Shown here: positions 1 through 19,341 of the stretch, piece after piece
How the letters are laid out: the number at the start of each line of letters is the position of its first letter
Numbering within the stretch: the first letter of the stretch is position 1
Origin: a virus
Taxonomy: Duplodnaviria > Heunggongvirae > Uroviricota > Caudoviricetes
Direction: 5' to 3' (one strand)
Length of the DNA: 19,341 nt
Virus record (IMG/VR): IMGVR_UViG_2700989509_000025
Location: 1 to 19,341 of that record
Program-made: the position numbers and the translations under genes
Notes under the pieces: model-generated
The model's database searches: none
Seen by the model: the letters and a program-made list of their open reading frames with translations, nothing else
What the model was told of the DNA's origin: nothing

Positions 1-1191
1 ATGGCGCAAAATCGCCGTTGCCAGACGGTCGGAAATAATCCCGCGGCGAGCCCATGAACTGAAATGGCTCGCCCTGTCCTGTGACGTCCAGGTGGCTGAG
101 CTGTCACGCCATTTCGAACCGTAATATCCGATACCCGGAATGTCCGGGTCTTCTTCCGGTTTGTTCGTCGGCACATTCACCCCGTTCTCATCCGTCATGA
201 ACGGTACGAAATGGATATTCTTTTCCGTTTTGTTTTTGTAGCTGCCGTACACCGTCTGGTACGTGGATTCGTTCTTCTGCTTCCAGAAATACGTCGTATC
301 TCCACATATCCAGGGAACACCGCCAGCAGAGCCACCGACGCACTGACCTGCCATATCCGCCAGGTCTGCACGGAATTTATCAACCAGCGCACCAAACTGT
401 GCTGCGTGATTTACCGGCGTACCGCCAAAATCAAATTCCCCCTGCATCCACACCACGGCAAACAGCACATTTTTCGGGTTCTTCTTCAGTGCTGCTTTTG
501 TTCGACCGATAAGGTCCTTATACAGCGGCTTGTCCACACCCCAGCGGGTTGAATTCTCCGAGGCACCACTCGCGTCACTGTATGTGCCATCAGCTCCGGT
601 GGTGAACGCTGAACCACCACGACAGCACGGAACCAGCAGAATGCCCGCATTCGCCGGTATAAACGGCAGCAGTTTTTTGGCGATATGCAGCCCCTGCCCC
701 ACGGTTCCGTACTGCCCCTTTGACAGGTCCGCTTTCGGATGGTTAAGGCGGCTCATGTCCTGCACATCATGCAGACAATGGTCCGCCGGAATGATGTCGT
801 TATATTTGCATGCTGCACCGCCCGGTGTCACCGTACTGCGGCGCGCCAGCTGCTTAATACGCAGGTCCGGACGGTCATATGTCTCCGGCAGCGGAAGGCC
901 TTCACCATATGCCATGCTGTTTGACTGCCCCGCCAGAACCACAACAAAGTAATACTCCGGGTCTCTGGTGGCGCTGATTACTGTGCCTTCTCCATCCGAC
1001 GGCTTCACCACAACAGGTGTGCTCACATCACCTTCTGCGACAATCGCCTGAATAAGTGCTGCGCCATCATCCGTATACGAAGAAAACGGCCCGCCGTATG
1101 GTTGCCATCCTTCACGAATTTTTTGAGCAAGTGCATCAGCAAGGTCTGACGGCGACACCGCCCTGACCACATCGTAGTGTTTAAATGCCAT
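1..1191 (-). CDS. NanS-p-like sialate O-acetylesterase (DUF1737-like N-terminus plus SGNH/SASA hydrolase domain); C-terminal end cut by window edge
   Basis: Manually translated open frame from ATG at 1189-1191 (SD GGAGGA just upstream) running to position 1 with no stop; absent from ORF track because no stop in window. Translation begins MAFKHYDVVRAVSPSDLADALAQKIREGWQPYGG and contains VVLAGQSNSM (GQSN block of SGNH hydrolases). Plus-strand ORFs 211..552 and 530..952 lie antisense to it. Confidence 0.7.
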   Translation of the reverse strand, partial: MAFKHYDVVRAVSPSDLADALAQKIREGWQPYGGPFSSYTDDGAALIQAIVAEGDVSTPVVVKPSDGEGTVISATRDPEYYFVVVLAGQSNSMAYGEGLPLPETYDRPDLRIKQLARRSTVTPGGAACKYNDIIPADHCLHDVQDMSRLNHPKADLSKGQYGTVGQGLHIAKKLLPFIPANAGILLVPCCRGGSAFTTGADGTYSDASGASENSTRWGVDKPLYKDLIGRTKAALKKNPKNVLFAVVWMQGEFDFGGTPVNHAAQFGALVDKFRADLADMAGQCVGGSAGGVPWICGDTTYFWKQKNESTYQTVYGSYKNKTEKNIHFVPFMTDENGVNVPTNKPEEDPDIPGIGYYGSKWRDSSATWTSQDRASHFSSWARRGIISDRLATAILRH

Positions 1192-1378
1192 GAATCCTCC
1201 CGGCCGGGATAATGTTGTGAGTCAGATAAGGGGCGGGCTGAAGTCCGGAAGTTACAGGACAATGACAGAAGGAAGACTACAGCCCGCAATACGAAAAAGG
1301 CCGCGCAGTTGCGCAGCCTTATAAACCCTGGTTAAAATCCACACGATAAAAATGACAATGCAAGTATCTCATGCTGTT

Positions 1379-1403
1379 GCCCGAACCTACTCGGGCTTTT
1401 TTT
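1379..1403 (+). terminator. Intrinsic terminator-like hairpin (plus orientation)
   Basis: GCCCGA-acctac-TCGGGC stem-loop followed by TTTTTTT. Confidence 0.5.
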
Positions 1404-1408
1404 GCATG

Positions 1409-1434
1409 TAAAAAGGCTCCTGCGATGAGGAGCC
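1409..1434 (-). terminator. Intrinsic terminator-like hairpin (minus orientation) downstream of the tRNA cluster
   Basis: On minus strand GGCTCCT-catcgc-AGGAGCC followed by TTTTT; sits back to back with the plus-strand hairpin at 1379..1403. Confidence 0.5.
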
Positions 1435-1721
1435 TGGATATATGCCTAATCTCTGTATACAGCATGATGCCGGGTGCCTCCCGGTGAATTCTGCAATGAC
1501 CAGACAGAATCCGCAACTTGCCTATACAATACGCAACCAAACATCTGTCATTATGCCCCGCCGCCCAGGGGGATTCATCATGCAGGATTTTTTTAACAAA
1601 CGCTCAGCATGTCAGGCAACAGTCAACTACCTGAATTGTGAGGCATTTAACATTTCACTGTCCGGTGTCTTTCCTGTAATAAAAAGCCCGCAAAAGAGAG
1701 TCAGGGCAGATAAGTGTGGTG

Positions 1722-1798
1722 TGGCGCGTTGTACTGGATTCGAACCAGTGACCGATTGCTTAGAAGGCAATTGCTCTGTCCGGCTGAGCTAACAACGC
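1722..1798 (-). tRNA. tRNA-Arg (anticodon UCU)
   Basis: Minus-strand read GCGTTGT-TA-GCTC..GAGC-A-ATTGC-CTTCTAA-GCAAT-CGGTC-ACTGG-TTCGAAT-CCAGT-ACAACGC-G-CCA; perfect 7-bp acceptor stem, T-loop TTCGAAT, encoded CCA, anticodon loop CTTCTAA. Confidence 0.8.
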
Positions 1799-1811
1799 AT
1801 GATGCTGATAA

Positions 1812-1888
1812 TGGACTGCCATCGGGGACTTGAACCCCGCACAGCCAGCTTCGAAGGCTGGCGCTCTGTCCCGATGAGCTAATGGCGG
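1812..1888 (-). tRNA. tRNA-Arg (anticodon UCG)
   Basis: Minus-strand read CCGCCAT-TA-GCTC..GAGC-G-CCAGC-CTTCGAA-GCTGG-CTGTG-CGGGG-TTCAAGT-CCCCG-ATGGCAG-T-CCA; cloverleaf fits with one C-A mismatch at acceptor pair 2:71, so boundaries need tRNAscan confirmation. Confidence 0.65.
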
Positions 1889-1897
1889 TATGTGATA

Positions 1898-1973
1898 TGG
1901 TGGCCCTTGCTGGATTTGAACCAGCGACCTGGCGATTATGAGTCGCTCGCTCTCACCACTGAGCTAAAGGGCC
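1898..1973 (-). tRNA. ileZ: tRNA-Ile2 type (anticodon CAU; software will call Met-CAT), ileZ-like phage tRNA
   Basis: Minus-strand read GGCCCTTTAGCTCAGTGGTGAGAGCGAGCGACTCATAATCGCCAGGTCGCTGGTTCAAATCCAGCAAGGGCCACCA; closely resembles recalled E. coli ileX/ileZ-type tRNA; anticodon loop CTCATAA. Confidence 0.8.
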
Positions 1974-2011
1974 GGGAGCAGAATAATAACGGTCCGTAAT
2001 TAATTCCGCAA

Positions 2012-2036
2012 TAAAAAACCCGCTCAATGGCGGGTT
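2012..2036 (-). terminator. Intrinsic terminator between ORF6N gene and tRNA cluster
   Basis: On minus strand ACCCGC-cattga-GCGGGT followed by TTTTTT (plus strand shows A-run 2013..2018 before hairpin). Confidence 0.55.
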
Positions 2037-2131
2037 CTGGTAAAGTTCATGCGCTTGGTTCGCCTCGCGATACAGCTTTGCGAAGCGTACCGGGATTGAA
2101 GCAGTTTATGGCTAAAATTGCAAGAACTTTT

Positions 2132-2743
2132 TTAAAGCTGCATCAGCCTTTCCACCAGTTTATCTCTGCGAACAACAAACCAACCATTGGCTCTCGCCAG
2201 TTCCAGCCATGACTCAAGGGAAATAACAATATCATCATCCCGCAACTGAATTGTGGAAACAGTGACACCGCCTCGCTGATAACAGAGAACTCGCGTGTCG
2301 TAACTTTTCTGGCATGAAACTGGCGCTGACGGATCCTTTTGTCTGAAATAGCAGTCTTCCAGTCTTTCGAACACATCCCACGCCTGATCGGTTTCGAGCA
2401 TTTTGGCATGACGGGCTGCTCCGCGTTCTGTCCAGAGTATGAGGGAGCGGGCTTTCGGGGAAATTTGTAACCCTCTTAAAGATGGTTGCAAATTTTGTGA
2501 GTTACTTAAAGTAACCCGCAAATTTTGTGAGTAGTTTAAAGCTACCCGCAATTCTTTAAGGTCATTACCAACAACTTTGAAAAAGTGTTTCCCTTCAACG
2601 AAGCGTACTTTGTTCTCATGATGATTCTGGCGAATACGCACCGGCTCAGTGCCGTAAAGCTGCGCCAAAAGTTCGGTGGTAATAACAGGAATCTGGTTAT
2701 GGGTGATCGGGGAGAGAGTTTCAACAGAAATTTGAGTTGTCAT
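2132..2743 (-). CDS. ORF6N-domain protein (antirepressor/Roi/Bro-N-like N-terminal DNA-binding domain) with uncharacterised C-terminal domain
   Basis: 203-aa ORF; SD GAGGG about 7 nt upstream of ATG at 2743; N-terminal sequence (KVRFVEGKHFFKVVGNDLKEL ... ISPKARSLILWTERGAARHAKMLETDQAWDVFERLEDCYF) resembles recalled ORF6N-type domains; first gene after the PR'-like promoter and leader terminator. Confidence 0.6.
   Translation of the reverse strand: MTTQISVETLSPITHNQIPVITTELLAQLYGTEPVRIRQNHHENKVRFVEGKHFFKVVGNDLKELRVALNYSQNLRVTLSNSQNLQPSLRGLQISPKARSLILWTERGAARHAKMLETDQAWDVFERLEDCYFRQKDPSAPVSCQKSYDTRVLCYQRGGVTVSTIQLRDDDIVISLESWLELARANGWFVVRRDKLVERLMQL
2461..2560. repeat. Tandem ~30-bp direct repeats (3 full copies plus partial) inside the ORF6N gene, each with a near-palindromic TTTAAAG core
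   Basis: aaatttgtaaccctcttaaagatggttgc / aaattttgtgagttacttaaagtaacccgc / aaattttgtgagtagtttaaagctacccgc / aattctttaag...; translated on minus strand as 10-aa repeats LRVALNYSQN / LRVTLSNSQN / LQPSLRGLQI. Confidence 0.75.
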
Positions 2744-2902
2744 AATGACGCCCTCTGGTGGTTTCTTAATAACTCACCACCGACGACGCCAATCGTCTGG
2801 TGGTGAACTGTGCAGGGTTGGCGTAACCGGGAAACCGACCGGCGCGGATCTCTCCGCCCCCACACAGCCCACCATAATTCAGATGTGCGCGTGCATACGA
2901 CA

Positions 2903-2926
2903 ATAAAAAACACGCTCGCGGCGTGT
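2903..2926 (-). terminator. tR'-like intrinsic terminator of a short late leader transcript
   Basis: On minus strand ACACGC-cgcga-GCGTGT followed by TTTTTTATTG; about 55-75 nt downstream of the PR'-like promoter. Confidence 0.6.
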
Positions 2927-2987
2927 ATCTGTCGCGGTCTCTATCCAGGACGCCAATCCCGACGCCAGATTTTGCTGGCGCGTGAGG

Positions 2988-3017
2988 AATATAGCCCCGG
3001 ATAACAGATTGAGTCAA
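2988..3017 (-). promoter_or_regulatory. PR'-like late promoter (probable site of Q engagement)
   Basis: Minus strand TTGACT (3012..3017) - 18 nt - TATATT (2988..2993); the -35 overlaps the stop codon of the Q-like gene. Confidence 0.6.
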
Positions 3018-3568
3018 CAGACGGTTTTTAGATCCCCGGAAGAGAATGCATCACGCATCGGCAGATAGAGCATAAACTCTGCCATTTTCAACCACGCATC
3101 TATGCGATTACGGCACGTGGCGTAACACCACTCAGGGTGTGAATCATTCAGCAATTCAGCCATTTTTCGCTTAGTCATCCCCCGCCCTTCATATCGTTGC
3201 CGGAGGATACAAATCAATCCTGGGTGTTCTGCCAGCACTTCACTAATCACCCGATCAATGCATAACGCCTCTGCATCAGTACAATGCACCAGCCAGCTTT
3301 TTTGCTTGCCGTTGATCATATCCCGCAAAAAAGCCTCAAGTTCAGGTTTGTCCAGACCTGCTTTTTTCATCCTCCGGAGCGCCTCGTTAATTGCCGTTTT
3401 TGTCAGCTTTTTAGAGGTCAGCAACTGGTTGAACATATTTCCCGTCTTACCGCCGCCAATATACGACCAGCGCCCCCACATGCGCAGTTTTCCCTGAATC
3501 CAGACACTTTCCAGCGTGGTGAGACGAAGGTGTTCCCCGCTTTTGCCTGTATTTGTTGGGTAAATCAT
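3014..3568 (-). CDS. Q-type late antitermination protein (assignment from position and sequence character)
   Basis: ORF track gives 3014..3688; preferred start is internal ATG at 3568 (MIYPTNTGKSGEH...) with SD GGAAGG and ATGA overlap with the upstream gene stop. Lies between nin-region genes and a strong promoter plus short terminator; C-terminal MTKRKMAELL...RNRIDAWL looks like a sigma region-4-like HTH. Confidence 0.6.
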   Translation of the reverse strand: MIYPTNTGKSGEHLRLTTLESVWIQGKLRMWGRWSYIGGGKTGNMFNQLLTSKKLTKTAINEALRRMKKAGLDKPELEAFLRDMINGKQKSWLVHCTDAEALCIDRVISEVLAEHPGLICILRQRYEGRGMTKRKMAELLNDSHPEWCYATCRNRIDAWLKMAEFMLYLPMRDAFSSGDLKTVC

Positions 3569-3855
3569 AAATAACCTTCCTTTCTCCAGATTTCTTGTGT
3601 GCGAAAAACACCTTCTGCATGCATCAGGCGTAATTCTTCTTTGGTGTAATCGCTGGTTTTTACCCGCCCGTCGATTAAATCGTGGCATGAGCTACAGGCA
3701 ATCGCTGCCTGCATATCGTGTGGTTTTGTCGCTGTTCCGCACGTCCCCGCCAGCCTGTAATGCGCCAGCACAGAAGTTTCGGGATTGTGATTGCAGTAGC
3801 CAGGAATTCTGACGGTGCACATCTGCCCCCGCGCCGCTTTACGTAAATCCACCAT
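3565..3855 (-). CDS. YbcO-like (DUF1364) Cys/His-rich putative nuclease of the nin region
   Basis: 96-aa ORF MVDLRKAARGQMCTVRIPGYCNHNPETSVLAHYRL...ACSSCHDLIDGR; resembles recalled DLP12 YbcO; stop overlaps Q start (ATGA). Confidence 0.6.
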   Translation of the reverse strand: MVDLRKAARGQMCTVRIPGYCNHNPETSVLAHYRLAGTCGTATKPHDMQAAIACSSCHDLIDGRVKTSDYTKEELRLMHAEGVFRTQEIWRKEGYL

Positions 3856-4454
3856 TACGCAAACTCCAGTAACTGCGCGGCCACATTTTCGACTTCCTCC
3901 GGAGAGGAAAATTTACGGAACAGGATCCAGTTCCACAGCACATTCAGTACAGATTTATAAACCTGCTGAAACACGGTTTCGTCCATGTTCGCAAATGCGA
4001 TAGATTTTGCCCTGCGCCCACGACTACCATCAGGATAAATATGCTCGGTGTAAAATCCGGCCTGAATGGTTACCCATTCGCGAAAAGCGTCAAAGGACTT
4101 GAGTAAGGCCGTATCCCGGGTTCTGCAAGTCGTAACGGTGTTAAGGTATTGCTCTGCGGCATCACTCAGGGCTGGCGTATGTTCCCGACCTACTGATTCG
4201 CACAGGAAATCAACGAAACCGGACACCAGTTCTCGTTCGCGAGGCGTGATCGCCCCACCGTTCGGAGTCCAGTAATCGAATCCCAGTTGCAGGAGTTTGA
4301 AAAAACGCTTGTGGAATGCGTAGTTACGCACACGCTTAAAGTCTGCGTGTATCCACTCACCGATTTTGATTTGATGCAAAAAATCGCAACTCTCCGGCGT
4401 CGCCGGGAGAAGTAATCCGGAAGAGGTTTGTTTGACCAGTTGTATATGCGCCAT
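3855..4454 (-). CDS. nin-region phage protein of unknown function (possibly DUF1367-type)
   Basis: 199-aa ORF with SD GGAGAA 6 nt upstream of ATG at 4454; stop overlaps next start (TAATG). Family name from recollection only. Confidence 0.55.
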   Translation of the reverse strand: MAHIQLVKQTSSGLLLPATPESCDFLHQIKIGEWIHADFKRVRNYAFHKRFFKLLQLGFDYWTPNGGAITPRERELVSGFVDFLCESVGREHTPALSDAAEQYLNTVTTCRTRDTALLKSFDAFREWVTIQAGFYTEHIYPDGSRGRRAKSIAFANMDETVFQQVYKSVLNVLWNWILFRKFSSPEEVENVAAQLLEFA

Positions 4455-4525
4455 CGTAGTTCTCCGCTGGCGCAGTAGAATGGGTGTTCAGCCCGTTATG
4501 TAGTATACCAGAATTAATGCCAATA

Positions 4526-4777
4526 CTAACAGGATGCTCTGACTCGCAATTCATCCAGCAGTTTATCATTTCCCATAATGTCACTTACCCTCATCGGTAA
4601 AAAAATTGCCTTTCGACCATTACGATACATCATTGATTTTGGGGTTTCAGGGAAGTAATCCATTTCGACTATAACTGACAGGTCATCACGACGTATGACT
4701 GCGTATTTGCAACTAAATAGTTTCTTTATTTTTTCCACGATGCCTCCGAGTTTATAAGTACAAACGGTTATATCCAC
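4526..4777 (-). CDS. Hypothetical small protein (start uncertain)
   Basis: 83-aa ORF in AT-rich spacer; codon at 4777 is GTG with no clear SD; internal ATGs also lack SD. Confidence 0.25.
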   Translation of the reverse strand: MDITVCTYKLGGIVEKIKKLFSCKYAVIRRDDLSVIVEMDYFPETPKSMMYRNGRKAIFLPMRVSDIMGNDKLLDELRVRASC

Positions 4778-4920
4778 ATAGAGACAAAAATATTAATCTG
4801 AAAAATATTTATTTCACGCCGTATATTTGATTATTTAATGTGCAGGTACAATGACTTTTATTTTTTGTTGTGTATATAATCAAATATATGGTTATTTTTC
4901 ACCCTGCGCATTCAGCGCGC

Positions 4921-4946
4921 AACAAAAAACCCGCCGAAGCGGGTTT
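4921..4946 (-). terminator. Intrinsic terminator downstream of hok
   Basis: On minus strand AAACCCGC-ttcg-GCGGGTTT followed by TTTTTTGTTG. Confidence 0.6.
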
Positions 4947-5013
4947 AGTGCGGGTGCGTTAAGGATGCCTGACACATGAGAGGTGGCGAGGGATTTCTCC
5001 CCCGCCTGGTCTC

Positions 5014-5169
5014 TTACTCCTCAGGTTCGTAAGCTGTGAAGACAGCGACCTCCGTCTGGCCGGTTCGGATTCGTACCTCGCAGAGGTCTTTCCTCGTTAC
5101 CAGTGCCGTCACTATGACGGTTAAACAGATGACGATCAGGGCGATTAACATCGCCTTTTGCTGCTTCAT
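5014..5169 (-). CDS. hokD: Hok/Gef-family type I toxin (HokD/RelF-like small membrane peptide)
   Basis: 51-aa product MKQQKAMLIALIVICLTVIVTALVTRKDLCEVRIRTGQTEVAVFTAYEPEE matches recalled HokD; SD AAGGAG 9 nt upstream of ATG at 5169. ORF track extends in frame to 5226 (19 extra codons). Confidence 0.8.
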   Translation of the reverse strand: MKQQKAMLIALIVICLTVIVTALVTRKDLCEVRIRTGQTEVAVFTAYEPEE

Positions 5170-5345
5170 AGCCTGCTTCTCCTTGCCTTTCGGCACGTAA
5201 GAGGCTAACCTACGTGTGTAGAGCATAGATATGGCCTCAGATTAATGTTAAGCGTCTTGCCGGACGCGTAATGTTAACTGGGGCTTTTCTCTATCTGCCT
5301 TTTGGTGTTCATGCCTGAGGCAGATAGCCTCAAGCACCCGCAGCA

Positions 5346-5374
5346 ATTCTAACTATCCAATAGATCAATGCCAA
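5346..5374 (-). promoter_or_regulatory. Candidate sigma70 promoter for hok mRNA
   Basis: Minus strand TTGGCA (5369..5374) - 17 nt - TAGAAT (5346..5351); would give a ~170-nt structured leader containing a 9-bp inverted repeat (CTATCTGCC...GGCAGATAG). Confidence 0.4.
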
Positions 5375-5726
5375 CTTCTTTTCCTGCAACATCTCTCATC
5401 ATAAGTGACCCAAATTCATCCAATCAGCACAAAAGAAACATTTAAAGCGTGAATGCTACCGAACGTTCATTTCAATTACATCGTTTTGATTTTTAACAGT
5501 TTTCACCTCAACAAATCAAATGGCATTAGCATTCATCATGGAAGAAAGACTGATAAAAATGATCATTTTCAATGACTTATGATCACACCGGGTATTGCCA
5601 AGTCATTCCTTTTACGCCAGGATACCCACAAGTGAGTAGTCGAGGAGAGTTTGCCAATTTTTGCGATATAAATTTCAATGCCCGAAGAACCATTAATTGT
5701 TAATTGATTCTGTATAAGGTATTAAC

Positions 5727-6824
5727 ATGACAATTTCATATATTCCTATTCTGAAAGCGAAACGTTCTGAGTTATCAGCTTTATCGCAGCTATCCATTGA
5801 AAAGAAATCAAAAATTTTGCCATTACTCGAAATTGAACCAGTGCCAATTGACCCTGATTCAGGTATTGCCTTAAAGAGTTATAACGAGACTCTTATAGAG
5901 TTCGGAAAGAAAGTCTCAAAATCTTGCTCAGATATGCAAGGTGTTTATATTGATGGATTATTAATTGAAGAGCATTTTATTTCTCCTGAAGATCATTACC
6001 CTATAATAAATGCGGTTAATCAAGTTAGAGATATGGGGATAAGAGTTATTCCTGTCAGTTCACCAACTCGCCCATCTAACTATAAAAGAGCGATTGATGA
6101 ATTAATGCAGAATGAAATATGCTTGAGATTAACCACGTTAGATCTGGTTAACCCACAATTAATAACGCATTACATTAATCATCTGGGAATTCCTTTATCA
6201 AATATTGATATAATTATTGACTTAAGAGATGAGTTAACCGAGGATAAAATTAATTCCGGCGAACTATATACTTTGGCAATGGGATTGATAAACAATCTGG
6301 CGCACCTCAATGAATACAGAAAAGTGATTCTTTCTGGGGGTTCATTTCCTACAGATCTCAGTGATATTTCTGTTGGTCTATATTCTCAACCTCGAATCGA
6401 GTGGATTTTATGGCAGAGTTTAATGAATAGAAAAGAACTTGCCAGAAATGTGATTTATAGTGATTATGGAGTACAGCACCCCGACTTTAATAGGCTTTCG
6501 ACGCGATTCCCTAGCGTATCTGCCAGCGTCAGATACTCTGGAGATAATGACTTTTGGGTATTTCGAGGAAGAGTAGCTAATCGCTTTGGTTATGAACAAT
6601 ATGGTAAACATAGTGAGGATATTCTTGCTCATCGAGAATATTCAGGGCCTACATTCTGTGCGGGAGATAGAGACATAGAATATTATGCAAACGAGTATCA
6701 AGCCTACAAAGCCAATCCCTCTGGTAACTATAAATTTGGTAGCCCAGAGGTATGGCGTAGGATTGGGCAAAACCATCACATAACTAAGGTTGTTGAGCAA
6801 CTCGCCACTCTTTACGGGCTTTAA
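5727..6824 (+). CDS. Beta-family-like protein (P4 Beta / sce7725-type, by recollection); candidate defense component
   Basis: 365-aa ORF in markedly AT-rich DNA; N-terminus MTISYIPILKAKRSELSAL; SD AAGG about 8 nt upstream; 3' end overlaps the convergent gene by 41 bp. Confidence 0.6.
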   Translation: MTISYIPILKAKRSELSALSQLSIEKKSKILPLLEIEPVPIDPDSGIALKSYNETLIEFGKKVSKSCSDMQGVYIDGLLIEEHFISPEDHYPIINAVNQVRDMGIRVIPVSSPTRPSNYKRAIDELMQNEICLRLTTLDLVNPQLITHYINHLGIPLSNIDIIIDLRDELTEDKINSGELYTLAMGLINNLAHLNEYRKVILSGGSFPTDLSDISVGLYSQPRIEWILWQSLMNRKELARNVIYSDYGVQHPDFNRLSTRFPSVSASVRYSGDNDFWVFRGRVANRFGYEQYGKHSEDILAHREYSGPTFCAGDRDIEYYANEYQAYKANPSGNYKFGSPEVWRRIGQNHHITKVVEQLATLYGL

Positions 6825-7362
6825 GTTTAACTCGAACAGCTTCACGAAGCTCGCCAACATCCATACTATTGGCGAGTTTTGACCATAAGACGCGTTTAGG
6901 TTTATTTTTCAAATTCTGTAGCTCCCCTACATCACTTAATAGGGAAAGCAATTCATCTTTCCAAAGAAGCATTGTTAAGGAAAGTTTGTCCACTTGTGGA
7001 TTCAACTTGCTAGTTCGAATTGTTTTTAAATGGATACCTTGCCGTGCACCTTGCGTAACTTGCTTTATCCCCCACCATGATGGAACTATGCTTAAAGCAT
7101 CATAAAGATGGCAATCAGAGACAACCAAAGTTACTTTATCCATCACTGATGAGTAATGTTGCACCTGCGCTGGTAATCTGAGCAAGTTATCACTCTTGCT
7201 CTTCAACTCATAACCATGTATAAGCCCATTGATCACTGCTATATCAGCTCTGCTAGCCCCTAGATTCATCGTAAACTCATCAATGATTAGGGTGTCAGGA
7301 TCTTTATGATGATCTCTCAGAATCTTGGCATGCACAGCCTTTCTTACATCAATGTCTCTCAT
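6784..7362 (-). CDS. sce7726-type protein with PD-(D/E)xK-like nuclease motif; candidate defense component
   Basis: 192-aa ORF, AT-rich; contains D (in LIIDEF) followed about 20 aa later by E-L-K (GYELKSKSD), the spacing of PD-(D/E)xK cores; also WWGI and LLW blocks I associate with sce7726-type proteins. Weak RBS. Confidence 0.55.
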   Translation of the reverse strand: MRDIDVRKAVHAKILRDHHKDPDTLIIDEFTMNLGASRADIAVINGLIHGYELKSKSDNLLRLPAQVQHYSSVMDKVTLVVSDCHLYDALSIVPSWWGIKQVTQGARQGIHLKTIRTSKLNPQVDKLSLTMLLWKDELLSLLSDVGELQNLKNKPKRVLWSKLANSMDVGELREAVRVKLKARKEWRVAQQP

Positions 7363-7684
7363 ACCATAGTTGCGCTTTCATCGACTCTCTCAAGCCATGA
7401 TTCTATATCATGGTTCGCATGAATGCCATTTGATATGACCAGTGGTTAAACATTGCACAGAAAAGTGGATGTGTATTTTAACAAAAGCAATGACGGCTAA
7501 CCATGTTGGTATGTCGATAAAATGTTTCAACGTAAGCATTATCTGTTCCGCCCTTTCGGGCGGCCTCCTGATGTTCTGAGGGTGCAGAAATCCCTCCGGT
7601 TAAGGATTAAATTTTATTTACAGAACTGAATTTAATTATTCAGATATACGTATCTGTAACCTTACTAACCTACTCACTGGATGC

Positions 7685-8158
7685 CTATTTCATAAAAATA
7701 ATCCAGTGGGTTTTATCGTTTTTTCCTGTTCGTTGACCGATAACAGGTTTTCTGTCGGTCAGTGCCAATATCTGGCGAACAGGTATTTGCGTTTCATTCC
7801 ATTTAAAAATCAGAACGCCGTATGGACGCAACACACGAAAGGCTTCTTTAAATCCCTGCCGCAAATCATCACGCCAGGTATCTTTATTCAGCCGTCCATA
7901 TTTCTTTCCCATCCAGGCGTTATCACCAACACGCTCAAGATGCGGAGGATCGAATATAACCATCGAAAAAGATGCGTCTGCAAATGGTAGTGCACGAAAA
8001 TCAGCTATCAGATCAGGACTGATAATCAGGCGTCGTCCATCACACAATGTGTGCTCTTCCTTTCTGATATCGCTAAATATCGCCCGGTCGTCATTCTTAT
8101 CGAACCAGAACATGCGACTGCCACAGCACATATCAAGAATGGTTGCCGGTGCACTCAC
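7685..8158 (-). CDS. Small phage DNA methyltransferase (Dam-like, N6-adenine or N4-cytosine class)
   Basis: 157-aa ORF with GTG start preceded by AGGAGG; motif I-like ILDMCCGSR and motif IV-like VIFDPPHL; GTGA overlap with upstream gene. Confidence 0.65.
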   Translation of the reverse strand: MSAPATILDMCCGSRMFWFDKNDDRAIFSDIRKEEHTLCDGRRLIISPDLIADFRALPFADASFSMVIFDPPHLERVGDNAWMGKKYGRLNKDTWRDDLRQGFKEAFRVLRPYGVLIFKWNETQIPVRQILALTDRKPVIGQRTGKNDKTHWIIFMK

Positions 8159-8571
8159 TGCGCTACCTCCTGAAAATTACCCTGATAGAAAGCCAGTACA
8201 CGCTGCATAGCTTCGCTCTTCCGGCACTCGCGACAGATTATATTCAGGCGCCTGTCGTAGCGGCGTATTTCTCCGTCTGGTAATGAATAAACCAGGTCCG
8301 GGTCGCTCTTTTTTTTCACTGCTGCTTTCGACATCTTTTTGCGGGCCTTTATCCAGTCCTTACGTGCCTGTTCAGACGGAAATAACCCGTAGCCGGAGTT
8401 GTATAAATCGCCACTGGCAACCAGCTCTCTGGCAAGAACACTCATCAGATATCTTGTCGCACCTGTCTTGGCTTCCAGTTGCCGTAACGTCTCGCGACCG
8501 CTCAGACGTACAAGTTCAACAACCTGCCCTTTAATTTTTTCCCGCTCTTCTGGTGTAAATACTTTTGCCAT
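8155..8571 (-). CDS. Phage hypothetical protein
   Basis: Track ORF 8155..8586 uses TTG; preferred start is ATG at 8571 preceded by GGAGG (8 nt); 138 aa, basic, C-terminal ICRECRK. Confidence 0.55.
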   Translation of the reverse strand: MAKVFTPEEREKIKGQVVELVRLSGRETLRQLEAKTGATRYLMSVLARELVASGDLYNSGYGLFPSEQARKDWIKARKKMSKAAVKKKSDPDLVYSLPDGEIRRYDRRLNIICRECRKSEAMQRVLAFYQGNFQEVAQ

Positions 8572-8586
8572 AAGCGCCTCCGGCAA

Positions 8587-9357
8587 TCACTTTTCCGATA
8601 CAACACGGCGGGAAGAATCAGTAATCTGTCGAACAATATCCCGGTGCTTGTTCAGCTCCCGCAGCGCGGCGCAGACTCGCTCCCACTTCTGAACATCACT
8701 TTTCGCCCTGCGCAGCGCCAGGTTTGCCCTGCGAAGGGACGGAAAAATCAGCTCATCTGCTTGCGTTTCGGTAAACGATGGCAACGGCTGCACAATGTCC
8801 GCCACAGTTTCTGTTTTAATTTCTTCCTGTGTTGCGGCTTCCCGGACTGGTAACGCAGCACCTGCTGGCTGAGGAAAGGCCTTACCATCACTTTCCGTTA
8901 CCAGCGCGGCTTTCGGCTCTGCTGGTAAATTATCGCCCGGCATGCAGTAACGAAATCTACCGTTCTGATTAACGCGTGCCAGCCGCCCCGTTGCGGTTAC
9001 CACCGCCAGCGTGGAAGCAACCTTGCGAGTACTGACACCGAACTTACCCGCTATTTCTTCACAGGTTTTAGCCCCCTCCTGAGCGATAAACTCAATCATC
9101 ATGTTAGCGCTAACTTTTGGAGCGACCTCTTCGGTCAGCATATCCTGTGTTTCAGATTTTACTGGCCGCTCTTCGGTTACCCGGGATTCACCTTCGACAG
9201 CCAGAAACCAGGTGTGACCCGTTTTATCAACAACGCCATTTTTTTTGAGCTCCCACAGTTCGTTGATAACTTCTTCACGGCTGATATCAATTCGTGCCGC
9301 CAGTTCAACAGAATTGGCTTTTCCCATCGCTTTCAGTGCATGTAATACGGTTTCCAT
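8587..9357 (-). CDS. Phage protein with N-terminal winged-helix-like domain (possibly DUF1627-type)
   Basis: 256-aa ORF, SD GAGGTGA 8 nt upstream; N-terminus METVLHALKAMGKANSVELAARIDISREEVINELWELKKNG looks like a wHTH. Confidence 0.55.
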   Translation of the reverse strand: METVLHALKAMGKANSVELAARIDISREEVINELWELKKNGVVDKTGHTWFLAVEGESRVTEERPVKSETQDMLTEEVAPKVSANMMIEFIAQEGAKTCEEIAGKFGVSTRKVASTLAVVTATGRLARVNQNGRFRYCMPGDNLPAEPKAALVTESDGKAFPQPAGAALPVREAATQEEIKTETVADIVQPLPSFTETQADELIFPSLRRANLALRRAKSDVQKWERVCAALRELNKHRDIVRQITDSSRRVVSEK

Positions 9358-9382
9358 CGAAAATTCACCTCGTTAAAAATTC

Positions 9383-10123
9383 TCACATACCCTGACGTCC
9401 AACGTTTGACCGCCAGCTCTCCCAGTTAAAATTCACCCAACGACCACCGTTCATGGTCATCCGGTCCATAATCCTCTCACCAAGAAGCGTGCTCATTGCG
9501 GCATGATTCAGGTTTGTCAGCATCCCGACACTGCGCAGTGATGCCGTCCGGCGGTCAACAATCTGGTGCAGTACCACCTGCTCGTTTTTCGTCTCACGCT
9601 GGATGCCAATTTCGTCAAGAACCAGGAGGTCCACTTCGCACAGTTCACGCAAAAATTTTTCGCCTGACTGCCCGTCGTCATAGCTGGCGTGCAGGGCGCT
9701 CATAACATCAGCCACGGTAACCACAATCACTGTCTGACCGTCTTTCAACAGGCGATTCCCGATAGCTGCCGCTAAGTGATTCTTCCCGGTACCAGGTTTT
9801 CCGCTGAACGCAAAATTTGTACACCCGGTCATCAGTTCATCGGCGATGGATTTCGCCTGGCTTAACGCGTATCGCTGGCCGTCGTTCTGCACCTGGTAAT
9901 TCGCAAACGAGCATTTACGGTGCAACGGCTGGATGCCTGAGCGATTCAGAATTTTTTCCACCCGCAACTGACAATTCAGGCGGTTGATCTCCTCGCTACG
10001 TTTCTGGCCTTCAGCAAGTTGCCACTCGCGCCACTCCGCAACCGTTCTGAATGGGGCGGTTACATGTGGTGGGGTCAGTCTGCGGATACGCTCCAGAACG
10101 CCTCCTGTCGCAATATTTTTCAT
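9383..10123 (-). CDS. DnaC-like replicative helicase loader (IstB-like AAA+ ATPase; YdaV-like)
   Basis: 246-aa ORF with Walker A FSGKPGTGKNHLAAAIG and Walker B DLLVLDEIG; immediately follows the replisome-organizer gene. Confidence 0.8.
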   Translation of the reverse strand: MKNIATGGVLERIRRLTPPHVTAPFRTVAEWREWQLAEGQKRSEEINRLNCQLRVEKILNRSGIQPLHRKCSFANYQVQNDGQRYALSQAKSIADELMTGCTNFAFSGKPGTGKNHLAAAIGNRLLKDGQTVIVVTVADVMSALHASYDDGQSGEKFLRELCEVDLLVLDEIGIQRETKNEQVVLHQIVDRRTASLRSVGMLTNLNHAAMSTLLGERIMDRMTMNGGRWVNFNWESWRSNVGRQGM

Positions 10124-10129
10124 GGCCTG

Positions 10130-10918
10130 TTACCCCCTGAAGCCTGGCGGGATCGCACTGTCCGGCAACGAGACGGTGTTAACCTGTCGGAGCAACGTCT
10201 CAGGCCGAACACCTTTCGGTGCGAACAAGCCCTGGTATTCATTGGCAATGCTGTGTCGAATCACCTGCTCAGGTGTAAAACCCTGCTGACGGAATTTTTC
10301 CAGTTCCCGTATCGCCCCGTTAGCGCCCTGCTCCGTTCGAATCGGTTTTCGCAATGCCTGCCTGAACTGAACCCACTCATGCCAGAGTGTTTCCGGCAAC
10401 CAGTCAGGCAGCTCGATAGCCTCCGGCTCGAATTTTTTAGACGCTCGTTTTTGGCGAGGGGGATTTAGGGGGAGATCAGTATTTATATCTTCCTCTTCCT
10501 CTTCCTCTGGTAACGCTTTTTGATCCGTTTGTGTAACGCTGCCAGCGTTACCTTTTCGTTTCAGTTCGCGTATTTTTGTAACTCGCTCGTTTGTAACCGC
10601 CCGTTTTTTAGAGCTTTTTCCGTTATGACGTTCAAAGTTAGGTAGAGAAAGCCCACCGTCATTTTCGACCAGCCATCCAACCTGAATTAACGCATCAGCA
10701 AAACCAGCCATAAAAGTGATGCGATCTATTGCACTTTTTGTAACGCCGCGAGCGTTACAATCTGCATTACCGTCTATCATTTGTTGATCCGCCCATGCCC
10801 AGAAGCGAATAACCTTCCCTAATGCGGCATCTGGATCAATATTCAGAATCTCAGCAAGCCTGAATATTTCCGGCTTATCCGGCGTAATAACCTCGAGCTT
10901 TATCCAGTTTGAAGCCAT
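10130..10918 (-). CDS. Replication initiator / replisome organizer (lambda O-like function; YdaU-like)
   Basis: 262-aa ORF with acidic linker PEEEEEEDIN; position between cII-like gene and DnaC-like loader; contains two copies of a 19-bp palindrome, with a third just upstream. Confidence 0.65.
   Translation of the reverse strand: MASNWIKLEVITPDKPEIFRLAEILNIDPDAALGKVIRFWAWADQQMIDGNADCNARGVTKSAIDRITFMAGFADALIQVGWLVENDGGLSLPNFERHNGKSSKKRAVTNERVTKIRELKRKGNAGSVTQTDQKALPEEEEEEDINTDLPLNPPRQKRASKKFEPEAIELPDWLPETLWHEWVQFRQALRKPIRTEQGANGAIRELEKFRQQGFTPEQVIRHSIANEYQGLFAPKGVRPETLLRQVNTVSLPDSAIPPGFRG
10533..10551. repeat. 19-bp palindrome GTAACGC-N5-GCGTTAC, copy 1 (inside initiator gene)
   Basis: gtaacgctgccagcgttac; extra GTAAC half-sites at 10510..10516, 10578..10582, 10593..10597. 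Confidence 0.8.
10740..10758. repeat. 19-bp palindrome GTAACGC-N5-GCGTTAC, copy 2 (inside initiator gene)
   Basis: gtaacgccgcgagcgttac. Confidence 0.8.
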
Positions 10919-10931
10919 TTGTTTTCACCTT

Positions 10932-10950
10932 GTAACGCTCGCAGCGTTAC
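10932..10950. repeat. 19-bp palindrome GTAACGC-N5-GCGTTAC, copy 3 (noncoding, 14 nt upstream of initiator start, next to its SD)
   Basis: gtaacgctcgcagcgttac. Confidence 0.8.
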
Positions 10951-10995
10951 ATTTAACTGATACCGAACAAAACAATCCGGCACGATTAATTTCAA

Positions 10996-11418
10996 TCAAT
11001 GCACTACGACAGAATCGCCGGGCGACCCACCACCGCTGAAATGTGCTTTCCGGTAAACGGCCTGGACTGCATCATCATGCGCATCAATTGCCGTACTCAA
11101 CGCTTCCTGCGCCGCCAGTAATGCACGGCGTTCCAAGGTATCGAAGATGCAGAGTCGGTGACGCAGCTCGCGCGGAAGAATTGCCAGAACCGCAGGGATC
11201 AGTTTCTGAATTTTTTCCCTTTGCGCTTTCGTTTCACCTTTCAACCAACGGTGATAGATATTCTGCTGATTGTTCCAGTCCTTGCCTGGTACAAGGGGCA
11301 ATTCGCCGCCCCCCTGGCGCAGATATTCTTCAGTAATTGCGTTAGCGACCCACGCCTGCCCTTTTTCGGCTGCCAGGGCTAACAACACTGATTCGATGTG
11401 CTCATGCCTGATTTTCAT
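10996..11418 (-). CDS. YdaT-like protein (cII-position gene of Rac-type immunity region)
   Basis: 140-aa ORF directly downstream of cro-like gene with ATGA overlap; same position and size as recalled Rac ydaT. Confidence 0.6.
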   Translation of the reverse strand: MKIRHEHIESVLLALAAEKGQAWVANAITEEYLRQGGGELPLVPGKDWNNQQNIYHRWLKGETKAQREKIQKLIPAVLAILPRELRHRLCIFDTLERRALLAAQEALSTAIDAHDDAVQAVYRKAHFSGGGSPGDSVVVH

Positions 11419-11657
11419 GAATCAACCGCTCCTATGCTGTTTTCGCTATGCTTACCGTCTGGGGGGAATACATCGTCAAGTCCACAATGAGCGCCAAGCC
11501 GATTAAGGGTAGAAACAATTTTTCTGCACTCCTCTAGTCCAGGGGTACGAAAATTTGCTTCGTAATTTGCCAGTCGGCTTTGTATCCACCCTAACTGAAC
11601 AGCAAGTTGTCTTTGAGACAGCCCAAGCTGTTTTCGATATGTTGAAATTTTGTTCAT
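11415..11657 (-). CDS. Cro-like HTH regulator (YdaS-like)
   Basis: 80-aa ORF, HTH segment LGLSQRQLAVQLGWIQSRLANYE; SD GGAGG 7 nt upstream; divergent from repressor gene. Confidence 0.7.
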   Translation of the reverse strand: MNKISTYRKQLGLSQRQLAVQLGWIQSRLANYEANFRTPGLEECRKIVSTLNRLGAHCGLDDVFPPDGKHSENSIGAVDS

Positions 11658-11753
11658 TGAAAACCTCCGATGACAATTTTAAACACATCTTGTGTTATAT
11701 GGTCAAGCTGTTTTGTGTTTTGTGTAAATCACGATTCGTGATACAAGGATGCA
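11658..11753. promoter_or_regulatory. Divergent immunity promoter/operator region
   Basis: Minus-strand promoter TTGACC (11701..11706) with TAAAAT/TTAAAA around 11676..11682; palindromes AACACA-tct-TGTGTT (11682..11696) and ATCACGA-t-TCGTGAT (11728..11742). Confidence 0.55.
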
Positions 11754-12173
11754 ATGGAAAAAGAAAACGAAAAAATTGCCGCTAGTAGGCTCAATGACAA
11801 AATTGCAATGCGTCTTAAAGAGCGCAGGCAGAAGCTTGGTTTATCTCAAGGAAAACTTGCTGAAATCTGCGGATGGACGCAATCGCGTATAGGTAACTAT
11901 GAGGCGGGTAGCAGAAATGTTGGAGTGCATGACGCTGTCGTATTGGGAAAGGCACTTGGCATATCTCCTCCTGAGCTCCTCTTTGGAGAACAGGAATCTT
12001 CTGAATTGTGGTTAAATGAATCCCAACGAAAACTTCTTGAGTTGTTTAACCAGCTACCGGGCTCAGAACAACAACGAATGATTGAGCTATTTGAAGTCCG
12101 GCTAAAAGAAATCGATGAGTATGTAGAAAAATATTTGAGAGGCAGGCTTAAAGATAATCCCCCACCGGAGTAA
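11754..12173 (+). CDS. Prophage repressor, XRE-family HTH (RacR-position), no obvious S24 peptidase domain
   Basis: 139-aa ORF, HTH LGLSQGKLAEICGWTQSRIGNYEAG; SD AAGGA upstream; divergent from cro-like gene. Confidence 0.7.
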   Translation: MEKENEKIAASRLNDKIAMRLKERRQKLGLSQGKLAEICGWTQSRIGNYEAGSRNVGVHDAVVLGKALGISPPELLFGEQESSELWLNESQRKLLELFNQLPGSEQQRMIELFEVRLKEIDEYVEKYLRGRLKDNPPPE

Positions 12174-12203
12174 TGATCTTGCTATCACAGTAATATGCCA
12201 ATC

Positions 12204-12228
12204 AGCCCGCTATCAGCGGGCTTTTTTT
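12204..12228 (+). terminator. Intrinsic terminator after repressor gene
   Basis: AGCCCGC-tatca-GCGGGCT followed by TTTTTTT. Confidence 0.7.
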
Positions 12229-12270
12229 GTACCATCATCATATGACACCCACCACAAAACACATTTCGTG

Positions 12271-12299
12271 TTGACACAAGAAAACGCATTGTGTTTAAT
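12271..12299 (+). promoter_or_regulatory. PL-like early-left promoter with overlapping operator-like palindromes
   Basis: TTGACA (12271..12276) - 17 nt - TTTAAT (12294..12299); flanked by AACAC-atttc-GTGTT and ACACAAG...TTGTGT inverted repeats. Confidence 0.55.
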
Positions 12300-12479
12300 A
12301 AGCATATCCAAACAACGCCCCACCAGAGAACGGCAGGACAATACCTCGAGTTATCCAGCCACTGAACAGGGCTAAGTAGCCAGCCTGAGGCATACGAACA
12401 TGACGGCAGTTGTTGATTGATACAAAGCGCAGTAGATAAAACGTTCCGCCACCCGGCGTTAAGGGGAAATGAGGTCAAC

Positions 12480-12632
12480 ATGGATACTATCGATCTTGGC
12501 AACAACGAATCTCTGGTATGTGGCGTGTTTCCCAATCAGGACGGCACATTCACCGCCATGACGTATACCAAAAGCAAATCGTTTAAAACCGAAGCTGGCG
12601 CACGTCGCTGGCTTGCCAAAAATACCAGCTAA
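12480..12632 (+). CDS. Small early-left protein (YdaF-like)
   Basis: Internal ATG at 12480 of track ORF 12417..12632, preceded by GAGG; 50 aa MDTIDLGNNESLVCGVFPNQDGTFTAMTYTKSKSFKTEAGARRWLAKNTS. Confidence 0.45.
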   Translation: MDTIDLGNNESLVCGVFPNQDGTFTAMTYTKSKSFKTEAGARRWLAKNTS

Positions 12633-13040
12633 ACCATTTATTGGATTAATTCAATATTCTTGCTGTAGGGGTATAGCCGAGGCCACCAAAGCCCGGAGGT
12701 GGTGAAATAAAACCGGGCACAACACGAAGGCGCATTTCCGGTATCCATAAAGAGTCGGTCTTGTCTGTTAAATTTAAATGGTGGGAGTGCGCCTCCGGTT
12801 GTAAATAACGACATTGCTATGTGTAGTCTTTGGCGGCATCAGTTCTACTCCGTGGCTGCCCTGCCGCCCCTTTTTAAAGTGAATTTTGTGATGCGGTGAA
12901 TGCGGCTAAGCGCACGCGGCACAGTTAAAAGCATCAGTGTTATGGGTGGATTATCCGGCGTTAATTGTTAACTGGTTAACGTCACCTGGAGGCACCAGGC
13001 ACCGCATCGACAAAATTCATTTGTAAAAATGGAGATAATT

Positions 13041-13262
13041 ATGATTGCTCATCACTTCGGAACTGATGAAATACCACGTCAGTGTGTGACTCCTGGCGAT
13101 TATGTTCTTCATGAAGGTCGGACATATATCGCCTCGGCAAACAATATTAAAAAGCGAAAACTTTATATTCGTAGCCTGACTACAAAAACATGCATTTCTG
13201 ACTGCATGATTAGAGTCTTCCTCGGTCGTGATGGTTTACCTGTAAAGGCGGAGTCATGGTAA
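13041..13262 (+). CDS. kilR: KilR-like cell-division inhibitor
   Basis: 73 aa from ATG at 13041 (SD GGAG); [35 protein letters not shown]... matches recalled Rac KilR. Confidence 0.75.
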
Positions 13263-13432
13263 TGACTAAGAAAATAAAATGTGCTTATCACCTTTGCAAT
13301 AAAGAAATTGAAGAAAGCAAAATCATTACAAGACCACTTCATTTCATGCGTGGAGTTATACCAACGACGGAAATGAAAAAATATTGTAGTGAAATCTGTG
13401 CCGAAAAAGACCAGATGGCACACGAACTTTAA
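13262..13432 (+). CDS. YdaE-like small Cys-rich (zinc-binding) protein
   Basis: Hand-found 56-aa ORF (below track cutoff): [56 protein letters not shown]; start overlaps kilR stop (TAATG). Confidence 0.55.
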   Translation: MTKKIKCAYHLCNKEIEESKIITRPLHFMRGVIPTTEMKKYCSEICAEKDQMAHEL

Positions 13433-13506
13433 TTAACTGACTATCCGAAACTGAATTTATGCCAGCAATGGCAGGGATTCGCTCAACCTTAATTAAGGAG
13501 AAAAAC

Positions 13507-13782
13507 ATGATTACCAGTTATGAAGCCACTGTTGTTACTACTGATGACGTTGTTCACGAAGTTATCCTGGAAGGAAAACTCATTGGCTACGTGATTAAAA
13601 CAGAAAATAAAGAAACCCCATTCACCGTGGTTGATATCGACGGTCCATCAGGCAACGTTAAAACACTTCACGAAGGTGTAAAAAAAATGTGCATGGTGCA
13701 CATCATAAAGAATATTCCAGCAGAGAAAAAAGACAGGATTATGGCAACTCTGATTGAGATGGAACAAAAAGGCGAAATCTGA
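13507..13782 (+). CDS. racC: RacC-like protein
   Basis: 91 aa from ATG at 13507 preceded by AAGGAG; MITSYEATVVTTDDVVHEVILEGKLIGYVIK... matches recalled Rac RacC. Confidence 0.75.
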   Translation: MITSYEATVVTTDDVVHEVILEGKLIGYVIKTENKETPFTVVDIDGPSGNVKTLHEGVKKMCMVHIIKNIPAEKKDRIMATLIEMEQKGEI

Positions 13783-13882
13783 ATGGGAAAAAGGCCTGCA
13801 CTCAGCGCAGGCCTGAGTCAAGAACCCGGGACATTTATTCATCACTCGCAATAATTTTAATCTGAGTTGAGGTTAAAAAACA

Positions 13883-16555
13883 ATGAGCACCGATAAACAA
13901 GTTTTCCCACTGTATTACGAAGCCAAAAATGACAAAGTAAGAAAACGTCTCGGTATTAAAGGCGGTTTTTACTGGGCTGAAGCGAAAAAATTATCCATTG
14001 CCATCTCCCGTGGTGCTGTTGCGATTGACGATGCTGGCTACGATGAAGATGACTTTAAAAAACCTGTTCGCGTCAATTTGCCCGTTGTTGATGACCTCCC
14101 ACCAGAAGGCGTATTTGATACGGAATTCTGCAACCGATACGAAAAAGGCGGGGAGGATGGCATCACAATGGTATTTATCGCCCCGTCACCCTCTGTTCAG
14201 GATAAACCAGCCAGCACTGACAATACCAACATCAACGGCGAAGACATGACTGAGATTGAGGAGAGCATGCTTCTGCCTGTCTCCGGTCAGGAACTGCCCA
14301 TTCGTTGGCTTGCTCAACACGGCAGCGAAAAACCAGTAACGCACGTTTCACGCGACGAACTCCAGGCATTACACATTGCACGGGCTGAAGAACTACCGGC
14401 TGTTACTGCCCTGGCTATTTCGCATAAAACCAGTCTGCTCGACTCGCTGGAGATTCGCGACCTCCACAAACTGGTTCGTGACACTGACAAAGTTTTCCCT
14501 AATCCTGGTAATTCAGACCTGGGACTAATAACTGCTTTTTTCGAAGCATACCTGGACGCTGACTACACTTATCGGGGTCTGCTGACAAAAGAGTGGATGA
14601 AAGGAAATCGTGTTTCACGCATCACCCGCACGGCTTCCGGTGCTAATGCTGGCGGTGGGAACAAAACCGATCGCAATCCGAATTTAGTACACACCCTCGA
14701 CACACTGGATGTGGAGATTGCAGCAGCCACACTTCCGATGGATTTTAATATTTATGAAATTCCGGGCAGCGTTTATCGTCGCGCAAAAGAAGTAGTCCTG
14801 AACAAAGAAAGTCCGTTCAAAGAATGGTCCGCAGCACTTCGTGCAACCCCGGGTATTCTGGACTATTCCCGCGCCGCTATTTTTGCACTTATCCGAAGCG
14901 CACACCCTGAATTTTATCACTACCCGGGACGCCTTCAGGGGTATATCAACGCCTATTTGACGGAAACTGATCACGAGAACCCCAGCAAGGAAACTCTCAC
15001 AGCTGCCCGGCATACACCGGAAAAAGATATCCTGGAAGAAATTAACCGCGAGGTGGTTACTGAGCGTGAAACAGAAGAAGAAAAACCACAACCATCTGAC
15101 GCAATGGCAGGTGAACAGGCAACAACTGAAACAATGGAACCGGATACAACTGAACATGGCCAGAACGCGCAGTCGCTGGATGCTCAGTCGCAGGTGAGTT
15201 CCGCTAACCAAGTAAAAGTCACCGCTGACGAAGTAAACAAAATTATGCAGGCAGCCAATATCAGCCAGCCTGACGCCGATAAGTTACTTGCTGTATCGCG
15301 TGGTGAATTTGTTGAGGGGATTAGCGACCCTAATGATCCGAAATGGGTCAAGGGGATCCAGACTCGCGATTCTGTGAACCAGAACCAGCATGAATCGGAA
15401 CGGAACGACCAAAAAGCGGAACAAAACAGCCCAAATGCGTTACAAAACGAGCCAGAAACGAAACAATCCGAACCAGTAGCGCAACAGGAACCGGAAAAAG
15501 TCTGCACCGCCTGCGGTCAGAGCGGTGGCGGCAACTGCCCTGATTGTGGCGCGGTGATGGGCGACGCAACATACCAGGAAACATTCGGTGAAGAGAATCA
15601 GGTTGAAGCTAAGGAAAAAGATCCGGAGGAAATGGAAGGCGCTGAACATCCGCACAATGAGAATGCTGGCAGCGATCCGCATCGCGATTGCAGTGATGAA
15701 ACTGGCGAAGTCGCAGATCCCGTAATCGTAGAAGACATAGAGCCAGGTATTTATTACGGAATTTCGAATGAGAATTACCACGCGGGTCCCGGTGTCAGTA
15801 AGTCTCAGCTCGATGACATTGCTGATACTCCGGCACTGTATTTGTGGCGTAAAAATGCCCCCGTGGACACTACAAAGACAAAAACGCTCGATTTAGGAAC
15901 CGCTTTCCACTGCCGGGTACTTGAACCGGAAGAATTCAGTAACCGCTTTATCGTAGCACCTGAATTTAACCGCCGTACAACCGCCGGAAAAGAAGAAGAG
16001 AAAGCGTTTCTGATGGAATGCGCAAGCACAGGAAAAACGGTTATCACTGCGGAAGAAGGCCGGAAAATTGAACTCATGTATCAAAGCGTTATGGCTTTGC
16101 CGCTGGGGCAATGGCTTGTTGAAAGCGCCGGACACGCTGAATCATCAATTTACTGGGAAGATCCGGAAACAGGAATTTTGTGTCGGTGCCGTCCGGACAA
16201 AATTATTCCTGAATTTCACTGGATCATGGACGTGAAAACCACAGCGGATATTCAACGATTCAAAACGGCTTATTACGACTACCGCTATCACGTTCAGGAT
16301 GCATTCTACAGTGACGGTTATGAAGCACAGTTTGGCGTGCAGCCAACTTTCGTTTTTCTGGTTGCCAGCACAACTGTTGAATGCGGACGTTATCCGGTTG
16401 AGATTTTCATGATGGGCGAAGAAGCAAAACTGGCAGGCCAGCAGGAATATCACCGCAATCTGCGGACCCTGGCTGACTGCCTAAATACCGATGAATGGCC
16501 AGCTATTAAGACGTTATCACTGCCCCGCTGGGCTAAGGAGTATGCAAATGATTAA
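13883..16555 (+). CDS. recE: RecE exodeoxyribonuclease VIII
   Basis: 890-aa ORF; acidic low-complexity middle; C-terminal PD-(D/E)xK-type exonuclease domain ([13 protein letters not shown]); overlaps recT start as in Rac. Confidence 0.85.
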
Positions 16556-17357
16556 GCAACCACCTATCGCAAAAGCCGATCTGCAAAAAACTCAGGGAAA
16601 CCGTGCACCAGCAGCAGTTAACGATAAGGATGTGCTGTGCGTGATTAACAGCCCGGCAATGAAAGAGCAACTGGCAGCAGCTCTTCCACGCCATATGACG
16701 GCTGAACGTATGATCCGTATCGCCACCACAGAAATTAGTAAAGTTCCGGCGTTAGGAAACTGTGACACTATGAGTTTTGTCAGTGCGATCGTACAGTGTT
16801 CACAGCTCGGACTTGAGCCAGGTAGCGCCCTCGGTCATGCATATTTACTGCCTTTTGGTAATAAAAACGAAAAGAGCGGTAAAAAGAACGTTCAGCTAAT
16901 CATTGGCTATCGCGGCATGATTGATCTGGCTCGCCGTTCTGGTCAAATCGCCAGCCTGTCAGCCCGTGTTGTCCGTGAAGGTGACGAGTTTAGCTTCGAA
17001 TTTGGCCTTGATGAAAAGTTAATACACCGCCCGGGAGAAAACGAAGATGCCCCGGTTACCCACGTCTATGCTGTCGCAAGACTGAAAGACGGAGGTACTC
17101 AGTTTGAAGTTATGACGCGCAAACAGATTGAGCTGGTGCGCAGCCTGAGTAAAGCTGGTAATAACGGGCCGTGGGTAACTCACTGGGAAGAAATGGCAAA
17201 GAAAACGGCTATTCGTCGCCTGTTCAAATATCTGCCCGTATCAATTGAGATCCAGCGTGCAGTATCAATGGATGAAAAGGAACCACTGACAATCGATCCT
17301 GCAGATTCCTCTGTATTAACCGGGGAATACAGTGTAATCGATAATTCAGAGGAATAA
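16548..17357 (+). CDS. recT: RecT single-strand annealing protein
   Basis: 269 aa from ATG at 16548 (SD AAGGAG; ATG overlaps recE stop); [24 protein letters not shown]... matches recalled RecT. Confidence 0.9.
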
Positions 17358-17413
17358 TTCAGCCTGGCGGTGTAATGCACCGCCAACTTGAAATATTTTT
17401 TATGAGAAAAATT

Positions 17414-17608
17414 ATGAGATATGACAATGTTAAACCATGTCCATTTTGTGGTTGTCCATCAGTAACGGTGAAAGTCATTTCAGGATATTACCGAGCGAAG
17501 TGTAACGGATGCGAATCCCGAACCGGTTATGGTGGAAGTGAAAAAGAAGCACTCGAAAGATGGAATAAACGAACCACTGGAAATAATAACGGAGGTGTTC
17601 ATGTATAA
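17414..17608 (+). CDS. ralR: RalR/Lar restriction-alleviation protein
   Basis: 64 aa from internal ATG at 17414: MRYDNVKPCPFCGCPSVTVKVISGYYRAKCNGCESRTGYGGSEKEALERWNKRTTGNNNGGVHV. Confidence 0.75.
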   Translation: MRYDNVKPCPFCGCPSVTVKVISGYYRAKCNGCESRTGYGGSEKEALERWNKRTTGNNNGGVHV

Positions 17609-17789
17609 AATTACCGCCACTATTGAAAAGGAAGGTGGCACTCCTACTAACTGGACAAGATATTCAAAATCTAAACTAACGAAATCAGAATGCGAAAAAA
17701 TGCTCTCAGGTAAAAAAGAAGCAGGCGTTTCCAGAGAGCAGAAAGTAAAACTGATAAATTTTAATTGCGAGAAACTTCAGTCCTCGTGA
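17601..17789 (+). CDS. ydaC: YdaC-like small protein
   Basis: 62 aa from ATG at 17601 preceded by GGAGG; start overlaps ralR stop. Confidence 0.65.
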   Translation: MYKITATIEKEGGTPTNWTRYSKSKLTKSECEKMLSGKKEAGVSREQKVKLINFNCEKLQSS

Positions 17790-17888
17790 ATTGCATTGTA
17801 TTCAAATTAAAACTTCATAGCTGATTATTAATAATCAACATCGGGCGTCAATTTCAGTCTAACATTGGCGCCTGCCAGAGGTGATGCG

Positions 17889-18104
17889 ATGGCACAAGTA
17901 ATCTTTAATGAAGAGTGGATGGTTGAATACGGCCTGATGCTTCGCACTGGTCTGGGGGCCAGACAAATTGAAGCATACCGCCAGAACTGTTGGGTGGAGG
18001 GCTTCCACTTCAAACGAGTATCTCCTTTAGGTAAGCCAGACAGCAAACGAGGGATTATCTGGTACAACTATCCAAAGATAAATCAGTTTATCAAAGACTC
18101 ATGA
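17889..18104 (+). CDS. xisR: Excisionase (XisR-like)
   Basis: 71 aa from ATG at 17889: [44 protein letters not shown]...; directly upstream of integrase. Confidence 0.75.
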
Positions 18105-18105
18105 T

Positions 18106-19341
18106 ATGTCTAAATTACCAACAGGTGTCGAGATTAGAGGTAGATACATTCGCATCTGGTTCATGTTTCGAGGAAAACGATGTCGGGAAACATTAAAAGG
18201 CTGGGAGATTACAAACAGTAATATTAAAAAGGCCGGAAATTTAAGAGCGCTGATAGTTCATGAAATAAACTCCGGTGAATTTGAGTATTTAAGACGTTTT
18301 CCCCAGTCCAGCACTGGGGCAAAAATGGTGACAACGAGAGTCATAAAAACGTTCGGAGAGCTTTGTGATATCTGGACAAAAATTAAAGAGACAGAGTTAA
18401 CAACAAACACAATGAAGAAAACGAAATCACAATTAAAAACACTCAGAATAATAATTTGTGAAAGTACCCTGATATCACATATTCGTTATAGCGATATCTT
18501 AAACTACCGGAATGAACTGCTGCATGGAGAAACGCTTTACCTGGATAATCCAAGATCCAACAAAAAAGGAAGAACCGTGCGCACAGTTGATAACTATATC
18601 GCCCTGCTCTGTTCGCTGTTACGTTTTGCGTATCAGTCGGGATTTATATCAACCAAACCATTTGAAGGAGTAAAAAAATTACAGCGAAACAGAATAAAGC
18701 CTGATCCGTTATCTAAAACAGAATTCAATGCATTAATGGAAAGTGAAAAAGGACAGAGCCAGAACATGTGGAAATTTGCAGTTTACTCAGGACTTCGTCA
18801 CGGGGAACTGGCAGCTCTGGCGTGGGAGGATGTGGATCTCGAAAAGGGAATAGTGAATGTCAGAAGAAACCTGACGATACTTGATATGTTCGGTCCCCCA
18901 AAAACAAATGCCGGGATCCGGACAGTAACACTACTGCAGCCTGCTCTTGAAGCACTGAAGGAGCAATACAAACTGACCGGGCATCATCGCAAAAGCGAAA
19001 TCACCTTTTATCATCGGGAGTACGGCAGAACCGAAAAGCAAAAACTGCATTTTGTTTTCATGCCCAGGGTGTGTAACGGAAAACAAAAACCTTATTACTC
19101 GGTAAGCAGTTTGGGGGCAAGGTGGAATGCAGCAGTAAAACGTGCTGGTATTCGCCGCCGTAATCCGTACCATACGCGGCATACTTTTGCCTGCTGGCTG
19201 TTGACGGCAGGAGCGAACCCGGCATTTATAGCCAGCCAAATGGGGCATGAAACTGCGCAGATGGTGTATGAAATTTACGGTATGTGGATTGATGACATGA
19301 ACGACGAACAGATAGCCATGTTGAATGCGCGGTTATCATAG
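18106..19341 (+). CDS. intR: Tyrosine-type site-specific integrase (IntR-like)
   Basis: 411-aa ORF ending at the window edge with stop; C-terminal catalytic region HTRHTFACWLL...MGHETAQMVYEIY with R, H-x-x-R and Y. Confidence 0.9.
   Translation: MSKLPTGVEIRGRYIRIWFMFRGKRCRETLKGWEITNSNIKKAGNLRALIVHEINSGEFEYLRRFPQSSTGAKMVTTRVIKTFGELCDIWTKIKETELTTNTMKKTKSQLKTLRIIICESTLISHIRYSDILNYRNELLHGETLYLDNPRSNKKGRTVRTVDNYIALLCSLLRFAYQSGFISTKPFEGVKKLQRNRIKPDPLSKTEFNALMESEKGQSQNMWKFAVYSGLRHGELAALAWEDVDLEKGIVNVRRNLTILDMFGPPKTNAGIRTVTLLQPALEALKEQYKLTGHHRKSEITFYHREYGRTEKQKLHFVFMPRVCNGKQKPYYSVSSLGARWNAAVKRAGIRRRNPYHTRHTFACWLLTAGANPAFIASQMGHETAQMVYEIYGMWIDDMNDEQIAMLNARLS

Follow-up and report, generated by a model that had tools for sequence, protein, structure and literature searches.

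An in-frame tandem array of an apparently family-wide palindrome in a phage ORF6N antirepressor-type gene

Three head-to-tail 30-bp units lie in frame inside an ORF6N-domain gene of the phage DNA analyzed here, and comparison with related genes indicates that the palindromic unit is a feature of the ORF6N family as a whole, amplified in tandem in this gene, and that a process acting at the DNA level shapes the ORF6N protein loop that the units encode. The explanation we favor, tentatively, is that the array is an in-frame VNTR of this family-wide palindrome, which may be produced by slippage or unequal exchange together with hairpin-templated correction in a permissive loop. All coordinates are positions in the window, the whole stretch of DNA analyzed (IMGVR_UViG_2700989509_000025, positions 1–19,341; 19,341 nt), and the features discussed are collected in Table 1.

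Table 1. Features of the ORF6N array and its surroundings in the window.
Feature	Position	Strand	Details
ORF6N-domain gene	2132–2743	minus	203 aa, antirepressor-type, AnrP-like; hosts the array; ORF list; Pfam PF10543, 68.8 bits vs cut-off 27.8
Repeat unit 1	2522–2551	minus	codons L65–N74, LRVALNYSQN; dyad center 2538; 15-nt core GTAGCTTTAAACTAC at 2531–2545
Repeat unit 2	2492–2521	minus	codons L75–N84, LRVTLSNSQN; dyad center 2508; perfect 15-nt core GTTACTTTAAGTAAC; duplicated in 4-unit alleles
Repeat unit 3	2462–2491	minus	codons L85–I94, LQPSLRGLQI; dyad center 2478; most diverged unit (18/30)
Extended palindrome around unit 2	2489–2527	.	arms 2489–2507/2509–2527, 19 nt, 84% complementary, 1-nt center
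Extended palindrome around unit 3	2461–2495	.	arms 2461–2477/2479–2495, 17 nt, 88% complementary, 1-nt center
Upstream 57-aa ORF	2740–2913	minus	stop overlaps ORF6N start (ATGA), as for orf45-anrP in Gifsy-1 (PMC4825925)
Antisense-RNA leader of operon	2796–2994	minus	C4 RNA 2796–2879; IsrK 2905–2981; c4 a1/b1 targets 2942–2994
Promoter-like site and IsrK terminator	3017–2988; 2926–2910	minus	promoter and terminator scan
DUF1133/Q gene	3014–3688		Q-like gene upstream of leader

The three units fill window positions 2462–2551 and each comprises 10 codons, in agreement with the original prediction of 10-aa repeats inside the ORF6N coding sequence. Units 1 and 2 are identical at 25 of 30 positions and unit 3 matches either of them at 18/30; Tandem Repeats Finder reports 2488–2551 as period 30 with 2.1 copies, 85% matches and a score of 86, and adjacent 30-mers at 25/30 identity appeared in 0 of 2000 shuffles of the gene. 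That prediction had counted three to four direct repeats of about 30 bp, and three is the correct number: the candidate fourth copy, 2552–2581, matches at only 13/30 and is not a repeat. The units have 10/13, 11/13 and 11/13 Watson-Crick pairs around their centers at 2538, 2508 and 2478, respectively, and three such dyad centers together were likewise found in 0/2000 gene shuffles. The near-palindromes had been described as centered on TTTAAAG; the palindromes are indeed present, but on the plus strand that heptamer occupies the center of one unit only and CTTAAAG that of the other two. The three 15-nt cores differ from one another (GTAGCTTTAAACTAC, GTTACTTTAAGTAAC and CCATCTTTAAGAGGG, beginning GTAGC.., GTTAC.. 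and CCATC..), and the second dyads seen at the CAAAATTTG unit junctions are there because tandem repetition of a palindromic unit creates junction dyads automatically. Folding of the repeat region was more stable than that of all 200 dinucleotide shuffles (z of −2.7 as RNA and −2.9 as DNA). Further copies of the 30-mer, which had been proposed as a search, or of any of the three cores were sought throughout the 19-kb window with 2–3 mismatches allowed, and only self-matches were returned.

The match of the host protein to PF10543 runs from residue 12 to 115 against profile positions 3–86, so that its ~20 extra residues correspond to two extra units. Identical E. coli records are annotated “ORF6N domain-containing protein”, and Salmonella ORF6N proteins of 185 aa show 82% identity across the domain. 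The surroundings are those of an isrK-orf45-anrP type operon, with IsrK and C4 RNAs (Rfam scores of 75.5 and 66.7 against gathering scores of 50 and 45, respectively), an upstream ORF with the AUGA overlap and a Q-like gene farther upstream. They thus resemble the antQ-isrK-orf45-anrP region of Gifsy-1 in Salmonella, which has a Q-like gene, an IsrK RNA with its terminator, a short AUGA-ending ORF and an antirepressor-type gene in the same order (PMC4825925); that paper concerns the leader RNA and describes no palindrome or repeat inside anrP, and the ORF6N gene is a candidate orthologue of AnrP (SL2578). The same allele occurs in differing phage contexts (here it lies downstream of Q, and Stx phages have it in the nin region), and single genomes can carry several ORF6N paralogues, each with its own palindrome. 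The promoter and terminator scan found neither kind of element inside the array, the only ones being the IsrK promoter and terminator upstream, and the ORF list holds no antisense ORF across the array, whose central TTA codons are TAA stops on the opposite strand.

Otherwise near-identical homologues of this gene contain 1, 2, 3 or 4 units, and so the copy-number variation that had been predicted among homologues is present. The 300 nt that precede the array are 100% identical in 4-unit and 3-unit alleles, and the additional unit of the former duplicates unit 2 exactly. Within the E. coli lineage the RVALNY, RVTLSN and QPSLRG unit types are arranged head to tail, and each is also known as a single-unit allele. 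Units come and go singly, and a mosaic breakpoint between alleles coincides with the array, at the CAAAATTTG(CGG) junctions. With a unit length that is a multiple of three and a polymorphic copy number, the array is an in-frame coding VNTR (minisatellite). Independent arrays with a 33-bp unit are present in Pectobacterium and Symbiopectobacterium, and the proposal that a period of three helical turns is significant does not survive this comparison, since the 30-bp spacing of the array in the window is not conserved.

The palindrome itself extends far beyond these arrays. In most ORF6N family members examined, an inverted repeat with arms of 7–22 nt and a spacer of 1–5 nt encodes the loop between strands FFKV (residues 54–58) and SLILW (residues 100–105). 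It is found in Enterobacterales, Acinetobacter, Burkholderiales and Desulfovibrio and, more weakly, in Firmicutes phages including TP901-1 (ORF6) and Lactococcus phages; its sequence varies between lineages (51 distinct hairpin types) while the Watson-Crick complementarity of one arm to the other stays strict, with the dyad center on codon position 2 or 1 according to lineage. Pairing holds at 84.4% of pair positions in a 47-sequence MAFFT alignment, compared with 59.9% in shuffles (0/500 of which reach the observed value) and 29–44% in slid registers; 12 of the 13 pairs have changes on both sides, and the covariation score is 0.587 versus 0.202. RNAalifold independently recovers the same helix, with compensatory changes in 9/9 pairs. 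The strongest palindrome of the whole gene falls in the loop for 96 of 120 genes, and palindromes scoring 9 to 11 or more are 17–22 times denser in the loop than in 203 kb of flanking phage DNA. The symmetry is not absolute: some mismatches are long-lived across lineages (CGG opposite TCA, for example), and some abundant alleles have a weak palindrome (score 5.5) in an intact gene. Of the only two broken gene copies available, examined with drive versus selection in mind, one has kept the palindrome and the other has a degraded one.

Does the peptide account for this symmetry? When the peptide was held fixed and synonymous codons were resampled, the mean palindrome score was 9.4 observed versus 5.2 simulated, and in 43 of the 99 unique sequences the observed score was not reached by any of 200 resamplings; the signal is weaker in Firmicutes, where 9 of 21 sequences have ≤5/200 resamplings at that score. 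Asn, Tyr, His or Asp stands opposite Val, and in the codons inspected the first base of that residue's codon complements the synonymous third base of the Val codon (GTA/TAC, GTT/AAC, GTG/CAC). Distant homologues have kept only the dyad symmetry, synonymous sites included, and neither the peptide nor the DNA sequence; the pattern named beforehand as speaking for a peptide-level repeat, conserved peptides with divergent codons, is thus not what the homologues display, and the view that the repeat is not purely a protein-level one is borne out. The loop is encoded by a coding palindrome: the inverted repeat has a short spacer, lies within an ORF, is translated in both arms and has complementarity beyond what the peptide demands. 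Among the 81 mismatches in the 51 hairpin types 15 are G-T, 15 A-C and 51 other, the random 1:1:4 proportion, although these numbers are modest and codon constraints are a confounder; in 48 sequences the corresponding counts are 36, 32 and 71. There is no excess of G-T wobble, and so the symmetry looks DNA-like rather than RNA-like. A search by sequence found no solved structure; in the structural model (overall pLDDT 61) residues 72–91 have pLDDT <50.

How might such a palindrome be kept? We propose that replication slippage or unequal exchange would add and remove units, acting at the CAAAATTTG(CGG) junctions that they share, and that the palindrome is probably sustained by hairpin-templated correction, either through quasi-palindrome template switching or through conversion of one arm by the other. 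If one arm changed, the change would be either reverted or copied to the other arm, and as a consequence codon pairs, and hence amino-acid pairs, would change together; no dedicated binding protein would be necessary, and the palindrome would be tolerated because the loop appears to be a permissive surface loop of low predicted order. Covariation is commonly taken as a sign of selected function, and retention of one homologous position across bacterial phyla, which would also be expected from selection for function, counts against correction. The persistent mismatches and the abundance of weak-palindrome alleles (above) imply that any such drive is not overwhelming, and if correction alone sufficed for long retention the same would be expected in many other permissive coding loops. 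Precedents exist: template-switch correction of quasi-palindromes is known in E. coli (PMC7202029), short inverted repeats are over-represented in coding DNA and this has been credited to template switching (Ladoukakis and Eyre-Walker 2008, as described in PMC4060949), and arm conversion has been proposed for coding palindromes of Nematomorpha mitochondria (PMC6649704).

The strongest competitor, which we consider doubtful, is that the palindrome is a selected structure-specific cis DNA element, a single-stranded DNA hairpin or extruded cruciform, recognized by its shape either by the winged-helix-like ORF6N domain (autoregulation) or by junction-processing enzymes (a recombination hotspot), with tandem copies strengthening the effect. 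Covariation at a conserved position across phyla is what such an element would leave, its strict Watson-Crick symmetry suits DNA better than RNA, and it is found with the gene in all contexts and all paralogues; the mosaic junction at the array would also fit. HK022 Roi, of the same Bro network, reportedly has a binding site within its own gene, which we count in favor of this reading. The arms of 10–16 nt, spacers of 1–5 nt and A+T-rich center agree with the usual cruciform criteria (PMC6060812), and in E. coli cruciform-forming repeats are concentrated at gene ends rather than within ORFs (PMC6060812). Against it, arms this short seldom extrude in vivo, the common alleles with degraded palindromes are intact genes, and the structural model is of moderate confidence only (pLDDT 61). 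In its most far-reaching form, which we judge unlikely, ORF6N genes from Proteobacteria to Firmicutes would carry an ancient cis hairpin or cruciform within the codons for their DNA-binding “wing” loop; its shape would be what is recognized, perhaps by the ORF6N domain, and it would have an autoregulatory or recombination-promoting role whose strength is tuned by tandem copies. If this were true, temperate phages would possess a new class of control element, structure-specific and intrinsic to the gene.

Quite improbable, in our estimate, is a hairpin that acts in the mRNA of the antirepressor-type gene, by altering the speed of translation, by Rho-dependent polarity if the upstream ORF goes untranslated, or by RNase III cleavage, as part of the tight c4/IsrK-type operon control. 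The RNAalifold helix with its 9/9 compensated pairs and the RNA folding z of −2.7 would accord with it, as would the C4, IsrK or sRNA-Xcc1-type RNAs that lie directly upstream of ORF6N genes here and at five other loci. Translation-coupled control of Gifsy-1 anrP is, moreover, documented (PMC4825925). However, G-U pairs are not in excess over A-C or other mismatches (15:15:51), unlike in selected RNA helices, and complementarity often continues to within one nucleotide of the center, where a hairpin loop could not use it. Rfam searches at gathering and permissive thresholds gave only sub-threshold chance matches on the array and none on the hairpins of 11 loci, and the scan found no terminator-like tail. 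The palindrome is also present in TP901-1-type phages, and we know of no c4-type leader in these. The repeat region was also considered as a target of the upstream C4 or IsrK RNA; calculated duplex energies there were no better than for other parts of the gene, a comparison that is uninformative with long sequences.

The original prediction had favored a protein-binding array (packaging, partition or regulator), and the notion that the units are sites for one sequence-specific DNA-binding protein, serving as an iteron-like origin, for partition or packaging, or as an operator array, and overlaid on coding DNA in the manner of the lambda ori inside gene O, now seems very improbable. The units are tandem, dyad-symmetric and in frame in coding DNA, they share the CAAAATTTG junction every 30 bp and their copy number varies, as it does between the iterons of lambda (4) and Stx phages (6) (PMC7466680). 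The unit cores differ (25/30 and 18/30 unit identity), however, where iterons are nearly identical; the cores have no extra copy within the 19-kb window; the ORF6N gene is no replication, partition or packaging gene; one allele resides in different phage backbones, and multiple paralogues in a single genome can have palindromes that differ; arrays in other lineages are spaced at 33 bp; and the family conserves symmetry, not sequence. Finally, a purely protein-level repeat, selected for its amino-acid sequence with incidental DNA symmetry, is hardly credible: the units are 10-residue repeats in a loop that may be the “wing” of a DNA-binding fold, but homologues lack a conserved peptide, the base opposite the synonymous third position of Val is matched to it, the repeat region is predicted with very low confidence and the palindrome is lost under synonymous resampling, which already contradicts this reading.

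Three further candidates were considered and rejected. A −1 frameshift heptamer, U_UUA_AAC, is in phase in unit 1 but recurs in neither the other units nor the homologues; the ACAG...CTGT arms found in one subfamily are wrongly oriented and spaced for a LexA box (CTGT-N8-ACAG); and helical phasing is at odds with the 30-bp unit here and the 33-bp unit of the Pectobacterium and Symbiopectobacterium arrays.

Inverted repeats seldom overlap coding sequence, because an inverted repeat there constrains two protein stretches at once. Here one small palindrome has persisted in a single loop of a phage antirepressor-type domain that is widespread, across bacterial phyla, while its sequence changed more than 50 times, and it would dictate which amino-acid pairs can stand opposite one another there. 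Should hairpin-templated correction be what holds it, it would show clearly, in nature, how a mutational mechanism can steer protein sequence over long periods, and would lend itself well to measurements of template switching and slippage in phage genes; should selection hold it, it would be a previously undescribed element for control or recombination, located in genes that govern prophage induction, among them those of Shiga-toxin phages. Either way, the copy number of 1–4 units offers an easy means of typing ant alleles in Stx prophages and their relatives.

Several known systems share some of these properties. Rickettsia palindromic elements are inserted in frame in protein genes at permissive sites; they are mobile repeats that belong to one sequence family, are dispersed, and decay over time. 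They are like the ORF6N palindrome in that palindromic DNA is translated within a host protein at permissive sites (they are mentioned in PMC6649704); unlike them, the ORF6N palindrome is not dispersed (the window has no other copy) and appears ancestral to its gene family. The lambda and Stx ori iterons in gene O are also tandem dyad-symmetric repeats in coding DNA whose copy-number difference (4 versus 6 copies of a 19-bp imperfect inverted repeat) adds residues to the protein (PMC7466680). Those iterons are nearly identical, are bound by the product of their own gene, lie beside an A+T-rich region in a replication initiator gene and occur once per genome (PMC7466680), whereas the ORF6N array has different cores, lies in an antirepressor-type gene and may be present in several copies per genome.

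The quasi-palindrome hotspots of E. coli thyA, the lacZ QP reporters and T4 rIIB are likewise imperfect short-spacer inverted repeats; template switching at quasi-palindromes makes the arms more complementary and yields simultaneous complementary changes (PMC7202029). These hotspots are laboratory mutational events (PMC7202029), and the coding-DNA excess, as described in PMC4060949, is a weak genome-wide statistic for 6–9-bp repeats. The ORF6N palindrome differs from both in being strong, conserved in position and represented by more than 50 sequence variants. The mitochondrial repeats of Nematomorpha resemble it in being inverted repeats in coding sequence with both arms translated and with degenerate codon positions that keep complementarity; their describers propose active arm-to-arm conversion by template switching and doubt the need for a function (PMC6649704). 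The Nematomorpha repeats are up to 284 bp long, perfect, present in many genes and gained or lost between species (PMC6649704); the ORF6N palindrome, by comparison, is 15–45 bp long and often imperfect, occupies one homologous loop of one phage protein family across phyla, and has been amplified in tandem.

The array itself is confirmed, with three tandem 30-bp units (u1–u3) instead of the three to four of the original prediction, since the putative fourth copy matches at only 13 of 30 positions; Tandem Repeats Finder reports a period of 30 with 2.1 copies and 85% matches. Units u1 and u2 are identical at 25/30 positions, a value reached in none of 2000 shuffles of the ORF6N gene, and u3 matches either of them at 18/30. 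Each unit is a near-palindrome with 10–11 of 13 Watson-Crick pairs (three such dyad centres in 0 of 2000 shuffles), and the palindrome arms reach 17–19 nt; the extra dyads at the CAAAATTTG junctions follow automatically from tandem repetition of a palindromic unit.

Features of the window, and RNA matches upstream of ORF6N in homologous loci (L handles)
Feature	Position	Strand	Remarks
AgvB (anti-GcvB) sRNA match	1344–1403	+	abuts STnc100
STnc100 match	1404–1612	-	
tRNA-Met, tRNA-Arg, tRNA-Arg	1722–1973	-	downstream of ORF6N gene
ORF6N-domain gene	2132–2743	-	203 aa; Pfam ORF6N 68.8 bits, cut-off 27.8
u3	2462–2491	-	LQPSLRGLQI; dyad centre 2478
u2	2492–2521	-	LRVTLSNSQN; dyad centre 2508
u1	2522–2551	-	LRVALNYSQN; dyad centre 2538
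Tandem Repeats Finder array	2488–2551		
Mosaic breakpoint against L001 and L004	about 2540–2560		array start; gene nt about 190–210
Short ORF	2740–2913	-	after C4/IsrK segment; stop overlaps ORF6N start as ATGA
C4, IsrK antisense RNAs	2796–2994	-	immediately upstream of ORF6N gene
Q-type antiterminator gene (DUF1133/Phage_antitermQ)	3014–3688	-	upstream of ORF6N gene, same strand
Rem-like ORF	4526–4777		
hok-type toxin ORF	5014–5226	-	
sok antisense RNA match	5164–5339	-	
Tandem repeat TCTTCC	10488–10508		3.5 copies
Tandem repeat, 14-bp unit	10575–10606		2.2 copies
RalA (antitoxin RNA of RalR system) and DicF RNA	17607–17785 and 12818–12869	- and +	full-length matches
C4/IsrK/sRNA-Xcc1-type RNA	L002 1990–2175		
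C4/IsrK/sRNA-Xcc1-type RNA	L015 654–738		
C4/IsrK/sRNA-Xcc1-type RNA	L030 1381–1465		
C4/IsrK/sRNA-Xcc1-type RNA	L033 810–893 and 1381–1465		
C4/IsrK/sRNA-Xcc1-type RNA	L187 437–521		

Length differences among homologous ORF6N genes are multiples of 30 bp, and the comparison of copy number proposed with the original prediction revealed variation from one unit (phi345, loop NLRVTFSYLQISPK) through two (RVALNYSQN-LQPSLRGLQI in L001, L003 and L007; RVTLSNSQN-LQPSLRGLQI in L004) and three (u1-u2-u3, in the window and VT2-Sakai) to four (O157:H7 strains L002 and L005, in which unit 2 occurs as two exact copies); the same classes were recovered in protein clusters. The three- and four-unit alleles are 100% identical across the 300 nt preceding the array, which indicates recent gain or loss of units one at a time. 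Single-unit alleles exist for each of the three unit types, and L001- and L004-type alleles rise from 76–93% identity upstream of the array to 96–100% downstream; from these sequence comparisons we infer that the array probably expanded through slippage or unequal exchange at shared junctions. L004 (PP818812.1, “Actinobacillus phage vB_Apl-pPE4”) has a DUF1367-YbcO-Q-ORF6N block that matches lambdoid prophage DNA of E. coli at 84–100% identity, and its odd stated host may be a mis-assignment or contamination.

Loci from one-genome-per-species contigs (80), viral contigs (215) and phage records (9) were compared, and in most of them an inverted repeat with a 1–5-nt spacer encodes the loop that is flanked by the conserved motifs FFK and LWTERG. 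Its sequence varies by lineage (left arm, spacer a and right arm, respectively: Acinetobacter, AATTTGCGACTGACTT a AAGTCAGTCGCAAATT; Roseospira, CCGAGCAGAGGGTCTT a AAGACCCTCTGCTCGG; Pectobacterium, ACAGAGTCACTA a TAGTGACTCTGT; Pseudomonas, AACAGCCCCGATA a TATCGGGTCTGTT; Lactococcus phage TP901-1 ORF6, ACAACATCCAAA a TTTGGATGTAGT; Bacillus phage Carmel_SA, CGACCTGAATA a TATTCAGCTCG), giving 51 distinct hairpin types. When 47 sequences are aligned with MAFFT, without fitting to the structure, pairing holds at 84.4% of pair positions, versus 59.9% in shuffles (none of 500 as high) and 29–44% in slid registers; 12 of 13 pairs have double-sided changes, and the covariation score is 0.587 versus 0.202. 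RNAalifold recovers this helix as well. In 96 of 120 genes the loop, a segment that makes up 21% of gene length, holds the gene's strongest palindrome, and compared with 203 kb of flanking phage DNA it has a 17–22-fold higher density of palindromes scoring 9 to 11 or more.

That the constraint acts on the DNA, as originally predicted, is borne out. The loop peptide is not conserved among homologues and opposed codons are complementary: Val stands opposite Asn, Tyr, His or Asp, its third base pairing with the partner's first base in sequences read directly (GTA/TAC, GTT/AAC, GTG/CAC), and ACT/AGT, TCT/AGA and CCA/GGG are further such pairs. When synonymous codons were resampled with the peptide fixed, the mean palindrome score fell from 9.4 to 5.2, and all 200 resamplings of 43 of the 99 unique sequences stayed below the observed score. 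The signal is weaker but still present in Firmicutes (at most 5 of 200 resamplings reach the observed score in 9 of 21 sequences), where the dyad centre keeps its place in 17 of 21. Whether this centre occupies codon position 1 or 2 varies with lineage, so the palindrome floats relative to the reading frame. Among Firmicutes-type genes its codon position differs between L253, L294, L295 and L299 and L255, L256 and L301 at an equal place in the protein alignment, a displacement of one base relative to the frame.

The AlphaFold2 model of the protein (35-sequence alignment) is moderate overall (pLDDT 61), with a reasonably confident core (strands 13–22, helices 23–43, strand 54–58, helix 59–71, strand 100–105 and helices 106–133) and pLDDT below 50 for residues 72–91, which correspond to units 2 and 3; a sequence search found no solved structure of a relative. 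Loop insertions of 10–30 residues are tolerated in several independent lineages, and Pectobacterium (L030) and Symbiopectobacterium (L015) carry 33-bp-period arrays there. The C-terminal half of the domain (RSLILWTERGAARHAKMLETDQAWDVFEKLEDCYF; equivalent to residues 99–133 of the window protein) hardly varies across a range that reaches from Enterobacterales to Desulfovibrio and Rhodospirillales, in proteins of 45–60% overall identity; so high a degree of conservation is unusual in an accessory protein of phages.

Downstream of the Q gene lie, in order, a promoter-like site, a segment holding IsrK RNA with its terminator, the c4 a1/b1 targets and the antisense C4 RNA, and then the short ORF ahead of ORF6N; this is the layout of Salmonella Gifsy-1 antQ-isrK-orf45-anrP, whose downstream gene encodes an antirepressor-like protein under translational control (PMC4825925). 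The Stx-phage nin region holds an ORF6N N-terminal module 97–100% identical, as “ant”, joined to other C-terminal domains; the module is mobile, with no fixed genomic position. Similar RNAs directly precede ORF6N in several other hosts, and a P1-immI-like RNA leader plus an ORF6N antirepressor-type gene thus looks like a conserved mobile module. The hok/sok pair adjoins the Rem-like ORF and a DUF1367 gene, an order typical of Qin-like prophages, and the AgvB and STnc100 matches lie downstream of the tRNA cluster.

Selected RNA helices tolerate G-U pairs; the loop helix does not, mismatches in the 51 hairpin types (15 G-T, 15 A-C, 51 others) having the ratio expected for random mismatch type and those in 48 sequences numbering 36, 32 and 71, although these numbers are modest and codon constraints are a confounder. 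Complementarity often extends to the single central base, and together these features favour true reverse-complement identity, of the kind that arm-from-arm copying or duplex-DNA symmetry produces, over an mRNA hairpin kept for stability. The random spectrum, with the existence of intact genes whose palindromes are degraded, favours a non-essential, self-maintained element. Our tentative preference is for a coding VNTR whose unit is a quasi-palindrome within the gene: at shared junctions, slippage or unequal exchange would multiply it, hairpin-templated correction would sustain it, and the permissive loop would accommodate it and extra units in the protein. Such correction is established in E. 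coli (PMC7202029) and has been invoked for coding palindromes of Nematomorpha mitochondria (PMC6649704) and, as cited in PMC4060949, to explain why short inverted repeats are over-represented in coding DNA (Ladoukakis and Eyre-Walker 2008).

What speaks most strongly for selection is that the palindrome has stayed at a single position across phyla. We consider a structure-specific DNA element under selection, which the ORF6N domain might itself recognise or which might act as a recombination hotspot, rather unlikely. An mRNA hairpin linked to c4/IsrK control seems still less probable, given the missing G-U tolerance and the complementarity to the centre. The originally predicted array of sequence-specific binding sites does not survive where it can be tested: unit cores differ from each other, a search of the window found no core elsewhere, one genome can hold several paralogues with different palindromes, the three-helical-turn period is not conserved (30 bp here, 33 bp in L030 and L015), and ORF6N does not belong to the genes for replication, partition or packaging.

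The best known array of that sort is formed by the ori iterons that lambda and Stx phages carry in gene O (PMC7466680). The literature searched on ORF6N, KilA-N with palindromes and antirepressor repeats yielded no description of the loop palindrome or array. We rate the coding palindrome and the coding VNTR as known kinds that are combined here, and as unusual the conservation of a palindrome at one homologous position within a family of phage genes, together with its tandem amplification.

Follow-up and report, generated by a model that had tools for sequence, protein, structure and literature searches.

A small toxin gene of the Hok family is located on the minus strand of a 19,341-nt Caudoviricetes sequence (IMG/VR record IMGVR_UViG_2700989509_000025, positions 1 to 19,341), hereafter the window, a term that denotes the whole stretch of DNA that was analyzed. 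In Escherichia coli K-12, the same 51-aa peptide, HokD or RelF, is encoded by the third gene of the relBE-hokD (relBEF) operon in the Qin prophage, and the original prediction for the window had singled out the gene as standing alone in a Rac-type prophage, next to a "cargo island" and without relBE. The question raised by this locus is whether the toxin gene has strayed from an operon or belongs to a complete module of the hok/sok kind, that is, a "host-killing" toxin paired with an antisense RNA.

The features described below point to a complete module. Positions 4922..5374 of the minus strand, together with the gene for the Sok antisense RNA on the opposite strand, very probably (we estimate the probability at about 0.9) constitute a complete type I toxin-antitoxin cassette of the hok/sok family, which would belong to the hokD/hokW subgroup, form a small, autonomous insert in the early-right region of a Rac-like lambdoid prophage, with the replication genes on one side and the nin/Q genes on the other, and operate by a mechanism of the type described for plasmid R1 and for hokW. 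The locus is real but ordinary: the element is common and already known.

The hok gene and the mok reading frame

The hok gene (5014..5169, minus strand) encodes a peptide, MKQQKAMLIALIVICLTVIVTALVTRKDLCEVRIRTGQTEVAVFTAYEPEE, that is identical at 51 of 51 positions to K-12 HokD (NCBI WP_000813254.1) and matches the Pfam family HOK_GEF (2.9e-23; 81.6 bits, cut-off 22). On the strength of the Pfam match and the identity to HokD, it can be assigned to the small (~50 aa) hydrophobic toxins of the Hok/Gef type. As originally predicted, the reading frame is intact, with the correction that its initiator ATG is at 5169 and not at 5166, and it is preceded by a good Shine-Dalgarno (SD) sequence, GGAG at 5182..5179, 9 nt before the ATG. 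The HokD coding sequence has been reported to be toxic (bioRxiv 10.1101/2025.08.07.668861).

The 19-codon extension that had been noticed in frame upstream of hok corresponds to the mok reading frame (5226..5014, minus strand), which comprises 70 codons, is read in the same frame as hok and is equivalent to the open reading frame annotated as mokW in phage 933W. The mok ATG at 5226 follows its own SD sequence, GAGG (5235..5238, minus strand), at a distance of 8 nt; this GAGG shows no variation (entropy 0) in the 14-sequence hokD/W clade and, in the minimum free energy (MFE) structure of the full-length mRNA, is predicted to be sequestered.

Promoter, leader and 3′ region of the hok mRNA

A candidate promoter had been placed about 170 nt upstream of hok, and such a sequence is indeed found at 5374..5346 of the minus strand, where a -35 hexamer, TTGGCA (5369..5374), and a -10 hexamer, TAGAAT (5346..5351), are separated by 17 nt and together match the consensus at 10 of 12 positions in a promoter scan. 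Transcription would start near G5339, which lies 7 nt downstream of the -10 box, 170 nt from the hok ATG and at the first position of the Rfam model RF01794. This model is matched over its entire length (positions 1-157 of 157) by 5339..5164 of the minus strand, with a score of 118.7 bits (gathering score, 59; E = 5.9e-27); given that the match is on the strand of the hok mRNA, what it detects is the leader rather than the Sok RNA. The -10 hexamer is conserved in the hokD/W clade and forms the left edge of the conserved cassette; the -35 hexamer comes from the local flank and lies outside of the cassette. The aligned loci diverge from one another upstream of the -10 box, and the megablast matches in most genomes stop exactly at window position 5351. 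The conserved homology thus extends exactly from the -10 box (5351) to just past the terminator (4921), which suggests that the -35 hexamer is supplied by whichever flank the cassette happens to have.

With its 5′ end at G5339 and its 3′ end at the T run of the terminator, the full-length hok mRNA would be ~418 nt long (4922..5339, minus strand). The predicted MFE structure of this RNA has an energy of -172.8 kcal/mol (z = -8.2 compared to shuffled sequences) and pairs nucleotides 1-12, GGGUGCUUGAGG (5328..5339, minus strand), with nucleotides 376-388, CCUUAACGCACCC (4952..4964, minus strand). These two segments correspond to the translational activator element, tac, at the 5′ end of the mRNA and the 3′ fold-back inhibitory element, fbi, respectively. 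The predicted tac-fbi duplex consists of 12 bp with an energy of -19.3 kcal/mol, and none of 200 shuffles yielded one as good. The fbi of the window carries, at T4961, a private C-to-T change, absent from the other aligned copies, that converts one G-C pair into G-U and shifts the energy of the duplex from -21.5 to -19.3 kcal/mol, a slight weakening in which the pair is kept.

Downstream of tac, the leader contains a 5′ hairpin (5291..5327, minus strand) formed by an inverted repeat with the arms CTATCTGCCT (5327..5318) and AGGCAGATAG (5300..5291). The inverted repeat of the original prediction is accordingly present and perfect, but measures 10 bp rather than the 9 bp assigned to it. The hairpin is followed by the ucb (anti-SD) box AGCCCC (5280..5285, minus strand), which is complementary to tac and, in the MFE structure, pairs with the SD sequence of mok; the inverted repeat denoted I1 extends across tac and ucb. 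A closed, untranslatable form resembling this predicted structure has been described for the hok mRNA of plasmid R1, and the mechanism of sequestration by ucb that is assumed here is taken from the same source (PMC9841398). When the last 40-60 nt of the mRNA were removed in silico, the MFE structure contained a local "metastable" hairpin of tac with the adjacent sequence and not the tac/ucb stem, so that the refolding step of the published model is not reproduced by simple thermodynamic folding.

In the 3′ untranslated region, a stable stem-loop, GGCGGGGGAGAAAUCCCUCGCC (4985..5006, minus strand), is presumed, by analogy to the work on R1 summarized in PMC9841398, to protect the 3′ end of the processed, translatable mRNA. 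The expected downstream terminator was located at 4946..4927 (minus strand), where an 8-bp stem, the inverted repeat I3, is followed by TTTTTGTT. The unit had been delimited as 5014-5380; the elements ascribed to this interval are present, but the unit runs to lower coordinates, with the 3′ untranslated region, including fbi and the terminator, reaching down to ~4922.

The predicted Sok antisense RNA gene

An antisense promoter had been envisaged on the plus strand around 5170..5260. A scan for consensus promoters called none on the plus strand of this interval, where the Sok promoter scores only 7 of 12 matches, but homology to the experimentally tested promoter of sokW argues for a promoter at 5183..5211 (plus strand). 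This putative promoter consists of TTGCCT (5183..5188), a 17-nt spacer and TAACCT (5206..5211), and is identical to its counterpart in 933W. The conclusion that there is no antisense promoter was rejected, since departure from the consensus is a known property of the Sok promoter and since the identical TAACCT box is needed in sokW: when Takada et al. replaced the TAACCTA box to obtain a promoter-less sokW (primers YO-421/422), protection against HokW was lost (PMC8621323).

The Sok gene itself is predicted to occupy 5218..5288 of the plus strand (71 nt), its position having been carried over from the misc_RNA annotated as sokW in AF125520, so that the Sok locus as a whole would span 5183..5288. 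In the fold of the predicted RNA (-28.6 kcal/mol, z = -5.4), a single-stranded 5′ tail of 15 nt is followed by a long hairpin and then a U tail; the RNA is complementary to the start region of mok and to the leader. At the sequence level, the gene displays the features of a genuine Sok, namely cis-encoding, a promoter of its own, a 5′ tail, a terminator hairpin and coverage of the mok start. The leader likewise compares well with those of the hok/sok family, in that mok, the Sok target, tac, fbi and a putative ucb are all in place, and the antisense promoter and the Sok gene complete what appears to be a functional hok/sok-like unit, as had been suggested.

Conservation of the cassette in homologous loci

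All sequence elements of the cassette are present, intact and evolutionarily conserved. A scan of one genome per species yielded 62 loci encoding relatives of Hok, of which 40 with a complete leader were aligned using MAFFT; these 40 homologues come mainly from Escherichia, Kluyvera, Citrobacter, Pseudocitrobacter, Photorhabdus and Pantoea, with three additional records titled otherwise. When the structure predicted for the window was imposed on this alignment, 88.4% of the cells could pair, compared to 38-46% when the pairing partners were slid by 1-3 columns, and the number of pairs with changes on both sides was 40, compared to 13-20 in the slid controls. A structure that is derived from one of the aligned sequences is bound to be favored over its slid versions, but the compensatory changes are not explained in this manner. 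In particular, position 4 of tac and its partner in fbi form a U-A pair in 27 of the homologues and a C-G pair in 11, and the 12-bp tac-fbi duplex is kept, with compensatory changes, in all 40. The latter result was obtained by duplex folding of each individual sequence, which replaced a column-wise count because, in the inner half of the duplex, that count misses pairs in Photorhabdus, where a 1-nt bulge shifts the register of the MAFFT alignment. The 5′ hairpin (helix 2; 93% of the cells paired) and the stem-loop at 4985..5006 (helix 18; 98.5%) each include three pairs that are changed on both sides. Three lines of evidence, the Rfam match, the Pfam match and the covariation in the 40 homologues, back the membership of the locus in the hok/sok family.

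The start of mok is conserved as well: its ATG is present in all 40 homologues, and GAGG is found 7-9 nt before it in 39, the exception being L046, which has GGGG. The frame of mok relative to hok varies, with mok in frame in 27 homologues, at +1 in 6 and at +2 in another 6, and in whichever of the three frames, mok reaches the start of hok in 39 of the 40; in L046, hok is frameshifted and no stop occurs in the stretch that was read. This variation is compatible with translational coupling rather than with conservation of a Mok peptide.

Relationships with K-12 hokD and other known hok loci

Apart from the 51-aa peptide, the K-12 hokD gene shares with the window the hok SD sequence, the 3′ untranslated region, fbi and the terminator (97.7% identity, window positions 4921 to 5183), and its site, upstream of the region of the Q antiterminator in a lambdoid prophage, is broadly equivalent. 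The K-12 copy, however, lacks everything upstream of window position 5183, that is, the hok promoter, tac, ucb, the mok start, the Sok promoter and Sok, and contains relE instead. Judging from this alignment, the K-12 copy is the truncated, derived one, and the window carries E. coli hokD in its full-length form. The cassette is also closely related to hokW-sokW of the Shiga-toxin phages. Pedersen and Gerdes reportedly identified K-12 hokD as a truncated hok locus (Mol Microbiol 1999); the truncation is deduced here from the direct alignment. The window represents the opposite arrangement: no relB or relE was detected anywhere in it by tblastn or blastn searches with the K-12 genes, in agreement with the original prediction, and the leader is complete, so that the locus cannot be classified as a relBE-hokD operon.

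Among 5426 complete E. coli genomes, hok is joined to a leader of the window type in 4037 (~74%; 226-nt probe comprising the leader and the 5′ part of hok, at least 80% coverage), whereas the relE-hokD junction (221-nt probe) is found in 1173 (~22%). A single genome contains up to 10 copies of the cassette, and there are, in addition, about 450 plasmids with the cassette at a coverage of at least 80% and 79 matching phage records. Taken together with the K-12 alignment, these counts indicate that the stand-alone form is the usual, complete one. The idea that relBEF is where the peptide "belongs", and that its occurrence outside of this operon is noteworthy, finds no support in these counts, the derived state of the K-12 copy and the mok and hok genes that are already annotated in the phage Rac record (see below); the genome counts thus correct a K-12-centered view of hokD. 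The importance of the locus is limited mainly to correct annotation, Sok and mok being usually unannotated in genomes; it also adds to the examples of the full-length form, of which K-12 contains a truncated copy, and could be useful in studies on why lambdoid prophages so often carry a hok/sok module. According to a recent survey, Hok is encoded in about 80% of Enterobacteriaceae genomes, with a four-fold enrichment in prophages (10.1101/2025.08.07.668861).

The closest experimentally characterized relative is hokW-sokW, with mokW, of the Stx2 phage 933W and the Sakai prophage Sp5 (VT2-Sakai), which is likewise prophage-borne and shows 94.1% DNA identity over 94% of the cassette. The order of the elements is the same (promoter -10 box, tac, ucb, an in-frame mok of 70 codons, a hok of 51 aa, and fbi), and 933W annotates mokW, hokW and sokW, the last opposite the mokW start. 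In the Sok genes, both promoter hexamers, the 17-nt spacer and the hairpin (54/54) are identical, whereas the Sok 5′ tail, which overlaps the mok start, differs at 6 of 17 positions. Four residues differ at the C-terminus of Hok (FTAYEPEE in the window, FVDYESEK in HokW), and after fbi, the 933W copy continues with a different sequence in which no GC-hairpin terminator could be aligned. The locations within the phages are also distinct: hokW-sokW is near the right end of the 933W genome, and the window cassette is in the nin region. Experimentally, hokW-sokW is a toxin-antitoxin system of type I, with toxicity, neutralization by Sok and loss of this neutralization when the -10 box is mutated; both RNAs were detected on northern blots, and HokW was found in the inner membrane (PMC8621323).

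The founding member of the family, hok/sok (parB) of plasmid R1, has the same architecture and the same elements, namely tac/fbi, ucb/dcb, mok, and Sok with a 5′ tail and a hairpin (PMC9841398). Loci of the R1 type underlie the Rfam family that the window matches; compared to the Rfam consensus, the Sok-target hairpin of the window contains an insert of ~16-18 nt. In sequence, however, the relationship is a distant one: for most hok loci on plasmids, the match to the cassette query is confined to positions 114-187, a segment that begins at the mok ATG and extends past the hok start codon, and shows ~80% identity. In R1, mok is out of frame with hok, as it is in some of the relatives of the window cassette, whereas in the window the two are in frame. 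The R1 locus is plasmid-borne, and the window copy is chromosomal and resides in a prophage. HokW and the R1 Hok protein are 44% identical (PMC8621323).

Finally, the record of "Escherichia phage Rac" (MN652886.1, from E. coli 442/2) contains annotated mok and hok genes that are 95.4% identical to the window over the whole cassette. This copy is found in the same type of prophage and in the same slot, after the replication-region genes ydaV, ydaW and lygF and before those for DUF1367, YbcO and Q. One extra base shifts its mok to the +1 frame, with 68 codons, and its neighbors differ, with rem downstream, small hypothetical genes upstream and no counterpart of the gene pair that is found upstream of hok in the window.

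Proposed mechanism and possible roles

The transcription, processing, toxicity control and biological role of the window copy can be inferred from R1 hok/sok and hokW-sokW. Under the mechanism transferred from these systems, a constitutive promoter would yield a stable hok mRNA of ~418 nt, in which the 5′ tac pairs with the 3′ fbi; in the closed mRNA, the ribosome-binding site of mok would be hidden by ucb, allowing neither translation nor binding of Sok. Slow trimming of the 3′ end would then remove fbi, so that the mRNA refolds and exposes the mok start, and ribosomes translating mok would run into the start of hok, allowing the synthesis of Hok. As long as transcription continues, the short-lived, 71-nt Sok produced from the opposite strand would pair with the mok start region, and the duplex would be destroyed. 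The supply of Sok could end because the element is lost, because an infecting phage shuts off host transcription or because the prophage is induced; Hok would then be made and inserted into the inner membrane, and the cell would be killed or lysed.

The most likely role of the cassette would be assistance in lysis and phage release upon induction, as for hokW-sokW. This role is ranked first given that it is the only one demonstrated for a near-identical prophage locus: Sok of hokW-sokW vanished once mitomycin C was applied, and when the locus was lost, lysis came later and phage release fell by half (PMC8621323). Nevertheless, hokW is located elsewhere in its phage, so its induction-linked behavior might not be transferable. 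Prophage retention and abortive infection are possible roles that rank after assistance in lysis. A stabilizing role, in particular, appears doubtful considering that the chromosomal hokA, hokB and hokC gave no post-segregational killing in earlier work (summarized in 10.1101/2025.08.07.668861).

The failure of these chromosomal loci also lends some credence to a different view of the window locus, namely, that it is a silent or decaying remnant which looks intact but, like the K-12 hok loci, no longer kills and has no role in the prophage. Decayed relatives do exist: hok is frameshifted in L047, L052 and L063, L008 has an altered tac and promoter region, and in L022, fbi is replaced by an unrelated sequence; the window itself carries the private G-U wobble in the tac-fbi duplex. 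This wobble, however, keeps the pair, no element of the window is damaged or out of register, the toxin has exactly the sequence of the peptide reported to be toxic, the Sok promoter matches an experimentally active one, and thousands of genomes retain the cassette at 95-99% identity. Decay to a silent remnant thus seems quite improbable. Even harder to defend, and in our view extremely improbable, is the notion that hok is mainly a passenger of the early-right transcript, like K-12 hokD in the relBE operon, with its own leader and Sok being of little importance. The gene has the same orientation as the replication, nin and Q genes, all of which are on the minus strand; moreover, the leaderless hok genes read from relBE, which are found in the 1173 genomes mentioned above and in other genera (L014, L028, L032), show that operon-driven expression of hok exists. 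Against this stand the conservation under structural constraint of the leader, mok, the Sok promoter and fbi, for which a passenger gene would have no use, the cassette's own promoter and terminator, and the low-GC cargo island, with an oppositely oriented gene, that separates the replication genes from hok.

If the locus is a complete cassette, an additional, rather unlikely possibility is that each prophage copy acts as a private kill switch that does not cross-react with the others, and that induction silences Sok through opposing early-right transcription, coupling the release of Hok to it. Should this be the case, every prophage would, independently of the others, hold hostage a cell with up to ten copies. 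The segment containing the Sok 5′ tail and the mok start is the most variable stretch of the conserved cassette and differs between copies within a single genome. Its variability (0.79 bit), however, resembles that of an unconstrained hairpin loop of the same mRNA (0.72 bit); on these data, diversifying selection on the Sok tail is indistinguishable from neutral drift, and private kill switches are not favored over drift.

Prophage context of the cassette

The complete hok/sok cassette resides in a prophage whose assignment to the Rac type in the original prediction is confirmed by recE, recT, ralR/RalA and intR. The window contains ralR and a match to RalA (225 bits), and near-identical genomes annotate recE, recT, ralR, xisR and intR next to ttcA, as well as ydaT and ydaV; the window ends inside the integrase gene, so that ttcA itself is outside of it.

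The GC content of the cassette is ~50%, and the cassette is flanked by AT-rich stretches. The small open reading frame downstream of it (4526..4777) was considered as a candidate for Rem, which is encoded in K-12 and in phage Rac, and was rejected, showing no similarity. Upstream of hok, the cargo island consists of a low-GC pair of convergent genes, one encoding a "beta family" protein (PF14350; PADLOC PD-Lambda-2_C at 1.8e-41) and the other an sce7726-family protein (PADLOC "cll" at 2.4e-28). No gop-like third gene of useful size was found beside this beta/cII-like pair. In the near-identical prophage of strain 2013C-4974, the cargo slot is occupied by other genes and hokD is in place, which indicates that hok belongs to the backbone of the prophage and that the cargo island is the variable part.

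The cargo island and its exchange

The low-GC cargo island adjoining hok (5014..5169, minus strand) consists of two convergent genes (5727..7362) assigned by family profile matches. The first (5727..6824, plus strand) encodes a member of the Beta_protein family, PF14350, and is also recognized by the PADLOC models PD-Lambda-2_C (1.8e-41) and "beta" (2e-4), and the second (6784..7362, minus strand) encodes an sce7726-family protein (NF033832, 1.7e-56; PADLOC "cll", 2.4e-28). The names of these models resemble those of beta and cII in the gop-beta-cII defence region of phage P4; a gop-like gene was sought beside the pair and was not found. Defence against lambda-vir requires PD-lambda-2C (PMC9519451). 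Together, beta and sce7726 are a candidate anti-phage unit of two genes.

The same position is occupied differently in a close relative of this prophage. Escherichia coli 2013C-4974 carries, at ttcA, a Rac-type prophage (L067 of the comparative scan) that is 98% identical and retains hokD in an unchanged place, with a DUF551 gene and a small ORF filling the slot held in the window by the beta/sce7726 pair (6613..7818 of L067 compared with 5014..7362 of the window). The slot is a site of cargo exchange. Between the cargo pair and a DUF977 gene lies a gene for a 157-aa methyltransferase (7685..8158, minus strand). The PADLOC models that recognize it are those for Type II MTases (2.4e-73) and for orphan MTases (6.2e-50).

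Boundaries and variation of the hok cassette

The homology between hok cassettes of different prophages begins exactly at the -10 box (5351) and stops a few bases past the terminator (4921), leaving the -35 hexamer outside the mobile unit, so that the strength of the hok promoter should depend on the insertion site.

Within hokD/W-type cassettes (those related to hokD of K-12 and hokW of 933W), the most variable part is the 17-nt stretch that comprises the Sok 5′ tail and the start of mok (5218..5234 in the window, and the aligned positions of loci L007, L008 and L018). Its mean column entropy is 0.79 bit; the Sok hairpin has 0.09 and the hok coding region 0.11. This stretch is unlike even among the copies of a single genome, CP178302.1, and such a variable tail could endow each Sok with specificity for its own hok. 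The variability cannot be told apart from neutral drift, given that a loop of the same mRNA under no constraint scores 0.72.

At position 4961, within fbi (4952..4964), the 3′ UTR element that pairs with tac (5328..5339) at the 5′ end of the hok mRNA, the window has T where every other aligned hokD/W copy has C; a G-U pair thereby replaces G-C in the tac-fbi duplex, which is weaker for it (-19.3 instead of -21.5 kcal/mol). The Tyr47 codon of hok, UAC (5031..5029), is embedded in UUACGAA, the motif of the tRNA deaminase TadA (UACG, 5028..5031), which is close to invariant across the 40-sequence alignment. The hokD mRNA, like that of hokB, is reported to undergo A-to-I editing at this codon, resulting in a Tyr to Cys replacement (preprint 10.1101/2025.08.07.668861).

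Other copies of the cassette have decayed: hok is frameshifted in L047, L052 and L063, the promoter/tac region is altered in L008, and unrelated sequence takes the place of fbi in L022. Decayed and intact copies coexist in the same or related genomes, so that each copy needs its own check for intactness.

The relE-hok junction outside K-12

The K-12-type junction, in which a leaderless hok follows relE, is found in other genera as well, namely in Shigella flexneri (L014), Enterobacteriaceae bacterium G50 (L028) and Kluyvera sp. (L032), in each case upstream of the hok match at 3001. The Hok peptides beside these junctions are just 69-79% identical to HokD, and the relBE-hok operon is therefore an old, maintained arrangement and no accident of K-12.

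RNA gene annotation

The Rfam model RF01794, labelled "sok antitoxin", matches the strand of the hok mRNA, from +1 as far as the hok start codon (5164..5339); Sok is encoded by the other strand (5218..5288, plus strand). An automatic annotation that relied on this match would give "sok" the wrong strand and a length more than double the true one. The window has many further known prophage RNA genes: RalA (the RalR antitoxin), DicF, isrK, STnc100, AgvB, three tRNAs, and the C4 antisense RNA together with its a1/b1 targets; as a group, the prophage RNA genes span 17607..17785, 12818..12869, 2796..2994, 1344..1612 and 1725..1973, all above the Rfam gathering scores.

Follow-up and report, generated by a model that had tools for sequence, protein, structure and literature searches.

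A gop-less beta-cII gene pair with overlapping 3' ends as a plausible two-gene defence module of a Rac-type prophage

Background

Homology to both P4 beta and P4 cII identifies two convergent genes in a prophage sequence as the beta-cII core of the validated defence system gop-beta-cII, in the same convergent layout and without gop. The locus is a gop-less, stand-alone form of a known type of system, for which a defence role is plausible. The original prediction had presented the two genes as an uncharacterised candidate anti-phage module; the pair and its families are real, but the core is already known from P4 and the module is not wholly new.

The gop-beta-cII system protects against lambda and P1 (Rousset 2022, PMC9122126), and it is triggered by a phage accessory gene, which leads to cell death (bioRxiv 10.1101/2023.04.06.535777). 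The trigger is orf184 of the lambda family. The original description of gop/beta was as toxin-antitoxin-like (PMC9122126), with beta neutralising Gop in P4, and according to later papers citing Ghisotti 1990, Gop is the only component shown to be toxic. A second characterised system, PD-lambda-2, has three components: a HigB-like protein, an Xre-peptidase that is toxic, and a third, beta-like protein, C, which is needed for defence and not for toxin neutralisation (Vassallo 2022, PMC9519451). The names sce7725 and sce7726 occurred in the literature we searched in annotation lists only, and we found no functional study of that pair.

Sequences surveyed

The stretch analysed, referred to as the window, is 19,341 nucleotides long. 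We retrieved 80 loci from species-representative genomes with an alignment of the sce7726 family and, in the reverse direction, 58 loci from viral contigs with an alignment of the beta family. The spacing of the C-terminal motifs described below was counted in the 80 of 98 distinct pairs in which a strict regular expression found both motifs.

The gene pair and its surroundings

The beta-family gene (5727..6824, + strand) encodes 365 amino acids and the sce7726 / P4-cII-family gene (6784..7362, - strand) 192 amino acids; both start with ATG, and both were found exactly where they had been predicted. On the beta side the pair adjoins hok/mok (5014..5226, -), and with sok (5164-5339, -; Rfam, 118.7 bits) a complete hok/mok/sok type I toxin-antitoxin locus is the immediate neighbour of the module. 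A class I SAM methyltransferase gene (7685..8158, -) flanks it on the sce7726 side, in agreement with the predicted position between a methyltransferase and hok. Just downstream of hok we noted a sub-threshold Rfam match to isrK, an Hfq-binding sRNA (4924-5005, -; 31 bits against a gathering score of 50, E 3e-4), which is overlapped by a weaker match to rsmX.

The expected AT-richness relative to the flanking backbone was borne out by a sliding-window check: beta has a GC content of 0.372 and sce7726 one of 0.409; the two together have 0.383, compared with 0.466 in the window as a whole. The pair falls within the lowest 3.7% of 1636-bp segments in a scan of the window, the GC minimum of the whole window starts at 5401, and the AT-rich tract of about 5200-8000 is wider than both ORFs. 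Further AT-rich tracts of the prophage, at 4400-5000, 13000-13800 and 17400-18800 (GC 0.37-0.42), may be other cargo insertions.

The boundaries of the cargo could be placed by comparison with other genomes. On the left, hok/sok homology common to thousands of E. coli genomes stops near 5351. On the right, the boundary lies at about 7537-7643, and 7537-7643 itself matches the backbone of many lambdoid phages. The cargo thus extends from about 5352 to 7537-7643. The methyltransferase next to it is not part of the module, because variant prophages retain the pair up to 7643 and have another gene where the methyltransferase would be.

Between the left boundary and beta lies an AT-rich non-coding region (5352..5726, +), in which the beta promoter is presumed to reside; a six-frame reading gave no ORF longer than 43 aa between hok and beta. 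The sce7726 promoter is likewise presumed to lie within the non-coding region between that gene and the right boundary (7363..7643, -), where a promoter-like site (7429->7400, -) has 9 of 12 matches, which is not above chance. Comparison with the relatives by tblastn and blastn revealed nothing conserved, coding or non-coding, among the small ORFs or in either intergenic region. The idea that gop or some other third gene lies hidden there was rejected, as tblastn with P4 Gop, the six-frame reading of both intergenic regions and the comparison with the relatives all yielded no such gene.

The sce7726/cII-family protein

The smaller protein had been likened to the sce7726 family, and the profile search supported this: sce7726_fam (NCBIfam) matched residues 1-184 of 192 with 191.1 bits (cutoff 70), and RefSeq annotates the protein in the same way. 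The original prediction had connected the pair with P4 through a Beta homolog; the beta family is indeed shared, and the homology of the small protein to P4 cII had been overlooked. The two small proteins are 28% identical (BLASTP, E 2e-17), the PADLOC cll model matches the 192-aa protein at 2.4e-28 and 98 bits (376 for P4's own cII), all homologs carry PF26915 (Phage_P4_cII), and RefSeq in turn calls P4 cII a 'sce7726 family protein'. The cII family comprises 5,452 clusters (50% identity, E <= 1e-3), nearly all of them single-domain proteins of 190-250 aa.

Structure prediction gave an N-terminal PD-(D/E)xK nuclease fold (about residues 1-120) and a C-terminal helical domain (about 126-181). 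The alpha-beta-beta-beta-alpha-beta core of the PD-(D/E)xK superfamily, which had been suspected from motif spacing, is predicted with confidence, and E29, D40 (in RADIAV), E52 and K54 are invariant in an alignment of 40 sequences with 46-80% identity to the query. The suspected motif, LIIDEF followed by E-L-K, is present and its E52-L-K54 half was right, but the acidic partner differs: since D40 is invariant while D28 of LIIDEF is either D or E across the alignment, the canonical 'D ... ExK' is D40 ... E52-x-K54, with E29 as an additional invariant acid in strand 1. The closest solved structure is the MmcB-like repair-type protein SPO1766 (3dnx). No sequence-level relationship was detected to this protein or to the PD-(D/E)xK nucleases Can2 and NucS, and the 192-aa protein differs from all three in its extra C-terminal helical domain.

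The beta-family protein

The larger protein had been likened to the beta family and to sce7725, and only the first part of this held. The Pfam family Beta_protein (PF14350) is matched with 178 bits (cutoff 27), whereas sce7725_fam (NCBIfam) gives 12.3 bits, below its curated cutoff of 60. Compared with the NCBIfam sce7725/sce7726 pair, the 192-aa protein is thus a bona fide sce7726 and its partner falls below the sce7725 threshold. The window's beta is 23% identical to P4 beta (BLASTP, E 1e-8). The PADLOC 'beta' model reaches 18 bits over 37 N-terminal residues only, against 621 bits for P4 beta, and the PD-Lambda-2_C models match the full length of the protein (1.8e-41, 140 bits), against 448-504 bits for genuine C proteins. 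Because these scores are far below those of P4 beta and of the genuine C proteins, the window's beta, a member of the Beta_protein superfamily, would lie outside both characterised subfamilies and be an ortholog of neither P4 beta nor PD-lambda-2 C.

The protein is predicted to form a (beta/alpha)8 TIM barrel, with conserved residues at the C-terminal ends of the strands and an arginine-rich conserved pocket; structure comparison found no specific solved relative of this barrel. A barrel of this kind next to a nuclease could also be read as a modification or restriction-like system, in which beta would modify DNA or a nucleotide (for example by base exchange, as in DpdA/TGT or Cap10), with the resulting mark governing where the cII-like nuclease cuts DNA. 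We consider this reading improbable.

Comparison with known defence systems

In P4 the gene order is gop (+), beta (+; 651-1718), cII (-; 1746-2540), with beta and cII convergent as in the window. Both conserved genes are homologous to those of the window's pair (beta, PF14350; cII, PF26915/sce7726), and both loci are AT-rich accessory cargo of a mobile element. The two loci also differ. P4 has gop upstream of beta, whereas the window's pair has none: when the window was searched with P4 Gop by tblastn, the best match (E 0.22) fell at an unrelated site, PADLOC found no gop match in the window, and under the PADLOC models no complete system would be called at the locus. P4 cII has about 70 extra C-terminal residues. 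Finally, P4 beta and cII are separated by a 27-bp gap with an annotated terminator, in contrast to the coding overlap in the window.

PD-lambda-2 resembles the window's locus in that its third gene is also a member of the Beta_protein family. Neither the HigB-like component A (PADLOC, Pfam; no ORF is available for it) nor the Xre-HTH and M78 peptidase component B was found beside the pair. Two canonical PD-lambda-2-type loci (L160 and L162) have beta and no cII-like gene, and the ECOR42 clone ends 396 bp past the beta-like gene; because L160 and L162 have none, canonical PD-lambda-2 probably does not include an overlooked cII gene. As the beta-like protein works in PD-lambda-2 without cII, beta would not need the cII nuclease. 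The pair was also considered as a fragment of PD-lambda-2, and this was rejected because A and B are absent, the C models score 140 bits against 448-504, and canonical PD-lambda-2 is without cII.

Another conceivable role for the pair is that of a selfish addiction or stabilisation module, with a nuclease toxin and beta as antidote, that keeps the prophage or island in place and has no real anti-phage function. The first description of gop/beta as toxin-antitoxin-like (PMC9122126) is in keeping with this, and so is an analysis of Acinetobacter genomes that read a cluster of HigAB and Beta as island-stabilising (PMC7643966). The module also directly adjoins another addiction system, hok/sok, and the pair travels on prophages, islands and satellites. 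Yet both characterised relatives gave measurable phage protection and the prophage slot exchanges defence-type cargo (see below), and we regard pure addiction as unlikely; it is in any case not mutually exclusive with abortive defence.

Conservation of the pair across phyla

The 80 genomic loci came from Proteobacteria, Myxococcota, Acidobacteriota, Firmicutes, Chloroflexota, Actinobacteria, candidate-phyla-radiation (CPR) lineages and others. A Beta_protein gene was immediately downstream of, and convergent with, the sce7726 gene in 77 of these 80 loci, or in 77 of the 78 with room downstream. The three exceptions were two contig ends and one true orphan, an sce7726-family gene of Xenorhabdus koppenhoeferi (L011 5968-6564) with no beta within 2.8 kb downstream. 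In the reverse direction, a convergent cII-like gene was found in all 53 viral loci that had an intact beta and room downstream. The two genes are almost always convergent in about 98 distinct loci from many phyla.

The region upstream of beta was far more variable. About 20 of the 77 loci had a co-directional gene immediately adjoining the beta start. In 10-11 loci this gene encoded an Xre + M78 peptidase (PD-Lambda-2_B, 434-500 bits), preceded in five by HigB. Four-gene hybrids, in which HigB-like and Xre-M78 peptidase genes stand directly upstream of beta and a cII-like gene is convergent with it, were seen in other phyla, namely in L020, L041 (7657-9171, as an example), L057, L058, L073, L075, L079, L081 and L168, and this architecture is outside the published definition of PD-lambda-2. 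An FRG-domain protein (PADLOC PDC-S15) abutted beta in one locus (L078 7643-8470), and DUF6932 (PDC-M63A) was about 1-2 kb from beta in four (L037 8865-9380, L043, L076 and L081). These candidate defence genes may be extra partners or simply neighbours in a defence island. Other genes abutting beta encode proteins of about 200 aa and about 420 aa. No operonic third gene was present in any of the eight closest relatives (L003-L010; enterobacteria and Aeromonas), and the two-gene form was the commonest architecture across phyla.

The variable genes upstream of beta (HigB with Xre-M78, FRG/PDC-S15, DUF6932/PDC-M63A and, in P4, gop) fit a conserved beta-cII core with swappable toxin- or defence-type partners. 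When the cII-less PD-lambda-2-type loci are included, cII is the most frequent partner of Beta_protein superfamily members; some members have toxins instead, and others have both.

In relatives at 60-80% protein identity, pN was 0.22-0.35 against a saturated pS of 0.76-0.87, and both ORFs are intact; both genes are under purifying selection. This bears on the idea that the pair is in decay, as what is left of a three-gene gop-beta-cII or PD-lambda-2 system that has lost its toxin. Such decay would agree with the absence of gop and of PD-lambda-2 A and B, and with IS insertions at the locus in some strains. Both ORFs, however, are full length against their profiles and keep all invariant residues, selection is strong across genera, and the two-gene form predominates across phyla. 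Because of the purifying selection and the recurrence of the two-gene form in enterobacteria and at three E. coli cargo sites, the remnant idea is largely refuted and we find it barely credible; it is the only rival explanation that is clearly excluded.

The tail-to-tail overlap

The 3' ends of the convergent genes overlap by 41 bp (6784..6824), within which both strands are coding: the last 13 codons of beta (ending in QLATLYGL and the stop codon) are antisense to the last 13 of sce7726 (ending in KARKEWRVAQQP and the stop codon). Of the 77 genome pairs, 75 had overlapping coding sequences, as did all 53 intact viral pairs, giving 128 of 130 with P4 not counted; among 78 loci, P4 and only two others have lost the overlap. 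The overlaps ranged from 11 to 158 bp, and their length was 2 mod 3 in every genome and viral pair. A conserved C-terminal motif of sce7726, LKxRxxWR, and one of beta, NHHxxxVxxQL, are encoded antisense to each other, and the spacing between them was exactly 30 nt in 68 of the 80 distinct pairs with both motifs. The universal 2 mod 3 lengths and the fixed motif spacing show a beta-cII overlap that is ancestral, dual-coding, fixed in register and conserved across phyla. In the limited literature accessible to us, we found no mention of a register-fixed overlap of this kind.

A terminator-like hairpin, in itself a weak candidate, lies at 6849..6880 (+), beginning 25 nt past the beta stop codon and within the sce7726 coding sequence. 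It has an 8-bp stem (CTCGCCAA/TTGGCGAG) and an 11-nt loop and is followed by TTTT; its folding energy is -20 kcal/mol (z -2.9), equalled in stability by 1 of 200 shuffles. Of 79 loci, 25 had a similar hairpin after the beta stop codon, where shuffled sequences gave 2.2; the closest relatives L003, L004 and L007-L010 had none. The standard terminator scan missed the hairpin because of its loop length; apart from it, promoter and terminator matches around the pair were not above chance in the standard scan, and a hairpin scan gave no terminator-like signal past the sce7726 stop codon.

Because of the overlap, at least 41 nt of each mRNA must be complementary to the other. The overlap, the hairpin after the beta stop codon and the lack of a signal after that of sce7726 together make transcriptional interference or RNA-duplex control of beta and sce7726 possible. 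Convergent transcripts with overlapping 3' ends occur in type I toxin-antitoxin loci of Bacillus such as txpA/RatA and bsrG/SR4. Like these, the present genes are convergent with 3'-complementary transcripts, which would offer a route to mutual control at the RNA level; in contrast to them, each partner here codes for a conserved protein and the shared segment is coding on both strands.

A bolder reading of these observations is that beta-cII is an autonomous and ancient immune module of many phyla, in which the overlap acts as an antisense or transcription-collision switch and a TIM-barrel sensor or enzyme is set against a nuclease effector. The gop gene and the HigB/Xre-peptidase pair would then be later add-ons, and the core alone would suffice for defence by a mechanism that has yet to be described. 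We hold this version tentatively and think it less likely to be true than false.

Cargo slot and distribution in E. coli

In Rac-like prophages, the slot between hokD and the DUF977 gene is a hotspot for cargo. Its contents in other E. coli genomes (hits H33-H47) include a HEPN protein, a Sll1717-family P-loop ATPase, QueH, an alpha/beta hydrolase, DUF5677, DUF7167/DUF4406 and methyltransferases. In E. coli, the two-gene form occupies three distinct cargo sites on mobile elements; besides this slot, it was found in an integrase/resolvase island and in the gap between the lysis cassette and the terminase Nu1 gene of a lambdoid prophage, with no third gene at either. The record of phage Rac-SA53 names the two genes 'beta' and 'CII phage-like protein'.

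IS elements have struck the locus repeatedly (L002 7712-8874; L087 7229-7994; hit H10). O121 strains have an IS3 in the interval from hok to beta, an IS1 lies directly upstream of sce7726 in phage Rac-SA53, and an IS1 interrupts beta in strain PEC209. The beta genes of L122 and L124 are also rearranged or truncated.

The distribution is also relevant to whether the pair serves the prophage's own biology rather than defence, either in the control of lysogeny (cf. the name cII) or in DNA processing and recombination. Some database records do call family members 'regulatory protein', the repair-type protein 3dnx is the closest solved structure, and recE/recT are encoded nearby in the same prophage. 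Against such a role, only 93 of 5426 complete E. coli genomes contain the exact module, whereas thousands have the prophage flanks, unrelated cargo replaces the pair at the same slot, the pair is also found at unrelated sites, in non-phage islands and in many phyla, and no link to the core modules of the prophage was seen. We therefore give this explanation little credence.

Proposed function

In our preferred model, beta-cII is a self-contained two-gene module, an exchangeable occupant of the hokD-DUF977 slot in a Rac-type prophage, and it would defend the lysogen from attack by other phages through abortive infection or in the way of a toxin-antitoxin system. The cII-like PD-(D/E)xK protein, with its catalytic signature intact, would be the effector that cuts nucleic acid. 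The predicted TIM barrel of beta would be a partner that restrains the effector, senses infection, or both, possibly through physical interaction with the sce7726 protein; this role is modelled on the action of beta-family proteins towards Gop in P4 and the HigB/Xre-peptidase pair in PD-lambda-2. Convergent transcription across the register-fixed dual-coding 3' overlap would couple the expression of the two genes, perhaps by antisense regulation.

This is the best-supported of the explanations, given that both characterised relatives protect against phage, the pairing is near-obligate, and the slot exchanges defence-type cargo. On the other side, Gop, the toxin of P4, is absent, canonical PD-lambda-2 functions with a beta-like protein in the absence of cII, the window's beta is distant from both characterised beta proteins, and a 365-aa barrel would be an atypical antitoxin. 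For the model as a whole, our confidence and our doubt are about equal.

Conclusions

Both gop-beta-cII and PD-lambda-2 are validated defence systems without a known mechanism, and work on them has so far centred on the toxins. What this locus and its relatives have conserved across phyla is beta-cII rather than the toxins, and this pair commonly stands alone. Its conserved, convergent, dual-coding overlap is an unusually clean natural test case for the antisense coupling of protein-coding genes. If the pair defends alone, it would be missed by current catalogues such as PADLOC, and it would offer a minimal system for dissecting Beta_protein TIM barrels and cII-type nucleases.

Follow-up and report, generated by a model that had tools for sequence, protein, structure and literature searches.

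Two described anti-phage systems are related to the locus reported here. One is gop-beta-cII of satellite phage P4 (Ghisotti 1990, as cited by Rousset 2022, PMC9122126). It protects against lambda and P1, and its Gop protein is toxic without beta (Rousset 2022, PMC9122126); a phage accessory gene triggers cell death via this system (bioRxiv 10.1101/2023.04.06.535777). The other is PD-lambda-2, published as three co-directional genes with no sce7726 component, of which B is toxic and the beta-like gene C is required for defence (Vassallo et al. 2022, PMC9519451). The gene families and these defence systems are already known. Here we analyse a stretch of 19,341 nucleotides from a tailed-phage record (the window), in which a beta-family gene and an sce7726/P4-cII family gene converge and share 41 bp at their 3' ends. 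The coordinates of all features are collected in Table 1.

Table 1 Features of the beta/sce7726 locus in the window
Feature	Positions	Strand	Description
Beta-family gene	5727..6824	+	365 aa, ATG start, stop TAA at 6822-6824
sce7726 / P4-cII family gene	6784..7362	-	192 aa, ATG start, stop TAG at 6786-6784
Tail-to-tail overlap	6784..6824	both	beta codons 353-365 and stop on +; sce7726 codons 180-192 and stop on -
Doubly constrained junction, CTC GCC A	6801..6807	both	beta L359, A360 and first base of T361; sce7726 W186 and first two bases of R187 codon
Beta stop codon TAA	6822..6824	+	antisense to invariant Leu180-Lys181 of sce7726
Candidate intrinsic terminator of beta mRNA	6845..6881	+	CGAAGCUCGCCAA-n11-UUGGCGAGUUUUG, inside the sce7726 ORF
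Sigma-70-like promoter candidate for sce7726	7400..7429	-	ATGGCA-18-TAGAAT, 9/12 consensus matches, ends 38 nt before the ATG
AT-rich non-coding 500 bp 5' of beta	5227..5726	+	no ORF of at least 50 aa

The two genes and their relation to known systems

The beta protein matches Pfam Beta_protein (PF14350) over profile positions 1-341 of 342, with 178.3 bits against a gathering cutoff of 27 (E 3.8e-52), and RefSeq names the product "beta family protein". Among the PADLOC models, it matches PD-Lambda-2_C (PDLC03983) over residues 4-362 (E 1.8e-41) and, weakly, the P4 "beta" model (E 2e-4). The AF2 model (pLDDT 91.7) predicts a TIM barrel followed by C-terminal helices, the last of which comprises residues 340-363, and the Foldseek matches are TIM-barrel proteins with E-values from 2e-5. 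Comparison within the family reveals numerous invariant charged residues and a conserved C-terminus, G[SN]xxxW...NHH[IL]TxVVxQL[AS]xL. NCBIfam scans returned no family for beta or for the partners from Sorangium, Nannocystis, P4 and a Gordonia phage, and no tie to "sce7725" was found.

The sce7726 protein matches NCBIfam sce7726_fam (NF033832) over profile positions 1-183 of 184, with 191.1 bits against a cutoff of 70, and the PADLOC "cll" model with E 2.4e-28; all its homologs carry a precomputed Pfam Phage_P4_cII (PF26915) annotation. Its AF2 model has a pLDDT of 91.4, with tail residues 188-192 predicted to be disordered, and the family alignment shows a conserved C-terminus, LKxRxxWR. D40 and E52-x-K54 are invariant in this alignment. 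Foldseek matches in the PDB are weak (AF1548, SfsA, splicing endonuclease, XPF and Can2; E 0.01-0.5, TM ~0.3), and all of them are restriction-endonuclease-like folds. A search of the PDB by sequence found no solved structure for either protein. It is thus reasonable, but unproven, to regard sce7726 as a putative PD-(D/E)xK nuclease-like protein. The preliminary description of this DNA had called the genes beta-like and nuclease-like, and both identities are supported by these family matches, the invariant residues and the weak endonuclease-like folds.

Each of the three P4 genes gop, beta and cII is recognised by its own PADLOC model (gop, beta and cll). P4 beta also belongs to the Beta_protein family, and P4 cII passes the NCBIfam sce7726 cutoff with 151 bits over residues 6-184. 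The P4 system ("Gop_beta_cll" in DefenseFinder and PADLOC) and the window thus have beta and cII homologs in common, which converge in the same order, each in a hotspot of a mobile element. They differ in three respects: no gop lies upstream of beta in the window; P4 cII carries an extra C-terminal extension of ~80 aa; and the P4 genes do not overlap, being separated by a 27-nt gap with a perfect terminator for cII. The resemblance to PD-lambda-2 is confined to component C, to which the beta protein of the window is closest, whereas the HigB-like A and the Xre-HTH and M78 peptidase protein B are missing. We searched for these partners directly. No gop-like ORF lies in the 500 non-coding bp that precede beta, and tblastn against the window gave a best E of 1.6 with P4 gop, nothing with a PD-Lambda-2_A homolog (from locus L078) and a best E of 9 with a PD-Lambda-2_B homolog (from locus L076). 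Among relatives of the locus, PD-Lambda-2_B (Xre and M78 peptidase) lies 5' of beta in 14 of 73 loci, accompanied in 9 by the HigB-like A, and sce7726 overlaps the 3' end of beta there. The top match of a plasmid search with the PD-lambda-2 B protein, a single locus from Deefgea, has A and B without beta.

By sequence comparison, the window holds a candidate anti-phage pair that consists of just the two-gene core which P4 gop-beta-cII and PD-lambda-2 have in common. The conserved unit of these two experimentally validated systems would thereby be redefined, with beta and the nuclease-like cII/sce7726 travelling together and gop and the HigB/Xre-peptidase genes as additions. A component, or the widespread form with two genes only, may thus be missed by PD-lambda-2 as published and by detection models such as Gop_beta_cll. 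Neither the universal beta and cII/sce7726 core nor the conserved interlock described below was found in the literature searched on sce7726, gop-beta-cII and PD-lambda-2.

A Rac-like lambdoid prophage carries the cassette as a moron. One flank holds replication genes (ydaU/ydaV, DUF1627, DUF977 and a methyltransferase) and the other hokD and the nin/Q region, and the G+C content falls to 35-42% over the cassette. Its sce7726 gene is oriented with the prophage early operon and beta against it. Of 5426 complete E. coli genomes, 93 hold this allele at a coverage of at least 80%. Another allele, 53% identical and with a 59-bp overlap, sits between Rz and Nu1 of other E. coli prophages, and there, too, sce7726 runs with the phage operon and beta opposite to it. 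With two hotspots in E. coli lambdoid prophages, a presence in actinophages and a spread over many phyla, the cassette is highly mobile. Since the adjoining hokD lies on the other strand, the beta promoter must sit in the AT-rich 500 bp upstream of the gene; a consensus scan gave no convincing match on the + strand. The promoter candidate for sce7726 is weak, since the region has just as many sites of this kind as expected from shuffling.

The convergent overlap and its conservation

According to the ORF list, the 365-aa and 192-aa reading frames converge and have 41 bp in common. On the + strand, beta ends with N H H I T K V V E Q L A T L Y G L and its stop codon; on the - strand, sce7726 ends with V K L K A R K E W R V A Q Q P and its stop codon, which lies opposite Thr353-Lys354 of beta. 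In this register, codon position 1 is opposite position 1, 2 opposite 3, and 3 opposite 2. An identical pair with the same 41-bp overlap is annotated by PGAP/RefSeq in E. coli O121 RM8352, and GenBank annotates the same pair and overlap in phage Rac-SA53. The convergent overlap of a beta-like and a nuclease-like gene, as first read from the letters, is thus confirmed by the ORF coordinates and by both databases. A true stop earlier than annotated had been named as a possible objection; no such stop is hidden, and neither annotated stop is suspect, because both ORFs span their family models in full length (1-341 of 342 and 1-183 of 184).

We next consider whether the overlap could arise by chance or from an annotation artefact such as a miscalled stop, a frameshift or a spurious ORF. 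Misannotation does lie behind many long overlaps in databases (Palleja 2008, PMC2478687). However, stop codons fix the 3' ends here, each ORF aligns with its family model over the full length, and the overlap and its register are kept in dozens of divergent loci. We therefore reject this explanation, whose probability we regard as close to nil.

To describe this conservation, we collected 80 genome loci with sce7726 relatives of 39-71% identity from Proteobacteria, Firmicutes, Actinobacteria, Acidobacteria, Myxococcota, Chloroflexota, Melainabacteria and CPR. The loci were gathered by conserved-peptide patterns, so that the interlocked subfamily may be favoured in the counts; the non-redundant ones fall into 40 clusters at 60% identity. 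A beta homolog is present in 77 of the 80 loci and convergent in all 77. The two genes overlap tail to tail by 11-167 bp in 75 of these, and in two they are separated by a gap. Viral sequences agree with this picture. IMG/VR contigs seeded from sce7726 yielded 41 unique pairs, which all converge and share 11-110 bp in the register described above; gaps in this set are limited to P4-like elements and one Photobacterium-type locus. In a second viral set, seeded from beta, a convergent sce7726 gene overlaps beta in all 23 complete loci, again with the register unchanged, at identities as low as 23%. Every overlap length, in genomes and viruses alike, equals 2 modulo 3. The Gordonia phage Powerball provides an example from actinophages, with an 89-bp overlap between gp32 and gp33.

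Genuine convergent overlaps are known in prokaryotes (Rogozin 2002; Palleja 2008, PMC2478687). Convergent pairs make up 7% of the well-characterised overlaps, and the few credible long ones are conserved mostly among close species only (Palleja 2008, PMC2478687). The register of beta/sce7726 is "phase 1", the commonest in longer natural convergent overlaps (bioRxiv 10.1101/2025.11.07.687268). Unlike the long overlaps of Palleja, it is kept at less than 50% identity from Proteobacteria to Firmicutes, phages of Actinobacteria, Chloroflexota and CPR. The locus thus offers a clean and checkable convergent overlap whose register is kept over very long evolutionary distances, which was rare in earlier surveys. 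With orientation, overlap and register kept over 40 clusters from many phyla, the alignments indicate that the overlap is more than chance.

Double coding at the junction

The spacing between the two conserved C-termini is almost fixed. From the codon of beta His350 to that of sce7726 Trp186, exactly 33 nt are counted in 62 of 73 non-redundant loci, and in the remaining overlapping loci the spacing is off by whole codons (36, 57 and 72 nt). The junction has taken whole-codon insertions at least 8 times and is thus not absolutely frozen. Over the 62 loci, the entropy per position demonstrates that third positions of the + strand frame are free up to ~6800, that those of the - strand frame are free from ~6807, and that both frames are constrained in between. 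The effect of double coding can be read directly, as one Trp codon fixes two residues of the partner: Trp186 (TGG, or CCA on the + strand) forces codon 360 of beta to be NCC (Ala, Ser or Thr) and codon 361 to be ANN. The beta alignment agrees exactly with these limits.

The conserved cores of the two proteins meet within ~2 codons, with W186-R187 of sce7726 opposite L359-A360-T361 of beta. Because of this, no intergenic DNA is left between the genes. Past the junction, each gene runs on in a short tail with a median of 5-6 codons, where the frequency of stops in those frames predicts a mean run of ~19 codons. The site of the beta stop reads T-N-A, such that a stop arises whenever the opposite Leu codon ends in T or C, and many loci have the 3' end of beta at the equivalent site (locus coordinate 3539). 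Since the tails fall short of what the stop frequency would give, we reject selection for a long overlap. From these alignments we conclude that the overlap would be an ancestral interlock held by double purifying selection, with no advantage of a long overlap as such. The double coding constraint at the junction fully explains why the overlap is conserved.

We then propose a model for the locus, in which the 41 bp are probably an ancient frozen coding interlock, the complementary mRNA 3' ends are its unavoidable consequence, and the beta transcript probably ends inside sce7726. The TIM-barrel protein beta and the PD-(D/E)xK-like protein sce7726/cII would form a two-gene cassette that is always paired and always convergent. 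The last conserved helix of each protein would be written on opposite strands in one fixed register, and each ORF would continue for a few codons into the conserved coding sequence of its partner until a chance stop is reached. Since any indel at the junction harms both proteins, the arrangement persists. P4 may have left the interlock through the 80-aa C-terminal extension of its cII together with a terminator. Of this model, the coordinates and alignments directly show the overlap and its conservation, as well as the register and the constraint on both frames.

A related possibility is that the overlap has been kept for linkage and compactness of a mobile cassette, as shared DNA stops recombination or deletion from parting a potentially harmful nuclease and its partner, and the moron stays small. 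The high mobility of the cassette fits this idea, and so does the finding that solo sce7726 genes occur only in a lineage where the overlap had already been lost: the gapped lineage L014 has a close relative, L013, without beta, a loss that fits the interlock as what holds the pair together. However, 41 bp save almost no space, and the convergent layout needs two promoters. Natural genotypes also bear on this point. E. coli PEC209 has a beta gene split by IS1 beside an identical and intact sce7726, so separation is not obviously lethal; Xenorhabdus koppenhoeferi encodes sce7726 alone, without beta. We regard selection for linkage as quite improbable, and it overlaps so heavily with lock-in that the two are hard to tell apart.

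Transcript ends and possible antisense control

Each mRNA must reach its own stop codon, and full-length transcripts of the two genes are therefore complementary over at least 41 nt. In this respect the ORF coordinates agree with the preliminary description, in which, barring internal termination, each mRNA was antisense to the 3' end of the other. The same description saw no terminator hairpin between the genes and treated internal termination as absent. It is correct that nothing intergenic exists in which a terminator could lie, but a strong hairpin followed by UUUU, 21-57 nt beyond the beta stop, had been missed, and it makes internal termination plausible for the beta transcript. Its core is a perfect 8-bp stem (CUCGCCAA/UUGGCGAG) with a run of 4 U only. 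The hairpin has a dG of -17.9 kcal/mol (z -6.9), and none of 200 shuffled sequences folds as well. No terminator for the sce7726 transcript was found in the window.

The hairpin itself is absent at the homologous position in the enterobacterial relatives (L005-L012 and L021). Sites with a hairpin and a T-run in the beta sense are nevertheless concentrated 60-119 nt past the Trp anchor, where they occur in 35 of 72 loci, compared with 2-19 of 72 in other 60-nt bins. Sites with a dG of -12 or below occur in this zone in 17 of 72 loci, while the count is 0-6 for other bins and 5 of 72 when the opposite strand of the zone is taken; 9 of these 17 come from related Xanthomonadales loci, so that the enrichment is inflated by kinship. 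A family-wide enrichment of terminators for the beta transcript within sce7726 is thus suggestive only. For the sce7726 transcript, no enrichment of terminators was found inside beta (13 of 72 loci, with 6-9 of 72 in controls). RNAalifold on the 62 ungapped loci gave no consensus structure at the overlap on either strand. With this result and the absence of the hairpin in relatives, a homologous RNA element common to the family is rejected, and what remains is the positional enrichment of lineage-specific hairpins. Among the gapped loci, a terminator lies in the gap in P4 and is absent from that of L014 and L015.

At the RNA level, we infer from the frozen coding interlock that termination must fall inside the ORF of the partner. 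The beta mRNA would probably end at the hairpin and U-run, leaving ~100 nt complementary to the sce7726 mRNA, and the sce7726 transcript, with no visible terminator, would run antisense into beta. Reciprocal dampening by RNase III cleavage of the duplex and by polymerase collision would then be a likely side effect, which is not needed to account for the conservation.

The opposite reading is that the overlap is a selected regulatory device, in which the two mRNAs destroy or titrate one another by way of convergent transcription and their complementary 3' ends. RNase III cleavage in both coding ends, together with transcriptional interference, could set the ratio of beta to sce7726 or form a switch; for example, lytic transcription of the phage in the direction of sce7726 could silence beta. 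Several observations are consistent with such a device. Convergence is invariant at every locus examined, including those of P4 and the PD-lambda-2 type, with extra genes added on the beta side only, and the overlap has been lost in few lineages only. Perfect complementarity over at least 41 nt is unavoidable and over ~100 nt likely, and RNase III needs a duplex of ~20 bp. A sce7726 transcript that lacks a terminator should read antisense through beta, and in both E. coli prophage contexts it is sce7726 that follows the phage operon. However, the length of the overlap varies from 11 to 167 bp with tails below the chance expectation, and no RNA structure is conserved there. Terminators that would limit antisense read-through from beta seem to have arisen in many lineages, and P4 gop-beta-cII has a 27-nt gap with an efficient-looking terminator. 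The cloned gop-beta-cII, which may have the P4 gap, protects against lambda and P1 (Rousset 2022, PMC9122126). Weighing these points, we consider a selected device somewhat unlikely. Invariant convergence over such distances could also mean selection for regulation, which sequence alone cannot separate from lock-in, and the mutual antisense repression proposed in the preliminary description is plausible but unproven. The cassette offers a natural test bed for whether antisense pairing between the 3' ends of protein-coding mRNAs regulates bacterial immunity.

It is tempting to speculate further that the interlock acts as an RNA-level switch across phyla, with an obligatory 3' sense-antisense duplex that makes the two defence mRNAs mutually exclusive. 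We consider this unlikely. If true, strong lytic read-through in the direction of sce7726, from an infecting or induced phage, would erase the expression of beta and unleash the nuclease. As a protein-protein analogue, the locus would then mirror type I toxin-antitoxin control, and it would be the true core conserved in the immunity of both gop-beta-cII and PD-lambda-2. Among type I toxin-antitoxin loci, txpA/RatA and bsrG/SR4 of B. subtilis have convergent RNAs that overlap at their 3' ends, and such a duplex is an RNase III substrate. Like beta/sce7726, these loci are transcribed convergently, with complementarity confined to the 3' ends. In contrast, they have a non-coding RNA as one partner and a small peptide as toxin, whereas beta and sce7726 both encode conserved folded proteins. 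The resemblance may therefore serve as a "works like" hypothesis only.

Mutual repression had also been suggested as a way to restrain a toxic effector. This part finds no direct support: in the related systems the toxins on record are Gop (P4) and PD-lambda-2B rather than cII or beta, and sce7726 is intact beside a split beta in E. coli PEC209 and present with no beta in X. koppenhoeferi. These two natural genotypes also speak against a toxin-antitoxin pair with beta as the antitoxin of sce7726. The PEC209 genotype argues against sce7726 being an unrestrained lethal effector.

Association of the cassette with PD-lambda-2 genes

In 14 of the 73 non-redundant comparison loci (L-numbers), the A gene (HigB-like) and the B gene (Xre and M78 peptidase) of PD-lambda-2 are located upstream of beta, and these 14 loci also encode an overlapping sce7726. 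Therefore, the published three-gene PD-lambda-2 system may often have a fourth, convergent component, sce7726.

A second E. coli allele of beta/sce7726 is found at L085 3134-4763, and likewise at L086 and L087. It encodes products of 206 aa and 355 aa, shows ~53% identity to the sce7726 of the window, and occupies another lambdoid hotspot, flanked by lysis genes on one side and terminase Nu1 on the other. The overlap of the two genes measures 59 bp and has the register found in the window, and sce7726 is again oriented with the phage operon.

Coordinates of features in the window and in comparison loci
Feature	Locus	Position	Strand	Remark
G+C-rich hairpin, CCGCCC-GAAA-GGGCGG	window	7548-7563		flanked by sce7726 and the methyltransferase gene
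mok/hokD type I toxin gene, 70-aa ORF	window	5014-5226	-	named HokD by RefSeq at the equivalent place
Strong sigma-70-like site	window	5374-5346	-	same strand as the mok/hokD ORF
PD-lambda-2 A/B genes	L076	4641-6023		upstream of beta
PD-lambda-2 A/B genes	L078	5851-6234		upstream of beta
PD-lambda-2 A/B genes	12 other loci			upstream of beta
Terminator, perfect 10-bp stem then U6	L002 (P4)	1720-1749		in the gap to beta; serves cII only

Edges and neighbours of the cassette

The hairpin beside sce7726 might mark the cassette boundary, because E. coli matches to the cassette stop near 7612-7643. It is followed by no U-run on either strand, and it might alternatively be the remnant of a terminator. 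On the other side, the 70-aa ORF is a mok/hokD type I toxin gene, and thus a genuine antisense-regulated toxin locus lies 500 bp from the cassette.

IS elements are clustered near the cassette (L089 1828-4239; L001 7612-8774; L003 3070-3835). IS3 lies upstream of beta in O121 RM8352, and in Rac-SA53 an IS1 precedes sce7726 by 165 bp.

Divergent and damaged relatives

The cII protein of satellite phage P4 is made up of the sce7726 core followed by a C-terminal extension of ~80 aa (residues 185-264), for which no family match was found.

Among the loci examined, the only solo sce7726 is that of Xenorhabdus koppenhoeferi (L013 3001-4810). Compared with X. vietnamensis (L014; 39-nt gap), it retains sce7726 and the initial stretch of the same spacer, but unrelated ORFs, co-directional in orientation, have taken the place of beta. 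The lineage is the one in which the overlap had already been lost.

In E. coli PEC209 (L089), beta is interrupted by IS1, and sce7726 is intact and identical. Some viral contigs (L128 3063-4182; L110) likewise carry an intact sce7726 beside a frameshifted or rearranged beta, an arrangement suggesting that loss of beta is tolerated, as in the earlier cases.

Follow-up and report, generated by a model that had tools for sequence, protein, structure and literature searches.

Conserved GTAACGC palindromes in and upstream of a Rac-like prophage initiator gene: probable initiator recognition sites in a candidate lambda-like origin

A 19-bp palindrome, GTAACGC-N5-GCGTTAC, occurs three times in and just upstream of the replication initiator gene of a Rac-like prophage, and comparison of homologous loci shows that these palindromes are under strong selection at the level of DNA. 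They are almost certainly a functional DNA element. Our preferred reading is that the N-terminal domain of the initiator probably recognizes the palindromes and their surrounding half-sites in the very DNA that encodes it, and that together these form a prophage origin arranged like that of phage lambda. As to the parts of this reading, it is very probable that the initiator is the protein binding the sites, and an origin function of the region appears likely.

The stretch of DNA analyzed here (the window, 19,341 nucleotides) is a Rac-like prophage integrated beside ttcA; a prophage in E. coli O157 strain 493/89 matches it with 99.9% identity. A gene encoding a repressor-like helix-turn-helix (HTH) protein (positions 11754 to 12173) is divergent from an early operon on the minus strand, which comprises, in order, a cro-like HTH gene (11415 to 11657), ydaT (10996 to 11418), the replication initiator gene (10130 to 10918; 262 amino acids), ydaV (9383 to 10123), which lies directly downstream of the initiator and encodes a DnaC/IstB-like helicase loader, and a ydaW-like gene of the DUF1627 type (8587 to 9357). 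HTH proteins encoded at the locus besides the initiator are the cro-like and repressor-like proteins, YdaT, and the DUF1627 YdaW.

The initiator protein matches phrog_2509 (PHROG 2509, "replication initiation protein") with an E value of 1e-89, and its match to the O-like phrog_678 is restricted to residues 77 to 236. A Pfam search of the protein returned nothing at E <= 10. The initiator is a two-domain protein, with a winged-helix-like N-terminal domain (residues ~11 to 95), a disordered linker (98 to 159), and a C-terminal domain in common with K-12 YdaU. Mean pLDDT of its AF2 model is 66, with confident prediction inside the domains; the N-terminal domain is modeled as helical, with a helix-turn-helix and a beta-hairpin wing (residues 61 to 91), in which the predicted recognition helix spans residues ~73 to 80 and the wing 84 to 91. 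A Foldseek search of the model against the PDB gave only nonsignificant winged-helix matches and no significant match to an initiator, the best match being the staphylococcal plasmid initiator 4pta (E = 0.45, nonsignificant). A PDB sequence search found only weak similarity, between the C-terminal tail of the initiator and DnaT.

Exact copies of the palindrome lie at 10533 to 10551 (palindrome B), 10740 to 10758 (palindrome A), and 10932 to 10950 (the upstream, or UP, palindrome), as the first-pass annotation had reported, and no further copy was found across the 19.3-kb window with 2 mismatches allowed. Dinucleotide-preserving shuffles contained a mean of 0.04 matches, and three copies were reached in none of 200. 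The 7-mer half-site GTAACGC occurs 10 times in the window versus 1.9 expected, with 7 of the 10 inside 10510 to 10950; background density of exact half-sites, measured in the flanks, is 0.21 per kb. Spacing between the dyads is 192 and 207 bp. The UP palindrome, GTAACGCTCGCAGCGTTAC, is noncoding; it follows the stop codon of ydaT, precedes the initiator start codon, and directly touches the ribosome-binding site (AAGGTGA-N6-ATG), as had also been noted; its extended form is TGTAACGC-N5-GCGTTACA (10931 to 10951). Palindromes A and B are both coding and share one reading frame (xGT AAC GCx xxx xGC GTT ACA), producing the repeated peptide that the first reading had recognized. Palindrome A (gene positions +161 to +179) encodes CNARGVT in a loop of the N-terminal domain, and palindrome B (+368 to +386), a perfect 9+1+9 repeat (GTAACGCTG-C-CAGCGTTAC), encodes GNAGSVT in a disordered stretch before the EEEEEE linker.

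Single and decayed half-sites accompany the dyads. In gene orientation, a decayed direct half-site, GTAATGC (10764 to 10770, minus strand), lies 12 bp 5' of palindrome A, and another, GAAACGA (10556 to 10562), lies 5' of palindrome B. Near the EEEEEE codons, where additional GTAAC half-sites had been proposed, we found the variant GTAACCG at 10593; the variant GAGTTAC (10578 to 10584, minus strand, +335; GTAACTC on the other strand), which encodes R-V-T; and an exact distal inverted half-site, GCGTTAC in gene orientation (10510 to 10516, minus strand, +403), which encodes K-A-L-P. The distal half-site directly adjoins a polypurine tract of 21 nt that reads AGAGGAAGAGGAAGAGGAAGA in gene orientation (10488 to 10508, minus strand) and whose EEEEEE linker codons lie just beyond it in the reading direction of the gene and are followed by TATAAATA. 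The tract and TATAAATA are only about 55 to 62% A+T in the window. Cluster B (10510 to 10584) spans codons 112 to 137, just before the acidic linker and within the region that is disordered in the AF2 model. The lambda-like placement at an interdomain linker suggested in the first-pass annotation fits the sequence, in which the densest cluster ends exactly at the linker-coding polypurine tract. In the model, the loop of the N-terminal domain encoded by site A has low pLDDT, and the stretch encoded by site B is disordered, as is the linker (98 to 159); the DNA motifs therefore fall where the protein can tolerate the residues that they impose.

Relatives of the initiator were gathered from species-representative genomes, metagenomes, exact-protein look-ups, and phage records. 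We compared ~23 nonredundant loci from at least 12 genera (Mixta, Erwinia, Yersinia, Serratia, Winslowiella, Rouxiella, Samsonia, Rahnella, Pantoea, Pectobacterium, Klebsiella, Salmonella, and Enterobacter, plus metagenomic contigs), with initiators 39 to 96% identical to that of the window. Across this range the palindrome arms are kept at the same three positions, which is the DNA-level conservation on which the first reading had let its proposal depend. In about 30 diverged loci, from Enterobacterales, Xanthomonas, Pseudomonas, Ralstonia, and Pusillimonas, the arms are essentially invariant and the positions are the same, while the 5-nt spacer, the flanks, and ordinary third codon positions vary among loci that keep the arms. 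Xanthomonas phage CP2, Pseudomonas phages VW-6S and PAN70, and Ralstonia phage YL1 carry these sites too, as do E. coli phage TL-2011b and circular, phage-like replicons from E. coli and Pusillimonas. A scan of viral contigs returned only relatives 97 to 100% identical, which are informative on spacer drift and not on deep conservation. Among 84 close relatives, all three sites are present in 76, and two were seen in the other 8; their spacers differ (TGCCA, TGGCA, TGCCG, TGACA, and others), and no arm variants were seen among these near-identical sequences.

Site A is found at +149 or +161 in every locus with the same N-domain type, and its arms are invariant in 21 of 23 loci, with a free spacer. 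Site B, at +356 to +425 in homologs and at +358 to +425 in the comparison of ~23 loci, is part of an array of 3 to 5 half-sites with a 12-bp period (→ → ← … ←). Most dyads in homologs have a further direct half-site 12 bp 5' (gene orientation), encoding a conserved D-G-N-A; the counterpart of the half-site at 10764 to 10770 is an exact GTAACGC in most homologs, and that of the half-site at 10578 to 10584 is an exact GCGTTAC in several. Homologs with extra half-sites carry correspondingly more NAxSVT residues. Every specificity type, those from GC-rich hosts included, conserves a junction of the form (last half-site)-CC(T)AGAGRAAGAGRAAGAG. Of 23 diverged loci, 15 have the UP dyad, at positions -32 to -44 relative to the ATG; the other 8, in which another gene lies immediately upstream of the initiator, lack it, as do phages of other genera, and A and B are always kept. 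Upstream neighbors differ by locus (ydaT, methylase, KilAC, or Roi), as do downstream neighbors (DnaC-like, ParB-like, P-like, or none), and the initiator is the sole gene common to all loci within the 1.5 to 3 kb fetched per side.

Among more distant relatives, the sites change together with the lineage of the initiator N-terminal domain. The initiator genes of epsilon15 and phiPSA1 (~32% identity) carry GTCCGC half-sites in → → ← ← arrays with an 11-bp period (epsilon15, 55> 66> 79< 101< and 334> 345> 358< 369<; phiPSA1, 66> 79< 101< and 355> 366> 379< 390<). Both have two intragenic clusters, the second of which adjoins CCAGAGAAGAGAAGAGAAGAGAAGA, the same polypurine tract. In Vibrio phage 1.211.B (47% identity), GTCAC-N9-GTGAC occurs at +152 and at +359, which correspond in place to A and B. 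The half-site follows the lineage of the initiator, not the host: Salmonella phage epsilon15 has GTCCGC, and a Salmonella prophage (locus L124) has GTAACGC. No sites were found in loci having the C-terminal domain alone in common with the window (K-12 Rac and loci L010, L011, L013, L016, L018, L025, and L026). Coinheritance of A and B with the N-terminal domain is partly linkage, since both lie inside the DNA that encodes it.

A motif that is both palindromic and coding could in principle be conserved for its peptide, NAxxVT, or for hairpins in RNA or single-stranded DNA that act in mRNA stability, RNase III processing, translational control, or antisense termination. The peptide motif is indeed conserved, every palindrome makes a 7- to 9-bp stem, the UP copy is located at the ribosome-binding site, and site B followed by CTTTTCGTTT on the plus strand scores as terminator-like. 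We nevertheless consider these explanations highly improbable. Codon choice is fixed in columns set by the protein alignment, synonymous variation across homologs being what the first-pass annotation had proposed to check: all 28 of 28 sequences use AAC for Asn55, and Ala135 (GCG) and Leu136 (TTA) show 100% conservation of the third position, versus a mean third-position identity of 0.59. In the same genes outside half-sites, AAC, GCG, and TTA account for 51%, 24%, and 15% of background codon usage, respectively; codon counts inside exact half-site matches were dropped as circular, and only this outside background was kept. Met and Trp codons aside, third positions that are at least 95% identical lie nearly all in half-sites or the polypurine tract. 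Where residues of the motif vary, their codons are NGT or NGC, with C, G, or S at one position and G, S, C, or R at the other. Site B is in a different reading frame in six loci (L019, L113, L114, L116, and L120, and TL-2011b [L127], where it is at +358). Since one copy is noncoding, the frame of site B shifts in these six loci, and synonymous positions are fixed, peptide constraint does not account for the conservation. Nor does an RNA helix, because imperfect copies of the palindrome have a change on one side each time, uncompensated and disrupting pairing, because half-sites without a partner are conserved as well as paired ones, and because an Rfam search of 10000 to 11500 returned nothing relevant. 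Furthermore, the arm sequence itself is fixed, not merely its complementarity, and terminator-like matches are at chance (1 found versus 1.7 expected), the one on site B being antisense.

Two other explanations accept the palindromes as protein-binding DNA. The sites may serve a different binder, either a host factor or another phage protein, in nucleoid organization, partition, packaging, or transcription control. Because they lie within N-domain coding DNA, linkage does not identify the binder, and the cro-like, repressor-like, YdaT, and DUF1627 YdaW proteins would be HTH candidates at the locus. However, ydaT, ydaW, and the loader are among neighbors that are not conserved where the sites are kept, the hosts in which the sites are retained range from Enterobacterales to Burkholderiales, and the site sequence switches with the initiator and not with the host, which makes this explanation quite unlikely. 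We know of no E. coli transcription factor consensus that matches the site sequence, nor of any TyrR, LacI-family, or GntR box that fits the TGTAAC-N9-GTTACA geometry. Alternatively, the sites may be autoregulatory only, with initiator dimers on the three dyads looping the DNA and blocking transcription or translation of their own gene, and with the origin elsewhere in the prophage. The Rep dimers of iteron plasmids use dyads as operators, and all of the sites described here are likewise dyads; the UP site adjoins the ribosome-binding site; and the center-to-center distances from UP to A (182, 192 to 193, and 202 to 204 bp) differ in steps of about 10 bp, suggesting that looping is helically phased. 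We judge autoregulation alone to be unlikely, given that 8 of 23 loci and the phages of other genera retain A and B but lack the UP site, that no promoter is predicted near any site, and that the conserved junction of cluster B with the polypurine tract, shared by all specificity types, would be left unexplained.

For the initiator as the probable binder, the following mechanism can be proposed. Initiator dimers would occupy the 19-bp dyads, with more subunits on flanking half-sites 12 bp apart. Cluster B (10510 to 10584) would nucleate the complex beside the polypurine/A+T stretch (10488 to 10508 plus TATAAATA), where the duplex would open; we infer that the tract at 10488 to 10508 is a candidate unwinding element. 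The C-terminal domain, shared with K-12 YdaU, might then recruit the DnaC-like YdaV and host DnaB, while site A, along with the UP site ~190 to 200 bp away where present, would provide auxiliary anchors by looping or wrapping. Since it is absent in 8 of 23 loci, the UP site is presumably accessory, either an optional auxiliary site or an autoregulatory one. Its contact with the ribosome-binding site means that it could limit expression of the initiator, and this contact together with the UP-to-A distances hints at phased looping, possibly with control of expression. A simple consensus scan found no sigma-70-like promoter near 10932 to 10950 or any other site, the only predicted promoter being at 11676 to 11647, before the cro-like gene; operator-type autorepression at the UP site is unsupported, since no promoter is predicted there. 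More speculatively, and with considerable doubt on our part, initiator bound at the UP dyad, dyad A, and array B might form a single looped or wrapped assembly, not a simple iteron block, that folds ~400 bp of its own gene and ties initiator shut-off to origin firing, with the (GAR)n tract as a dedicated unwinding or helicase-loading element that replaces an A+T-rich one. The observations behind this idea are the ~10-bp steps in UP-to-A distance and the invariance of the (GAR)n tract across specificity types, in GC-rich hosts too.

The proposed origin finds its nearest known counterpart in ori-lambda, in which 19-bp inverted-repeat iterons and an unwinding tract lie in the middle of gene O, and in Stx-phage O proteins extra iterons add residues (PMC7466680). 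In both systems the origin, or candidate origin, is embedded in the initiator gene, where the interdomain segment is encoded; 19-bp inverted repeats are present, site number varies among relatives, and extra sites add residues; a tract adjoins the sites, that of lambda being prone to unwinding and that of the window a candidate; and a two-domain initiator gene is followed by a helicase loader gene in an early rightward operon. The systems also differ, and the dispersed dyads and the modest A+T content of the polypurine tract count against the lambda-like reading. The window initiator has no Pfam relationship to lambda O (Phage_rep_O), none being found at E <= 10, and its loader is DnaC/IstB-like, not lambda P. 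Whereas lambda has four adjacent iterons, the window has scattered dyads, one upstream of the gene and two within it, at intervals of 192 and 207 bp, and its compact array is limited to cluster B, with 3 to 5 half-sites. Unlike lambda, the window's family has single half-sites in → → ← ← arrays with a 12-bp period, and in place of a plain A+T block it has a (GAR)n polypurine run.

A second comparison is with the Rac prophage of K-12, in which oriJ, mapped there genetically, is cited as an active origin (PMC3945230; Potrykus 2000, as cited in PMC11014345). The window shares with K-12 Rac the prophage type, the ttcA integration site, and the gene order racR-like, ydaS-like, ydaT, initiator, ydaV, ydaW, and the C-terminal domains of YdaU and the window initiator are 82% identical. 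However, K-12 YdaU has a DUF1376 N-terminal domain unrelated to that of the window initiator, and the K-12 Rac locus (L002) has no GTAAC-N9-GTTAC sites. The connection to Rac made in the first-pass annotation thus holds for the prophage and its position at ttcA but does not extend to the N-terminal domain or the sites. On the same two grounds, we ruled out that the window element is the oriJ sequence of K-12. In the corresponding part of K-12 ydaU (L002, 2511 to 2578), (A/G)TGTTCAAACA is present three times, which we offer as a lead only; as a loose pattern TGTTCAAACA is nonsignificant, since its 6 matches (at most 2 mismatches) were reached in 8 of 200 shuffles. In the searchable literature, which excluded older subscription papers on oriJ, we found no fine map of oriJ and, for the window's initiator family, no binding or replication data and no description of the sites; the lambda-like arrangement has not previously been described there for this family. 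Initiators of iteron plasmids (RepE, pi, and RepA) offer a further parallel, being winged-helix proteins with a short half-site used both in arrays and as dyads, including a dyad near the start of their own gene, where autoregulation is possible. In contrast, the sites of the window are intragenic, its upstream dyad has no overlapping promoter, and there is no significant structural or sequence match to these proteins (the best, 4pta, being that noted above).

For a replication module without a Pfam domain, these results place both a candidate origin and a candidate recognition sequence of the initiator at single-base resolution. The module is widespread, being found in Rac-like prophages of E. 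coli O157 and Shigella and in TL-2011b, CP2, VW-6S, PAN70, and YL1, and the same module with a switched half-site occurs in epsilon15 and phiPSA1. It also presents a case of overlapping codes, in which a DNA motif dictates both residues (GNA, NAxxVT, and KALP) and codon choice across two classes of Proteobacteria; this bears on annotation, on codon optimizing and recoding, and on how "conserved residues" are read in this initiator family. The natural switches of half-site are ready material for specificity swaps. If the looped arrangement were true, GTAACGC, GTCAC, and GTCCGC, each paired with its N-domain variant, would amount to a natural recognition code.

The upstream dyad and dyad A, two copies of GTAACGC-N5-GCGTTAC at 10932-10950 and 10740-10758, are separated by distances that, in the window and at the equivalent sites in records L005 to L126, fall into three classes (182, 192-193, and 202-204 bp, center to center). 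Although these classes rest on few independent lineages, the steps of ~10 bp between them suggest helical phasing of the two dyads.

In the K-12 Rac prophage, the N-domain of the initiator YdaU is DUF1376, unlike that of the window initiator. Within ydaU, three (A/G)TGTTCAAACA repeats are present, two in direct and one in inverted orientation, at gene positions +392 to +459 (L002:2511-2578), directly preceding the linker-coding region. Their relative position is that of cluster B, the half-site array at 10510-10584, in the window initiator gene. Given this equivalent placement, the copies in ydaU may be the iterons of oriJ, the K-12 Rac origin.

Many homologous loci (L005, L021, L122 to L126, and others) carry a G+C-rich inverted element, CCCCCC-N4-6-CCCCCC-AAGGGG, which lies ~40 to 70 bp beyond the polypurine tract, after the A+T stretch, and codes for PPLNPPKGK. 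The element recalls the palindrome that flanks ori-lambda on its right and is only partial in the window (10447-10468). Beside the polypurine tract, at a point corresponding to ~10470-10485, many E. coli and Salmonella initiator homologs (376 to 380 aa in P0012, P0048, and P0064) have an insertion of ~114 aa immediately past the acidic linker. The insertion in homologs of this type contains the motif GGRIDIVVTDRNGVRCGIELD and returned no Pfam match; lying at the putative origin, it could be an insert of a mobile or nuclease-like kind.

Elsewhere in the window, the repressor-like and cro-like genes diverge from a region that contains AAACACATCTTGTGTT-like inverted repeats, and such repeats recur downstream of the repressor-like gene (11681-11696, 12257-12272, and 12281-12296); these are probably immunity operators. 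Three tRNA genes (Arg, Arg, and Ile) at 4526-4777, among the features of L001, lie upstream of the late region, and the prophage further encodes hokD, kil, recE/recT, and ralR. All of these genes, tRNA genes included, are typical of what Rac-like and Stx-like prophages carry.

The last ~19 codons of the initiator gene (10130-10190) encode a C-terminal tail (…PDSAIPPGFRG) with weak similarity to the C terminus of DnaT, a primosomal protein (NCBIfam E = 0.004; PDB 2ru8 and 9zbt, E = 0.2 to 0.8). This DnaT-like tail is common to the window initiator and K-12 YdaU and may be a motif by which they contact replication proteins of the host. The DnaC-like loader gene is absent from some Klebsiella and E. 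coli loci (L122, L123, L126, and L135), where the initiator gene is followed by a ParB-like HTH gene or by unrelated small genes. Since these loci share the initiator and the sites with the window, the initiator may be capable of working directly with host DnaC.

Follow-up and report, generated by a model that had tools for sequence, protein, structure and literature searches.

Positions 12633 to 13040 of the window (the whole stretch of 19,341 nucleotides analyzed here, from IMG/VR record IMGVR_UViG_2700989509_000025) very probably hold a small RNA (sRNA) gene of a known type, the DicF/KilS family, with a terminator of its own and a conserved folded leader behind it, that is, a dicF-kil module of the same kind as dicF-dicB in the Qin prophage. 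This analysis established family membership (by covariance model), homology, synteny and helix covariation, and showed that sieB is absent and that the gap lacks a coding signal. The gap between genes that had been singled out in a preliminary description of this DNA is real and largely explained by known RNA elements; the observation was partly confirmed, and the first interpretation placed on it partly supported.

Genomic context of the gap

The prophage is Rac-like and lambdoid and is integrated beside ttcA. Over the 901 bases around the gap, identity is 100% with Escherichia coli O157:H7 493/89, among other strains, and 99.9% with O55:H7 CB9615. On the plus strand, the early-left operon comprises a repressor-like HTH gene, a DUF1391 gene whose 5' part can be aligned to K-12 ydfA and ydaF, the gap, kilR (encoding a toxic FtsZ inhibitor), ydaE, a frameshifted racC-like gene, recE, recT and ralR (Table 1). 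Given the frameshift in the racC-like gene, parts of this prophage operon may be decaying. In the equivalent operon of K-12 Rac, sieB lies between ydaF and kilR (as the preliminary description had correctly stated) on the opposite strand, and the noncoding RNA (ncRNA) gene kilS (b4833) is annotated between sieB and kilR. In Sakai-like O157:H7, a rha gene is inserted between the leader and kilR.

No open reading frame (ORF) of at least 60 amino acids lies within 12633-13040 on either strand, the longest being one of 58 amino acids on the minus strand (12638-12814). The entire region is structured, as had been proposed, and its fold is more stable than that of shuffled sequences (z = -4.2, with 0 of 100 shuffles equally stable). 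PGAP/RefSeq annotated no ncRNA at the gap in the identical genome that we inspected, and the feature lists of the other identical matches named none there.

Table 1 Features of the gap and its flanking genes, with positions in the window
Feature	Position	Strand	Evidence
Repressor-like HTH gene, early-left operon	11754-12173	+	
DUF1391 gene (ydaF/ydfA-like), 5' neighbor of the gap	12480-12632	+	RefSeq annotation of the 100% identical O157:H7 493/89 locus
5' arm of upstream helix, CAACACGAAGGCGCA, pairing with 12785-12799	12722-12736	+	Minimum-free-energy folds, inverted repeat I6
Candidate extended -10 element of the sRNA, TGTTAAATT	12766-12774	+	Inferred; 7 nt upstream of the KilS 5'-end equivalent
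sRNA gene, long (KilS-length) form: KilS-type 5' part, DicF-type hairpin, U-run	12781-12875	+	
Seed AUUGCUAUGUGUAGUC, matching the most conserved RprA stretch and many phage sRNA seeds	12813-12828	+	Rfam and local alignments to K-12 RprA
sRNA terminator hairpin	12832-12868	+	Rfam alignment, inverted repeat I13
ftsZ-complementary blocks, hairpin loop and 3' side	12841-12846, 12848-12852, 12857-12863, 12865-12868	+	Predicted pairing
U-run of the intrinsic terminator	12871-12875	+	Sequence
P1 closing helix (22 bp), 5' arm	12877-12898	+	Fold, covariation
Hairpin P2, GCGGC UAAGC GC-A-CGC	12902-12917	+	100% paired, nearly invariant
Pseudoknot arm CAGUUAA, partner 12968-12974	12922-12928	+	Inverted repeat I14
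Hairpin P5, stem GGCGUUAA/UUAACGUC, loop UUGUUAACUGG with the first GTTAAC and a pseudoknot arm	12957-12983	+	Covariation
Hairpin P6, CCUGG-AGGCA-CCAGG, within family motif CACCNGGAGGCACCNGGCAC	12985-12999	+	
P1 closing helix, 3' arm, one bulged A at 13010	13000-13022	+	Fold, covariation
kilR Shine-Dalgarno sequence, GGAG	13031-13034	+	RefSeq annotation of the identical locus
kilR coding sequence	13041-13262	+	RefSeq annotation of the identical locus and ORF list

A probable sRNA combining KilS and DicF

The segment 12818-12869 of the plus strand matched the Rfam model of DicF (RF00039) over model positions 1-52 of 52, with a score of 60.9 bits (E = 2e-11) against a gathering threshold of 48 bits; K-12 KilS itself scores 39.1 bits with the same model. 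An sRNA had been listed among the options for this region, and the one found is a member of the DicF family whose 5' part is that of the K-12 Rac KilS. The first base of K-12 kilS, which specifies a 98-nt RNA, aligns to 12781, and 61 of 64 positions are identical over 12781-12844, past which the hairpin loop of K-12 KilS differs. Between 12829 and about 13021, the window follows K-12 Qin almost base for base, over a stretch that in Qin begins in the body of dicF and stops just short of dicB; upstream of 12829 the near-identity is to K-12 Rac instead, and the sequence is not Qin-like. Near-identity to Rac extends from 12659 onward with the exception of the hairpin loop. As the 5' part matches KilS and the hairpin matches DicF, we regard the sRNA as a natural hybrid of KilS (5' part) and DicF (3' part). 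This hybrid also occurs in further prophage contigs, some with G and some with A at the equivalent of 12819.

The 3' end of the sRNA was placed by the hairpin and the run of five Ts in the sequence. A terminator-like hairpin followed by Ts had been pointed out here and stands as described, with GGCGGCA at 12832-12838, TGCCGCC at 12862-12868 and TTTTT at 12871-12875. In a 59-nt RNA, the hairpin has a predicted stability of -17 kcal/mol, and the DicF-type arrangement of a single-stranded 5' part followed by a G+C-rich hairpin is present. Four substitutions separate the hairpin from that of K-12 DicF, two of them keeping stem pairs (U.G to C-G and U-A to U.G). The first 11 to 12 nt of the match differ from K-12 DicF (UAUGUGUAGUC versus UUUCUGGUGACG), so that the DicF 5' seed for xylR and pykA is absent. 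In every feature compared here except this 5' seed, the sRNA agrees with the DicF family.

Synteny points the same way. The order repressor, DUF1391 gene, sRNA, leader and cell-division inhibitor is common to Qin, phage Tritos (in which DicF is annotated), phiSTEC1589-Stx1c and Shigella phage 75/02. With Qin DicF, the window shares the terminator hairpin and loop, the blocks complementary to ftsZ, the downstream spacer and the position in the operon after the DUF1391 gene and before the gene of a small cell-division inhibitor. It differs in having a KilS/RprA-like seed in place of the DicF 5' seed, in lacking ydfB and ydfC and in the downstream inhibitor, which is KilR rather than DicB. With K-12 Rac KilS, it shares the orthologous position in the kilR 5' untranslated region, the upstream DNA from 12659, the leader and kilR. 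Unlike the window, K-12 KilS has a hairpin loop of its own, UUUUUUUCUUGAAGUUCGG, and K-12 Rac carries sieB inserted between ydaF and the KilS region; the seed of the window has a G-to-A change at 12819.

This copy was missed by standard annotation and belongs in the count of DicF-family genes of pathogenic E. coli, a count that matters when dicF deletions or dosage effects are interpreted. Four dicF copies have been reported in EHEC strains, according to Melson and Kendall (2019) as cited in PMC7873438. Balasubramanian et al. name CP-933O, M and P, and the Rac-like prophage is not in their list.

Complementarity to ftsZ and the RprA-like seed

The 3' region of DicF serves to repress ftsZ, and its 5' end to repress other targets (PMC5069750). 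RNAduplex comparisons of whole RNAs with ftsZ were uninformative, since shuffled sequences scored equally well, and the test was therefore redone on the hairpin core only. Folded against the ftsZ leader, the core of K-12 DicF gave four pairing blocks around the ftsZ ribosome-binding site; the window RNA kept 20 of the 21 predicted DicF-ftsZ pairs and lost one. The predicted duplex is of -33.8 kcal/mol for the window and -30.2 kcal/mol for K-12 DicF, and about 1% of shuffles equal it. In the Rac-like prophages of O157:H7 and O55:H7, an sRNA predicted to be directed at ftsZ would thus stand beside the FtsZ-inhibiting KilR, a two-pronged arrangement like that of dicF-dicB in Qin, and of the sRNA, K-12 Rac has retained only a diverged form (KilS).

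The seed just ahead of the hairpin resembles a host sRNA. About 29 nt (AAAUAACGACAUUGCUAUGUGUAGUCUUUG) match nucleotides 50-80 of RprA with one indel and two mismatches, and in both RNAs the shared stretch sits immediately 5' of the terminator hairpin. The window lacks the rest of RprA, including its 5' stem-loops, and the overall score with the RprA model (RF00034) is 30.5 versus 70. The 5' stem-loops of RprA include the seed used for hdeD (PMC5861431). Our literature search found no paper linking sRNAs of the KilS/DicF type to RprA sequence. Compared with nearly all relatives, the seed in this lineage has A in place of G at 12819, a change that could make it less effective. As a separate observation, the seed UGCUGUGUGUAGUC(U)UGGCGG, identical to the best-conserved stretch of RprA, was found next to a wide variety of terminator hairpins in 84 distinct phage contexts.

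Sequences upstream of the sRNA

A promoter for the sRNA alone is suggested by the candidate extended -10 element; a consensus promoter scan of the gap reported no promoter on the plus strand and did not report TGTTAAATT, and for this reason the promoter is treated here as putative. The element and the equivalent of the KilS 5' end are bracketed by a helix between 12722-12736 and 12785-12799. Two compensatory changes over three lineages favor this helix, a G:C pair becoming A:U and an A:U pair becoming G:C in the related loci L007 and L255, and it may guide the 5' processing of long transcripts.

A different pairing had been proposed earlier for the same area, between CCGGAGG and CCTCCGG. The CCTCCGG arm is indeed at 12792-12798; its partner lies at 12693-12699, 10 nt from the 12703-12709 given for it. 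By our own estimate, perfect 7-nt complements are expected a few times by chance in about 400 nt, and this one is at chance level and missing from the minimum-free-energy fold. We therefore rejected it as a helix; the supported partner of 12785-12799 is 12722-12736.

A structured leader precedes kilR

The sequence between the sRNA and kilR (12877-13022) is the spacer found between dicF and dicB in Qin and forms a domain of about 150 nt that starts directly after the U-run and consists of the closing helix P1, hairpin P2, a variable middle and hairpins P5 and P6. With the Rfam model of STnc100 (RF02076, positions 1-206), it scores 44.3 bits (E = 3.7e-8), below the threshold of 47, and its relatives of the same subtype score 31 to 46 bits. 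Structurally, the leader belongs to the STnc100/PasD family, although it fails the curated score. It shares with that family the fold (closing helix, P2, P5 and P6), the invariant motifs GGUGAAU and CACCNGGAGGCACCNGGCACC and the pseudoknot complementarity. It differs from STnc100 in that P2 is GCGGCUAAGCGCACGC instead of CCCCCUNNGCGGNGGGG, in that the closing helix is longer, at about 22 bp, and in that an ORF (kilR or dicB) follows rather than a terminator.

The folding and covariation analysis across related prophages that had been suggested as a check clearly favored the structure. Over 18 distinct relatives, 96.9% of the cells were paired and 19 pairs had changed on both sides, including 13 of the 22 pairs of P1 and 5 of the 8 pairs of P5. 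None of 500 shuffles reached this level, and structures slid by 1 to 3 columns paired in 32 to 41%. The arms of P1 pair better with their cognates than with non-cognate arms (-27.5 versus -18.4 kcal/mol), and in Citrobacter, Lelliottia and several IMG/VR phages the long helix is preserved although its sequence is markedly different. Positions marked N in the family motif CACCNGGAGGCACCNGGCAC are always complementary in the members (G..C, U..A or A..U). Within the STnc100-type fold, a pseudoknot was also observed, formed by the segment after P2 with the loop of P5. Over 111 distinct arm pairs from the whole family, cognate pseudoknot arms gave -7.6 kcal/mol and non-cognate ones -4.6 kcal/mol (p = 9e-31).

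This structure accounts for the repeats that had been described just upstream of kilR. The two copies of GTTAAC are present, at 12967 and 12975, but their nature as a repeat is not conserved; the first is the conserved loop of P5 and the second the 3' strand of its covarying stem. A direct repeat that binds a protein was discarded as an explanation, as the second copy varies together with its pairing partner in relatives. Likewise, the tandem AGGCACC copies at 12990 and 12997 exist and resolve into P6, a hairpin of 5 bp, and the start of the 3' arm of P1, and what had been called GCGG-rich repeats are the stems of P1 and P2.

In leaders of the kil/dicB type, an ORF with a Shine-Dalgarno sequence comes next in 67 of 93 distinct contexts, a median of 38 nt beyond the motif, and mostly encodes DicB (27 contexts) or KilR (20 contexts). 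A terminator follows in 19 of the 93, and this is more frequent among copies of the canonical STnc100 type.

Proposed termination, read-through and processing

Expression of the sRNA, dependence on Hfq, termination and read-through, the 5' end made by RNase E and the alternative 3' end made by RNase III are taken from published work on the homologues in Qin and K-12 Rac, and by analogy these properties probably hold for the window copy. In K-12, KilS was found by Hfq RIL-seq, verified by northern blotting and concluded to be able to use its own promoter (Bar et al. 2021, PMC8175672); its Hfq-dependent interaction with yncL is reported for K-12 only (PMC8175672). Transcripts of the homologous dicBF operon both stop at the terminator and read through it, and Qin DicF has two 3' ends, one from termination (a 53-nt RNA) and one from cleavage of the full-length transcript by RNase III (a 72-nt RNA; PMC5069750). 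When these published Qin ends are mapped onto the window sequence, the 72-nt end falls after about 12889, 19 bases past the 53-nt end and in the middle of the 5' arm of P1. A position inside P1 would fit the needs of RNase III and could explain, by analogy with Qin, why a long helix is conserved in this subfamily.

On this basis, the window sRNA would either be transcribed from a weak promoter of its own immediately upstream or be cut by RNase E from the early-left transcript, which would start upstream of the DUF1391 gene, and its 3' end would come from the intrinsic terminator (hairpin 12832-12868 and U5). Together with Hfq, it would repress the translation of ftsZ and act on other mRNAs through its separate 5' seed. 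Polymerases that pass the terminator would transcribe the STnc100/PasD-type leader, whose 22-bp P1 helix would be a substrate for RNase III. Cleavage in P1 would generate the longer of the DicF 3' ends and separate the upstream RNA from the kilR-ydaE-racC-recET message, leaving the kilR ribosome-binding site 8 nt downstream of the helix, and presumably affecting kilR. We propose that a terminator placed between the sRNA and kilR keeps the toxic KilR low while allowing synthesis of the sRNA. A terminator gating kilR, as first suggested, is therefore present in the plain sense of an intrinsic terminator between the early-left promoter and kilR; it may be regulated, and an upstream complement to the terminator arm exists in the window (see below) but is not conserved in relatives.

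Alternative explanations

The rival reading that deserves most weight, tentative as it is, concerns the leader, which might be functional in itself, either as a stable sRNA of the STnc100/PasD type released by RNase III or as a cis-regulatory fold that sets translation of the inhibitor. The cis-regulatory version could be an element binding a ligand or a protein, or else the invariant loop GGAGG could serve as a ribosome standby site. More than 240 loci of Enterobacterales and their phages carry the motif CACCNGGAGGCACCNGGCAC and the fold, often in multiple copies; single-stranded positions are invariant, and stems and pseudoknot covary. Canonical members often precede a terminator like free-standing sRNAs, the kil/dicB type precedes an ORF at a fixed distance, and STnc100 and PasD are treated in the literature as trans-acting sRNAs. 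The score is below the Rfam threshold, however, and the kilR Shine-Dalgarno sequence lies outside the fold and is unpaired in the prediction. Such a function would add to the DicF/KilS module rather than exclude it. Far less credible is that the gap holds a small-protein gene or a functionless, decayed remnant of sieB and its control region, which had been named beforehand as the explanation that would overturn the RNA reading. Besides the 58-amino-acid ORF, which is on the strand that carries sieB at this place in K-12 Rac, what speaks for it is that about 120 nt of the K-12 DNA between sieB and kilS are kept in the window. However, sieB itself is wholly absent; tblastn of K-12 SieB against the window found nothing in or near the gap (the best hits have E values of 5.1 and 9.6 and lie in other parts of the window), and the sequence becomes homologous to K-12 Rac again only at about 12659, some 45 nt upstream of the K-12 sieB start codon. 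We rejected a sieB remnant on these grounds, and the minus-strand protein because all four nucleotide differences from K-12 Rac change the amino acid and neither start codon nor frame is kept in relatives. The first base of the ORF drops out of the alignment in L194, L198, L206 and L213, so that its ATG has probably been lost there, and in L310 and L198 a gapped stretch is followed by a divergent translation. RNA helices with compensatory changes account for what is conserved in the gap.

Two further readings make the region a switch for transcription of kilR and the genes beyond it. One is a cis-acting conditional terminator, or attenuator, in which 12668-12691 pairs with 12828-12851, the terminator loop together with its 5' arm, so that early-left transcripts carrying this antiterminator run into kilR-recET and short RNAs started at 12781 terminate; we consider it improbable as a whole. 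The inverted repeat involved (I1) has 24 nt with 75% complementarity, and its upstream partner beats 99.7% of dinucleotide shuffles. In a 244-nt read-through RNA, leaving the terminator unformed gains 6 kcal/mol in stability, and the terminator has a pair probability of 0.001, compared with 0.74 to 0.97 in RNAs starting at 12781 or 12722. The remaining 0.3% is, however, less striking than it looks, as several candidate pairings were inspected, and the pairing is a thermodynamic prediction that relatives do not share: Qin, K-12 Rac, L310, L007 and L208 have no partner (shuffles at least as good in fractions of 0.45 to 0.89), L310 has the same hairpin but different upstream DNA, and L334, a close relative, has an arm with three uncompensated changes and loses significance (0.10). 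We rejected it as a conserved antiterminator pairing and kept it, being significant in the window, as a low-confidence, lineage-specific rival. The other reading, an antitermination RNA like put of phage HK022, was part of the first interpretation and seems highly unlikely. HK022 put is a cis-acting RNA located upstream of the terminators that it suppresses, and it acts without phage proteins, rendering RNA polymerase resistant. What recalls it here is a structured RNA in a lambdoid early operon, upstream of a long set of genes, in a Rac-like early-left operon with no annotated N gene. However, no sequence or model match to put was found, Rfam searches at E values of up to 1 giving only DicF, STnc100 and a weak RprA in the gap, and the position is wrong for put, as the structured leader lies downstream, not upstream, of the only clear terminator in the gap. 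Moreover, the relative phiSTEC1589-Stx1c has the same module and yet encodes N, and canonical members of the leader family often precede a terminator themselves.

Alongside the DicF/KilS module, we put forward a bolder joint reading, which we hold to be possible though rather doubtful. It takes the sRNA as a chimera of the DicF ftsZ hairpin with the RprA-identical seed UGCUGUGUGUAGUC, prophage RprA mimics as widespread, the pseudoknotted leader as functional and 12668-12691 as an antiterminator of this lineage. If it were true, prophage mimics of the RprA seed would tap into, or compete with, the RprA network of the host, the leader would be released by RNase III or control translation of a cell-division toxin, and only transcripts from the early promoter would reach kilR in this lineage. 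The RprA-identical seed, and likewise the covarying pseudoknotted leader with its RNase III helix, could open the function of two widespread, poorly understood families of prophage RNAs to direct tests.

Elsewhere in the window, a full copy of STnc100 was observed on the minus strand (1404-1612), between tRNA genes and a terB gene. In phage P7, STnc100 is placed alike, between tRNA genes and terB.

A predicted pseudoknot in the leader and its spread

The STnc100/PasD-type domain that lies between the sRNA and kilR contains a pseudoknot, in which the segment located 3′ of hairpin P2 pairs with the loop of hairpin P5. Across about 170 family members, 111 distinct arm pairs keep this pairing, with cognate arms at −7.6 kcal/mol versus −4.6 kcal/mol for non-cognate ones (p = 9e-31). 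The motif CACCNGGAGGCACCNGGCAC and its domain were found at 240 loci at least, the true number being higher, with a range extending from Escherichia to Pantoea, Erwinia and Rahnella. In some Enterobacterales prophage regions they are present two or three times, at spacings of a few hundred bases.

The sRNA seed and RprA

In 84 distinct phage or prophage contexts, one and the same sRNA seed, UGCUGUGUGUAGUC(U)UGGCGG, is joined to many unrelated terminator hairpins of the GGCGG...CCGCC type. The same sequence is found in the core-genome host sRNA RprA, being identical to its most conserved stretch (nucleotides ca. 50 to 80), and the window copy has a G-to-A change at 12819. No mention of this resemblance was found in the literature searched.

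Contacts of the sRNA, its terminator and the leader

Upstream of the sRNA, a 24-nt segment (12668-12691) is 75% complementary to the 5′ arm and loop of the terminator (12828-12851), and this pairing was significant in the window when compared to shuffled sequences. Folding predicts that it takes the place of the terminator hairpin in long but not in short transcripts; the complementarity was not kept in the relatives compared. Complementarity also exists between the sRNA's conserved 5′ part, GCCUCCGGUUG (12791-12801), and CACCUGGAGGC (12983-12993), the 5′ side and loop of hairpin P6 in the leader, which bears the invariant GGAGG of the STnc100/PasD-type family. A contact between sRNA and leader, in trans or in cis, is conceivable.

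Neighboring genes and other RNAs

A rha-family regulator gene, about 850 bp long, is inserted exactly between the sRNA/leader region and kilR in Sakai-like strains of O157:H7, where the leader is found upstream of rha and not of kilR. Downstream of ydaE, the racC-like gene (ca. 13507-13783) is frameshifted according to the annotation of the identical RefSeq locus (E. coli O157:H7 493/89), and therefore part of the operon may be decaying. That same annotation places hokD in the sok part of the window.

Several other RNA genes were detected. The full STnc100 copy has three tRNA genes (1725-1973) on one side and a terB-family gene on the other, the same layout as in phage P7, and is directly adjoined on the opposite strand by the AgvB match. 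RalA is antisense to the ralR/rcbA region, as it is in the K-12 Rac prophage.

Positions of the RNA features and related loci (window coordinates unless a related locus, L, is named)
Feature	Position	Strand	Remarks
Pseudoknot arms	12922-12928 with 12968-12974		family members in L009-L248
Multicopy CACCNGGAGGCACCNGGCAC loci	L082 225-1398; L139 2331-3272; L152; L058; L104
Seed	12802-12840; also L003, L007, L013, L208, L251-L357
rha insertion	L361 1734-3040		O157:H7 MB9-1
AgvB	1344-1403	+	56.2, just at threshold (56)
STnc100	1404-1612	−	full match, 175.6 bits
C4 antisense RNA, its a1b1 target and isrK, grouped	2796-2994	−
sok antitoxin RNA	5164-5339	−
RalA antitoxin sRNA	17607-17785	antisense to ralR/rcbA	225 bits
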